Part shown: piece after piece, positions 1 to 64,000 of the stretch
Numbering within the stretch: the stretch's first letter is position 1
Layout of the letters: each line of letters begins with the position of its first letter
Source: Monocercomonoides exilis PA203
Lineage: Eukaryota; Protista; Preaxostyla
Direction of reading: 5' to 3'
Assembly (NCBI GenBank): GCA_001643675.2
Contig: LSRY02000011.1
Location: 620,001 to 684,000, forward strand
DNA length: 64,000 nt
Notes under the pieces: model-generated
What the model was told of the DNA's origin: nothing
The model's database searches: none
Seen by the model: the letters and a program-made list of their open reading frames with translations, nothing else
Program-made: the position numbers and the translations under genes

Positions 1-902
1 TATAGCTGATGAATTTTTTTTCAATTGGGTTGACTCAAAAGAATTGATAATATTTCATAACAATTTTTGAAAAATTTCACAATCAAAGAAACATGTTTCG
101 TTTGTATTTTTTTGTTTTCAAAAAAATATTTAATTCGAGGGGTTATTATTGAAATAGAATTTAAACTTTAAAATTTTCAAATTGAAAATTTGTTTTGAAT
201 ATTTGCAAATGAACACTGTAAAGTGACAACACTAACAAAAGACATTTCTGTTTATCTTTCATACAAATATTCGGCTTCTGTGGTAGTTATGATGGAGATA
301 ACATATGAAAAAAGAATATTTGACTTATATGAGTAATTTTTATTGAAAAGCCACTTATGTTTAATTTTCAAAATTAATATAAATATCATATTTAATTCAA
401 ATTTCTTTTTAACGCTCATGAAAATTGCATGAAATAGTTATCAAAACATCATTATGCAGTAATTCCCATTTCATGCAATTTTCATGAGCGTTAAAAAGAA
501 ATTTGAATTAAATATGATATTTATATTAATTTTGAAAATTAAACATAAGTGGCTTTTCAATAAAAATTACTCATATAAGTCAAATATTCTTTTTTCATAT
601 GTTATCTCCATCATAACTACCACAGAAGCCGAATATTTGTATGAAAGATAAACAGAAATGTCTTTTGTTAGTGTTGTCACTTTACAGTGTTCATTTGCAA
701 ATATTCAAAACAAATTTTCAATTTGAAAATTTTAAAGTTTAAATTCTATTTCAATAATAACCCCTCGAATTAAATATTTTTTTGAAAACAAAAAAATACA
801 AACGAAACATGTTTCTTTGATTGTGAAATTTTTCAAAAATTGTTATGAAATATTATCAATTCTTTTGAGTCAACCCAATTGAAAAAAAATTCATCAGCTA
901 TA
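1..902. repeat. Long perfect inverted repeat: arms 1-435 and 468-902, 32-nt spacer; left arm cut by the window edge
   Basis: 1-60 TATAGCTGATGAATTTTTTTTCAATTGGG... is the reverse complement of 843-902. Pairing continues without a visible mismatch to ...GCATGAAAT(435) / (468)ATTTCATGC... Confidence 0.95.
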
Positions 903-1732
903 TTTTTCTTAATTTTCAATAGTGAAAAATAATAAAAGAAGGAAAATAACCCACAAAATATTTTTGGTGTTCATATTTCTTTTTCATTATTTTTAATTTT
1001 TATTGATGTGCTTTCTATTTTAAACACAGCAATAAATGTTTTTTTTAATTTTCAAACAAAAAAAAAACTGTCAAAAAAAAAAAAAAATGAATATTTAAAA
1101 CAAAAATTATACCGAATGCCAAAACATGAAAAAATTTCTATTGCTTCTTTCTTTCATAAAAAGTTTTGTGATGAATTGAGATATTCAACTTGAAAACAAT
1201 ATTTCTGAAAATGATGTATTTGATATGTTTATAAAGAAATACATGATGAGAAAATTTGTAAAAGAAGTCACAAATTCAGACAATTATAATTTGTTGTTCA
1301 TTTATACCCGATGCAAAGTTAATCTTTGGTGTTAAAGTAATTAGTTATTTTCTGCAAAATGAAATTGAAGTTTCAACAGTGAAATATTTGATAAAGCCAT
1401 AAATAAAACTTTTGGCAAACTCTCATGTACAATGAAATGAAAGAAGAAAAAATATTTTAAAATTGGAGGATCGTTCAAGAAGAAGAAAGAAACACAACGA
1501 AAAAAGACAGGAATACGTAAACATCAGTAAATTACAGAATATTTGCTGAGCAAAGCATGCTGTTAAAAAAAATTCAATCAATTTTTCATTCTCTTTAAAA
1601 AATTTACCAAAAATATAATTATGTCACTCCATGCTTCGCATTTTGTAAATCCGTCCTTTTCTATCTCTTTCTCTTTTCCGTAAAACTGATATTAAAAATA
1701 AAAAAAATAAACTAAACTAAACTTCGTCCATG

Positions 1733-2737
1733 CTACACAGAACTTTTACTGTCAATATCTGAATATCCAGCCTTTGACTTAAAGCAAGGCGAGAAAATAA
1801 ACTTTATTCCATCGACAACCAATCCTGGAAGCATTTTCCAAAATCCAACAAATGGTATAATCTCAATTCCTTCTTTCTTAAGAGCGAATTTCTAAGAAAT
1901 AACAAACAAAACAATTATTAAAAAATGAAATATATATATGCCTTGAAATAAATTGATTATAAAACAAACCCATATTGGAATTCCAGCTGCAAAATAAAGG
2001 AACAACAAAACTGAAAATATTATCAGCATCACTGATCCAAAACTTAACCCCTTTTTGGAATTCTTTGGATCATTTTTTGGATCGTCTTTTGATTTTATTG
2101 CGCATCCGTGCTCAGAAAGAAACGTTACAGTGTAAGAAGATCCTCTAAATTGAAATAATTATAGAATGTGAAAATTTAAATCAACAATAAATAAATAAAT
2201 AAAAATATTCAATAATATATACGAGGGCTTATAGGTCGTTGAGTTTTTATCAGAGCACTGAAGTACAACTTTGAACTCCGTAAAACCGTCGTTTCGAGGA
2301 TCCCCTTTTAAAATAAAATTATTTTCAAAATAAAAACTCAATCAATACTAATCAAAAAATATGAGCCAAACATGTAAATTCAATTCCTTCGCCCTCATCA
2401 AGTGGTGCTGTTTTCATAGAACTTGCAATTGCAATAGTATAACAACTATTATATGTATCATGAAGAAAAGCAGCAATGTCGTCATCTGTATCGCAATTCA
2501 TAACGCCAGATGTATCCACTGTTCCAAAGTTCCAATAAATATCATCATCATTAACATGGCCATGATACCTCAATCCGCTTAAATAAACAAAAGATTTCAC
2601 ATTTCGACAGCTCAAAGAATAAGCATAAAAAGTGCATACCTTTTCAGAATAAGTTCCGAATAATCATACTCTTTCCCACCAACAACTATATTTTTTGCGA
2701 ATGCAACCGTGAAAAAAAATAAACCAATTCCTACCAT
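1733..2737 (-). CDS. Cation-dependent mannose-6-phosphate receptor / Atg27-like type I membrane sorting receptor (5 exons)
   Basis: Spliced model: signal peptide MVGIGLFFFTVAFA, then a Cys-containing MRH-like lumenal domain (DIYWNFGT...C...C...VVLQCS...FLSEHGC). TM segment GLSFGSVMLIIFSVFVVLYFAAG. Cytosolic tail EGIEIIPFVGFWKMLPGLVVDGIKF, typical of Atg27/M6PR, with YxxPhi motif YSDI. GT-AG introns; TAG at 1733-1735. Confidence 0.75.
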
Positions 2738-3298
2738 TCTTCTTTCTGATCAAACCTTATTATTTAAATGTGATTTAAAAATTGTCATGCACTTCCGGAT
2801 AAATTCATTTTTCTCATATGCAAAAATTAGCCAATTTTTTATAATAATGACAATCTTTTAAAACAACTCAAATGTGATGAATAAGTGATCAATCAAAAAA
2901 ATATGATCTTTAATGAAAAAAGATGTTTTTATGAATAAAAAGAATTGTGTAATACATTCATCATTTTTTTCATTCATAAATTATTAAGTTAAAACATCAG
3001 ACCTGAAAATGTTTATTGATTCAAAAACAAAAGGAATATACATGAATAAAAGTTTTGAATAATCTAAAATTTGAACAGAAATATAAATATTGAACTAAAT
3101 GAGAAGAACTAATTACTAGAGAATTATAGCTCCTAATCTTTTAAATGTTAGATAATTTCTTGCAGCTTAAATCATTATGATTATTTTTCTTAAATATTCA
3201 ACTTATTCCAACTGGAAATTAATTCTTAATTTTTTCAATATAGAAGGATGAAGGAGAAAATAGTGAAGCACTCAAAAGATGGGATATATATATATGCA

Positions 3299-3300
<2 letters not shown>

Positions 3301-3331
<31 letters not shown>
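3301..3331 (+). repeat. (CAA)n microsatellite
   Basis: About 10 consecutive CAA units. Confidence 0.9.
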
Positions 3332-4831
3332 ATGCTTTCTTTACGAATCAAGGATAGAAAAAATTAAGAATTTTGAAATTATAAATGATTCACCAAAAAT
3401 CAAATCTGTGACAATTGAAAGACCGAACGAGTACAAACATATTAGAAATTAAAAATTTTTTCAAGAAATGCAATTCAAACAACTTAATTGGCTTCTGATT
3501 GCTGATGATTTTCTTTATTTCCCCAACCAAAACATATCAATCCCACGCTAATCACTGGTACAACAAACTCGATGAAAAGCAAGAACAGAGAAAAATCAAC
3601 AAATTCACTTGTTTATACAATGTTTTCATTTTCGCAAGTTACGGAAACAAATTTCTGCTTTGTTTACATTATTTGCCTTTTGAGAATTTGGATTGTTGAA
3701 AATATATCTCTTGAGATATGCATTGAACAGAAGAATGAAGTTCATTGACTGCGAAAAAGTTGTGAAATAATATGTGTAATACGAAAAGAAAGCGGCTCCA
3801 TCTTATGGCTATCCATAATACCGCACTTGAAGAACGGGGTTGAAATGACATTTTCAGTTCAGAGGAAAATTATTAAACAGCGATAGGATAGGAACTCTTT
3901 CTCGGAGAAGAAGAAAAGGCTCAAAAAACTGAGCGGCCTTTAAGAAATAAATCATCTCCTTGAAACTACACTTCATACACTTGTCCGATTTATTTGAGCG
4001 CTTTCAATATCATCATTGCTGTTATAAATCACCAGAGCGTTATCAATAATTGCTAATCTTTTACAAGTATCTCACTTCCAATGAAATAATTGTTCGTATT
4101 ATTAAGTCAATGAACAAAGAAAAGAAATGAATGTTAAAATATTTGATGATTACTATGCAAGAATCAATAAGCTCGATTATTACCTGATGTTTGGACTTCC
4201 GGAGCATTTTGAGTGTCCGTTCAATTGCACATCATGCATAATAAGACATATTCATGTGGAAAAGAGTGAAAGAAAAGAATCACGCAAAACAACGAAGATA
4301 ATTTGTTTTTCTGCAAAACAACGCTTCAAAAGCATAACGGTTGATATTGTCACTTAAGAACATAGTGAATAAGTTTTGCAATTCCCATTTGCCTTGCATT
4401 TGTCATTCTGAATAGTTCATATTGATTGATGGAAATAATTATATTTTTGTATTCCATGAAAAAGTTTGATCAATTGGATATTTTTGAAGGTTTTTGTTTG
4501 CATGTGATAAATTAAATTTTAAGTTGTTTAATTTGCTTTAAAATCAATGCTCTAATATTCATTTAATTTTAGGTTCCAACGATGTAATTTTAAATAAAAA
4601 TTAAAAGTATTCAACTATCATAATAAATTTTTTAATATTTCGGATCATTTCGATGAAAAAAGCTTTCATTTCTAATCTGAAAAACTTTTTATTGTAATTT
4701 TTCTTTTAGAATTGTTTTGGCTCTTTAAAATTATGAGTGTGTTTTCGATTTAATTTTTGAGAATGATCAAAATACCTATAATCAACAGTTTTTGATCAAA
4801 CAACTTTTCATACCAAATAGGCAGAGCGTAA

Positions 4832-7800
4832 ATGTCGTTTGTTGATCAGAGAAACATGGAAAGATTGATTGCACAGGATAATCTCAATCTTGCATTTGAT
4901 GCTCGAGCTCAATTTGACCAACTCAGGCACCATGCAAACACATTGTTTTCGATCGTCGCTGATTTGCCTTTATTTGGTGATGACTTTGAAATTCATTTTC
5001 AAGAAGTTTGACATTTATATTTTGAGCTGTTTTATTGAGATTTTATTTTTATTTAAAGGCTTTTGCTGCATTCGCAAAATTATGGACATTTCAAAGGCAA
5101 TATAGAGTATTATTAGATGCGTGCCCCAAAAAGCCTTTGAGAAGAATAGAGATAGGAGATATTGCCAGTCGCATTGGAATGTTATATGTTCAATATTATC
5201 AACGGAAAAGTGATCCAAAAGTTTTTAGTCTTTTTTATTTTTTGCTTTAAAATCAATAAAATTTTATGTTAAAATTTGCTATGCAATATGTTATATTTTC
5301 TCGCTTAATTTTAGTTTTTGAATGAAGCATTTACTTTTTATAAATCTGTTTTAGAAAGGAAGTATTATTCTGAAGCATCCACAACTGGTAATGTTGGAGA
5401 AATGATGAAAAATCTTCGATTCTTGTTTCGATTTCTTCATTGTGCTCTTTTGATGAGAGATGAAATTATGATTCAGCACATTAGACAGGAAATAACAGTG
5501 TCATTGAAATTTGCCGAATATTATTTTAATTCAGAAGGAATAGAAGGCTGGAGAAGTCTGCTTCTTCAAGCAGATCGTTTCATTAACGTAGTTCTTTCTA
5601 TTGCGCCTCCATTTTCACCTCCACACACATTCATGCACACAAAAACATTGATATCCAAGGAGAATCCGAACAGCATGATGGATGCTGTGCTGGGGATCGG
5701 AGGCTCATTGTCTTATGAAGAAGAATTGAAATTGCGCTTTGTAAGAGCACGATGCCGGGTAGCTATGCGCACACTGAAGGACACGCCCGCTCACTCCCTC
5801 CTGTTTTCACGTCTCACCAGCACGTCTCCGCTGTTCAACCCGCAGTCGCTCTATTACCAGCGCTACGACAAACACCGGCCTTACTCTGGGCACATCATCA
5901 GCTTTGGGCAGGGCTACTCGAACGCTGAGGGCCACAGGGCAGGAGTGCTGGTGGCACTGCGCTCGTCGTTTGCCACTGGGTACAATGTCGGCAGCAACAC
6001 GGCAGCAGAAGGCAAGTGCGACCCAGACTCCGACGAAAGAGAGAGAGAGAGCGGCAAAGCTGCAGACCGGAAAGGAGAGCAGAGGAAGAGCCTGTCGCTG
6101 CTGCTCGGCAGTGAGCTTGAGGAGAAGCTGATTCTTCGGCCGTACCAGGGGCTGTGGAGCGCGTGCGGGATGCTGCACAGAGGGCTGAAGAGAAGCACCG
6201 TCTCTTCGAACTACTCTCCTTCGTCTCCGATGCTTTCTATCACGCCAAACTCCGCTGCTCCTGCGAGGCCGCCTTCAACCTCATCATTCTCTTCCTCATC
6301 GTCATATCAGTTGGATGATCTGGTTGTGCCAGTCACTCTGTATAATGGTGTGGGTGTGTGCCCAGCTCCCAGAAAGAATGCGTCTTCTTCTTCTTCTGCA
6401 CTCAATTCAAATAAAGACAAGAATTGTGGTTTAACAACAACTGGAAGTGAGCGCAATGCTGTTACTCCAACAGCTCTTTATGGAAATGCAGTGGAAGAGA
6501 AAGAGAAAGAGAAGGAGAAAGAAAAGAGCAGAGGAAAAGGAGCAGAAAAGGAAGAAGAGGACGTGTTTTATTACTACACTTCATCGTCAGCTGTGCCTTC
6601 TATCTTCGCTCAGCCTTCTTCCTCTTCCTCCTCCTCCTCCTCTTCTTCCACAACCTCTCCAAGCTCCTCAGCTTCTTCCTCATCTGCACACACGCCCACA
6701 CTTGTGACTCTATCACCTCTTCCGTTTCCCCTTCCCCCTCTTCCTGTCTCCTTCTCTGATTATGTCATCTCTCCAATGCCTTCCACCTGCTGCGTGGCAG
6801 ACGCCTGCTCCCACAGCAAGTTCTCTTCTCCTTCCTTCTCCTCCTCTTCCTCTTCCTCTTCTTCCTCTTCTTCTTCTGCCATATCCATCCACTCCTCCTG
6901 CACTTCTTTTCCTTCTGTTGCGCTGAATGAATGCTTCCTCGTAAGCGGCGGGTCTGTTTCTGTGTCATCTTCTGCAGCGTCGCTTGGCAGAGTCACGTTG
7001 GATGCCCTCAGAATCGCGCAGGCGCTGCAGCTGTTTGTGATGGAGGTGAAGAAGTGCGAGAAGGAGGAAGAGAGGGAACGGAAGGAAGAGAGAGAAAGAG
7101 TGGAGAGAAGAGAGAAGAGAGAGAGAGAAAGAGAGAAGGAGAGATTAAACCAGACGCGCTCGAGTGGAAGTTCTTCTTCTTCTTCTTCTCCTTCATCCAC
7201 ATCCCCCCAGTCATATCATGCATTTCACCCAGCCGGCTTCTCTGTCTCTCCTTCACTCGGCGTGCTGTCTGGTGGGCCCAGCACTTCATCTTATATCCAA
7301 TCATCTCCTTCCTCCTCCTCTTCTTCTTCTTCTTCTTCCTCTTCCTCTAAATCTTCCTCTCTGAAGAGCAAAGCCAGCAGCCGGCAGCGCCGCATGCAGT
7401 TCATCTTCCCCGAGCCTGCGCCATCGCCTACTGAAGAAGCACTTTCCTCTATGCTATCCAAGCAGAGCGGAGAAATGAGTGATAAAACCAGAACCGGAAA
7501 TGGAGTCACATTGCTGTCGAATTCAATGACGTCTTCAGAGCTGAAGGAAGGAAGCGAGCAAAGTTCACACGCGATGCCGTTCTCACAGGCAAAAGAGGCA
7601 GAGTCACCCGAGGCGAAAGAAGGAGAAGGAGACAGGGCGATGGCGATGATGATGAAAGACCAGGAGTCATCATCAGCATCAGCTTCATCAGCCTCATCTT
7701 CGACAGAGCCATCGTCTTCTCCTTTCTCTTCTTCCACAATGTCTGCTCCGTATCCTCCAAACATGCTCCCGTTCTTCAATCATTCATCAACTCCTTCTTC

Positions 7801-10800
7801 TCCTTCTCAACCATCATCATCAACATCACCTTCTTCTTCTTCTTCCTCTTCTTCCTCTTCTTCTTCCAACCCACCCCTGACCCACCCAGCCTTCTCCATC
7901 TCCTCTCCATACAACCCTTCCGCCTGCACCTCGTCCTCTGCCCCTCTTCTCACCCCTTCTCCAATCCCTTCGCCTTCTCCTTCTGTCTCTCCTCATCCAA
8001 TCCCCATTGCAGGCGCCATGTCTTCACAGATCATCTCAAACACCTCCCTTTTTACCCCTACCCTCCTCACTCACCCAGACACCCCAGCTTCTGCTGAGTC
8101 TGTGCACTCTGGAAAGAACATGATGCATTCACAGGAACAGGGCGGATCGCACTCTATGCGTGGTTCGTCATCCTCATCTTCTTCTCCCTCTTCCTCTTCT
8201 TCTTCTGCAATCACCCCGCCACGTGGTTCAAATACTCCATCCAGTTCTGCTACATCGCCTATGTCTCTGTCTGGGTCTTCCTCTTCTCCTTCCTCTTCTT
8301 CTTCCTCATCATCATCATCACAATCACTGAATAATGCTTCTCCTTCTCGTCACTCTGAAGGTGACTCAACCATCAACAATGGACAGATGTCTGGCCAACA
8401 CTCGCACTTTGGATCTCTCTCGCCTTCTCATAACAGTCAAGAGCGCTCACCTCAGATGGCACAAAGAGGAGCTTCTGGTTTATCTTCTTCAGTTTCTTCT
8501 TCAGCTTCTTCTTCAGCAGCCATGCCTCGCTCTCCTTCAAACATTACTGGCAATAATAATAACAATAATTCAGCATTCAGTCAAGGTGCTCCGCATTCTC
8601 CATCGCTGCATCTGCACACGTCTGCCTCAGCCTCTTCTCTTCCCTTGGCATCCACCTCAGCTGGCTCTGCCACAGGTTCATCATCATCCTCTTCCTCCTC
8701 CTCTTCTTCCTCTTCCACCCCTTCCGCTTCTGCTCTTTCTGCTTCATATCTGATGTCCTCAATCCCACTCTCTCAGACTCTCTCTTCCCATGTCTCTTCT
8801 CAGATCACTGCGGGTAATGGAATCCCTCTTGTAACCAACCCCCGTATGTTTCTGCTGCCCAACCCGCCTTTCCTGTCGCTGAACTCAACACTCGCACAGG
8901 CATCGGCGTTGTCTTCGGGAGCGCAAAGGAACGAGAGAGGGGTGGAGAATGTGACGCTGATATATCTGTCTGCTGATACACACCCGTCGTGGATAGGGAA
9001 GAGCACGTATCAGACGAGCAGCGCGGGGAAAAGCAAGAATGGAGGAGAAGGAGAAGGTAAGTTTGATGAGAATGAGAAGGAGAGAGAAATGGAGAGAGAA
9101 AGAGGGAAGGAAGGGAAAGGAGTGAGTGATACTATACTCATGTCTACACCTGCTCCTGCGAAGTCTTCATCGGAACATTCATATTCCTCAATGAGTTCTT
9201 CTTCTTCCTCCTCTTCTTCTTCACAGTCTGGTTCCCATTCTCCAATGAAGCCAGGAGCCAGCACAAGCTCTATTCCAAATGCAGATCCCAAAGAAGAAGA
9301 AGCAGAAGCAGCAGAAGAAGAAGACGCAGCACCTCTGATGCTGTCTGAGATGATCATCCCATCAACAGCATCACATTTGTACATCAAGCCTTATCTGCCT
9401 GTTGTGGCAACAACATTGTCAACTGCAGACTTTAAGGACAAAATGACAGGAAACATGAAAAAAAGTGCTGAAGCTGGCAAAAAAGCTGGAAAGAAGAAGG
9501 AAAAGAGACTTCGCAACACGAAAAAAGGGAAGAAAGTTAAAAAAGAAGCCAAACAAATCATTCAGCCAGGGTTCGCATCACCCGAAGCAAGCAAAGAATT
9601 CGTCCCAATCAACCCAACCGCGAGGACATCCAGTGAAAGTTCTCCATTTGTACTGCAATCTTCGCTGTCTCATCCACAGCCGCAGTCAGCCGGTCAGGAG
9701 ATTCCTTCAATCGGCCAGTCAACACCCACAGCACGGTCGCTGGAAGACGGAGGCAAAGGAGTGCTGAGTGGCATTCTTGCAGCTACAAACACACCAATCA
9801 GCGGGTTTACTCTGCCATCTCCTTCAAAACAGATTAATCAATTGGCAGGGAAACAGGAAACTTCTTCAACCACAGTGCTGTTGAAGCCCTCAGAAGACGG
9901 AAGCCCGCAGAATCTGCATGTGCCCGAGGCACGTGGAGTGAGCAGCGCTGAGGCTGATGTGCCGATGGATGAGTATTCACTGGTGGGTGATGGGAAAAGA
10001 GGAGGAGAAGGAGAGAACGAAGAGGAGATTGAAGAAGATGGTATTGGTGTTGGAGGCGTGCAGAAGGCACCAGTTACATTGATCTCAGGCAAAATGACTG
10101 ATGAAGCAGCACTTTCAATGAAGAAAAAGAAAAAGAAGAAGAAGTCGAAGAAGTCTAAGAAGAGCACAAAGATAAGGAGTTCAATTCTTCCTTCTCCCCA
10201 TCAGCTGAAGATGGCAGGTCAGACCAAACACGCCAAGGGCTCACACAAAAGCACCCACAAGCCAAAGAGCAAGCAATCTGAGCGAGGCGCCTCTGGTTTT
10301 GTGTCTCCACAGCACCGTTCGCCTTCAGAGAAACATGGGCTGATCTCCATTTCGAAGCACAAGCCAGTGCCACTGCCGTCGTATGGGGTGAATGTGGATG
10401 GCTCTCTTGTGGAGATGAATCCACTTGTGCTGTCGATGCAGTCAGACCTCTTCTCACCCACTCCGAACACAGCCACAGAAGGGTCCAGCCAGCTGCTTGT
10501 GTCTGGCTCTCTCTCATCTGACTATGCAAGCTCAGCTGAAGACGAGAAGGAGAAGAGCGATCAACTGGGATATCTGGACAGCAGCATGAAGGGCAGTGCA
10601 GAAAAATCGATGTTCCACCGCCATCACAAGGGAGTGTCACACAGAGACCGACGAGGCGACAGGAGAAGACGAAGGCACCACCACAGACACAGACACAGCG
10701 GGAAACGAAGCGAGGACGAAGAAGGCACTGAGACACAGCAGCAGGAAGATCTGTTTGACGCAATCACAGGTGTGCCTTACATCACCGCCCCTGCGTTCCC

Positions 10801-13800
10801 TCAGATCATCCAGCCACAATCCTTCTCTGCTGCCCCGCCAGACCCGTCCTCCCCATCGCCTGCACCTTCCTCACCACTCCCTGGGCAGAGTGGCTATGTT
10901 GACGTGGACTCTGCTGAGTCTCCCGCACATCTTGTCAACATCTCTGCAACTGCCTCGCCTGCAATTGTTCAGGCAGCACGTCCTTCTTCTACAGCATCTG
11001 GGCTGTCTACGGGCTCTGAATCCCCTTCGTCCGTGCCTTCTGTGTCGAGTGAGCTGTCCCGCTCCTATCAGCAGCGCGTGGGGCTATCTGAATCTGTTGA
11101 CTCGTCGCTAAGATCTTCATCGATGCTGATGCAGGCACACGATGCAGAGAACGAGGACTTTGGGTCGAGATTGGCAGCAGGTGGGAGAGGAGAAGAGGAT
11201 GAGGAAAAAGAAGAACAGGAAAAAGAAGAACGAGAAGAACAAGGAAATGCACAACTGCCAAAGAAGGCATTTGCGATGGCGTTTGAAGAAGACGATCTGT
11301 CGCCCATTAAGCCGACTATCATTGCGCCTTCTGTGCGGCAGGGGGCTCAGCTGCAGCAGGGATACGATCCTCTTCTGCAGCAGCAAGAGCTCCAACGAGG
11401 AAGAAGAAGAGAAGAAGAAGAAGACGAAGTTGATGAACTGGCAGAAAGAATCGAACTTGAAGGGCAAGATGATCGATCTCTTTCTCTCTCTCGCTCTCGT
11501 TCAGAACTGCGGGGTGCCCGCCACGCTCGAAGTGGAAGCAGAAGCCATCACCGCAGCCATCGCAAGCACAGAAGCTGCCCTCGCCCACACAGGCAGCACC
11601 ACCGCTGTGCACGCCACCAGCCGATCCACGCAGCCAGAGAGAAGAGGAAGAGGCTAATGAAGAAGCTGGAGGAGAGGAGAAAGAAAGAGAGGGAGATGAA
11701 CAACGACGATATTATGAAGCCGCTGCTTCCGTTTGGTAGGCGCACGAGCAGCGATGTGAGTGGGAGCCAGTCAAGGCGGATGAGCGGGGGAGGCTCCTTT
11801 GACGAGGCAGAGATGGACGAAGAGCTGGAGAGAGGGCGGGCACACGGCAAGGAGCACACGATGTTCACGCCGATGACACACAACAGACTGTCTAATGGCT
11901 CACCACTGATTCTCACAGGAACTCCGCCCTCACGAAACTCCCTGAGAGGAGATGTGGACATTGAGAGAGAAAGAGAGAGAGAGGCAATTGAGCAGCCGTC
12001 GATCTTCACACCCGGTTTCTTCACTCGCCGGCCGTCGCTTTCGCTCTTTCCGAAGCTGGCGCCTGTTGTTGTCATTGACAGCAGATCGAACCTGTCGCAG
12101 GCTGTTTTGACATCAGATGAGAATGAGAATGAGAACGAGGATGAAGGCAGCGTGGGGAAAGGACTGGAGAGAGAGAAGCAGCAGGAGATGGCAACGACAG
12201 TGGCTGAGGTTGATAGAGAAGAAGAAGAAGAAAGAGAAGAAGAAGGAAGGAAGAAAGCGTCAGACAAAGATGAGGACGACAGGCTTGGCATCACATCTTT
12301 GCACACTCCTGTATTTGACACTGGAGTCGAAACAAAACATTCTCCTTTGTCTTCTTCTTCTGAGCCGCCGAAGTCTGTGTCTGTTGCAAGCGACCAGTCA
12401 ACAGACAGCGATGCACCAATTCTCCGTCCTATTTCTCCGAGCAGAGTGCAGCAGCCGATGATTGTGCAGCCTTCGTTCTTCTCACAGCCTGTCTCACGAA
12501 ACACGTTTGGGCTGGGAGAGGGAGATGAGAATGACGATGAGATGGAAGAAGAAGAAGAGGAGGAGGAGATGGATGATGAAATAGAGGAAGGAGAGGATGA
12601 GGATGAGGAAGAGGAAGAGGATGAAGAGGAAGATGAAGAAGATGAGGAAGAAGATGAAGAAGAAGAGGGTTCTGAATCGAGCGAAGATGTGTTTGAAGGC
12701 AGCGGAGACGGAGAATACAACGAAAGACGTCTTCATTCAAGCGAAGGAGATGAGGACGAAGGTTCGTATCCATCTGCTTCTTCGCCAACAGAAATGGCAG
12801 AAGACGATGATGAAGATGAGGAGGACATTGCGAACATGACCGAACACTCAGTCACTGTGCATACCGACTCCTCTTCTTGCTCTTGCACATTCTCTTCGAC
12901 TTCTGAAGAAGATGACGAAAGCGAATTTGGTTCATCTTCTTCTGGCTCTTCTGCTTCGGAAGCGTCTTCTTCGAACTCTGAATCCAATGAAGGGAGAAGG
13001 AGAAGAAGGAGAAGAGGCGGAAAAGGGAAAGGAAAAACGAGCAACATCATCAGAAAAGTTCGAGGCGAATATGGAAACTTCGATGGCAGCAATGGCGGAG
13101 ATGATGAATACGAAGAAGAAGAAGACGATGGAGAAGATGGAGAAGGAAGTGAATCTGACATCGTGTCACGAGGCGATGACAGAGCAAGAGAGCTGGCGGA
13201 AGAGCGGGACTTCAACGACGAATTCAGTGTGCTTGAGATTGAGCGGACACACGCGCCGTTTGGAGTGGAAGAGTACAACGGCCCCCCGTCTCACATGGAC
13301 CCTGCCACCACAGCACAGATGAGCTCGTCTTTAATGTCCACTCAAACAGGCTTCTTCTCCTCAATGCTCAATTCAGGCTCAAATGCGTTCTCTTCTTCAT
13401 CTTCATCTTCATCTTCTTATTCTTCTTCTGCCTCTTCTTATTCCGGAATGCCTCTCTCTGCTTCCTCCGCAGGGCCAGCTGGTTCAACTGGCCTTTCCTT
13501 CGGAAGCGTCCCGACGATGGGTCAATTTGGCACACCTTCATCCTCTTTTGCTCTGTCTTCTGTGATGCGCTCGTCACAGCCTGTTGCATCGTCTCCGTTT
13601 GTGACGACTTCTTCTTCTTTCTCTTCTGCTTCGTCTGCTTTTGCCTCGTCTGCAGCTGCGTCTGTGCCAATGTCCTCTGGCTCCATCGGCGTGTCTCCAT
13701 TCGGTGCAGGTGCTTTGTCGTCAATGTCAGGAGCAGCCAGCAGCTACTCATCGACCTCTCCTTCTTCTTTCTCTACTTCTCCTTCTCTCTCCTCTGCCCC

Positions 13801-16777
13801 TCTTCCTGGCTTCGGCCAGCCATTCTCCTCTGCTGTTGATGCCAGCACCTCGTTTTACTCATCATCTGCGCCTGTCCCCACTGCCCCACGCACAACCTCC
13901 CCTCCTCCTTCATCTTCATTGGATCAGCCTTCTTCCTCTTCTTCTATCACTCGAAAAGGATCAGTCAGCTCAGGAATGTCAAGCTCGCTCCAGGCGCCTG
14001 TTCTGCCGCGTCCAAACATTCTCATTCCACAGGGCGACATGGGATTCGATGCAGTTACTCCCATCCAGACAAGAAGAAGATCACATTCGCAGGCAATGCC
14101 TCAGCAGCAGCAACAGCAGATGGCAGCAGCACGAGGAGGATATGGAGACTATTATGTGCCTTTGACTCCTCAATACTCATCGTCTTCTTCTTCTTCTTCT
14201 TCTTTCTCGTTTGGCCAGCCGTCGCAGTCTCCTCCAACTGCCTCTGTTTCCACCAGGCAGCGCAGCGCCACACTGCAAGGCAAAGCCACCCGCCCTTCCT
14301 TTGGCCGGCCCAGCGATGCTTATTCCTCAATCACCTCTTCTTCTCCTCTCTCTTCTTCCATTTCGAACAATGCCCTGTCGTCTGGTGCTCCTTCTACGTC
14401 TGCGCCTTCCAACTCCATCCCTCTCTCTGCGTGGGGCGCACCCGCCGGAGCCATCTCCTTCCTGTCAGTCACACCAGGAAGACAGAAACTGCAGATCTCT
14501 GAGTCTTCTGCCTTTGCTGCTCCGTCTGGCTTCTCCCAGCCGCATTCCGGTTCTTTTGGTGCGAATGCGTCAAACATTGCTTCTGCTCGCCCGTTTGCCA
14601 ACACCCCGTACAGCTCTTCTTCGCCTCGCATGTCTTCGTCTGTTGGGCGTTCGTATCTGTCTCATCATTCTTCTTCTTCAACTCCATCCTCATCTTCTTC
14701 CTCAGCATACGATGCATCACTCACCCAGCAGCAGCAGTTGATGGCTGCAGAAGCTGCCCGATTGCAGCGGATGTATCCATCTTGCGTGTCTGTTTCCCTT
14801 CTCCAGACACTCAACACAATCAAACTGCCCCTGCTGCGTCCGATTCCTCCATATGACTCCATCACTCCCTTGGACATTATCCCGTTCACCCGGCGTCCTC
14901 TGTTCTTGATTGTGGACTCAGACGGCTCGAAGCAGTTTTCAGCTAAATCAGCCACATCAGTGCGCTGCTCGAGAAGATGTGCAGCATCTGCTGATCGTCT
15001 GATGCACCCGTCTGTTCTGCCTCCTCATTGGCAGAGCGAGACTGCCGAGCTGTCTCCGTTCCATCGCTTCGGCCAGCCTGTGGTGATTCTCATGTCCCCC
15101 TCACAGCCGCTGTTTGTGCCTTGCTACTATTTCGCGGCTCTCCACGCACGTATCAACCAGAAGGCGCCATACGCCCCCATCAACTCCTTTGCACACCACC
15201 CAGACTGCCCTTGCTCTTGCCTCAGCAGCACTGCTTTTGCTTGCCCATCCTCTGCCCGTGGCTCTGGCTATCCGTCTGCCTCTTTCTCTGGCCAGTCAAC
15301 TTCTCCGTTTTCTTCCCTGTTCTCTTCTCCTTTCTCAACAGAAGCTTCTGTTTCAACCTCTATTTCTCCTTCTCCACTAAAGTGCACCTGCGGAGCCTCC
15401 ACACGCCCAGTGCATCTGCTTCCTTACATTCCTCAGCACTCTGCCGTTGGTCGCTTGTACACCCTTGCTTTGTCTGATCCAGTCAGTGCATTCCTCCTTC
15501 TGTCGTCTTCGCTCATCTGCCACAACGAGCTGGCTGCTGTGCAGAGGCTGTTCCCTTCGGCCAACTCGTTCCCGCTCCACCCGTCTTCAGTACCGTCCAG
15601 AGACAACCTGAAGATCATGGCGAAGATGGATCATCTGAGAGAACAGGAAGAGAAAGGATCTTTGTCTCCTTCTTCTTCTTCCTCTTCACCTTCAGCTTCA
15701 TCATCAACTACAACTGGATCTTGTTCAGGAACAGCCTCAGGCTCCACCACCCCGTTCTCCCTGGATGCCACCGACAGCTATCTCCTGTGCTCTACTCCTG
15801 TTCATGCTGCCCCTCCTTCTCTTTCTCCTTCGCCTCCAAGCTCCAACACACCCAGCCCTGTGCCTTACTGCGGTGTGGTGCCTGCACTGCAGTCAGGAAA
15901 CAGAGTGCCCTTCAGCACCAGTCCAACATCTGCTGCATGCCCGTGCCTCGCTCATTACATGCACCAGATGGCGGTCTCTGCGCGAAGGCTGGCAGAGAAC
16001 CCATACTATTCGTCTTCTGCATCTTCTACAGGCTCAATCGGAGGAGTTGGGAGCTTCTCGGTACCGCTGTCACCGTCTGCTAATTACTCGACAATGTTCG
16101 GAATGGACGATGGATCACAGGGAGAGCCAATGTTCACACCGCATCTGTCGAATCTGTCGCGCATCATTGCCAGTTCAGACAGGCCGCCCATGGCATTCTC
16201 CACAGGTGATCGCTCGATGGCTGCGCATACAGGCTATGGCTCGTCCTCTTATTCTTCTGCTCCTTATGCATCTGCTGGCTTCAATTCGGGCTCATCAAAG
16301 AGAGGTGCGTTTAGTGTTGATCCAGAGCTGACTTTGTTCCCGCGGTCGAACATTTCGTTTGAGACGCTCCTGCGCTGCAGAGAGCTGATTGAGCGTACGT
16401 TCATTCTGATGACCCATCTGTATCTCCATCCACACCTCCATCTGCCACCGCCACAGGCATATGCAGCAGTTGAGAGCGAATTCGGCTCTTATTCTGGTAC
16501 TTCTGGGCCTTCTAGTCCTTCTTCAATGCGTCCGCTGGATTACTCGTACCTGCGCCTGTGCGAAGACCCGTTCCTGCGGCATCTTGTGCTGCGGCATGTG
16601 CTGCTGGTGAATGTGCTGCATATGCACATCGCATACCACAATGCGCCTGCGGAGTGCTTCCCTTCGTGCAACCCAACGCTCCCTGACTGGTTCTTGTTCC
16701 ACCCGGTGTGGAAGGCACTGGTGCTGGCACTGGCAAAGGAGTGCGGGGTGGAAGGTATTTACATGGGCGGGAAGTAA
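4832..16777 (+). CDS. SCAI: SCAI (suppressor of cancer cell invasion) family protein, ~3,930 aa; exons 4832-5005, 5059-5220, 5315-16777
   Basis: N-terminal blocks DLPLFG..FAKLWTFQRQYRVLLD..EIGDIASRIGMLYVQYYQRKSDPKFLNEAFTFYKSVLERKYY..KNLRFLFRFLHCALL. C-terminal blocks RRPLFLIVDSD, FGQPVVILMSP, LYTLALSDPVSAF, EDPFLRHLVLR..PSCNPTLP. These match the conserved SCAI motifs in order. Two GT-AG introns keep the frame. Confidence 0.85.
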
Positions 16778-17985
16778 AATGAAGCTGGAGGAAGAAGGAA
16801 TAAGATTTGCGGGATTGCGGATGAGAAGAGAATATGAAAAGAGGCATCTGAACAGAAAAACAAAATAGTTAAATAAAAAAAAATTTTTTTTATTGCTTTT
16901 TTGACAGAGATGAAGAAACAAAATAAAGGAAGCGATTCTTTCTGTTCGGTTAGACTGAAGAGAAGGAGTTAAGAGAGTTGGAAAAGCAAAAGAGAGAAGA
17001 GAATCAGCATTCGAATGCAGTTAGAATAATGAGAAAAGGGAGAAGAGAAGCAGAGGAGAAGGGGGTTATGAGTTGTATTCATTATTGGCGAACTGTAAAA
17101 AAAAATAAATACCTTCAGAGATTGATTGACACACAACACATTTTGTCCATCTTTCTTAAATTTCATTCACGTGTTTTTCTTTTAAACATTTTGGTATGTT
17201 TTGTTTTTGGTTTAATCCTTATGAATTATCTTAACATTTTCTAGATTGCTAATTCCTTTCTTTATTATCATTTTTTATTATCCTTTCTTTCTTTTTATTA
17301 AATTAAATTTCTTTACTTTTTCATTCGTTTCTTTTATCATGAAAATAATTAGCAAATCAATGATTAATATCTTTTTTCTGTATATTTCATTTAATCTCTT
17401 TTTCTTTCGCATATTCTGTTATTTTGTTTCTTGAAGTCTTATTTCAATCATTTGCTTTCCTTGAGCTTTCACCATTCTCAAAGTTTAAAGGTTTTTATTC
17501 CATCTACTTTGACAAATTCAAAACGCCGTTTATTACTATATATTCCTTTATTCCACAATTAGATTAATTTTCACAAACATATTCAACATTTTTCGCTCTT
17601 TGCTCACTTCCTTCCTTTCGAGTAACCCTAAAGAGGGATATATATGCAAATTTTGTGCATTTGTTTTGATGATTACTTAAATTAACTTTATGCCAAAAAA
17701 TTTTGAATGGGGTTCATTCACAATACTTTCTGATCTTGGAAAGTGAACGAAAACTTCTTATCTTAAAAAAAGAAAAGATTAAAAAGATTTTTATCTATTA
17801 TTGCTCAAAGCAATTTTTGTATCATGGAAAATGAATTGTTCAATAATGAAGAAGTGGAGAAAGATTTGATAAATTGGTCTTCATCAAAAGTTTGACGTGA
17901 TGTGGCGGAATTAAAGAAGCAGCAAGGGCATAAGCCTTTGAAGCTGACTGATATGAGATGAGAAAAGGAGATAAAATGAAATGAT

Positions 17986-18267
17986 TTATGAAGATGAAAC
18001 AGTATTTGAGGATTTCAGTTGTTCCAATTCCGCTCTTGCTTCATCCCTTTCCTTTATAAGACGTGCGACTGTTCTTTTTGCACCATCATTTAAATAAAGA
18101 GATGTTGCAAGCTGCCGTTGAGTTTCTTCGAGTTGCTTTTTGAGATGTGAAACTTGAAGCATTGCCGCATCCCATTCACTTGTAAGTTGTTTTAATAAAT
18201 CTGGAACGGACATTCCTGGCAGTCTTGTTTCTTTTCCGGACTCTTGGTCTGATTGCTGAGAAGACAT
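17986..18267 (-). CDS. 93-aa protein consisting of the Prp19/Pso4 coiled-coil (tetramerisation) domain only
   Basis: SVPDLLKQLTSEWDAAMLQVSHLKKQLEETQRQLATSLYLNDGAKRTVARLIKERDEAR matches the Prp19 consensus SIP.LL..LQ.EWDA.ML..F.L..QL...RQEL...LY..DAA.RVIARL.KERD.AR. An in-frame TAA lies directly before the ATG. Confidence 0.8.
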   Translation of the reverse strand: MSSQQSDQESGKETRLPGMSVPDLLKQLTSEWDAAMLQVSHLKKQLEETQRQLATSLYLNDGAKRTVARLIKERDEARAELEQLKSSNTVSSS

Positions 18268-18692
18268 TTAAATAAATTCCTTGATGGTCTGGATCGTAAC
18301 CAGAATTTCAAAAGAAAAAATTCAATCAGAAAATGTCTTCTTTTTCAAAAATAATTGAACTCCAAAACAAAATGCTTAATTATAATTAGTCATTCTTTGA
18401 AGTGTGGTAAACTTTTTTTTTAAATATTGCTTTTTTTCAAATTAAACACAAAAATTAACTCAAAAGTCTTTCTGTTCAATTTTATTTTTAAATTTAAATA
18501 TAACAAAAATAAAAATGTTGTAAAAAAAAGTTAAACAAAACAAAACAAAATATAATAAAATTGCCAATTTTCATATTTCAAATCTTTTTCTTTTCAAATT
18601 TTTTATTTTAAAGATTAAATGGAATAGTTCAATTTCATTTATTTAAGCGAAATTTTGCAATTGAATCCAAATCATTATGTAGTATATCTCTT

Positions 18693-21600
18693 TCAGATGT
18701 CACGAAACACACTCCAGTCAACTCCCATTGTAGTTTCGCCAGGAACTAAAGTTTTCTCTTTGTTTATATCCGACAAGCGAGATGGCTGAGAAGTCTGCAT
18801 CTGTGAAAATGAGAGCAAACCAGGTGAATTTTTCGTTCTCAATGAAGTGGAAGTCAAAGGGGCAGAGGGAGAAACAGAAGGAGAAGGATAAGGAGAAGAC
18901 GAGGGTGAATGGGAATGCGAGCGGGAACGGGAGCGAGAAGAGGAAATGAGAGACGGGCGAGAAAGCAGATGCAAGTGATAAGGCGAGGCAATAGATTGGA
19001 ACTGCTGTGTGGATTGGCTGTATGAAGGATAAAGAGGAGGGGTGAGCGATGAAATGAGGAAAGAGGAAGGAGAAATGGACGTTCGTGTGAGGTTGGTCTT
19101 TCGGAAGACAGAATCATCTGAAGAAATGTGAATATCAGTGAAAAGAGGGGAAAAAAAAAGAATCAATAAAAATATGTTTATGAATAAAAAAGAATATGAA
19201 CTACAAATTGTTCAATAGAAAGGATAAAGGAAATTCAAAAAGAAAGTTTTATTTTTTCATTTTACAACTTACAACAAAAGAAAGAAAAGAAAGAAAGAAA
19301 AAACTCAATCTAATTTCCTATCACACCATCATTCCCTTTCATCATTTCCAATTCCTGAAAGAGCTCCTTCTCATAATGCTGCTCGTCAATCAGCTCTTTC
19401 CTCTCTTCTTCCTGCATCGCCTGCTGCTGCTTCATCATAATCTCCCTCTGCATTTCCTGGTTCTCTTCTTCAATCCGCCTCAGTTTCTGCTCAATCTGCA
19501 TTCTATTTATGTATCTGGGATCAGTCTCACTCAAGTCACTGCCTGTGGCTGTGCCAAAAAGGGAAGGCGTGGTCGAAGGCGAAGGAAACGGCGACATCTG
19601 TTTCTTCGCCACGTAATACGACGACGCATCGACTGCAAGGTGCGTAAACACAGACCCAACGCCCTGTGAAAACGAGGCATCCAAATAGCTGCTGGTCAGA
19701 GAAGACGCTCCAAATGGGCGCAGACTCTGCAGAGATTCCTTCGCCTGCGCTGAAAATTCCGCAGCGTTCAACCTCGCCGAGATCGGCGTGGGCTTCAGCA
19801 GCGAATTCGGCGAAGTTGCTGTGGGATCATTCGATTGGGGTGCTGATGGTGGGCTTGCCAGCGGCTGCTCAGCAGGGACGGAGTAAGCGATGTACATGGG
19901 AGGCTGCTGGGAGTCGTAGACTCTGCGTCTCTTTGACGGAAGTGAAGGAATATCTGCAGAGCTTATCTGAATGTAACCAGGAGAGTTTTGCAGCAAATCG
20001 TCTGAAGAGCCGCTGCCGCTGCTTTCTCTCAAACGCTGCTCGTCTTTGATGGATTCATCGAAATTCGGGTTTCTTTTTATTGCTTCGTATTGAAGATTGC
20101 TGCTTTCTTTTTGGTTTTCTGATTCCCCAAATATTTTGCTTGACTGATAAACAGAACTGTTTCTTTGCTGCAGCTGATTGTTGTAATTCTGTGATTCATT
20201 CATTCCAAATTTCATTTCTCTTTCTTCCTGCCCTCTTTCTTCAATGTTCCTACTTCCATTATCCAATCCTTGTAGTTTCTGCATGTTATCTGTTTGACCC
20301 TCTCCTTGCTGCTTTGCCTTCAATCTCTCCATCTCTTGCTCCATCTCCATCTGCTTCTGACTCAAGTTCTTCGCTGCCTCTTGCAGAAAGATCGTCCTTC
20401 TCCTGGGCGAGCGGTACGGTGACGTCACAGCTGTTGACGTGGCCACAAACACAGTCGGCGGAGTCAGCTCTGTCGGAGCCACAAGCACAGTCGGCCGTGT
20501 CGGCGGAGTCAGCGTCTGGTGCGAGGAATTGAGGGGAGCCTGGAGCGATGTGGGGAAAGTGAAAGGGGTGAGGTAGGAAGAGTATGCTGTGCGGATCTTT
20601 TGGGTGATGGGGGTTTCCGCGATGGTCTTGCGCCGGTCGTCGTGGAGGTTGGTTTTTGTGCCGAGCAAATCAGTCACAGAAGACAAGGTCTGCCTGCGTG
20701 TGACTGTGGAGGATGGATATAAGAATGAGGATGTGGATGCTGATGTGGATGAAGTGGAAGACGAAATTGAAGAAGAAGAAGAAGACGAAGGAGTGTAAAG
20801 CAAAGAGATAGGAACGGTTGAGCGAGAACCTGATGATGCTTGAGACGCTGGTAGTGAAGAAGAAGAAGAAGAGGAGGAGGAGGAGATTGAAAGCTGATCA
20901 TTAGACTGTGGATTCAATTGATCGTCAGATTCAGCTGTGATTGGAGTGTGTGAAAAACTGCTTTCAATTTGGTCAATGTTTCTTGGCGTTGAAGAATTAT
21001 ATGGTGTCTCATTTCCAACGTTTCCTTCATTTGCGTTGGGAATGCTTGTGCTATCAGAAATATTTAATGCAGAAGAAGAAGAAGAAGAAGAAGAAGAAGA
21101 AGAAGATGATGATGATGATGATGAAATTGAGTTCTGGTGTTCCTGAAACAGTTGTTGAGATGCTTCAAAACTTGCAGCAGAACCTTCACAAGCAGATGAA
21201 GCAGGATAACTTGAAGAAACAAAAGAATTTGAAGATGGCTTAAATGCAGCATTTTCTGGTTTGTAGCAAGCAGCCTGCGGAAGCAGCGTATTTCTCCGGC
21301 TTAATGATTGATTGAATGTGTGCTCAGTGGCTGGATTGCTATGAAAGGACGTGAACATTGTTCCGACATCTTCTCCTGCTGGCCCCAAGTTGGCAAACAC
21401 CTCATAAAGCGTTTGGTTGTGCTCTCCAGCATCTTCTTCATTGGAGGTGGAGGTTCTTGCACTTGCTTGGCATTGCATCAAAGAAGAAGAAGAAGAAGTT
21501 GATTGGCGGGGTGTGATATCAGCTGATAAGCGAGACGAAGCAGCAGAAAGAAAAGGCACCGACAGCCTCTTTCCAGCATCATCGGTGGTGGACAGTTCAT

Positions 21601-22921
21601 TTGTCATCCGCTCTCTTTCTTCCACACTCCGTCTCGCCCCTTGCCCGTATTGTGGCATTGTGCTGTATTCTTCGCTCAGCCTGTGCTTGCTTCTGTCAGA
21701 CAAGCTCATTTCGCTCGACCGTCTTGCTTCGTCTTGCGAGAACGTAACCGAACGGCGTGTGGGCAGCCGAGTGAAGCAGGTGTTCTCGTCAGAAGGCGAA
21801 TAGGTCAGCCCAGCAAACACATCAAACAGAAGCTCTCCGTTCGTTGTTTCAGATCCTTCGCGCTCAATGTTTCCGCTTCCTGGCGGAGTCACATCAGGAT
21901 TCAAGCGCTGGGTCAATCTTTGTAGCGCATTCTGGTTTGGGTGCTGCTGATTCGACTGGTTTAAAGGGAGAAGCGAGGTGAAAGTGGACGATCGAAGCAC
22001 AGGATCGAATGTGGTGGCGTCTTTCATCTCAACTTCTTCCACTTCGCTTCTTATGACTTTGTGATCGTTTTCTTGAGAAATATCCTTTGAGACGTACTTT
22101 TCAGCCCGTAATTCCTCAAAACTTCGGATATTTCCGGTATATTTGTCGTTATCATATCCTATCACTTTTGAAAATAATCCGTCATGAGCAAACATCCATT
22201 TTTCTGAATTGGACGATAAGTGATGCTTTAATGGATGTATCTTTTCTGATTGCTCCTGGGCTTCTTCTATTGTTAATATTCTAATTCCTTCTGATTGTAA
22301 AAATGTTTGGTGCCTTTTAACAAATCGATTATAAGTGTCTTTTAACCTATCAAATGGAATTGCCTTCCTTTAAAATATTTGAAAATATATTTTCATGAAT
22401 TGCTTTCAAATAAAATATTCACACACATTTTCAATCCTTTAGCAAGTGCTTCGTGCGCTCCTATTATGTCCTTTTTTGCTTCTCGAATAATCGCCCAGCA
22501 TTCATAACAAAGAGCAAATCTTTGACCAATTCCCTGCGCCTCGAGGTGCTGAAACACCAAATTTCCATCTTCAATATGATCTGCATATATGCAATAGCAT
22601 TTTAAGTAGCGAATGTCATTTTTGTACTTCGGAGTCTGACTGAAAAGATTTATAACATGCTGAAGCGTCCTCAGCAAAATCACGTTTCTGTCTGGTAATG
22701 TTGATTGTCTAATTTGCTTGATTGTTCTGGTTTAAATTTTATGTTAAATTAATAAACGATAATTTAAATATATTAATTTCTTCAAACGCCATCCAATCAT
22801 CCAAAGTTGCTTCTTTCGTGTTTTCCATAGATGGAAATTGTTTTTCGTTATATCCTGGAAAAGGAAATGTTTGATCGCAATCTTTGTTTGAAACAAGCTG
22901 TGGCTGTTCTAATAATTGCAT
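18693..22921 (-). CDS. Mad3/Bub1-family spindle checkpoint protein (TPR + GLEBS-like motif, no kinase domain), 4 exons
   Basis: Spliced N-terminus TLDDWMATIKQI..LLRTLQHVINLFSQTPKYKNDIRYLKCYCIYAD..VFQHLEAQGIGQRFALCYECWA..ALAKGL.MKAIPFDRL is a Mad3_BUB1_I TPR domain. RSFEELRA resembles the GLEBS core. A phase-1 intron 19326-19118 joins the 961-aa ORF to the last exon, ending ...WSVFRDI*. Confidence 0.8.
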
Positions 22922-23959
22922 GGGACGTCAAAAATTTTTAAAATAGTTTTTGAAGTGAATTAAAAAATATCATAATGGGCAATCAGGAATAAACTGCATA
23001 GTCATTTTCAACATTGCTTTGAGGATAAACTATTGGCAAAAAAATGCAAATAATTTTTTGAATTTGACTAGAAAAACAATTTTATGAATTTGGTTTTAAA
23101 TCCAAAAACCTTAAAAAATGAAAATATTTATTATCATTGACGAAAATGAGAGCGATTATTTTTAATATCATGAAAATTTTTCTCATTATGGATAAAATCA
23201 TTTTATTCACACACATTTCTTGTTTTGTTTTAAAGGTAATGCTTAGTTCGATATTGTATCACTCAAGTCATTTTTTGTGTTCCATAAAGATAAAATGTTT
23301 TAATTATTATTATTCGAATTTTTGATGTTCATCTCCTGTTTTTTCTCAGATAACAAACTCCAAACTCTTGTGTGGAACATTTGTGATATCAATAGAATTG
23401 GATTGTACATATGTGGGACTATTTTTGAAATTAATTATTTTTGATGTTAATATTCGTTTTCAGACTCTTGTTTGAAGGCAAAGAGATGAATCCAAAAATA
23501 AAGATTACAGACAGAAATGATGAATTGACTTTCATTCGTCGTAAACGACTGTCTAAATATCAAATACTTCGCAAACAAAACTTTAACAAGAATTTTCAAA
23601 CAAAAGATGATAATATGTTAAATTATTCATTCCCAGGAAAAAAATATGATATCAGAAATTATCATACAAATTTATAAAATAATTATTACAAACAATAATA
23701 GTTCAAACTGTATTTATAAGAAAAACAAATTCCTCACGATCAAATAAAAAAAGAATAATGAAAAAACTAAAATAGACAAAACACGACAAAACAAATGGAT
23801 AAATCATTAACATATATTGATGAGAGATATTTTTTCTCTTGGAAAATTCGATATTCTTTGTCTTTTAAAAAAATTGTTATTCAGATCATATGCCAATATT
23901 ATTTCATTTATCTGAGCTGATCATTGTTATTTCCTTAATACGGCTAAATATCTTGAGAA

Positions 23960-24660
23960 ATGGTATGTTGCTTTTTGATTTATTAACGTAGTTATTGATA
24001 ATAATTTTGAATAATATTGTAATATTTTGTTATGTTTTGTGAAACTGTTAATGTTTCAATCAGCGTGATCGTTTTGTTCAAGTTGGAAGAGTTTGCATTT
24101 TGAATTACGGACGAAGACAACGTTTGTGCACGATTGTCGATATCATTGACCAAAACAAAGTTGGATATTTGTAATTAATCTGATTATTTTAAAAATTTAC
24201 AAAAAATTTTCTTTTGTATTTATATTTCGATATATTTTTAAAAAATAACTCCTTTAAGGTTCTCATTGATGGTCCAAAAGCAATGACAGGAATCAGCCGT
24301 CAGGTTTGCAGTCTGAAGCGCCTTGCACTTACACCATACACAGTCAAGATTCCTCATGGAATTCATCATAAATATTTGGTTAAAAAATTCAAGAAAGCCC
24401 GCATTCTTCGTCGTTTTGCAAGAACTGCATGGGCTAAAAAGATCAACAAACGTCAACACAAGCTTCATGAATCTGACTTTGACAGATACAAAGCAATGAA
24501 AATTCATCGTGCTTCATTCTTTGGTCCACATGTTCCAACAATTCCAGGAAAAGAGAAGCCAGAAAATAAGGATAAGCCAGAAAAGAAAGTCAAGCGCGTG
24601 AAAAAGGTTAAATCAAAGAAAGAGAAAAAATCTAAAGCTACAAACACAGTGGCAAAATAA
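23960..24660 (+). CDS. RPL14: 60S ribosomal protein L14 (eL14); exons 23960-23962 (ATG only), 24064-24159, 24259-24660
   Basis: M|RDRFVQVGRVCILNYG..LCTIVDIIDQNK|VLIDGP..GISRQ..LKRLALT..WAKKI..SDFDRYK. ATG is followed at once by a GTATGT intron. Lys-rich C-terminal tail. Confidence 0.95.
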
Positions 24661-24971
24661 AAGACTTTACAATAGATTCACCTCATTCATTTGATCACTT
24701 TGACAGATGTTATCATTTCTCAAGAAAACATATGCTTGAACTTATTTTATCTTATTTCATTGAAAACGATTCAATGCTGTTTGACCTGAATCAATTTTGC
24801 TTTTCTCGAAATCAAATGAAAACGTTAATTGATAATAATATGCAAATGTTATTTAAGCATATAAACAAATGCAACCTATTTTTGGAAAATAAAGCATTTA
24901 TCCTCTGGTTGATACCATTATAATTTTTTGGTTATTTTCTTTCAACAGTTAACATATTAAATTGATAATTA

Positions 24972-25457
24972 ATGACAGCTTCAGGGCCTACAACATCTCT
25001 CTTTTCAGGTGGTGGTTATGTTAGTGAAGTGGAAAGTTCATTAATGAGAATAAATCAGCATCCAGGCGTTCAAGGAATATTAATAACACAAAACGATTTA
25101 AAATGCTCAAGAGTTTTGGCAACGAGCGACGAAAGTCCTGTTCTTTTAAGTAAAGATAATTATGCACAATGCTGCACTTCTCTTTCATCTCAAGCGCGCA
25201 CTGCTATTAGAGATTTGGATCCAACGGTTAAACAGTTTTTTTTCCCACGGATTTTTTATTTTTTATTTTCCATTTGCAATGATAAAATTGTTAAACAGGA
25301 TGATTTAAAGTTTATGAGAATAAGAACAAGGAAAACTGAAATTATGATTGCGCCAGGTTGAAAACAATGTTTTTTGTTACAGATTTTTAAGTTTTCTAAT
25401 TTTTTAGAGCAAGAATATACGATTGTGTGCGTACAAGATCCAACAGCAAAAGCTTAA
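24972..25457 (+). CDS. DYNLRB: Dynein light chain, roadblock/LC7 type (3 exons)
   Basis: SEVESSLMRINQHPGVQGILI..YA..L..QARTAIRDLDPT|DDLKFMRIRTRKTEIMIAP|EQEYTIVCVQDP is the canonical roadblock pattern. Two GT-AG introns; TAA at 25455-25457. Confidence 0.92.
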
Positions 25458-25673
25458 AAATCATTTCAATTTTCTTCGTTTTTTTAAAGCAATCATTTTT
25501 TATTTTTGTTTTCATTTCATTTCATGCTTCTTATTTTGATCTTTTCAGAAAATACAATCAATTTGAAATAAAATATTTTATTTCATATGATTTTGTAACA
25601 TTTAAAAAATGAGTATCTTGTTTTTTTGAAATTGTCAACAACCATTTTTTTTTAATTTTTCGAATAATTTTGA

Positions 25674-28600
25674 ATGTCCAATAGGCTTCAAGCTTTATCA
25701 ACAAATAAATTTGATTCAAAACTCTCAGGGACTCACACGCAAAATCAAATTGTTTTTTCAAAGCAACCAGAACACTTCTTGAATCAAAAACTTGCAAAAA
25801 GAATCTTGCAATCACATTTTGAATCTCCAAGCTCGTCTCCACCTGCTGTGTCTTCATGTTTGTTACATCTTAAAATAATTTGTTTTATTTTTGATTTTAA
25901 AACTCTTTTACAAACTTTTGTTTCCCTTCTTTAAAACATGTGTCAGCATTTAAAATGTCACATTCAGAAAGAATGCACCCAAAAAATGTGAACAGTTCAT
26001 TATTGAAAAATAAAGCAACCACAAGCAAGAATATAGACTCCAGAGATGGACAGAAAAAAACGGATATTACAAGAGAATGGCAGATGAAAGAAACAGATGA
26101 TTTCAGTCTTTCAGACGGGGAAAGCGACTCTTCGACATATGAACTTATTGAAGAAGAACTACCTCCAGCAAGCGAGACGAAAAAATCAAAAAATACAATG
26201 CTTTCAAAAGATATCGATGAATCTCCTACAACTCGACTCACAAAAATAAGAGACATGCTTGCAGCATCAAAACATTTCCTTCAGCAACCTATTCGATCCA
26301 ACACTTTGCCGCAAAGACAATTTCCAAGTGTTGGATCGCAAAATCCACAACTTGTTCATCCCGAAGCAAGAACAGAGAGGGATCGTGATGAGTCTTCAAA
26401 TGAAGAAAAGTCTGTGCTCAATGTTGGGGTGATTCAAAGACAAATGACAACACAAACAACAGAAGAGAGAAGCATATCAACTCGTGAGATTAGTGATAAA
26501 GGAACAAATCAGGATGAAAAGAACAAAACTGTCACAGTTAAAGAAAAAACAGAAAAGAGAAACGATGCAAGTTGGACGAATCGAAACGGAGAAAGATGCG
26601 GATATGGACAGCAATATCGGACGAAGATGCTGAAAGAGAATCGTATGGAGCGAAAAATTACCAACTCTTCAAAACCCCTGACTGAAACAAGAGGTGAAAT
26701 GCTTGAACAGCTTCTATCGTCAACGCAGTCGTGCACATTGGAGAAAGGAGAAGGACGACCTGCTGTGAAAGATGCAACAACAAGCACAGAACAATTAGTG
26801 CTTCAAGAAACTGGAAAGAAGAAGAAGAAGAAGAAGAAGAAGAAAGAAATAGAAGCAAAGGAGTTTAAAGCAGGCAATATGCAGATGAATGATGAACCAA
26901 TGAAAGAAGACAACGACAAACACGAAGCTTTGCGGAATGATATTTCTGAAAGAAGAACAACAGAAAGCTCATTAAACGTTGATAACAAGGAAGCAGACAA
27001 TGTATTTGAAAACTCTTCAGCAGCAAAATTCATTGCTATGACACCTGAATCTTCAAATAATGAGTGGGAAAAAAGAATCAAAGAAAAAAGATTAACTGAA
27101 TGTGAAGAGAAGGAAAAAGAAGGAAAAGAAAGCACAACAAGAAACACAGAAAACAGTCAAAAAAGTCCTGTTGCGAATGACGGAATATTTCCAAAAGGAA
27201 GCATTCATAAAAATGCAAAATGGCAAACAAATGAGTCAGAAATCGATAATGAAAAAAGCGACAAAGCGAGAGAAGATGGAGAGTTAAACACCTTTCATGG
27301 ATTTGGGGATGAGCATCGAAGCAAGTCAAAAGAAGATGCATCTCTTGCAATCATTCAGCAAATGACACAAGAAGCTTTGAACAGACAAGCCACACCATAC
27401 AAATCGAGACAAACAAGCAGACAATCTGACAGTCCCAGTAAAATGGAAGAAGAGCAACAGAGTTCTTTGTCAACATTCTCACCGGCTGATGGACACAACT
27501 TGAAGATGGATGCACTAGATTCACCATCTCACGACTTGTCAGCCTCACTGTCTACACTGTCATCTTCGCTTACCCTTGAATCAGAGTTAACTCCATCTTC
27601 AATGAAAATATTGAATCAATCCTCGTCAAACACTCAAAATGTTTCACATCCATATCCATCTGATCCCACAACGAATTATGAAGTGGAAGGAGAAGTGATG
27701 AATGGTTTGCCTTTGATGGAATCACAGCAACAGGCAGAAGTTGCAGCAAATACAGATGCAGCTGATAATGATGCTTCATCTGGCGAAAGTCCCATGGAGA
27801 AAGCAAAGGAAAACAACTCTTCACCACTCAGTTCAACCCGAACAACATCATTTTCATCACCTTCTTCAGCAATTCCACAACTTCCACCAAGCCCCATCTC
27901 CCAAAAAACATCATCTTCTCCTTTGCAACTGGCAACTCCAAACTCATCCACAGCATCGCCATCACCTTTGCCAAGTTGTTCTTCTTCATTTTCCTCTTCT
28001 CCTTCATCTCTTTCGCAAAACACTCATCTTTCAGTTCATCCTTCGAATGCGCCTTCAATCAATTCAATATCACCTCGTCTTTCACAACGTACCACTTCAC
28101 CAAGTTCTTCTTCGATGCTTACTCACAGGCATTTTTCACGCTCTGGTTCTGCTTTTTCTCCACTTCCACCACTGCCTCCACTTCCTCCTTCATCTGCTTC
28201 ACCATCTTCTTCAGCCTCATCTATCACTTCAGCTCAGTCATTTCCAATTCCTTCTTTTCCCTCTTCTGGAATGCAAAATGCTCAATCAGTTGCTTCAAGC
28301 TCTCCTTCATTAACTGCCACTTCCTCATCATCAACAGCTTCTTCAGTGATTTCCACTCCATCATCTTTTCATTCTCTATCAACACCTCCTTTTTCAAGCA
28401 CTTCATCTCGCATCATGTCTCCTCTGCTGCCGCACACATCACCTTACCAAGCGCAACGCTCCCTTTTGCTTGACTTCTCATCAGCTCCACTTGCTTCATC
28501 TTCTCCAAGACAAACAAGCAATATGTTGATGCGATCTTCACCAACCACTCCAGTACATTTGTCTGGTGATTCTTCTTTAGTTCAACAAAAGTCTCAGCAG

Positions 28601-31600
28601 TCATTTCTTTCTGCACCACAGAATTCTTTTCCATATCCAGTCGAGTTAAATAGTTCCACAGAGGAGCTTTCGAGGGAAATCAACAATTCACCGAAACTGG
28701 CTCAGCCACAACAGAATAACCATTTATCTGATAATACACGCAACTTATCAGAATCAGAAAAGATTAAACAACCAAAAAATGAAGAGGAAGTCCAAAACTC
28801 AGATAATCAAGAAGAACTTCACTTTGCAACAGAAAATATGGTATCGGAGGATATTGCCTCACGAAAGAAGAAAAAGAAAAAGAAGAAAAAGAAGAAAAAG
28901 AAGGACAATGGACAAGAACAGGATATTATTGATGCAGTCGGATTTGATGCAATTGCAACTCAAGGGAACATTTCAATTTCATCTGGAGCAAAAGAAGAAG
29001 ATATTTCAAAAGAAAATTATGAAAGTGCGAACAAAGCTCTCAAAACAGAAGTGCAAAATCAAGAAGCAAGCCAAACAACAAAAACAGAACAGAACATTTC
29101 ATCTGTGCAATCACTTCCTTCGCAAACACCCTTTTCACTTCCGCATTCAACTTCTGCTTCACCAGCTCATTTCACCACTCATTCGCCATTTCATTCAGAT
29201 GCGCTCCATTTGCATCAGTCTCCCGCGAAGTCCAGTGCTTCTGATTCAGATATTGAAAAGAATACGCATCCAACTGTTGAACACCTTCAAACAGCTACTA
29301 TTTCAGATCAAACACAAACGTCCACAGAAAAGCCAATGGATTCACATTCTCCTTCAGTGAATGTTCCTTTGAATGAGCATCCATTTCCCGTTGAGCCTGC
29401 TGTTGCGGTTGCAAAAATAGCTTCTCCTGTGACGTATTCAAAAGAGTCAAATGAAACAAATTCTACGCTGTCTTGTGATTCACCTCATTTTCCTCTAACT
29501 TCAACTGCAAATGAACAGCTTGCTAATTCAATGACTTCTGATTCTGGAAGACATCACTTTTCAGAGCACATTTCCACTGAAAGCAATAAAGAAACAATCC
29601 GACCCATTTCACCAACTACGCAAGGCGCAGTGTGGAATTCTTCATCACCACAGATGCCAGCAGCTCAGACGTTGCCACAAGAATTGGCGGTTGCATCGTC
29701 ACATTCATTCAACAATCTTCCTTCTTCTGCCTTCTCACCTCTTCCATCTCCAAAAGCATGTGACTCGTCTATGATTGACATGTCAATGATATCCACTGTC
29801 TCTTTGCCAAGCCACACAACAATGATATTGTCAGAAAATGTTCCATTTTTATTATCATCTTCTTCTTTCAACATGCATCAAGCATCAAATATTCAGTCAT
29901 CACTGAAACAAGACACTCCGAACAAGAATCAGCCAACAGAAGAACATTCACAATCTGAGTGCTTGCTTCAATTCTCTCCAAGAAATTCTGCAGGTAGTGA
30001 CGAGTCTGATAAAGCTGTTGCTTGCTCCAATGAAAAGCAAAATACAGATTCAAAAACAAAAAATGAAGACAATCCAGCAAAAGAGCAGAACGAAAAAGAA
30101 AAGGCAGCAATGAGCAAGTTGGGTCCAGCAACAGCAATAAAGTCATTGACTGAACATTTAGTGAATGGCTCTCTTCTTCCTCCATCTTCCTCTCTTTCTG
30201 TAACTCCGCCATCGAATTCAATAACACCCACACTTCATTCAACACCTGTTTCTCTATCAGTCTCACCTTCATCATCATCCTTTGCACCACTAACATCTTC
30301 TCCATCTGGAAGATTTTCAGTGTCTTCGTCGTTTCTGCTTTCACCTGAATCGTTGAAGCGGAGGCTGCTTGAAGAGAAGGCAGAAAAGGAAGGAGAGAAA
30401 GAAAACAGAGAAGCGAAAAGGAAGAATGAGAAATCGATCAGAAACTCTTTGGAAAACAGATTTCATGAAAACGAGGAATTTGATGAGCAAAGGACTGCGA
30501 AAGAGATCATGAAAAGAAAGCAAAGAGAGATTCATCTGGAATTGGAAAAGGAAGAATTGAGAGATGAGGAAAAGGCAGCAGAACGGTTCATTTCATCAAA
30601 AGACAAATTTCACGATGAAAAAAGCATGAAAGAAACATCAACCGAGGAAAAGATACATCACAGCTCACATGTTGCCAGCAGCCAAGCATCGCATTCTGAA
30701 AGCTCAACAGGAAGGAATTTGCGTTCTCCAGCAAAAACAAGTTCTGCGGAGCATCACACTGCGAATCACTTGAATCGAGCTGAAGGGGAGAAAGAGCACA
30801 CAAAGCACACGAACCATTCTCGTATGTTGCATTCTCAACGCATCCACAACTCGCACAGTCTTGTCAACCACTCACATCCGTTGCAAACGCCCGGCTCTTC
30901 AGAGCGATGCGATTCAACTGATGATTTTGAGGATGAGGATTCTGATTATTCTGCGCCTTCTGCCTCTTCCGTTTCCTCAGCATCTCCATCTTCATCGATC
31001 TCTCCAAAACATAATAACAAACTGTCATTCCGCTTTGGCAAAAAAGAGAATAAGAGCAGAGAAAAAGAAGAGAGAAACAACGCAAAACGAGGTGAGTCAG
31101 AACACGATGAATATTTGGGATTCTCTGAATTCTCTGAATTTCGAGTGTCATCTCCACCATCTCATCCATTTTCACATTTCCCTTCTTCAGAAGTGTTGCA
31201 TCAGTCTGAGCCGCATTCTCTTCCGCTTCCCACTTCTCATCCACTGTCTCCCCGCCAAATTGAGCATCAGGTTGAATCGTCTCATCACTTCATGCAATCG
31301 ACATCTGCACCGCTGACATCACCAGATCGAATACGGCAGACACTTGCAACGTATCCTTCGTCTGATGCATCTGCATCCAATCACACATCTTCTGCCTTTT
31401 CACCAGTATCCACTGCATCCTATTCAACTTCTTCATCAACTTCATCATCCTCGTCTGAAATTGTGATGCTTCGAAGTGATTTGAACGAGATGAAGACGAA
31501 AATAGAAATGCTTGCACGGCAAGTCACAGACGCTGACAAAAGAGAGCACGAATGGAAATGGAAAGAAGAAACGTGGAAGAGGCAAAAGACAGAGGCTCAT

Positions 31601-33214
31601 GAGAGAGAAGAGATGTGGAAAGACAAAGTGGAGAGAATGAAGAGAAAAGAAGAAGAAAAAGCTCGAATCGAAGAAAGGGAAAGGCAAGAAAGCGAGACGA
31701 AAAGAAGAGATGCTGCACGAGAGAGTGAAAGAGAACGAAGTGAATTGAAAGCGAGACTGAAAGAGAAAGAGGATTCACTGCTGAGAACACAGGAAGCGCT
31801 TGCAGCTTGCAAAAGAGAAATTGAAGAAATGAAAAACAGAAACGAGATAGAGATTGAAGAGATAGAAAAGGAGTGGCGTGAAAGGTGGAGGGAAAGAGAG
31901 CGGGAAATTGAAAGTGAAGAGAAAAGGAAGACAAAGGCAGAGGAGAAAAAATGGAAGGAAGTGATTGATAGAATGAACGAAGAAAACAAGCAGGAAAGGC
32001 AGAAAAGAAGAGAGGCAGAAGAAGAGTGTGGGCGGATGAAAGAAGCGATGGAATTTGACAAGCGAGAAAAAGAAAGGCAGCTGGGAGAGATTGCGAATGA
32101 AATGAGAGTTGAATGGAAAAGAAAGATTGAGCGAGACAAGGCAGATGTGGAGGCAGAGCTGAGCGAGATGAAGGAGAAGTGGAGGAATGAAAAGCAGAGT
32201 TTGATAAAAGTGAATGAAGAGCTGGAGAAGAAATTGGATGGAGTGAAAAGGGAAAACGAAGAGATGAAATCAGAAAGGAAACAAATGAATGGAGAAAAAG
32301 CAGAACTGGAGGAAGCAAAGAATGATCTGGAAAGATCGCTGAAAGCTCAGGGAAACGAGATGGAAGAATTGAAGCGGCGCGTACGAGATGCAAATGATGA
32401 AAAAGAACAGCTGAAGCAATCTGTGGATTATTTGAACAAGAAATTGAGGGAAGAACAGAATTTGAGAGAAGAGGAGAAAAAATTGTGGATGGAAAGAGAA
32501 AGAGCAAAAGCTAGAGAATATGAGAGAGAAAAGGAATATGAACGGCAGAGAGAAAGAGAAAGAGATAGGGAAAGGGAAATGGAAAGAGTGAGGGAATGGG
32601 AAAGAGATAGAGAACACCAGAAAAGACTTGAATCGATAAGCAATCTTCGATCATCATATCCATCAGCATCGTTTTCTTCATCATACACACCCACTTCCCT
32701 TTTTTCTCCATATCACTCTGATGTTTCTGTGCTTCCATCATTTCCCACAAGTTATTCAAAGTCGTTGCAATCTCCTCCAGAATCTCCACACACGAAACTT
32801 CTTTCTTCGCCTTCCTCGTCTCCAAAAACTGTGTCACAACATTCTCTGCAATACCCATCTCCTTCAGACTCGACAAATTCGTCTCCGTTTCGAGCAACAA
32901 CTCAGACACACTCATTTTCATCAATGCAATCCACATCATTAACTGAAGCATCCTCCTCTTCCTCTTCCCCTTCCTCTTCAGCAAGTTCAAGACAACCAGA
33001 AGCAGCCACTCTCAATGAGCTGCAAAAAGCACTCAGTGCAAAACAGATGGAGTTTTCATCATTGCAATCTGCATTGGCACGAATTGGGCGAAAAGGGCAG
33101 CGCCAAGCAGAAGTGAAGAGAGAAAGAGAGAAGACAGAAAACGAAATGAACCAAGTTGAACGAGAAATAAACGAACTGAAATGCAGACTGCGGATGATGG
33201 TGGCAAAAAAATAG
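25674..33214 (+). CDS. Large (~2,480 aa) Ser/Pro-rich disordered protein with long C-terminal coiled coils; function unknown
   Basis: 2,424-codon open frame 25940-33214, probably preceded by a short exon from ATG 25674 via a phase-1 GT-AG intron (tentative). E/K/R-rich heptads at ~31460-32640 and ~33010-33210; two poly-Lys tracts. Confidence 0.7.
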
Positions 33215-33476
33215 ATCATTTCTAAATACACATCTGAATATTCACATTTTTGTGTTTTTGCTTTTGATATGCATATTTCAAAACAAAACAAAAAAAATAA
33301 GCATATACCAACAGAAAAAAAGAAACGAAAACAACAAGAATTTGATGCATACAAAATTCATATTTCTCAAGAACATAAAAATGAAGAAGGGGCCATTGTG
33401 TGAATAATTCTGAAATACACTTGAAAATGATTTTTTTTTGCTGTTTTCTCTTTTTTGTGATTCACGAGCAGCTCTG

Positions 33477-36400
33477 TCACTGCTCCGAGCTCATCATCTG
33501 CCCAGTGGACAGCCTTTGATCCTCAACAAAGCTGACTGCTTCATAGTCGATTGCATCAGACACGGTGAGCATGACTGTGCCTGCTGGGAAATGCCCAATG
33601 AACTCCCGCTTCAGCCCGACAAGCGTTGGCCTTTCTTTTCGGTCAACCGAAAGGCACTCCTTTATCACTTCGCAATAGCTCGTCTCAATCGTCTTGCTTG
33701 TGTCGGGCCTTTCTCCTCTCACAATCTTATCTCCCGCAATCACAGCCTCATACTCCCCAAACGGGATCTGCAGTGTCAGGCTCTCCCACAGCATCATCCC
33801 AATCGAGAATGCAACAGTCTTCTTCGTTGCATGCGTCTTTGCGCCATTCAGCAGCTCTGGCGCCTTCCACCTCAAACACTCTTTTTTGAAGTCATCCTCA
33901 TCCTCAAATGCTGAAGATGGCGGTGGTGAGCCTCTGCCATTCTTATTGATGGTTGAATCATCAGATGAGGAAGTGATAATGGTGGATGATGAGATGGATG
34001 ATGAATCTGAATCTGAAGATAAATCCGAGTGCATCACGATGCAGATTACCATGTGCTCAGAGAACAGAACAATGTGCGGACTCAGATTCGCAAGAGAAGA
34101 AAGAGGATTTTCCATCTCATCGAAAGAGTGGAGAGCGAGATTTGCCACCCAGAACATGATCTGAGCAGCTGTTTGCTCCCTCTCCTGTAGAGTGCCAATT
34201 GTCATCTCCTTTGTCTTGTTGCTTCCATGAAGCAGCATGAACAATGAATCCCTCAGATCCACAATCAGTTTCTCATGAGGAGATGAACAGGCCATTGCAT
34301 CCACCAGATTCGACATCGACGAAGTGGTTGGGCAAAGATCCTCTCCTCGAACAAATGTTGAATCTGAATCTGAAGTGTCTGTGGTTGAAGTGGATGAAAT
34401 GGAAGGTGATGGTGTTCGTTTTCTCGTTTCGTCCTCGATCTTTTTCTCATCGATTTTCTCTAGCATCCATTGAGGGATCTTGTCAGAATCTCTCCCCAAA
34501 ATATATTCTGTGGAGCCATTCTCACTCAACAAATACTCTTCTGACTCAGAATGCTGCATCTCCTTTCCATTCATTCTCTTTTTGATCCTCTCCTCATTCT
34601 TCTTCTCTGCCTCCCTCTCTGCTCTTCTCCACTGCTCCTCTGGAGACATCTCCATTGTCACCATCTCAAATGCCTTCGGATCTTTTCTGATGTTATCATT
34701 TACTATTTCTCTCAGATCTTTATTCTCATTCTTTGCTTTTTTCCAACGAATAATAAAGGCTATTGCAACAACAAGAACAATCAAAAACAATACAGCAAAT
34801 ATCACAATCACAATCAACATCCAATAAGATTTCTCTTTATTTCCTCCTTCAACAAGTTTTTCATCTCCTTTGGGCTGAATTTCGCTTCTATTCTTCAGAA
34901 CGAAAGATTGAGTTGATTTTGGAGCATCTATCTTTCCATATTGAATTTTAACACTCACTTCCATATCGTCTCGAGCATTGCGTATCAAATCTGCGGAAAT
35001 CACCCCAAATACCATATTTTCTGACTCAAACTTAGATTCTTCGAAAATATGAGTCTCAAGCATCTCTTCATCTCCCACTCTGGTAGAGACAACGAATGAC
35101 AGATTACATGGTAACAAAAGAGATCCCTCAAATGCCAATGTTATCAGTGTGTCTTTTTCTTCGCTTTTAACATTCCTCAATGAAGGAATGAACAGTGTCG
35201 AAGGTCTCATATCGGCTATTCCCGCCATTTCACACCCATCATCAAGAATCCAGAGAGACGAATTATCTCTCCATCCATCACCTCCTTTGAGACTGGTAAT
35301 CTCGAGAGATGCTCCATCTGAGCATATGATGTTCCTTCTTGCAGAAGGAAATTTAATATGCTGTGGATTGTTATCTGCGAACATCCCCATCTCAATCGTC
35401 ATTTCTCCTCCACACATTGACATCGCTCCATTTGAACAGTTGGCGATGAGCATGCCTCTCATCGTGGTAGAAGAATTTTTCAGTTCGATCATTGACCCAT
35501 TCCATCTGCAAATCGCTTTGCCTTCATCAATAGCTTCATTGATTGATATGTCATTCTCACTTCCTTCAATCACTGCAGTGTCCACAGAAACATCAATGCA
35601 CGAACTTATCACAATAGCACTTCCTTTCTTTTGGGATGTTCCCTTGTGGAAAAAGGAATCATTGGCACAGTACACACGGCATCTGTAGTTGTTGATGTTC
35701 AAAAGTGTGGACTCCTCAGGAGGAATTGTGACGTTTTCAATTTGCATGTGAAGAAGTGTCAAAGATGAATTAGACGTGCTGGATTCGCCGTTTGATATTC
35801 CTTCAACGTTAATTATTCCCATATCAGTCTGAACTGAGCACACTCTTAGCTTCTCGAGATAGACATCACCTCCAGACGAGTGAATTTGGACCAACCAAGC
35901 ACAACTGGAGGAAATATGTTCAATCAGCAAATTTTGCATATCAATTTCTGAATATTCCAATTCCAAAAGAACAAAGGAAATATGGGCAATCGAAGATCCA
36001 TCATTCGCAGTGAAACAACAGGATTCGACTGACAGGATTCCATGGTCTAAGAACAAGAATGTTGAATGATCAGTGACCATTGTTGATGGAAAACAAAAAG
36101 AAAGCTGTTTTAAAGCAACTGTTCCAGAGCATTCAATGGTGCAGCTCTTGTTTTTGCTGATAGAAGGGCTGATATGGATTGCAGAATTATTCTTGTTCCG
36201 AGACAGCATCGCCATTTCAGAAAGTGTGATTTCGCAATCAATTACACTTTGCTTATCAACAATCAATCTGCTTTCGAGCTTGTGCGTGAGATGGATGAGC
36301 GAATAACCTATTGTCTGGCATGGAAGAAGGAGTGTTCCACACTGCTGTGTATCTCTTCCTCCATTCTCTGGCTGTGAACTCACAAGGATTGTGTCTGCCT

Positions 36401-39400
36401 GATAGATGAGGATGATTTCGAGTAGATCCATTGGCGTTAAAGAGTGCTCAGCTTTGTCTATCCCAAAAATCGCATTCAGGTGGACAAACACGCTCGAATC
36501 GAAGTTCATTTTAAACATTGTTTCGTTCACTTGAGTGTTCAGATTGTTGCACTCGATAAACATGTCGCGTCCAACAGATGCAGCGTTTGATTCGAACTTC
36601 AGCGGCTCAATCAGGATTTGGAGTTTGGCCTGCAGCTCAGTTCGTAAATAAATGCCTCCTCCTCTTCCATTGATTGTTGAACATCCACACATCTGGACAA
36701 TGCATTCCTTCAGGTTGAACAAACCATCTTCACACAGCTCAAAAAATACACATCCTCCCTTTCTGTTTTCCATTGCTTGACAACCAGAAAAAGTGCATTT
36801 TATCAAATCCACCTCGGAGCCTGTTGAATCAATGCAACTTAGAGTTCGCCCTCCATCACTTCTTCCATCAACAGAATAGAACACTGAGTTGTTGATGCAT
36901 ATTTGTTTATCATTCTCATTTCCCCATTCTGCGACTGATGGAATCATATTTATCAGGCTTCCATCGGTCACATTAATGGATTGGAGGCGTGTGTTATTGA
37001 TGCTCACATCAACTTTGTTGCTGACTTCGATCATGCTTCTTCCGATGTTGATTGAGTTGACATCAAAATCTCGAATAAGCAAGCAACCATGAAGGATGTT
37101 CACAAACATCGCACGAAGTGGACTTGTGCGTGGAGCAAGTGAATTAAGTGAACAAGATGCGATTGCCAGGAATCCGTCTCTGCAAGTTATTAATGCCTGG
37201 TTCAAGCATGAAAAGTTGGCTGTGGTTGAAAACTGAATAAAATTGAATGAAACATCATTTTTCACTTCAAGCATGATATTTTTTGTGGGGACGTCATTCT
37301 CAAATGTCATCACACTCTTTGCGGGTTCATCATCTTCAGCAGAAGACGATTCAACTGCAATGTCTGAAAATAAACACATATCTGTGACTGTGCATGCTGC
37401 AACAATTCCTATTTTCGGTTCAGAAGCATTGCTGCTAATTTGTTCCAAGCCTTTCCAAAAAGTTTTGCATGGATCGTCCATGCTTCCGCATCTCATAACA
37501 TCATGTCCATTATTCGACACAAATATCATTGTGCTCTCATATTTGACAAGAAATCGGAAGAGATCAGTGTGCAAAAATGTTTGATCATCTCCAACAAATA
37601 GTGAGCCATCCGACGCCATCTGCTCATATTCAAATGCAAATGATTTGTTTGTGACAGTGGAGTTCAAATCTTGGCATGTTAAAAATACGTTTTTTCCAAA
37701 TTCTGCTTTGTTATCTCTGAACGAGGGATCTGTTATTGTGAATGCTGAATCGTTTCCTTCCACATCAAGAAAAATTCCACCACCTTTTCCGTTATTTGCC
37801 TCTCCATGCTGCGACCATGGTGCGCTGCATAAAACAAAGCTGCACCCTGTAAGTTTTAAAGTGCAATCATTGCCAATTTTTCCATAAACTCCGCCCCCTC
37901 CTCCATTTGGCTCTGATTCCACTTTACACTCATTAAAAGAGCAATTGTTCACAGCTACAGTTATGATTGCTCCATTTTCTCTCGTAATGCACAAGCATGT
38001 TCCACTATTTGTTGTTCGGGTTACTGATGAAAAGTTGCTGTCGATCATATTTATGGATTTTCCATTTTTGCAAAATACAACGCTGCAATCATTATCTTCA
38101 AATGATGAAAAGTTCACATTTTTGATTGTTAAAGATCCTTTTTTTGACACAGAAATCAACCCTTCATTTGAACCAGAAGATATTTGGCTCATGTTCAAAA
38201 AGTCCAACAAGCCTTTGGTGCCATCTCCACTGATACTTATGAACGGATTTTCTCCGAAAGATACACCAACAATTTCAAATTGTGAGACATTCAACATTCC
38301 ACCAAGTGCGCAGCAAAAACAATAGCTCAAGACATCATCTGTGGAGGATGGAACTGCACCACACATAAGAATGGTCAGCATATTTTCTGTGCAACAGAGA
38401 AGAGGCTTGCAAAGAGGAAGTGAAGATGGAAGAGAGAACGTGATGTTTGTGAACGTTGTGTTTATCCTTGTTTCCAAATATCCATTCACAGGCGATGATG
38501 AGTCCCCAACAATTTTAATGGTTGTTCCCCTTGTGGATGCTGAAAACTCGAAATCAAAGCCTTCAAGCACTGCTGCTTCTTCAAACTGAAACGGAGGAAC
38601 TATGCAAATCTTTCTTGTGGAAGAATCAAAATGAGTGCTGATAGCATATTGCAATGTGGAGCATGGAGACACAGCAAACCCACACATGATATGGTCTGTT
38701 CCTGTTGATCCACTCACCGACACAACAGATGGGAAAGGCTTCCAGAGAAGCACCAATGGAATTGCAGCACCAATTTCGTTTTCGTCAAATCCCATCAGCT
38801 CATCCAGCACACTGTCATTTGTCTGAATTGCAAACTTCGTTTCAACACACAGCTCAGCAAAATCTGAGCCAACAACAAACACACTCTTTCCGTATTCAGC
38901 CTGGTTTCCTGAAAATGTTGTTTGAGAGAACTGGAACATCTTCCCACCGCCAGTGCAATCAATCATAACTCCACCTCCTACTCCTCTTTCGCTCAGACCC
39001 TTTCCTGCGCTACATTGTTGAAAGGTTGTCTCAATTCCATTTACAAGATCTTGACCTATTTCCAGTTTGCTTTCATCATTCATCTTCACCATAAGAGCAC
39101 CACCATTTCCGTCCTGGCATGTGCAGTGAGTGACATTGCATTCAGTGAAGCTCAATTTCTCTCCTGTACCAAGAATGGCTTCTATCAAGGAGCCATTTCC
39201 AGATCTTCGCTCAATCCCAGTGAATGAAGATTGTGTGAAGTTGGTGCATTTTGTGGAAATCATTGAAACAACAGGCTTTCCGTTCATGGATAGATGAGTA
39301 AATGAGCAACAAACAACGTTCATCATTCCCCCATGCAAATCAATGACGGGCTGGGTGAATTGCTGTGTTTGTTCATTTTCCTCACTTCTCAGCTCGCAAT

Positions 39401-41321
39401 TTTCCAAGTTTATCATTCCATTTTCATTGATTGAAAGAAAACGCACACTCGAGGAAGTCGTGGAGTCATGTATCAGCAAGAATGCAGAAATGAATAGATT
39501 TCCGTTTTCCACAGTTATCAACGATGCTCCAGCATCCTCGTTGCAAGATCTGATCACTGAATTGTCAAGGCGATGACCAACAAACTCCATTTCAAATGAA
39601 ATCACAAGAGATCCTGTCATTTCATAACTCCCATCGAATACCGTTATTTTCTGTGTTGATCGCTGGATCAATGCATATTCGATGGTTTTGAACGGTCTCG
39701 ATCTGTATCCACAGCCAGATTCATCTTCTCCTCTTCTTTGTTCAACAAACAATTCTTGAAGATTATCAGTCGTCTGAAGTGGATCTGGAACCCAGTTATC
39801 CTTAATCTCTGAACCATCCAACACCCGAGGTTTGGCACTTGTTGAATAGCATTCATTAACATCAGAGTCTGCTAACTTCCCTACCCATGCGTGATTTAGC
39901 GTAATATCATTTCCATTGTTATTTGGATTTTTATTGTCGACAAAATAGCAGTATTTGATATATCCTCCATGATATTTTCCAAAATCCATATTGTACAACA
40001 TCGTACCATATGAGCTTGAAACGCATTTCTTAAAACAGCAATCAGTAACAAACCCTTTTCCATTTGCAGAAAAGAAGCACAGACCTGCGTTATTTGATGC
40101 AATGCATTCTGAGACAATCGAAGAATCAACAATTGATCCATTTGTGAATTCAATCAAAATTGCTGAATAATGAACAGAATGGCATTTGGAAAAATAACAG
40201 TTTTTAATCAAGCAGAATGAATCATTAAACGAAGTAACTCCACCACAGCAATATGATGAATTTGAACTTGTGAAATTAGAATTAAGCACTTCAAGACAAA
40301 TGCTTGAATATGAATGAATAGAACCTCCATTAACATTCACATCAGTCGATCCGCAACAACATTCATGAAAATGGCAGCGCAGCACAAGAGAGCTCGCATT
40401 TGTTTCTTCAAATGACAAAGCTCCTCCTGGCGCATATGGAGACGCGCATTTGAAGAAGCAGTCAACAAATGAAATATTACCGCTTTTGAAAATTTGCCTT
40501 TCTGTGAATGAATCATTTGAAAATGATGAACTGCTTTGACACGAAGAAAAGGAACAGTTTGTTGCTGTAAATGATAAACTTGAAGGAGAAACTATCGTTC
40601 CGTAATATGGTTGAAAACAGCTTTCAAAGAATGAAGAAGATATTTCAAGCCATTTAGATGAGCTTCTGGAACAATTGAAACTCTGAGAATGCTTTGTGTG
40701 TGAAATGTTGAAAAACATGCAATTATCAATTTCTATTTTGGATGCTTCCCCAGAATAGAGTGCTGTTCCATCAGAAGTTGATATTTCCAAGCTTTTCAGT
40801 GATGCGTTCTTCAGTGAAACATATTCACATTCGTACACATGAATGAGAGGCTGATTCCTCGTTTTTCTTGCACAGAATCGAAAATCGATGGTCACACTTG
40901 TCAGCAGAACAATTCCCGAAGATTCAATAAATGGCTGGATTGACAAAGAAGTTATTGATAATTGACAACCAGTAATATTTACCATAGACGAAGAATCACA
41001 ATATAATGTGCATTTCTCAATGTTTTCTAACAGTGCAATTTCATGCAACTCAACAGACGAGTTGTGAAGATTTAACAATGAATTACCATTTGAAGAAAAC
41101 ATGTAAGATGCTTTTTCATTGCTTTGGAAATTGGTAAAATCTAATTGTGTTAAAAGATGGATATTTTTGTAAATGTTTTTTTGTTTTGTGGTATCTGAGT
41201 TTGCAAGGTTCAAGTTGAGATGCGTATTCAAAGACAAAAAGCGATAACTAAATGTGTTTTCTTTTTTCGATATCGAATTTTGGCAGTCAAGAAATGTTAA
41301 AAGAAAAAGGAAAATTGTCAT
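33477..41321 (-). CDS. Receptor-like type I membrane protein: Cys-rich right-handed beta-helix (Pmp/pectin-lyase-like) ectodomain, one TM, degenerate kinase C-lobe
   Basis: Likely start MTIFLFLLTFL (ATG 41321). Repeated GG(A/G)(I/L/V)..F..N/C motifs and four G.D...CG....P(C/F).T motifs. TM WMLIVIVIFAVLFLIVLVVAIAFII. C-terminus RWKAPELL..AFSIGMMLWESLTLQIPF..RP..C...RPTL with no HRD or DFG. Single exon. Confidence 0.8.
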   Translation of the reverse strand: MTIFLFLLTFLDCQNSISKKENTFSYRFLSLNTHLNLNLANSDTTKQKNIYKNIHLLTQLDFTNFQSNEKASYMFSSNGNSLLNLHNSSVELHEIALLENIEKCTLYCDSSSMVNITGCQLSITSLSIQPFIESSGIVLLTSVTIDFRFCARKTRNQPLIHVYECEYVSLKNASLKSLEISTSDGTALYSGEASKIEIDNCMFFNISHTKHSQSFNCSRSSSKWLEISSSFFESCFQPYYGTIVSPSSLSFTATNCSFSSCQSSSSFSNDSFTERQIFKSGNISFVDCFFKCASPYAPGGALSFEETNASSLVLRCHFHECCCGSTDVNVNGGSIHSYSSICLEVLNSNFTSSNSSYCCGGVTSFNDSFCLIKNCYFSKCHSVHYSAILIEFTNGSIVDSSIVSECIASNNAGLCFFSANGKGFVTDCCFKKCVSSSYGTMLYNMDFGKYHGGYIKYCYFVDNKNPNNNGNDITLNHAWVGKLADSDVNECYSTSAKPRVLDGSEIKDNWVPDPLQTTDNLQELFVEQRRGEDESGCGYRSRPFKTIEYALIQRSTQKITVFDGSYEMTGSLVISFEMEFVGHRLDNSVIRSCNEDAGASLITVENGNLFISAFLLIHDSTTSSSVRFLSINENGMINLENCELRSEENEQTQQFTQPVIDLHGGMMNVVCCSFTHLSMNGKPVVSMISTKCTNFTQSSFTGIERRSGNGSLIEAILGTGEKLSFTECNVTHCTCQDGNGGALMVKMNDESKLEIGQDLVNGIETTFQQCSAGKGLSERGVGGGVMIDCTGGGKMFQFSQTTFSGNQAEYGKSVFVVGSDFAELCVETKFAIQTNDSVLDELMGFDENEIGAAIPLVLLWKPFPSVVSVSGSTGTDHIMCGFAVSPCSTLQYAISTHFDSSTRKICIVPPFQFEEAAVLEGFDFEFSASTRGTTIKIVGDSSSPVNGYLETRINTTFTNITFSLPSSLPLCKPLLCCTENMLTILMCGAVPSSTDDVLSYCFCCALGGMLNVSQFEIVGVSFGENPFISISGDGTKGLLDFLNMSQISSGSNEGLISVSKKGSLTIKNVNFSSFEDNDCSVVFCKNGKSINMIDSNFSSVTRTTNSGTCLCITRENGAIITVAVNNCSFNECKVESEPNGGGGGVYGKIGNDCTLKLTGCSFVLCSAPWSQHGEANNGKGGGIFLDVEGNDSAFTITDPSFRDNKAEFGKNVFLTCQDLNSTVTNKSFAFEYEQMASDGSLFVGDDQTFLHTDLFRFLVKYESTMIFVSNNGHDVMRCGSMDDPCKTFWKGLEQISSNASEPKIGIVAACTVTDMCLFSDIAVESSSAEDDEPAKSVMTFENDVPTKNIMLEVKNDVSFNFIQFSTTANFSCLNQALITCRDGFLAIASCSLNSLAPRTSPLRAMFVNILHGCLLIRDFDVNSINIGRSMIEVSNKVDVSINNTRLQSINVTDGSLINMIPSVAEWGNENDKQICINNSVFYSVDGRSDGGRTLSCIDSTGSEVDLIKCTFSGCQAMENRKGGCVFFELCEDGLFNLKECIVQMCGCSTINGRGGGIYLRTELQAKLQILIEPLKFESNAASVGRDMFIECNNLNTQVNETMFKMNFDSSVFVHLNAIFGIDKAEHSLTPMDLLEIILIYQADTILVSSQPENGGRDTQQCGTLLLPCQTIGYSLIHLTHKLESRLIVDKQSVIDCEITLSEMAMLSRNKNNSAIHISPSISKNKSCTIECSGTVALKQLSFCFPSTMVTDHSTFLFLDHGILSVESCCFTANDGSSIAHISFVLLELEYSEIDMQNLLIEHISSSCAWLVQIHSSGGDVYLEKLRVCSVQTDMGIINVEGISNGESSTSNSSLTLLHMQIENVTIPPEESTLLNINNYRCRVYCANDSFFHKGTSQKKGSAIVISSCIDVSVDTAVIEGSENDISINEAIDEGKAICRWNGSMIELKNSSTTMRGMLIANCSNGAMSMCGGEMTIEMGMFADNNPQHIKFPSARRNIICSDGASLEITSLKGGDGWRDNSSLWILDDGCEMAGIADMRPSTLFIPSLRNVKSEEKDTLITLAFEGSLLLPCNLSFVVSTRVGDEEMLETHIFEESKFESENMVFGVISADLIRNARDDMEVSVKIQYGKIDAPKSTQSFVLKNRSEIQPKGDEKLVEGGNKEKSYWMLIVIVIFAVLFLIVLVVAIAFIIRWKKAKNENKDLREIVNDNIRKDPKAFEMVTMEMSPEEQWRRAEREAEKKNEERIKKRMNGKEMQHSESEEYLLSENGSTEYILGRDSDKIPQWMLEKIDEKKIEDETRKRTPSPSISSTSTTDTSDSDSTFVRGEDLCPTTSSMSNLVDAMACSSPHEKLIVDLRDSLFMLLHGSNKTKEMTIGTLQEREQTAAQIMFWVANLALHSFDEMENPLSSLANLSPHIVLFSEHMVICIVMHSDLSSDSDSSSISSSTIITSSSDDSTINKNGRGSPPPSSAFEDEDDFKKECLRWKAPELLNGAKTHATKKTVAFSIGMMLWESLTLQIPFGEYEAVIAGDKIVRGERPDTSKTIETSYCEVIKECLSVDRKERPTLVGLKREFIGHFPAGTVMLTVSDAIDYEAVSFVEDQRLSTGQMMSSEQ

Positions 41322-41704
41322 TTGATGAAAATAAAATGATTGAAAGCGTCTTAGAAAGAAAGAAAAAGAAAAGATTAGAATATTTGTTATTAAAACTGTA
41401 ATCATGGGATGGATCAATGCATGGATATTATTCAAAATCAAACAAAGAGATTGAAATAATAAAGAATTATTATCAAAAAATGTTAGATGATATTTCCTTG
41501 ATCGATATCCATTTCTTGACAAAATTACGAGCATTCTTCCTTCACAACAAAAAAGTTTTTGTTGATGATTTACAGAAATTTCAATAATCAAAGTTTCAAT
41601 CGCGTTATATTTTAATTGAATTATTATTAAAGTTGACGTGTTATCAAATAATAAACGCAATTGTTATTTTTATTTTATTTTATTTTTTATTTTTTATTTA
41701 TTCA

Positions 41705-41750
41705 TTTTTTTTTTTTTTTTTTTTTGTTGTTGTTGTTGTTGTTGTTGTTT
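41705..41750 (+). repeat. Poly-T tract followed by a (GTT)n microsatellite
   Basis: About 20 T followed by about 8 GTT units. Confidence 0.9.
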
Positions 41751-42146
41751 TAATGAAATGAGTAAAATTTCTAAAAAAATAACACACTCTCAGGTTATTG
41801 TGAATAATAATATAAACAAAAATACTTTTTAAAAATGATGAGACAGAATTTCAGAAATGGGTCAAAATATTAGTATTCAGGTGTTTTCACAGTTAAATTA
41901 TGCCTACGATGAACTGTTAGTGATCAAAAAAATAGAAAAAAATGGGCTCCTTATTTGAAATACATGTAATGTGACAAAACATTTGTGTATTGCATCAAAA
42001 ATGTTTGGACACTTGAATGATTATCTAATTTATTTTGGGATCTGATAAAGTTTAATTATGATATAAGTGAAACAAAAATTTTATGCTTTGTGCACAAAAA
42101 GCTTCAAAGTCTGTATTTTCCCCCAAATAATAATAAATAAATTAAT

Positions 42147-42385
42147 GGGTGATTCTTTTTGGAAAATCGCAAATGTTAAATTCTTCAAACAACAAAAAAA
42201 TTTCACTTCTTGATTATGCATATTTTCACACACCAAACTTCACCAATATGAAATCTATTGCTTGACACTGCATTTTCATTCATTCATGTGTTGTTTCGCA
42301 AGTGGGAACAGAAAATTGATGAAGATGAGAAATTTTTTGGTCATTTGAAGAATTTCACATTTGCAATTTTTCAAAAAGAATCCCC
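42147..42385. repeat. Degenerate inverted-repeat element with ~65-bp arms, likely an old MITE
   Basis: Left arm GGTGATTCTTTTTGGAAAATCGCAAATGTTAAATTCTTCAAA.. versus reverse complement of the right arm GGGGATTCTTTTTGAAAAATTGCAAATGTGAAATTCTTCAAA.. Confidence 0.65.
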
Positions 42386-42451
42386 TAAATGAAATCAAAT
42401 AAAATTAAAAAAAATAAAAATAAAATGGGTTATTATTTTTGAAATCATATA

Positions 42452-43262
42452 CAGTCTAAACCGGATATAATCACATTGGATTTTGCACGACTTTTTGTGA
42501 CTATATCCGATTGTGATTATAAGCGATGTGACTTAACACAGAAAAAAATGAAAATTAATTTATGAAATAATTAATTTTGGGTCGATTTTTTATTTTTTGG
42601 ATATTCTATTCAAATACGCTTTTTTCTCTTGTGTAATTAATTTTTTCATAAGAACATATAATTTCAACTTATTTGAGCGTATTTTTGAAAAATCAAAAAT
42701 AAAGATTTTTGATTTAAAAATCAGTTTTTAATTGAAAAAATCACCCATTATATAGGGTGGTCCATATTTCTTTGCAAAAATAATAAAAAATGGGAAATTT
42801 GTAATAAAAATATCAAAAAATATTCGATATAACTGAATTTTGTTCGTTTATCGGTTTGAATGATGATCAAATTTATGATAAGCTTCAATTTGTCGCAGTT
42901 TGGAGCTTCCAGATCTTCGAACAATTCGTTCCTGGAATAAAAAAATATTTCTAAAAATTTCAACAGATATGATTTTTCAATGGTTTGATAGTTGTAAAAG
43001 GTGATTGCAATTTGTAACGACTCATAAAGGTAATAATTTTAATGAAAAATGTTTTTAAATATAAATTTTGATACCATATTTAATAATTTGAACAAAATAT
43101 TTTGGACCACCCTATAATAATAAATGTGATTGCATATTTTCAGCCCTGTGATAATATACGATGGAAAGTGAATGAAAAAAACAAAAAAATGTCGGTGCTT
43201 CAAAAAATGTGACAATAAACGATATCGACTAAATTCGATGTGATTATTTCCGGTTTAGACTG
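42452..43262. mobile_element. Non-autonomous Tc1/mariner-type MITE (811 bp) with TA flanks
   Basis: TA|CAGTCTAAACCGGATATAATCACAT ... ATGTGATTATTTCCGGTTTAGACTG|TA: 25-bp TIRs with one mismatch and TA on both sides. Confidence 0.8.
42753..43114. mobile_element. Second MITE (~360 bp) nested in the first, with TA flanks
   Basis: TA|TAGGGTGGTCCA ... TGGACCACCCTA|TA: 12-bp perfect TIRs resembling mariner-family (C/T)AGGGTG ends. Confidence 0.7.
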
Positions 43263-43843
43263 TATCACCAAACAATTTGCAAAAATATCAATTATTTCTA
43301 TTTACAGATGTGAAAACTCAAATTATTTTGTAATCTGATAGAATTTCAAAAAGTGATGAGTGAAATAAAGATTTATTGATTTGTGCATTAAAAGTTCGAA
43401 AGTCAATATTTTCCCACAAAAACATCAAAATTATTTATTTCGTATTTTCTTGTTTTTTTAAAAAAACATGGTGAAATGTGAAAAAATTATACAAAACTTA
43501 TTGTTAATAACAAAAAAATTACTAAAAACACAAAGAAGTTGTGTTTTCAAAAAGCAATACTCAGAGCACTCAAAACAAAAGCTCGTGAAAATATGGGCAA
43601 GTCTTCGAACCTGCAAATAAAACAAAAAATATAAGATCTTTTCACAACTTTAAAAATACAAAAAATTGTTTAAGTGTATAGAAAAATTATAGTATTCTAT
43701 AAGTTTCCTGATATTTATTATTTTTCAAAAGTGGAATTGGGAATTATAAAAATTAGGTCTCCATAAAAAATAAGGAAATGTTAAATTTCGAAACCTACCA
43801 AAAATTCTTTAAGTGTGTTGTTTGTGATTTTTGAAAATGAATT

Positions 43844-44250
43844 ATAGTTAGTGTTAATAATGGTGGACACTTTCAATTACTGTGGATAGTGGCATTATCT
43901 CAACAACTGTTGATAGTTTCATTTTGACTATAATCCCAATTATTCCCTCATTGAACACAAACTTATAACACGTATGTCAATGAATCAACGAGCTTCCAGA
44001 AATATTGAAAATGACATTTTCTTTTTTCGGAAAAACTTGGAGAATCTAATTACTCCGGGTTTCTCCGAAAAGAAGAAATGATTTTAAATGATCTCATTGT
44101 ATTTGATGTGTGATTGAAACAATTCGTATTAGTTCATATTCAATGTAGGAATAGTTAGGTTTATTGTCGAAGTGCAACTATCAATGGTTGTTGAGATAAT
44201 GCCACTATCCACAGTTATTGAAAGTGTCCACCATTATTAACACCAACTAT
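43844..44250. repeat. ~400-nt foldback (imperfect hairpin over most of its length)
   Basis: The outer ~63 bp pair with 2 mismatches (ATAGTTAGTGTTAATAATGGTGGACACTTTC.. / ..GAAAGTGTCCACCATTATTAACACCAACTAT). Pairing decays inward and resumes near the apex (TTTTCGGAAAAACTTGGAG / CTCCGGGTTTCTCCGAAAA). Confidence 0.9.
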
Positions 44251-44609
44251 TCATCAAAGAAGTGAGTTTTTTTTTTTTTTTTTTAGATAAAAACTCTAAC
44301 GTTTCAACAAAAGATATCACGAAAACATTTATCATATTAACATGAATGTGTTTGAGATAAAAGAGAAAAGTTTATTTTTCAATTTTCAATAACTGATTTT
44401 TTCTTGTTTCTATTCTTGTGAATAATAATGTCAAAATCATTGGTGCTAATAATAAACACTTTGGAAAGATGAGCTCATTTTTCACATGTTCAGAATTTTT
44501 TTAAAAATAAATCCAAAAAATAATAATATATCTGAAAATTTTTTGATCAAATTATTGCTTTTTGTTTTATACGAAGCTCTCCGACAAGACAAATTCAGGT
44601 GCAACACCT

Positions 44610-47600
44610 ATGTCTGAAACAACTTTGGTTACTGCAAAAGAAACATTGAAAGGAAAAGTTCTTCATGTTCGAACAGAATCAGAAGATGAAAAAGGAGTGG
44701 ATATGGAATATGTACTTCCTTATCTGAGCTCAATTGGAAAAGTTTCTTATTGCGTTATTATGCCGCGAATGAGACAGGCTTTAATTGAGATGGAAACAGC
44801 TGAGCAAGCTCAGAAAGTTGTGGACGAAACAAAAGGCCAATGCTTAAACATACAAGGGAAACTATTTTTTTTCCAACGTTCAAAGAATCCAGCTATAAAT
44901 AGAGAACCACCGTACAGAAAAAGTTTGCAGCAATATTGATGTATTTGCTTGAAATAAATCATGATATTAAAAATTTGTAACTTTTTATTCTTGAAATTTC
45001 CAAAATGATTTTCAGCAATAATACCACATTCAGGTGAAAAAATACTTCTTTGCACAGTTCATAATCCTCTGTTTCCAATAACTGTTAAAGTTATTGAAGC
45101 AATAATGTCTCCTTTTCATATAATTCGCACCGTGTTGTTTTATACAAATGGAATTCAATTCCTTGCTGAATTTTCTTGTCCAGAAGATGCCTTCACAGCA
45201 AGAGAGGCCCTTGATGGAAGAGAGATTTATCGCGGATGCTGCCTCTTGAAGATCGTTTATTCCAAAGAAACAGGCTCTTTAAAAGTTAAGTTTAACACAG
45301 CATCAACTTATGATTGGTCAAAGCCGTACCTTCCAACAGGTCCATGAGATGAACTTGAAGTGTAACCGAAAATATTTAAGTTTTTCACAATTGATCAATA
45401 CCAAAAGTAAATCATGATATGCTCCAGTCATGTGCCCAAGAGTTTGCCGCAACGTTTCCCAGCAATTGTTTGTGCCATGTTCACCTTTTTTGTATATTAA
45501 ATGGATGCATTATCAATTAATATTCAATATTTTTATACTTTTCACTTTTTGATGAAATTACAAAAAGATCGATTAAATCGAGTTCTTCATCACGATCATG
45601 AAGAAAGCATATTTGTTGTTTGTAATGATATAACAAAAAAGTTTTACTACATGAAAAAGAAATTGAAGAAAACTTTTGGAATACCAACGTTACAGCAAAA
45701 ACTGTGGAAATTTGAAATTGATTTGTTTTCAAGAGTTAAATCACTTTTCGTTGTAGAAATCGTCGATTTTTTTGATGACAATCTTTTTTATTATATTGTT
45801 TTCACATTTTGTGAAAGAGGAACCATCAAGCAATATATCGAAAGATCCATCACAGAAAGAAAACGCATTAGAGAAAATGTTTGTTATTTTTTGAATGGTA
45901 ACATTTTGTGTGATGGATATTAATTTTTCGATCACAAAATTAAAGGTAATATGGCAAGTTGGTTCAGAGATTGTTGCTGGGCTTGAATCATTACATTCAC
46001 TAGGAATCATTCACCGAAATATTAAACCAGAAAATATTTATATAACTAAAGAAAAACTATGTAAGATAGGTTTGCAGCTCATAATTTTTGATTTATTCGA
46101 CAAACTTCAAAAAATTTGATGGTGAACAATGATTGATCCTTTTTTTTCAATCTCCTTCATTTCAGGTACTCTAGGAAGCGAATCGCTTTTGCTAGAATTA
46201 ACATCAAATCCATGTGCGACTGTTTCGTCTTTAAAATATTTAGCTCCTGAAGTTCTTAACCGAAAGATGTTTGCCAACAATTCTTATCAATATATTAATA
46301 TTTTTTAACATTTTCATGATAAATGCCACTTTTAATCTGATCGCCAACAGAATAACAGGAGCTTCAGATATGTTTTCGCTCGGATGCATCTTGTTTGAAA
46401 TGATGACATTTCAGCTTCCATTCGAGACAGGCGATCTCATCGAGCCAGGCTCCCCTCTCTCTGAGAAGTTCGGACGATCTTCTGCCCATTTTGCCCAGCC
46501 AAGAATAAGAACTGCATCAATCCCCGAGGGATATTCAGACGAGCTAAAGAAAGTGATATATCGCTTGCTGTCGTTGGTGTGTTGAGACGTATATCTTTTT
46601 CTTTTCCTTTTGAGGTTATTTGATGATTCATGTATTTTCTCAAATTCACACAAAAATCAAAATTAATTCAATCTATATCATTAACACGAAATTACTATAT
46701 TTCTTTATTTTCTCTTCTCTCTCATAAACATGTTCTCACTCATCAACTCCATCAACAAAACCCAAACACTGCTGCAGGACCCAAACAGCCGCCCAACGCC
46801 GAATGAGCTGCTGCAGCACCCGCGAATGAAGGCTGAGCTGTCCCACACGCTTGCGCGCATCAAAGAAGCCAAGCTTCCATCTCACAGCGACTCCTCTGCC
46901 ACAGCCTCGCTCCCAATCACACCGTCTTTCACCCCGTTCACGTTTTCCTCGTCTGTTGCATCGCTTTCGAGCAACGAACGAGGAGACGAGGAAGTCAGAA
47001 GCACAAGCATTTCACAGTCTCCTGCTTCGTTTAGCTCGTCTTTCGTACGCTCTTCTGAGCCTTTTCCTCTTCTTCCTGCAAAGTCCAACGCATTCGCAAA
47101 GGATAAGACAGCAGAGTTTGCTGCGATGCAATCTGCATCTTTGCCAAATCAAAGACAAACTCCAACTTTAACCCCAACCTCTTCTTCTGGCAGTCAGACA
47201 AGCCCACTTTCACCTGGTTTACACATATCAACATTTGCTTCCTCTCCAAGTAGCTCTGCTTTTGATTCTAATTCTTCCACCTTTCAGCCTTTGAATTCTC
47301 TCAATTCTTCTGATTCAGCATCTTCGAACCAAGTCCCTTCGAGCAGCAATGCTTCTTCTCGTCTTCAGCACCCATCTTCAACTGGCACTTTAAATGCTGC
47401 TGCTGATTCCTCATTGTCTCCTCATTCAAATGAACTTACCAAACAAACTCTGGTTGCAAAAGAAGCAACTCCCTTTTCGTCTCTGCAGACTCAAACAACC
47501 AGAACAACAACGCCATTGAATTCACTGTCAACACCACCAAGAGACTCATCATCATCATCATCATCATCATCTTCTTCTTCTTCTTCTCCGTCTTCGTCTT

Positions 47601-50600
47601 CATCTTCGTCTTCATCTTCCTCTTCCTCTTGCTCTTCATCTTCGTCTTCATCACAGATTGGAAATTTGCTTAAGACATTCCGAGCACTCTTCCCACAGAA
47701 AGACAATAGCAATGGTGATGCACAGTCAGATGGGAAAGAGGAAGAAGGAGAACAGGAACAAAAGATGGTTTTAGATGTGGATGAGGACGAAGACCAAGAA
47801 AATGCAATGCAAAGCGATGAAACTGAGGCAGATTCTGATACAAACACCGAAGCAGACGCGGAAGATGGAATAAACAACAACAGCAGCAGCAATGACTCAC
47901 GCACCAACACTTATTTTTCTGCATCGATGCAACTTCTGTTTGCGATCCGGCAGCATTTGGACGACAGCATTCAGCTGACGACGCTTCCAGAGGCTTTAGA
48001 TATTTACTGCAAACAGTTGAAGACTGCATCGAAGGAAGAGAAGAGGAAATTACTCGGTAAAGAGACAGTGGATCTGCTGGTGCCATTTCTTGAGCTATCG
48101 AAAAAGAGTGACGGAGAAGAAGGAGGAGAAAATGGTGTTGAAAGGGAAAGAGAAGCAAATTCAACAGAAGAAGAAGAAGATGATGATGATGAAGAGAACA
48201 ACATTAAATGTCTTTGCCTCATTTTTGATCTGTTGCAGTGCGGACTTCTCGACGATGCTGAACACACCGCAGCTGTTTGCTCTCCTTCGCTCATTTCAAA
48301 TCTGCTTAGCTTTTTGGATGTGAATAACAGTTCCATCATCACACCACTTATTCTTGCAGTTGCTCGTTTTTGCTCCTGCGAGAATGAAGAAGTCATCAGC
48401 ACTCTCATCGACAACCAGATTCTTTCCAGGCTGTTGCATTCATCAGACATGCAGCACTCGTTTGCTTCCCGCATTGCCGCTGTCAGTTTCTACAGTGTGT
48501 GCTTATTTCGCCTTGGGACAGAATTAGGGAGAAGCGGAGACAACACAATGCACCCAGATTATTTGCCACTCAAAGAAAGTGGTCTGCTCGAAAGGATTGT
48601 CAAACTCCTCACCGACTCATTTGCACACGAGTCAGAAACCAGACGCTACTTCGGCCAGTCGCTCTTCCTCCTCTGCATCAACAGCCCAATCGACAAATCT
48701 TTCCTTCCTGTTCTGCAGTTTGCGAAGGAGTTTGTGGAAAACGAGGCTCGTCCTGTGAAGCACCGGCTGGAGACGCTTGTGTGTCTTTCTCTCCTCACCC
48801 GCCGCCCAGAAAACTATCGCATTTTGACTGAGTGTGGCATCCACCAGCTTTGTGCTGAGCTTATTAATAGGCAGAAGGAGGAGCTGTTCTTTGCCAGTCT
48901 GCGGATGCTCGTGGACTTTGTGCTGGTTGGCGATGGTCTGAGCAGAGAGGCTGTCAGAAGGTGTGTTGATGTATCGTCGGTGGAGTATTTGTCGCATTCG
49001 CCAGGCAGACATTGCTCTTTTGCTGCGAGCTGCCTGCAAGAACTGCTCGGCTTCCCCTTTTTGATGCTCTCAGAATGCGAAAAACTGATCAAGTCTTTGA
49101 AGAATTTCATTCCACAGACGAAGAGTCCAAGCTCTGCTGTTTCAAGTGATATTCTTCTGTCGCACATTCCGCTTGTCCGTGTGATATCTGGACATTATTT
49201 GGCAGAAAAGCCATTAATGGCAGCATTATCAACAATAACCGCCTCTGAGATTTCACCATCCTCCTCTTCCTCTTCCTCTTCCTCCTTATCAACAACATCA
49301 TCATCCATATCATCATCCTTTTACTCCTCATTTTCCTCCTCATTTTCTTCTTCTCCTTCTCTTTCTCTTTCCACAACTCTTATTTACCCTATTTCGGCAA
49401 AAGCGCCTCTATCAGCTTCTTCTTCGTCTTTATCAGCTTCGTCTTCATCTTTATCCTCGTCTTTCTCTGCATCCACAACGCCAAACAACACAAAAAAACA
49501 CTCCGTTTTTATGCTTCCATTTTTCCAGTCAGAAGATGTCCAGACATCTTTGGACACTCCTTGGTCTTCAATGTGGCCACACAGTGCTCCAACATCTTCT
49601 CCTGCAGGACAAACAAAAGCATCCTCAGATTTAATGCCATTATCACCTATTTCATCTGCAAATGCCACCAAACCCCAATCTTCCATTCTCCAAGCTGCTC
49701 CGATCCAAATCCCCGATTCGTCCATCGCGGCTGTGAAGCGTGGCTTTGAAGTTCTTGTTTCTGTTGTGCAGTGCTCATCGCAGAGTGTCAAAGAAGACAT
49801 CTGTACACGCAGCACATTCGTCTCCTTTGCCCGCATTCTCCGTGAATGTCCTCTCCGAACACCTCTTTTTGCACGCGATGGCGTGTGCCGCATGATCCAC
49901 CTGACTCTCTCAAACAACTCAGAATACTTACTCTCTGTCAACACACCTGACCTCGACCGCTATCTTGTTCGAACTATTTCTCTGTCTGCCACGCTTCTCA
50001 ATGCAGAGCACGTGAGGGCATTTCTGTGTTTGACTCAGGTGAGCAACGAAGACATAGCAAATTCGCTTGTGAGATTGGGGTGTTATACTCCGCTTTCGAG
50101 GCACATTGACTCAGATGACATTGAAATAGCTGTGCTTTCACTGAGATCTTTCTGCTCTGTTGTTGTTGAGCGCAACAAAAGTGTGGTGCTGTGGGATGCA
50201 TTTGTGGAGGATTTGAAGCAATTTGCCAAACAAAACAGCTCAAATGAGAAAGCTTCTAAGAGAAACATTTTGGATATTTATCATTCTGACATGGATTATG
50301 CTCAATATGTGAATATGAAAGTGCAGAAAAAGCGAGAAAATTTGAATGAAGAGAACGGGACGAGTCCACAAACAGTCTTACAAGAGGAGCTAAACAAGCT
50401 GCACAAGCGAATAAGGAAGGAGCGCGAGCAAATGATGGAGTATTTTCTGAAGTTGGAGCATCCAGACTTGACAGTTGTCAATGGGCTGAATTGCTACAAC
50501 TCGATTTTGAAGATATTCAAGAAGCTGTCGCTGTTATATCCAGCACAGCCAGATTCTAGTGGGCAAGCTACTCTGCAGTCTTCAATGAACAGCAAGGGAA

Positions 50601-53600
50601 CAACTGTCACGAAACCATCTGAGTCTTCTTCTTCTATTTCTTCTGCGTCTGCTTCATCATCATCATCATCTTTTCTTGTCCCATCCGAATCAATCTACGA
50701 TGATCCTCTTCTTCTTCTCATCTCCCACACCATTCTCTCTCTCCACTCAGGCCGTGCTTTCCCTCCTTCTCTCACACAAATCCTGCAATTTGCTGTTTCC
50801 TATTCGATCGCCCAGAAAGACAGTCATTCCCGCGACACCGTCGCAATCGTGCACATTCTGGTCTCGTTCACCTGCCTTCCTCAGAATCATTCTCTTCTGT
50901 TGAACTCTCACTGTAGTCAGCTGTGTGATGCACTCCTCGTGTCAGCTGATGCGCAGAAGCGGTCGTCTGCGCTGTTGATGCTTGTTGTGCTGTTCAGATG
51001 TGGAGACAGGAGCATTCGCGAAGAGCTGAGAAAGAGCATTTCTGTGGTGAATATGCAAAAGGCTGCTTCTCAGCCATCTGCTCTCGAAGGAGATCGAACA
51101 GATGCATCAGTTCTGATGGAGTTGTGGTCGTACAGCCCAAAGCTGCTGGATGCATTCAGCGATTTCATTCAGATCGTGAAAGGGTCGCTGTCAAATGTGC
51201 ATGACGAAAATTCACTTTCGTTTTGTGTTGCGAATCCTTCATTAATTCCAATTATTCGCAGCGCTTCTATTTCTCAATCATTGTCTGGTTCTTACTCAAT
51301 GTCAATGTCAGCTTCTGCTTCATCTTCTGCTTCTTCCTCTGCTTTATCATCGACTGCAAATTCAAATTCTTCTTTGGCTTCTTCTTCTGCTTCAATTAGA
51401 TCAGATAATAATTCTTCTTTGTCGTCTTCATCTCGAGAAATGACTTACCCGGTGCCATCTCTTCAAGGCGTATCTTCTTTGTTCTCTCTTTCTCTTCCAC
51501 TTTCATTGGTCTCTGAATCTTCCATCCTTTTCATGGAGCACATTCTTGTTGTTCTAAAATCAACTCTTTTGACTTCTCCAATAGAAACTATCAGAAACAT
51601 CATGAATGCCAATGTATTCCGTCAATTTGCTGCCATTCTGAAGGAATGTGACAGTACACATCATTGCTTCATCAGAGACAGCATCTGCGAATTAATAACG
51701 GAAGCACTGAGAGAAGACAAGCAGCAAACAGCTGAAGTGTGCACAACTGAACTTGTTCACTCATTGGTCGTCATTTTGAGGATGAATGATGAACTTGTCA
51801 GGCCTTGCTTTGTGGAAGCTGTAAAATCAATAACTTCACATCAAATAGAGTCACTCTGCACTTCCTTTGCCAAAGAAGACGTATTTTCTATTCTTATTCG
51901 TCTTTTCAGTCATCCAAATGAAATAGTCGCTGCTGAAGTCTGCTTTGTGCTTGATTCGCTGCTTCGCGCTCGGCGCAATAAAACAAACCGGACAATTCCT
52001 CCTGTTGATTACGACACTGTTGCCAAGAAGCTCCGAGGAAACAAGAAAATCCCCGAAGTATTCAATCATTTTCAATCGCAGTCACAAGAAGACAGCGGAG
52101 AAATCGAATGTAGACTCCTCACACCTCAGCTGTCTCTGTGCATTTCGTATTTGCTGCTTATGAGAAACGTCGAGCTGCAGGCTGATTCCGAGCCTCTTCT
52201 GTTGCATGCGATCCAATTTGCGGAAGCACATTTTGTGGAGGCTGAGTGGGATGAAGAAATAAGCATTTTGCTTGAAAGTCTTCTGGAGCTTGCTGAAAAT
52301 CCTGGTTTGAATTTAAATAACTTTTTAGCTTTTTTTTAATCCTATATTTTTCTTTCTTTCTTTGTGATATTTTTTTACTTAGCAAACTTCCCTCTCCTTT
52401 TCAAATGTGGGCTGCAAAATCTCAGCATAGCATTGGTACTCAGTTGTCAAACAGGCAAAAAGCATGTTGGCGTATTGCTTCTGACACAGCTAATTCAAAG
52501 CAGCTCAGGAGAATTGCGTGAAGAAGTGATGAAGTGCATAAATGATAACAACGCGGAAGGAAATGTTGAAACGGATAAGTTTGTGGCAAAACTGAATTTC
52601 ATTCCACGCGATGCAAGTGAACAGTATCGAGATGATGTGGATTCTTTGGTGCAACTTATTTGTTTGCCTCAAGAAATGCTCAGCTCTCTTGATCCGCTTA
52701 TCAAACTGATCACTCCTCATCTTCCTTCCATTAGCACTTTATTTAACACTGTGTATAAAACATATTCACATATTTTTCAGAACTCTTCTGTAAAAATGAC
52801 AAAATCTGTATGGTCATTTCTCTCAACTGCCTCACATGAGAAATCTGAAGATGGATCTCAGCCAGTCGAATTATCAAGCCAACCAAGTTCTCAATCTACA
52901 TCAGGAAATGCTGAAGCCAATAGAGACAGCGCACAAAACACCAATTCAGTGAATTCAAACGGAGAAAACAGTCAGAATTCAGACAGAGCTTTCTCAGCCA
53001 ATTCCATTAGCTCTCAAGAAGATGGATCCAACCAGCCTTCATCATCATCATCCTCTTCCTCCTCCTCTTCTTCTCAACAGCAATCAGAATTTGACTTGGA
53101 CAATGTGAATCGTCCGTTTTGCTTCCCTCCCCGTTTCCCGTCACAGATCCCCACAACTTCAATCGAATACATCCGCTCTGCTCTTCTCTGCTTTTGCCAT
53201 ATTCTTTCCACAGCCGAACAGCCTACAAAAAGAAAGCTTGCCTCCAAGCAACTGTTCGATCTCTTTCCAGACATTCTCCAAAGCTGCCAAAACAACCCGC
53301 TTTCATTTGCGCGCGAAGACATCTGCTTTGTCATCCAGAATTCTCTTGAGAATGATCTTTCCCATCTCTTGTCTGTCTTCTCTCCTCCACTCGCAAGTTC
53401 TCTTATCGGACTTCTCACCTACGAGCCTGAGCTTCCCTCTTTGAGCGTCTTGCGATCTTTGCATATCTTTGCATCGTGCAAAGACAAAGACGTTATTTCC
53501 TCTCTTGTTGATGACAAATGCTATCCTACTCTTGTTTCTCTGTTGTCTCGCTGTCCTGTGAAGAGCTCTGCTCAATCAACTTCAGCTGCTTTTGCGTCTC

Positions 53601-56600
53601 TGTGTGTTTCTTGTGTCTATCACATGGTTCGCTCAAGATGCAACCCAGATCCTCTTTCGGAGCATGTGGATATCGAGGAATTCTCCGAAAACGAACTTAT
53701 TTCTCCGATTTTTGAAAAGTTTACTGAGTGTAGCGATGAAAGTGAAAGAGGAAGAGGGAAAGGAAGAGGGAGAGAAGACGAAGAACAAAACAAAACAAAG
53801 GAAGAGTTGAAGCAAAGAATATGTTTTATTATTCTTGCTTTGTATGAAAATCAACCTTTTCCAGAAGAATACAAAAAAGTGCTTGCATTTTGCTGTGCTT
53901 TTGTATCAGACCAAACGCAAAAAACGGAAAGTAGATTAGATTTATTGACAGCTCTGACGAATATGGCAACGCACGATGGTTTGTCTGGTTCTTGTCTTTC
54001 ATAATTATTATTATTTATAATTGTTTTTCTTTCTTTCTTAATTAATTAATTTTCAATTGTAATATTTGCTGTATTTTATCCTTTTTTGAAATACTTTCTT
54101 GTTTTTTTTCCTTCAGAAAACCACAAACTTCTCATGGACTGCTCAATTGGCAAAACGCTGAACAATCTCCTGTCTGAATCCAACGAGGACATGATATCGC
54201 TTTCACTTGTCATTCTGCGCTATCTCATCGGCCAAAGCACAAGAGAAGTGCGCGAATCTGTTGCCTCTTCCATCTCAGCCGAAAGAATTGGCAAACTTGT
54301 CAATAACAGCCAGCCTTCGTCTGCTGAGTTGCTGTCTTCCTCTGCCGATGCTGATGTCTTGATGGAGATGCTGAAGATACCTCAGCCTCTTCTCAGAGCT
54401 TGCGAACCGCTTGTTGCACAAATAAATGCGTTTTTCATAAAAATCGATACGAAAAAAACAGTTCCGTTGAAGAAAACATCCAAAAGCAAGATATTATCGC
54501 AAACTTTTGCTTCTCCTTCCCCTTCTTCTTCTTCGTCTTCTGCATCAGCATCAGCATCTTCATCTTCATCTTCCTCAAGCAGCTTCGCTTCGAAGCGCCC
54601 AAAACTCTCTCCATTATCAATCCCATTATCCAGCACGCAATTAATTTCCTCTCCCTCTTCTTCTTCTTCTTCTTCATTGCTATCTCCCACCTCGTCGCAT
54701 ACTCACTCTCCTCTTTCTCCTTCATCCTCTGAAGCACAACCTTCAGTTCTTTCACCAAAAGCTCCTTTCTCTCCTCATTCAACACAGTCAATTCATTCAC
54801 TTCACTCACTTCATTCACCTCACTCACCTTCTTCGCTTCATTCACCAACATTCCCTTCCACTCCAACATCTCAGTCAACTCAGTTCATTTCGTGGGGCCT
54901 ATCAACTTTCTCTTCCTTCCCTTCTTCTTCTTCTGCTTCTGCTTCTGCAAGTTCTTCATCCTCCTCCTCTTCTTCTTCCTCTTTCTCTTCTTCGACATTC
55001 TCCTCCTCTTTTGGTTTATCTGCTACTTTTGCTGCTGTTCCCACCACACAACCCTTGCCATCACCGTCTCGTTCCCACAATATTCCAGTTCCGCAGATGC
55101 CTGTTGCTCCTCCACACCCTCCTCTTCCAATGCCTTTTTCTTCGATCCTTCCTTCTTTTTCTATCTGTGGCATCCAGCAGACTATCTACGACTTCGCCTC
55201 GAAAATGCATAAGCAGACCATCCGGCCGAAGGAGAAGCTGAGTCTCAAGGAAGTGTTTGAGTTGTTTCCAGACGTTCTGGCGAGCTGCCCGCAGAACCAG
55301 CAGAACTTCTTCCGCGATGTTGTCTGCGTGTCTATCAGTTCAGTCATCGCCGGCGACTACTTCGTGACGAAAGTGCTGTACAAGCCAGCCTTGGGCAAAG
55401 CGCTCATCGATGTAACTTCACTGGACAAGTCAATTGTCACCATTCGCATCTTCAAAGCGATGGGGGTGCTTCTGTCGGTGACTTCGCCTGAGCCTGTTGT
55501 GGAGTCGATGGTTGAGCTTGGCTGCTTCCGCCCTCTTCTGGCGCTGCTGGAGCACACAGACGAGGAGGTGCGGATGGCGAGCAGCGAGTGTCTGAAGAGC
55601 ATTCTGTTGGGAAGACGAGGAAATGACGCTGCAGACAAGCCACACCAGGACGCAGCGGGCATTCAGTCGCTTGACGGATTTACTGCGATGGCGAAGGCAT
55701 TTGGAAATGTGCCGAAGGAAGGAAGCGCGCCATTCAAAGAGAATCTTGTGGTGTCTGCTCTTGTTGCACACAAGGTTTCCCCTTTGCCAGATGCGTTTGG
55801 CGGCTTTTTGGACATTGCGAAGAATATGGTGACGAACAAGCAGAATGGGATGGAAAATCGAAAGAGAATGTTAATTGCGCTGAAGTGGCTTTCGTGGCAT
55901 CCAAGTGTGTTATTCTTCTTTTGTTCATTTTCTCTTTCATTTTTCCAAAAATTGTCGAATGATATTTCATTTTCAATTCAACACATATTTTTAACGATTG
56001 CAAAATTTATTTGTTTATTTATTTGCTTGTTTAATTTTAATAACAGACAACATTCAAATCCTGAACCAGCACAACATACACAAACTTGCCATAGACATCA
56101 TCAACGGAGACGAAGAACCGTTCCATCTTCTTGCTGGCAACATTCTAACCTATTTGTATTCCCGCTCTGACCAAGAATTCCGCAAGTCATTCACTCCTCT
56201 TCTTCCCAGCGAGCGCATAAAGCAGCTGTCAGAGTCGCAAGCCAGCCAAATGCAGACAGAGATGGGGAATTTATACTGGCACCTGAAGACGCCAGAGGCG
56301 ACTTTCCGCGCCTGCGAAAAGCTTATCCAAATTGTTCTCACACGCATCCAGCCAGAGAAGTCGCAGGAGCTCCTGCCTCACACATCTGTAGAGTTCATCG
56401 AATCGCTCCTGTCGTCGTATGTCGAGAAGCTGAGTGCGCTCCAGGAGGACGCGAAGCTGCCTCTGCTGTCGGACGATCTTCTAGGCCAGATTCTGGATGT
56501 GTTTGACACGTGCCCGCCAGACGTGCGGGTGAAGGTTCGGAATCTTCTCTGTCTGCTGCAGCTGGAGTTCCTGTACAACGACAAGCGCACCACGGACTTC

Positions 56601-57474
56601 TGGTCTGAGCGGATGGCTGACGAGTGTGTGAAGATGCTGTCGATCTCGCAGGACGTGATCGAGACGATCCACGTCCGCGCCTGGAACTCGCTCACCGTCG
56701 GTGAGACGTCGCAAAGAACAACCATTTTGATCGAGAAGAAGATCCTGTCCCGTCTTGTTCCTTTGATTGCGAGCACAGACAAGGCCATGGTGTCTATCAC
56801 GACGCTGATCCTCTCCAACCTAATGGCGAGCGGGCAGAACCACCACCCGGTCAACAAACCGCATCCGTTCCGTGAGGAGCTGATGGCGCTGGACGCGTAC
56901 AAGATTTTGTTCAATCAGTACGAACAGTTCAAAGAAGTCTCGCGCATTGCAAGGAGAATTGTACAGTCAATATTTAGACTGTATCTTGCACTGCCACTTC
57001 CCTCTGAATGCAGCCAGATGGTTGTCTTCACCTCCAATTTCCTCGAAAACAAAGAAGAGCCCGACGCTTCAAAGTCATTTCTGGTGTCCGCTATTACTTC
57101 TCTCTTGTCTTGTGCAGGTTTGCCTCAGATTTTATTTTTTGACTTGAAAGTTTCTCGGAATTTTTTTTTCTTTGTTAATAAATAAAACGATATGCTTGTA
57201 ATATCTGTTTCAAATTTTATAATTAGAGAATCATGCGCTTATTTTGGATAATAATATCGATAAACTTGTTAGCAAGCTTTTGTCAATAAAGGACAAGACT
57301 GTGATGGATTTTCTCCATTTCTTTGCAGCGTTTATGAGAACTGGAAATGAGGCTACAAAAGCAAGGCTAAAGACTCTTTTCAAAAAAGAACAAATTATAA
57401 AGATAAGAGATGAGTTTGCAACAGATGAAGAAGTGAAAACTGCTGCAGACAACCTTTTAGAATTCTTACGCTGA
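44610..57474 (+). CDS. Predicted 12-exon, ~3,896-aa protein: two PTB/hnRNP-L-type RRMs + NEK-like pseudokinase + six ARM/HEAT-like super-repeats. Alternative: an RRM gene ending at 45347 and a kinase-ARM gene starting at ATG 45419
   Basis: Exons 44610-44922, 45016-45339, 45408-45467, 45568-45878, 45946-46069, 46166-46268, 46351-46576, 46778-52304, 52383-53978, 54117-55904, 56047-57117, 57227-57474. All introns are GT-AG with matching phases; total 11,691 nt. RRM1 KVLHVR..QALIEM. RRM2 ILLCTVHNPLFPITV..NGIQFLAEF..ALDGREIYRGCCLLKIVYSK. Kinase motifs IIHRNIKPENI, KIGTLG, YLAPE, SDMFSLGCILFEM, DPNSRPT. Confidence 0.7.
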
Positions 57475-58494
57475 TTTTGTTTTCATCATTATTATTTCAA
57501 TTATTAGATGTTTTCCAACTGTTTTATAATTTTCTTTTTCTTTTCTTTTTTTCATTGTGTTGATTTTTATGTTTTTTAGCAAACATTTGAGTTGTGTTTT
57601 TTTTTTTTTTTTTGATATAATTTGAAAAACAACCTATAAAAATAAAAAAAAATCATCACAAAGATGAAGAAACGTAAAACGAAAAATGCACTTTGTATTT
57701 TGGGATATTTGAAGTCTCTGGCATTTTCTCAAATAAAATAATTTTGCCTTTTTTTTTTTAATGTTTGTTTGATGAACATTAAAAAAATAAATATGTTGAA
57801 CAAACTCATTTTGAAAGATCCGTTTGCATTATTTTTCATATTTCTTGAACAAAGCAATTTGATTATTAAAAACAATTTTTTTTCAGGAATTTAAAGTTCA
57901 ACAGATGAAGCGGTTGTTTCTTCTGAAAAATAGATAAAAAAAGTTGATAATTGAAGTGTGAGTATAAATAAGGATAATCAAGAAGAAAATGATTTGAAAA
58001 AATTGATTGATTACAAGAAATACAAATAGATTACGAATAATTTGATTGTGAAATGGTGGGTGAGGGAGATTATTGCAAAGACGGAGAAATATAAAATAAA
58101 GAATATTATGAAAACGAATTTGAAATGCAATAATAATAAACAAATAGGTTAACTACAAACTTATACAAAGAGAAGTGGAAAGGGAGGAAATATGAGCATC
58201 AATAAACAAAATAGGTCCCTTCAAATTTGTGCCCTATTTTGATTCAAAATTTGAGTGAAAGATAAAAACTGTAAGAATAAATTGAAATGAGTTTAAGTTG
58301 GTAATTCAAAGAATTGCATTAAAATTCTTATTCAAGCGAAATGAACTCATGTGAAGAAGAAAACCGGAGCAGATATTACAAATCTGTTTAATGAGTACTT
58401 TTATAAAAAGATACCTGTAATCCCGTTGATTTCATAAAAGAAAAAAAGTGGTTTTTCAGCATCATCAAATAAACTCTGTATAATATCACTAAAT

Positions 58495-61400
58495 TCACAT
58501 CCACTTTGGTAGCTCAGAATTAACGTTGTTTAACCAATAGTTTGCCATTGTTCTTCCTTCATTATCGGCCAATGTGGAACTGTGTCTCATCCATTCTGGC
58601 GGCTCTGTCTTCACATATTTTATCCACAGCATGGCCATTGTTGCCCCATCATTATCGCTAAGAATATTATCGTGTCTCATCCACTCTGGTGGCTCCGTCT
58701 GGACATATTTTATCCAGAGCATCGCCATTGTTGTTCCATTCTTATCGCAAAGTGAAATTTCATGTCTCATCCACTCTGGTGGCTCGGTTTTGATATATTC
58801 AATCCACAGCATGGCCATCGTCATTCCTCTTTTATTGACAATAATATTGCTATGTCTCATAAATGCCGGCGGCTCTGTATTGATATGAAAAATCCAGTGA
58901 ATGGCCATCGTTGCTCCATTCTTATCGCTTTGAGAAATACTATGTCTCATCCACTCTGGTGGTGACTTTTTGACATATTCAATCCACAACATGGCCATTG
59001 TTAATCCATCTTCATTTCCAAGTGCATTATCGTGTCTCATCCATTTTGGTGGCTCTGTCTTTATATTTGCGATCCAATACATCGCCATTGTTGCTCCATC
59101 ACTATTTTGGAGTACATATTCGTGTCTCATCCATTCTGGTGGCTCTGTCAGGACATATTTTATCCAGAGCATGGCCATTGTTCTTCCATTATTATCGCAA
59201 ATTGTAATATTGTGTCTCATCCATTCTGGCGGCTCTGTTTTGACGTTTGCTATCCAATACATCGCCATTGTGCATCCATCATAATCGCCAAGTGTGATTT
59301 CATGCCTCATCCATTCACGTGGTTCTGTCTTTGTACTTGTGATCCAATGCATGGCTATGGACAATCCTTTCTTGTCGCGATATGAAATGCCATACCTCAT
59401 ATGCTCAGGTGGTTCTGTTTTTTTCTCCATAATCCAGCGCATTGCTCCAATTCTTCCATTGCTATCGGGGGAATTATCACATTTCATCCATTCTGGTAAA
59501 TCAGTTTGAATATTTTCAATCCAATACATCGCCATTGTCCATCCATTTTCATCTGCAAAAGAAATATTATGTCTCATCCATTCTGGTGGAGCTGTTTGAA
59601 CATATTCGATCCACAGCATGGCCATTGTTTTTCCGTTATCATCAGTGCGCGCAATGTCATGTCTCATCCATTCTGGTGGAGCTGTCTGGATATTTGTAAT
59701 CCAACACATCGCCATTGTTCTTCCATCCTTTTCTCCAAGTGTGATCTCATGTCTCATCCATTCTGGTGGAGCTGTCTGTACATATTCGATCCACAGCATG
59801 GCCATTGTTCTTCCATCATCATCAGTGCGCGCAATGTTATGTCTCATCCATTCTGGTGGAGCTGTCTGTACATATTCGATCCACAGCATGGCCATTGTAC
59901 ATCCATCTTCATCCGTAAGTGCACTATCGTGTCTCATCCATTCTGGTGGAGCTTCCTGTAAACAGTCAATCCATAGCATGGCCATTGTTCTTCCGATCTC
60001 ATTGGCTAATATGATGCTGTGCCTCATCCATTCTGGTGGATTTGTCTTCACATATTCGATCCACAGCATGGCCATTGTTGCTCCATATTCATCGGTAAGT
60101 GTAGTGCTATGTCTCATCCATTTTGGTGGCTCTGTCTTCACATATTTTATCCACAGCATGGCCATTGTTCTTCCGTATTTATCGGCTAATATGATGCTGT
60201 GCCTCATCCATTTAGGTGGCTCTGTTTTGACTTTTGAAATCCAATACATTGCCATTGTTTGTCTTTTTGAACCTCCTGTAATTGCTATATCATGTTTCAA
60301 ACTGTCCGGGGGATCTGTTTTATTAAGTTTAATCCAGTTCATTGCTTCAGTTCTTCCATTAACGTTTGCTAATAATTTGTCAGGCTTCATCCATTCAGGT
60401 ACAGCAGCGTCAACAAAATCGCTCCAATATTTTGCCATTGTTCTTCCATATTCATCGGTAAGTGTAATGCTATGTCTCATCCATTCTGGTGGCGCTGTTT
60501 GAACATATTCGATCCATAACATTGCCATTGTTTTTTTATTATAATCACCATGAATCTTATCGTGTCTCATCCATTCTGGTGGCTCTGTCTTTATATTTTC
60601 AATCCAATGCATGGCCATTGTCCATCCATTATTATCGCAAAGCGTAATGCCATGTCTCATCCATTCTGGTGGATTTGTCTTCACATATTCGATCCACAGC
60701 ATGACCATTGTTGCTCCATCGTGATCGCAAAGTGTAGTGCTATGTCTCATCCATTTTGGTGGCTCTGTCTTCACATATTTTATCCACAGCATGGCCATTG
60801 TTCTTCCGTATTTATCGGCTAATATGATGCTGTGCCTCATCCATTTAGGTGGTTCTTTTTGAATATTTTCAATGTAATACATGGCCACTGTTCTTCCCTC
60901 TTCATCGGCAAGCGAAATATCATGTTTCAAACTGTCCGGGGGATCTGTTTTATTAAGTTTAATCCAGTTCATTGCTTCAGTTCTTCCATTAACGTTTGCT
61001 AATAATTTGTCAGGCTTCATCCATTCAGGTACAGCAGAGTCAACAAAATCGCTCCAATATTCTGCCATTGTTGCTCCATCGTGATCGCAAAACGTAATAT
61101 CGTGTCTCATCCATTCTGGTGGCTCTGTATTAGCATGTATGATCCAATACATTGCCATTGTTAATCCATCTTCATTTCCAAGTGCACTATCGTGTCTCAT
61201 CCATTCTGGTGGCTCTGTCATGACAGATTCGATCCATAGCATGGCCATTGTTGCTCCATCGTGATCGCAAAGCGTAATGCCATGTCTCATCCATTCTGGT
61301 GGCTCTGTCTTCACATATTCGATCCACAGCATGGCCATTGTTGCTCCATATTCATCGGTAAGTGTAGTGCTATGTCTCATCCATTTTGGTGGCTCTGTCT

Positions 61401-63465
61401 TCACATATTTTATCCACAGCATGGCCATTGTTCTTCCGTATTTATCGGCTAATATGATGCTGTGCCTCATCCATTTAGGTGGTTCTTTTTGAATATTTTC
61501 AATGTAATACATGGCCACTGTTCTTCCCTCTTCATCGGCAAGCGAAATATCATGTTTCAAACTGTCCGGGGGATCTGTTTTATTAAGTTTAATCCAGTTC
61601 ATTGCTTCAGTTCTTCCATTAACGTTTGCTAATAATTTGTCAGGCTTCATCCATTCAGGTACAGCAGCGTCAACAAAATCGCTCCAATATTTTGCCATTG
61701 TTCTTCCATATTCATCGGTAAGTGTAATGCAATGTATCATCCATTCTGGTGGCTCTGTCTTCACATATTTTATCCACAGCATGGCCATTGTTGCCCCATC
61801 ATTATCGCTAAGAATATTATCGTGTCTCATCCACTCTGGTGGCTCCGTCTGGACATATTTTATCCAGAGCATCGCCATTGTTGTTCCATTCTTATCGCAA
61901 AGTGAAATTTCATGTCTCATCCACTCTGGTGGCTCGGTTTTGATATATTCAATCCACAGCATGGCCATCGTCATTCCTCTTTTATTGACAATAATATTGC
62001 TATGTCTCATAAATGCCGGCGGCTCTGTATTGATATGAAAAATCCAGTGAATGGCCATCGTTGCTCCATTCTTATCGCTTTGAGAAATACTATGTCTCAT
62101 CCACTCTGGTGGTGACTTTTTGACATATTCAATCCACAACATGGCCATTGTTAATCCATCTTCATTTCCAAGTGCATTATCGTGTCTCATCCATTTTGGT
62201 GGCTCTGTCTTTATATTTGCGATCCAATACATCGCCATTGTTGCTCCATCACTATTTTGGAGTACATATTCGTGTCTCATCCATTCTGGTGGCTCTGTCA
62301 GGACATATTTTATCCAGAGCATGGCCATTGTTCTTCCATTATTATCGCAAATTGTAATATTGTGTCTCATCCATTCTGGCGGCTCTGTTTTGACGTTTGC
62401 TATCCAATACATCGCCATTGTGCATCCATCATAATCGCCAAGTGTGATTTCATGCCTCATCCATTCACGTGGTTCTGTCTTTGTACTTGTGATCCAATGC
62501 ATGGCTATGGACAATCCTTTCTTGTCGCGATATGAAATGCCATACCTCATATGCTCAGGTGGTTCTGTTTTTTTCTCCATAATCCAGCGCATTGCTCCAA
62601 TTCTTCCATTGCTATCGGGGGAATTATCACATTTCATCCATTCTGGTAAATCAGTTTGAATATTTTCAATCCAATACATCGCCATTGTCCATCCATTTTC
62701 ATCTGCAAAAGAAATATTATGTCTCATCCATTCTGGTGGAGCTGTTTGAACATATTCGATCCACAGCATGGCCATTGTTTTTCCGTTATCATCAGTGCGC
62801 GCAATGTCATGTCTCATCCATTCGGGTGGTTCTTTCTTCACATATCGAATCCATAACATGGCCATTGTCCATCCATCCTTACCAGCAAGCGTTATTCCGT
62901 GTCTCATCCATTCTGGTGGCTCTGTATTAGCATATATGATCCAATACATGGCCATTGTCCATCCGTCCTTATCAGCAAGTGTGATGTCATGTCTCATCCA
63001 TTTCGGCGGTTCCGTCTTTTCACTTATAATCCAATACATTGCCATTGTTATCCCATTCTTACTGCCAAGTGTGATGTCATGTCTCATCCACTCTGGTGGA
63101 TCCGTCTGGACATATTTTATCCACAGCATGGCCATTGTTCTTCCTTTCTTATCGCAAAGTGCAATGTCATGTCTCATCCATTCGAGTGGCTCTTTTTGAA
63201 TATTTTCAATATAATACATGGCCACTGTTCTTCCATCATTGTCTGCAATAGAAATTTTATGTCTCATCCATTCAGGTGGCTCAGTTTTACTTTTCTCTAT
63301 CCAACGCATAGCTTTTGTTTTTCCCTCTGTATCTTGATAAGCATTTATATTATCAAAAATGCTTGCCATTTTGCGAGAGGAAGATCTATAAAATTCGCTT
63401 GTTGTTCGGTAAAAGTTTTTCCAGAAGGATGATCGATCAATGATTTCCCATTTTTTAGTTTCCAT
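58495..63465 (-). CDS. Intronless 1,656-aa tandem-repeat protein: 54 copies of a 30-aa ankyrin-like unit, consensus DxxGxTMAMxWIxxxxTEPPEWMRHxxxxx
   Basis: Uninterrupted ORF with a 90-nt DNA period. A 44-aa leader, 50 units of 30 aa, 2 of 29 aa, 1 of 31 aa and a 23-aa last unit sum to 1,656 aa. DxxGxT followed by a hydrophobic helix resembles the ankyrin hairpin and helix 1. Confidence 0.9.
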   Translation of the reverse strand: METKKWEIIDRSSFWKNFYRTTSEFYRSSSRKMASIFDNINAYQDTEGKTKAMRWIEKSKTEPPEWMRHKISIADNDGRTVAMYYIENIQKEPLEWMRHDIALCDKKGRTMAMLWIKYVQTDPPEWMRHDITLGSKNGITMAMYWIISEKTEPPKWMRHDITLADKDGWTMAMYWIIYANTEPPEWMRHGITLAGKDGWTMAMLWIRYVKKEPPEWMRHDIARTDDNGKTMAMLWIEYVQTAPPEWMRHNISFADENGWTMAMYWIENIQTDLPEWMKCDNSPDSNGRIGAMRWIMEKKTEPPEHMRYGISYRDKKGLSIAMHWITSTKTEPREWMRHEITLGDYDGCTMAMYWIANVKTEPPEWMRHNITICDNNGRTMAMLWIKYVLTEPPEWMRHEYVLQNSDGATMAMYWIANIKTEPPKWMRHDNALGNEDGLTMAMLWIEYVKKSPPEWMRHSISQSDKNGATMAIHWIFHINTEPPAFMRHSNIIVNKRGMTMAMLWIEYIKTEPPEWMRHEISLCDKNGTTMAMLWIKYVQTEPPEWMRHDNILSDNDGATMAMLWIKYVKTEPPEWMIHCITLTDEYGRTMAKYWSDFVDAAVPEWMKPDKLLANVNGRTEAMNWIKLNKTDPPDSLKHDISLADEEGRTVAMYYIENIQKEPPKWMRHSIILADKYGRTMAMLWIKYVKTEPPKWMRHSTTLTDEYGATMAMLWIEYVKTEPPEWMRHGITLCDHDGATMAMLWIESVMTEPPEWMRHDSALGNEDGLTMAMYWIIHANTEPPEWMRHDITFCDHDGATMAEYWSDFVDSAVPEWMKPDKLLANVNGRTEAMNWIKLNKTDPPDSLKHDISLADEEGRTVAMYYIENIQKEPPKWMRHSIILADKYGRTMAMLWIKYVKTEPPKWMRHSTTLCDHDGATMVMLWIEYVKTNPPEWMRHGITLCDNNGWTMAMHWIENIKTEPPEWMRHDKIHGDYNKKTMAMLWIEYVQTAPPEWMRHSITLTDEYGRTMAKYWSDFVDAAVPEWMKPDKLLANVNGRTEAMNWIKLNKTDPPDSLKHDIAITGGSKRQTMAMYWISKVKTEPPKWMRHSIILADKYGRTMAMLWIKYVKTEPPKWMRHSTTLTDEYGATMAMLWIEYVKTNPPEWMRHSIILANEIGRTMAMLWIDCLQEAPPEWMRHDSALTDEDGCTMAMLWIEYVQTAPPEWMRHNIARTDDDGRTMAMLWIEYVQTAPPEWMRHEITLGEKDGRTMAMCWITNIQTAPPEWMRHDIARTDDNGKTMAMLWIEYVQTAPPEWMRHNISFADENGWTMAMYWIENIQTDLPEWMKCDNSPDSNGRIGAMRWIMEKKTEPPEHMRYGISYRDKKGLSIAMHWITSTKTEPREWMRHEITLGDYDGCTMAMYWIANVKTEPPEWMRHNITICDNNGRTMAMLWIKYVLTEPPEWMRHEYVLQNSDGATMAMYWIANIKTEPPKWMRHDNALGNEDGLTMAMLWIEYVKKSPPEWMRHSISQSDKNGATMAIHWIFHINTEPPAFMRHSNIIVNKRGMTMAMLWIEYIKTEPPEWMRHEISLCDKNGTTMAMLWIKYVQTEPPEWMRHDNILSDNDGATMAMLWIKYVKTEPPEWMRHSSTLADNEGRTMANYWLNNVNSELPKWM
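58601..62823. repeat. Direct duplication of 1,073 bp inside the repeat gene (58601-59673 = 61751-62823, offset 3,150)
   Basis: The two blocks look identical by eye, and identical shadow ORFs recur at exactly +3150 (58762/61912, 58970/62120, 59032/62182, 59294/62444). Confidence 0.9.
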
Positions 63466-63699
63466 TTTTGAATCAATGATTTAAAAGTTCAATAATCAGA
63501 AATTATTCACAATTGTTTGTGTAAATGAACATCAACAAATCTCACACTCCGATATGTTCGTTTCAACTGAATTCATAATAGGAGTAAAGTTCGCAAAAAG
63601 GCAGTTGATTCTTTCAAAAAAATTTTTTCATTTTAATTTTTTTTTGATCAAATGAGTATAAAAGGCAAAAACAACATCCAAGTGCATGCAGCGAATTCA

Positions 63700-64000
63700 T
63701 TGAATGAACAGGGTTTTGCAGAAAGTGTTCCAGATTGAAGGATGTTATTGTTAGCTCCACTCCACTCGATATCCCCCATCTGCAGCTGAATTGCTTGTCC
63801 CAGTTGTCTTGGTGTCATTCCACACGCTCAAAGTGAAAGTATTTTTCTCCATTGGCTGTTTCGTTTTCGTCTAAGGATGCTCTCTATCGCTTTCGTTTCC
63901 AGTGATGTTGACAATTCCTTTCCCGCAGCACCCGGCAAATGAGGTGTTTGCGACAATCAAAGAGGATGAAGGGTTATTGAGGAATGGTACAAATCTGTTC
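63700..64000 (-). pseudogene. Degenerate fragment of a beta-helix surface-protein family gene, running off the window end
   Basis: Minus strand reads SSLIVANTSFAGCCGKGIVNITGNESDREHP*, then in a shifted frame NTFTLSVWNDTKTTGTSNSAADGG. This resembles, from recollection, an expanded oxymonad family motif (NTSF.GCC..W...KTTG..GG). A stop and frameshifts are present. Confidence 0.45.

Follow-up and report, generated by a model that had tools for sequence, protein, structure and literature searches.

A putative divergent ankyrin-type array of 54 Trp/Met-rich repeats encoded in the genome of Monocercomonoides exilis

Introduction

Ankyrin repeats are recognised by a period of about 33 amino acid residues, by the motif T-P-L-H or T-A-L-M in helix 1 and by a second helix of about ten residues, and their fold is described as stacked hairpin-helix-turn-helix units that form a curved, L-shaped solenoid. 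Protists also have ankyrins of a TALM type (G-x-T-A-L-M), with units of 30 to 33 residues. The DARPins, which are designed, combine a near-invariant framework with a handful of variable surface positions, two to three internal repeats and capping repeats. Binz et al. (2003) reportedly randomised positions 3, 5, 13, 14 and 33 of the DARPin repeat. The randomised positions of DARPins are located on the concave binding surface (PMC8229355). In the ankyrin-RING E3 ligases of the MIB1 type, ankyrin repeats are combined with a RING finger. Among the metamonads, Giardia has the ankyrin-only family 'protein 21.1', whose members are recognisable ANK-repeat proteins with coiled-coil features, and for which a role at the cytoskeleton has been suggested (PMC7743719).

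Here, we analysed a stretch of 64,000 nucleotides of the genome of the oxymonad Monocercomonoides exilis PA203 (contig LSRY02000011.1, positions 620,001 to 684,000), hereafter referred to as the window. It carries a gene for a long array of repeats, in which the motif PPEWMRH recurs. A search of the literature on this motif and on Monocercomonoides ankyrins found no description of the family. We consider it probable that this is a genuine oxymonad gene coding for a binding scaffold of 54 divergent ankyrin-type repeats, made of six fused modules and belonging to a family of about 90 to 100 paralogs. Judged by description, this family resembles the Giardia proteins in being a large lineage-specific radiation; unlike them, the oxymonad repeat is missed by the Pfam Ank models.

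Results

The listing of open reading frames gives one uninterrupted frame that starts with ATG (Table 1); the open frame itself has 1661 codons for amino acids and begins five codons upstream of the ATG. TRF reports a 90-bp period with 52.3 copies at 58583-63282. The parsed translation comprises 54 units, of which 50 have 30 residues, two have 29, one has 31, and the truncated final unit has 23. The 54 x 30-residue Trp/Met-rich array of the preliminary description is therefore real (W and M make up 6.3% and 9.0% of the 1656 residues), but owing to recent internal duplications only 39 of the 54 units are distinct, the other 15 being recent duplicates. That description was also right about the absence of introns and of a catalytic domain, since the frame is unbroken and hmmscan found no Pfam catalytic domain in the 1656-residue protein. 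No hydrophobic stretch was seen by eye at the N-terminus. In the N-terminal segment that precedes the repeats, AlphaFold2 predicts a long helix at residues 11-41, with a pLDDT of 57 for residues 1-10 and of 81-86 thereafter. Contigs assembled from RNA libraries (four runs of one study, in which DNA carry-over is possible) match exactly the unique 5' part of the gene (63144-63475 and others), and the depth of the libraries drops upstream of the ATG. The frame is probably a genuine, transcribed gene.

Table 1 Features of the repeat-protein gene in the window (positions are those of the window).
Feature	Position	Strand	Description
Repeat-protein gene	58495..63465	-	Complete, intronless; 1656 aa and TGA stop
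N-terminal non-repeat segment	63334..63465	-	aa 1-44; precedes unit 1
Module 1	62617..63333	-	Units 1-8, aa 45-283; unit 1 N-cap-like; C-cap-like end '...LPEWMKCDNSP'
Module 2	61627..62616	-	Units 9-19, aa 284-613; N-cap-like 'GRIGAMRWIMEKKTEPP'; C-cap unit 19 'TMAKYWSDFVDAAVPEWMKPDKLLA'
Module 3	60997..61626	-	Units 20-26, aa 614-823
Module 4	60367..60996	-	Units 27-33, aa 824-1033; start and end near-copy of module 3
Module 5	59467..60366	-	Units 34-43, aa 1034-1333
Module 6	58498..59466	-	Units 44-54, aa 1334-1656; terminal C-cap 'TMANYWLNNVNSELPKWM*'
1073-bp duplication, copy 1	61751..62823	-	Units 7-17; 100% identical to copy 2
1073-bp duplication, copy 2	58601..59673	-	Units 42-52; offset 3150 nt
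C-cap/N-cap linker	61627..61656	-	aa 604-613, 'EWMKPDKLLA'; lowest-confidence part of the AlphaFold2 junction model

Caps can be recognised at the termini of the paralogs, and comparison with these termini identified the cap motifs that delimit six modules within the array. In the AlphaFold2 model of a junction, the linker block has a pLDDT of 59, and the pTM is 0.52, compared with 0.80 for a cap-free stretch. As modelled, the linker is likely a hinge, and each module is probably a solenoid of its own that is connected to the next by such a hinge. A matrix of identities between units and a comparison at fixed offsets revealed the duplications. Besides the 1073-bp block, there is an exact repeat of 308 bp (61360-61667 and 60730-61037), and exact blocks of 184 bp and 308 bp recur among modules 2 to 5. 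The M. exilis assembly is based on ONT reads and was polished (PMC8767320), and with blocks as similar as these, mis-assembly might have inflated the array to 54 units from a gene that is really shorter. The exact 1073-bp duplicate could in part be such an assembly effect of a Nanopore-based genome; that the gene as a whole is shorter seems to us quite improbable. The flanks of the two copies of the block differ, and the frame is unbroken over the whole length. At 62824, 62831, 62834 and 62838, the other letters found in the RNA contigs are the bases that flank the second copy, and a minority of the RNA-library depth at these four positions shows the base of the first copy. Both junctions are therefore present in independent short-read data. 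Moreover, a family member on contig C48, which is only about 60% identical, likewise reaches 1660 residues.

The framework originally listed for the unit (G4, T6, A8-M9, W11-I12 and T17 to H25) is 81-97% conserved within this protein, the exceptions being E18 (0.64) and E21 (0.78). In a set of 665 distinct units drawn from 32 genes of the family, G4, T6, A8, M9, W11, I12, P19, P20 and W22-H25 are 86-99% conserved. The entropy in this set is below 0.7 bits at the near-invariant positions 6, 8, 9, 11, 12, 19, 20 and 22-25, and values above 3 bits are confined to positions 3, 5, 10, 13, 14 and 30. Position 2 has 2.6 bits, while positions 15-16 and 26-29, which had been counted among the variable ones, are moderately conserved, with a consensus of 56-78%. 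The framework thus stands as first described, and the hypervariable set is narrower. In the register of the HMM and hhalign alignments, the natural positions 3, 5, 13, 14 and 30 correspond to the randomised positions 3, 5, 13, 14 and 33 of DARPins, and position 10 is variable in addition. This register and the entropy profile together uphold the proposal that the variable positions map to the binding face of ankyrins and DARPins; the six hypervariable residues of each unit would fall at ligand-contact sites, their exposure being deduced from register and helical periodicity. With variability confined to surface positions of the hairpin and helix 1, and with N- and C-caps, the architecture is DARPin-like. 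It differs from DARPins in being natural rather than designed, in a unit of 30 instead of 33 residues and in arrays of up to 54 units.

By its motifs, the unit departs from ankyrin: it has 30 residues, T-M-A-M-x-W-I takes the place of T-P-L-H or T-A-L-M, and only three residues are predicted to remain helical in the region of helix 2. Its predicted fold is nevertheless that of ankyrins. The AlphaFold2 model of the cap-free stretch, with a pLDDT of 92, is an ankyrin solenoid, stacked and curved, in which DSSP assigns to each unit one helix of nine residues and, after the two prolines, one of three residues. The replacement of helix 2 in the PPEWMRH region, which had been read from the sequence, thus takes the form of a turn containing Pro-Pro. 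The top matches of a Foldseek search against the PDB were all ankyrins (E-values down to 1e-7), in support of the likeness to ankyrin that had been noted, and the ANK domain of MIB1 was present among the structural matches. VIA-align superposed the model on AnkB and AnkR with Z 18-19 and an rmsd of 4.1-4.9 over 306-309 residues, and on DARPins with an rmsd of 2.6-3.2. Model residues 30-344 cover about 345 residues of the matched chain, so that ten units correspond to ten ANK repeats. All fold matches in the ESM Atlas were ankyrins (TM up to 0.73), and the language-model neighbours were ankyrin clusters throughout.

At the level of sequence, hmmscan of the whole protein listed no Pfam Ank family at E-values up to 1. 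A six-frame search of the genome with Ank_2 gave 34 matches, none of which coincides with the present gene or with the listed loci of paralogs, and Pfam Ank was absent from all nine paralogs scanned. There was no match in a sequence search of the PDB, and no signal when hhalign was run against the canonical TPLH-type ankyrins of the same genome. The three-unit profile of the family did align by hhalign with Pfam-verified 33-residue ankyrins of the TALM type (96.6%, E 5.7e-10, 81 columns), in register and with a gap of three residues after EWM; the HMM alignments have the same register. This significant, in-register profile-profile match argues for a divergent ankyrin and against a separate fold, and the repeat is, as far as profiles and predicted models indicate, a diverged lineage within the ankyrin superfamily. 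Of the distinct solenoid family that had been proposed, what survives is that Pfam Ank misses the protein; the notion of a separate fold does not. Three sub-threshold hits, YycE-like_C, RHH_5 and PRK11027 (Pfam/NCBIfam), are spurious, being summed over the repeats, and were rejected as artefacts.

A search with the family profile (hmmsearch) also found P0091, P0113, P0142, P0144 and P0151, at E-values of 1e-12 to 1e-22, and the intermediates P0008 and P0010 exceed the Pfam Ank_2 cut-off. Two of these proteins, P0113 and P0151, are Pfam-positive ankyrins with a period of 30-31 residues, the spacing alternating between 30 and 31. A period of this length alone is thus not disqualifying, and the short unit does not mark the family as distinct. 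The same profile matches P0127, a Sel1-repeat protein, at an E-value of 1e-16 that rests on a shared 'G-x-T-x-A-M ... E-P-E' pattern, and E-values of the repeat profile are therefore inflated.

The gene has many relatives in its own genome. In 82.3 Mb on 101 contigs, 1159 sites code for PPEWMRH, compared with none in the control, which implies about 90 to 100 genes. The count of paralogs that had been suggested gave at least 60 intact paralogous ORFs. The paralogs lie on about 30 contigs, with clusters of tandem and inverted duplicates; dozens of family ORFs of 350-1660 residues are intact. Outside this genome, a word-based homologue search with the full 1656-residue query, length-windowed and in a collection without the genome's own proteins, found no match. 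The closest non-self relatives are metagenomic, with 33-38% identity and the same W/M repeat of 29-30 residues, and in P0001-P0004, P0006 and P0007 the repeats are followed by a C-terminal RING finger, as in the MIB1-type ligases. Neither a RING nor any other domain was found in the window protein or in the nine paralogs scanned. One further protein, P0092 (3932 residues, 18 stretches), has a different, low-complexity repeat and was disregarded.

An origin from a virus or by horizontal transfer, such as from an ankyrin of a giant virus or phage, had also been considered. The best language-model neighbour is indeed an ankyrin cluster labelled mostly as viral (score 0.90), and the contig of P0011 consists of same-strand ORFs without any Pfam match. 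A scan of IMG/VR, however, found no relative, and the neighbours of P0008 are ordinary eukaryotic genes (DFRP, Rce1, NifU, EF-hand and an RNA polymerase subunit). The window has no viral hallmark genes, the GC content of the gene (0.39-0.41) fits that of the adjacent coding DNA, and the paralogs are spread over the roughly 30 contigs. We regard a viral or transferred origin as very improbable.

The Nei-Gojobori counts give a dN/dS of 0.06 for framework sites and of 0.28 overall, with a synonymous divergence of 0.2-0.4 among the pairs of units. Such strong purifying selection on the framework codons bears on whether the array is an open, satellite-like repeat without function, or a solenoid of Sel1 or TPR type. 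Repeats are annotated in 45.97% of the genome, 'unclassified' ones making up 35.17% of the assembly (PMC8767320), and the profile match to a Sel1 protein points the same way. Against this stand the dN/dS of the framework, the dozens of intact ORFs and the fold searches, all of which give ankyrins: no Sel1 or TPR structure is among the listed Foldseek, VIA-align and Atlas matches, and Pfam Sel1 and TPR are absent from the protein. This explanation is scarcely credible and already largely refuted.

For the class of variable positions, dN/dS is 0.60 and 0.59 in 120 and 227 disjoint pairs of units, respectively. The highest value at a single position is 0.99-1.01, positions 5, 14 and 30 being at about 1.0, and at no position does it exceed 1 in either identity band. 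As the pairs compare paralogous units, which are open to gene conversion, the test is not conclusive. With variable sites at 0.6-1.0 and not above 1, it does not bear out the selected, reprogrammable binding surface that had been proposed. The values fit a plain relaxation of constraint on a surface, and, in contrast to DARPins, there is no sign of selection for binding. It would accordingly be unlikely, though not far-fetched, that we are dealing with an immune-like or self/non-self repertoire whose variable face is positively selected to follow changing targets, for instance proteins of bacteria or viruses in the gut. In keeping with such a repertoire are the roughly 100 paralogs, in which the framework is constant and six hypervariable positions occupy the canonical binding face, together with the clusters of tandem and inverted duplicates, the recent segmental duplication and a dN/dS of about 1.0 for positions 5, 14 and 30 as opposed to 0.06 in the framework. 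A pooled value of 0.6, with no single position above 1, would be expected of surface positions that evolve neutrally, and gene conversion between the paralogous units weakens the comparison.

Discussion

The reading that we favour is that of a divergent ankyrin-type scaffold. The 30-residue unit would retain the β-hairpin and helix 1 of ankyrin (D1-x-x-G4-x-T6-M-A-M9-x-W-I), and helix 2 would have collapsed to a Pro-Pro turn and one helical turn (T-E-P-P-E-W-M-R-H). With the TALM-type ankyrins, the family shares the signature D1, G4, T6 and M9 of the hairpin and helix 1, and the predicted L-shaped solenoid with units stacked one-to-one. It differs from ankyrins in that Pfam Ank does not score it, in that the invariant Pro-Pro breaks helix 2, and in a unit that is three residues shorter after the helix-2 region. 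W11, W22, M7, M9 and M23 would stand for the usual Leu/Ala/Val core. The units would stack one-to-one, in the fashion of ankyrin, into a curved solenoid. The present gene probably arose when six cap-to-cap modules were fused in frame and head-to-tail, with a recent segmental duplication thereafter, and tandem duplication and a birth-and-death process probably drive the evolution of the lineage-specific family.

Pfam overlooks about 2,300 repeat units in M. exilis, a model eukaryote that is amitochondriate; these units amount to roughly 0.2 Mb of coding sequence in about 100 genes and are probably among the 'unclassified repeats' of the genome. Their identification as ankyrin derivatives closes this gap in the annotation, and the profile also detects the RING-fused metagenomic relatives. 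If the models are correct, nature has in this family run an experiment on the ankyrin scaffold: a Pro-Pro turn has taken the place of helix 2, Trp and Met make up the core, and the geometry of the solenoid is retained, as are the variable binding positions that the designers of DARPins also chose. The architecture of six modules, probably linked by hinges, illustrates a route to giant repeat proteins in which entire capped genes are fused and segmental duplication follows. The basic view of ankyrins as binding scaffolds is unchanged by this family.

Because the hypervariable positions lie at the ligand-contact sites of ankyrins and DARPins, the protein is, by analogy, most likely a non-catalytic cytosolic scaffold or adaptor that binds proteins through many different patches. 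The C-terminal RING of the relatives, which come from other uncultured eukaryotes, suggests that the array can act as the substrate-recognition arm of an E3 ubiquitin ligase; in the M. exilis genome, the array would stand alone. A wider reading, which we hold to be doubtful, is that the PPEWMRH repeat is a self-standing natural binder scaffold, a compact derivative of ankyrin with a single full helix in each unit, used by oxymonads and some uncultured eukaryotes as a large and diversified intracellular recognition repertoire of E3 substrate adaptors or of innate defence or surveillance proteins, the giant multi-module members being polyvalent adaptors. As ubiquitin-ligase adaptors, the arrays would work fused to a RING elsewhere and in trans in M. 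exilis.

Results

A single open reading frame on the minus strand, found in the ORF listing of the window, encodes a protein of 1656 residues that is rich in tryptophan (6.3%) and methionine (9.0%). Parsing of the translation with the anchor G-x-T-x-A-M-x-W-I gives a non-repeat N-terminus of 44 residues followed by 54 units, of which 50 have 30 residues, two have 29, one has 31, and the last is truncated to 23. The repeat is as the preliminary description had it, with only 39 of the 54 units distinct. In a unit-by-unit nucleotide identity matrix, units 7-17 recur as units 42-52, and a fixed-offset comparison gives an internal duplicate of 1073 bp that is 100% identical. The four-unit block 19-22 is seen again, partly diverged, at 26-29 and 33-36, and identical runs of 308 and 184 bp remain within it. 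Outside the duplicated blocks, the median pairwise identity of units is 68%.

Features of the window and family loci elsewhere in the M. exilis assembly (G000)
Feature	Sequence	Position	Strand	Remarks
Repeat gene	window	58495-63465	-	ATG start, TGA stop
Tandem repeat	window	58583-63282		90-bp period, 52.3 copies, 66% matches (Tandem Repeats Finder)
Internal duplicate	window	61751-62823; 58601-59673
RNA contig matches	window	63144-63475; 63134-63324		both exact; first: 332 nt, no mismatch
3819-aa ORF	window	5318-16777	+	N-terminal SCAI domain, E 5e-28
2727-aa ORF	window	33477-41660	-	sole Pfam match C-terminal kinase fragment PK_Tyr_Ser-Thr, aa 2592-2686
Large ORFs of 961, 2424, 1869, 546, 694 and 395 aa	window	19310-22195; 25940-33214; 46730-57185	-; +; +	Pfam: weak HEAT match only
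Clustered family genes (examples)	C80	91847-93346; 100997-102496	+; -
L008	C80	524657-528337		in-frame TGA
Family match	C2	1673913-1674377		in-frame TGA
Family match	C55	49395-49892		in-frame TGA

Paralogs, whose counting had been proposed, are numerous. The Nanopore assembly of Monocercomonoides exilis PA203 comprises 101 contigs and about 82.3 Mbp (PMC8767320), and the window is C5:620001-684000. A six-frame search of its 82,301,135 bp on 101 contigs with ten units of the protein returned at least 265 matching stretches. These belong to over 60 separate open frames, 350-1660 residues long, on about 30 contigs. A degenerate DNA pattern for P-P-E-W-M-R-H has 1159 sites genome-wide, against 0 for the reversed control. 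Since the exact heptapeptide is present in about half of all units (28 of 54 in the window's gene), this implies a family of some 2,300 units, on the order of 90-100 genes. About two dozen of the open frames sit on contig C80, a hotspot of family birth-and-death. The cluster on this 1.96-Mb contig includes an inverted pair of near-identical 859-residue genes.

The 31 paralogous frames that were fetched are built solely of these repeats, each with a short N-terminus, and a Pfam scan of nine found extra domains in none. Caps can be recognised at both ends: a unit with G-R-T-x-A-M-R-W-I-x-E-K-K-T-E-P-P at the N-terminus, and T-M-A-x-Y-W ... P-E-W-M-K at the C-terminus, with the stop directly after. 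In the window's protein, these cap motifs are also internal, at unit boundaries 8|9, 19|20, 26|27, 33|34 and 43|44; it can accordingly be read as an in-frame fusion of six cap-to-cap modules that keeps the 30-residue register, and its gene is among the largest multi-module members of the family. Paralog L008 holds an internal C-cap/N-cap junction resembling these. Family copies with an in-frame TGA within the match are likely pseudogenes or adjacent genes. About a third of paralogs (L004, L009, L011, L012, L019, L028, L029, L031) start with M-G-N, making N-myristoylation and membrane anchoring possible for part of the family; the window's protein begins with M-E-T-K.

An AlphaFold2 model of residues 1-344, which span no strong cap junction, was made from an alignment of 105 in-register ten-unit windows from paralogs and has a mean pLDDT of 92 and a pTM of 0.80. 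A long helix spans residues 11-41 at the N-terminus. Besides extended segments, each modelled unit has one 9-residue helix, at positions 7-15, and, following the invariant P19-P20, a short helical turn of three residues (E-W-M, positions 21-23). The top Foldseek matches in the PDB are ankyrin-repeat proteins only (AnkB, ankyrin-1, Espin, DARPins, RNase L, latrotoxin, NOMPC; probability 1.00, E down to 1e-7). VIA-align to AnkB/AnkR gives Z of 17.7-18.9 and rmsd of 4.1-4.9 over 302-309 residues, and DARPins superpose at 2.6-3.2. Residues 30-344 are placed on about 345 residues of the AnkB/AnkR chain, and so ten 30-residue units lie on ten 33-residue repeats. A fold search of the ESM Atlas returned ten clusters, all of them ankyrins (TM up to 0.73), and a language-model search gave ankyrin clusters only. 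Together, these comparisons support the ankyrin-like nature suggested beforehand and point to a predicted ankyrin-type solenoid in which the second helix is largely lost. An AlphaFold2 model of the 19|20 junction (residues 464-763) retains the repeat secondary structure, with pTM dropping to 0.52 and pLDDT to 59 at residues 604-613, the cap-to-cap linker, which is probably a hinge between rigid modules.

Even at E = 1, the window's protein matches none of the ankyrin families of Pfam. The Ank_2 model has 34 matches elsewhere in the genome and none among the listed family loci, and hhalign of the family alignment with nine canonical ankyrin segments of the same genome (T-P-L-H/T-A-L-H type) was insignificant. 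A profile search of the kind first proposed, exhaustive over 1.84 billion representatives, found 293 proteins at E <= 0.001 and 46 at <= 1e-30. The top-scoring ones are short proteins from metagenomes that share the 29-31-residue W/M repeat, and P0001-P0004, P0006 and P0007 among these relatives carry a C-terminal RING finger. On L033, a JGI metagenome contig of 2777 bp, a second, separate RING-finger gene precedes P0001 on the same strand. The search also links the repeat to known ankyrins. Two intermediates, P0008 and P0010, lie above the Pfam Ank_2 gathering score, and the long ankyrins P0091, P0113, P0142, P0144 and P0151, of the G-x-T-A-L-M (TALM) type, match at E 1e-12 to 1e-22. P0113 and P0151 have periods of 30-31 residues. 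Family and ankyrin repeats keep a common register in the HMM alignments, with D-x-x-G-x-T-M-A-M-x-W-I placed on D-x-x-G-x-T-A-L-M-x-A-I.

P0127, a Sel1-repeat/trypsin protein from a bacterium, also has a match to the profile, at E 1e-16, which arises through a fortuitous periodic G-x-T-x-A-M ... E-P-E-x-A-R-x-W pattern. Because summed repeat E-values can thus link unrelated solenoids and are untrustworthy alone, 107 three-unit family windows were compared by hhalign with 18 three-repeat windows of the Pfam-verified P0091, P0142 and P0144. The profiles align with 96.6% probability and E 5.7e-10 over 81 columns, with one 3-residue gap per unit, after E-W-M; thus unit residues 1-23 correspond to ankyrin 1-23 and 24-30 to ankyrin 27-33. 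The profile match and predicted fold argue against the distinct solenoid family of the preliminary description and indicate that the repeat is a divergent offshoot of TALM-type ankyrins. It is a new, Pfam-invisible ankyrin-repeat variant, greatly expanded in one lineage, and a literature search for the motif found no description.

Variability along the unit was assessed on 665 distinct units of 32 genes. Positions 3, 5, 10, 13, 14 and 30 are the only ones with a Shannon entropy above 3 bits; the value is 2.6 bits at position 2 and below 0.7 bits at 6, 8, 9, 11, 12, 19, 20 and 22-25. Judging from periodicity, positions 10, 13 and 14 (i, i+3, i+4) would lie on one face of helix 1, with the conserved 8, 11, 12 and 15 opposite. 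Binz et al. (2003) reportedly used positions 3, 5, 13, 14 and 33 in a DARPin library, which in the register of the profile alignment are equivalent to unit positions 3, 5, 13, 14 and 30. The randomised positions of DARPins form a concave binding surface (PMC8229355). Per-position dN/dS, also suggested earlier, was obtained by Nei-Gojobori counting in disjoint pairs of nearest-neighbour units, 120 of them with 85-98% identity and 227 with 78-90%. Over all sites it is 0.28; by class it rises from 0.06 in the framework through 0.33-0.35 at intermediate sites to 0.59-0.60 at the six hypervariable positions. Selection on the scaffold is strongly purifying, and the genes are therefore coding and functional. 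The variable sites seem to evolve neutrally or under relaxed constraint: in this comparison among paralogous units no position is clearly above 1, the maxima being 0.99-1.01 at positions 5, 14 and 30. The predicted location of these sites fits the proposed variable binding face; positive selection on them is undemonstrated.

The unique 5' region of the gene was found in four RNA-seq runs of one study, with several internal stretches also matched exactly by RNA contigs; three of the four runs show no depth upstream of about 63475. At 62824, 62831, 62834 and 62838, RNA contigs have variant bases equal to the flank of the second 1073-bp copy, the first copy's base being carried by a minority of the depth, and both duplication junctions are therefore present in the short-read data. 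Because the RNA evidence consists of contigs assembled for a single study, we regard transcription as likely rather than proven.

Discussion

The 30-residue unit is conserved and constrained, forms a large family, and is related to ankyrins by fold prediction and profile comparison. The array probably folds into rigid solenoid modules linked by hinges. Each module would present an extended row of variable residues along the binding face known from ankyrins, and the window's protein would most likely be a cytosolic, non-catalytic binding scaffold or adaptor. The RING-fused relatives suggest substrate selection for ubiquitination as one use of the repeat. As a precedent, the metamonad Giardia has the 21.1 proteins, a large ankyrin-only family linked to the cytoskeleton (PMC7743719).

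The viral or horizontally acquired origin raised in the preliminary description finds no support, and there is no sign of a recent foreign one. A scan of IMG/VR for relatives of the repeat gave none, the GC content of the gene (0.39-0.41) is similar to that of nearby coding DNA, the family is scattered across the genome, and the relative P0008 sits amid ordinary eukaryotic genes. Near the repeat gene, the window carries large genes of eukaryotic type, including those for a SCAI-domain protein and a kinase-tailed protein of 2727 residues. The latter is probably a member of the expanded tyrosine-kinase family of M. exilis, which overlaps 'unclassified repeats' (PMC8767320). The SCAI-domain ORF lies in a GC-rich block (0.49-0.55) with AT-rich flanks (0.24-0.34).
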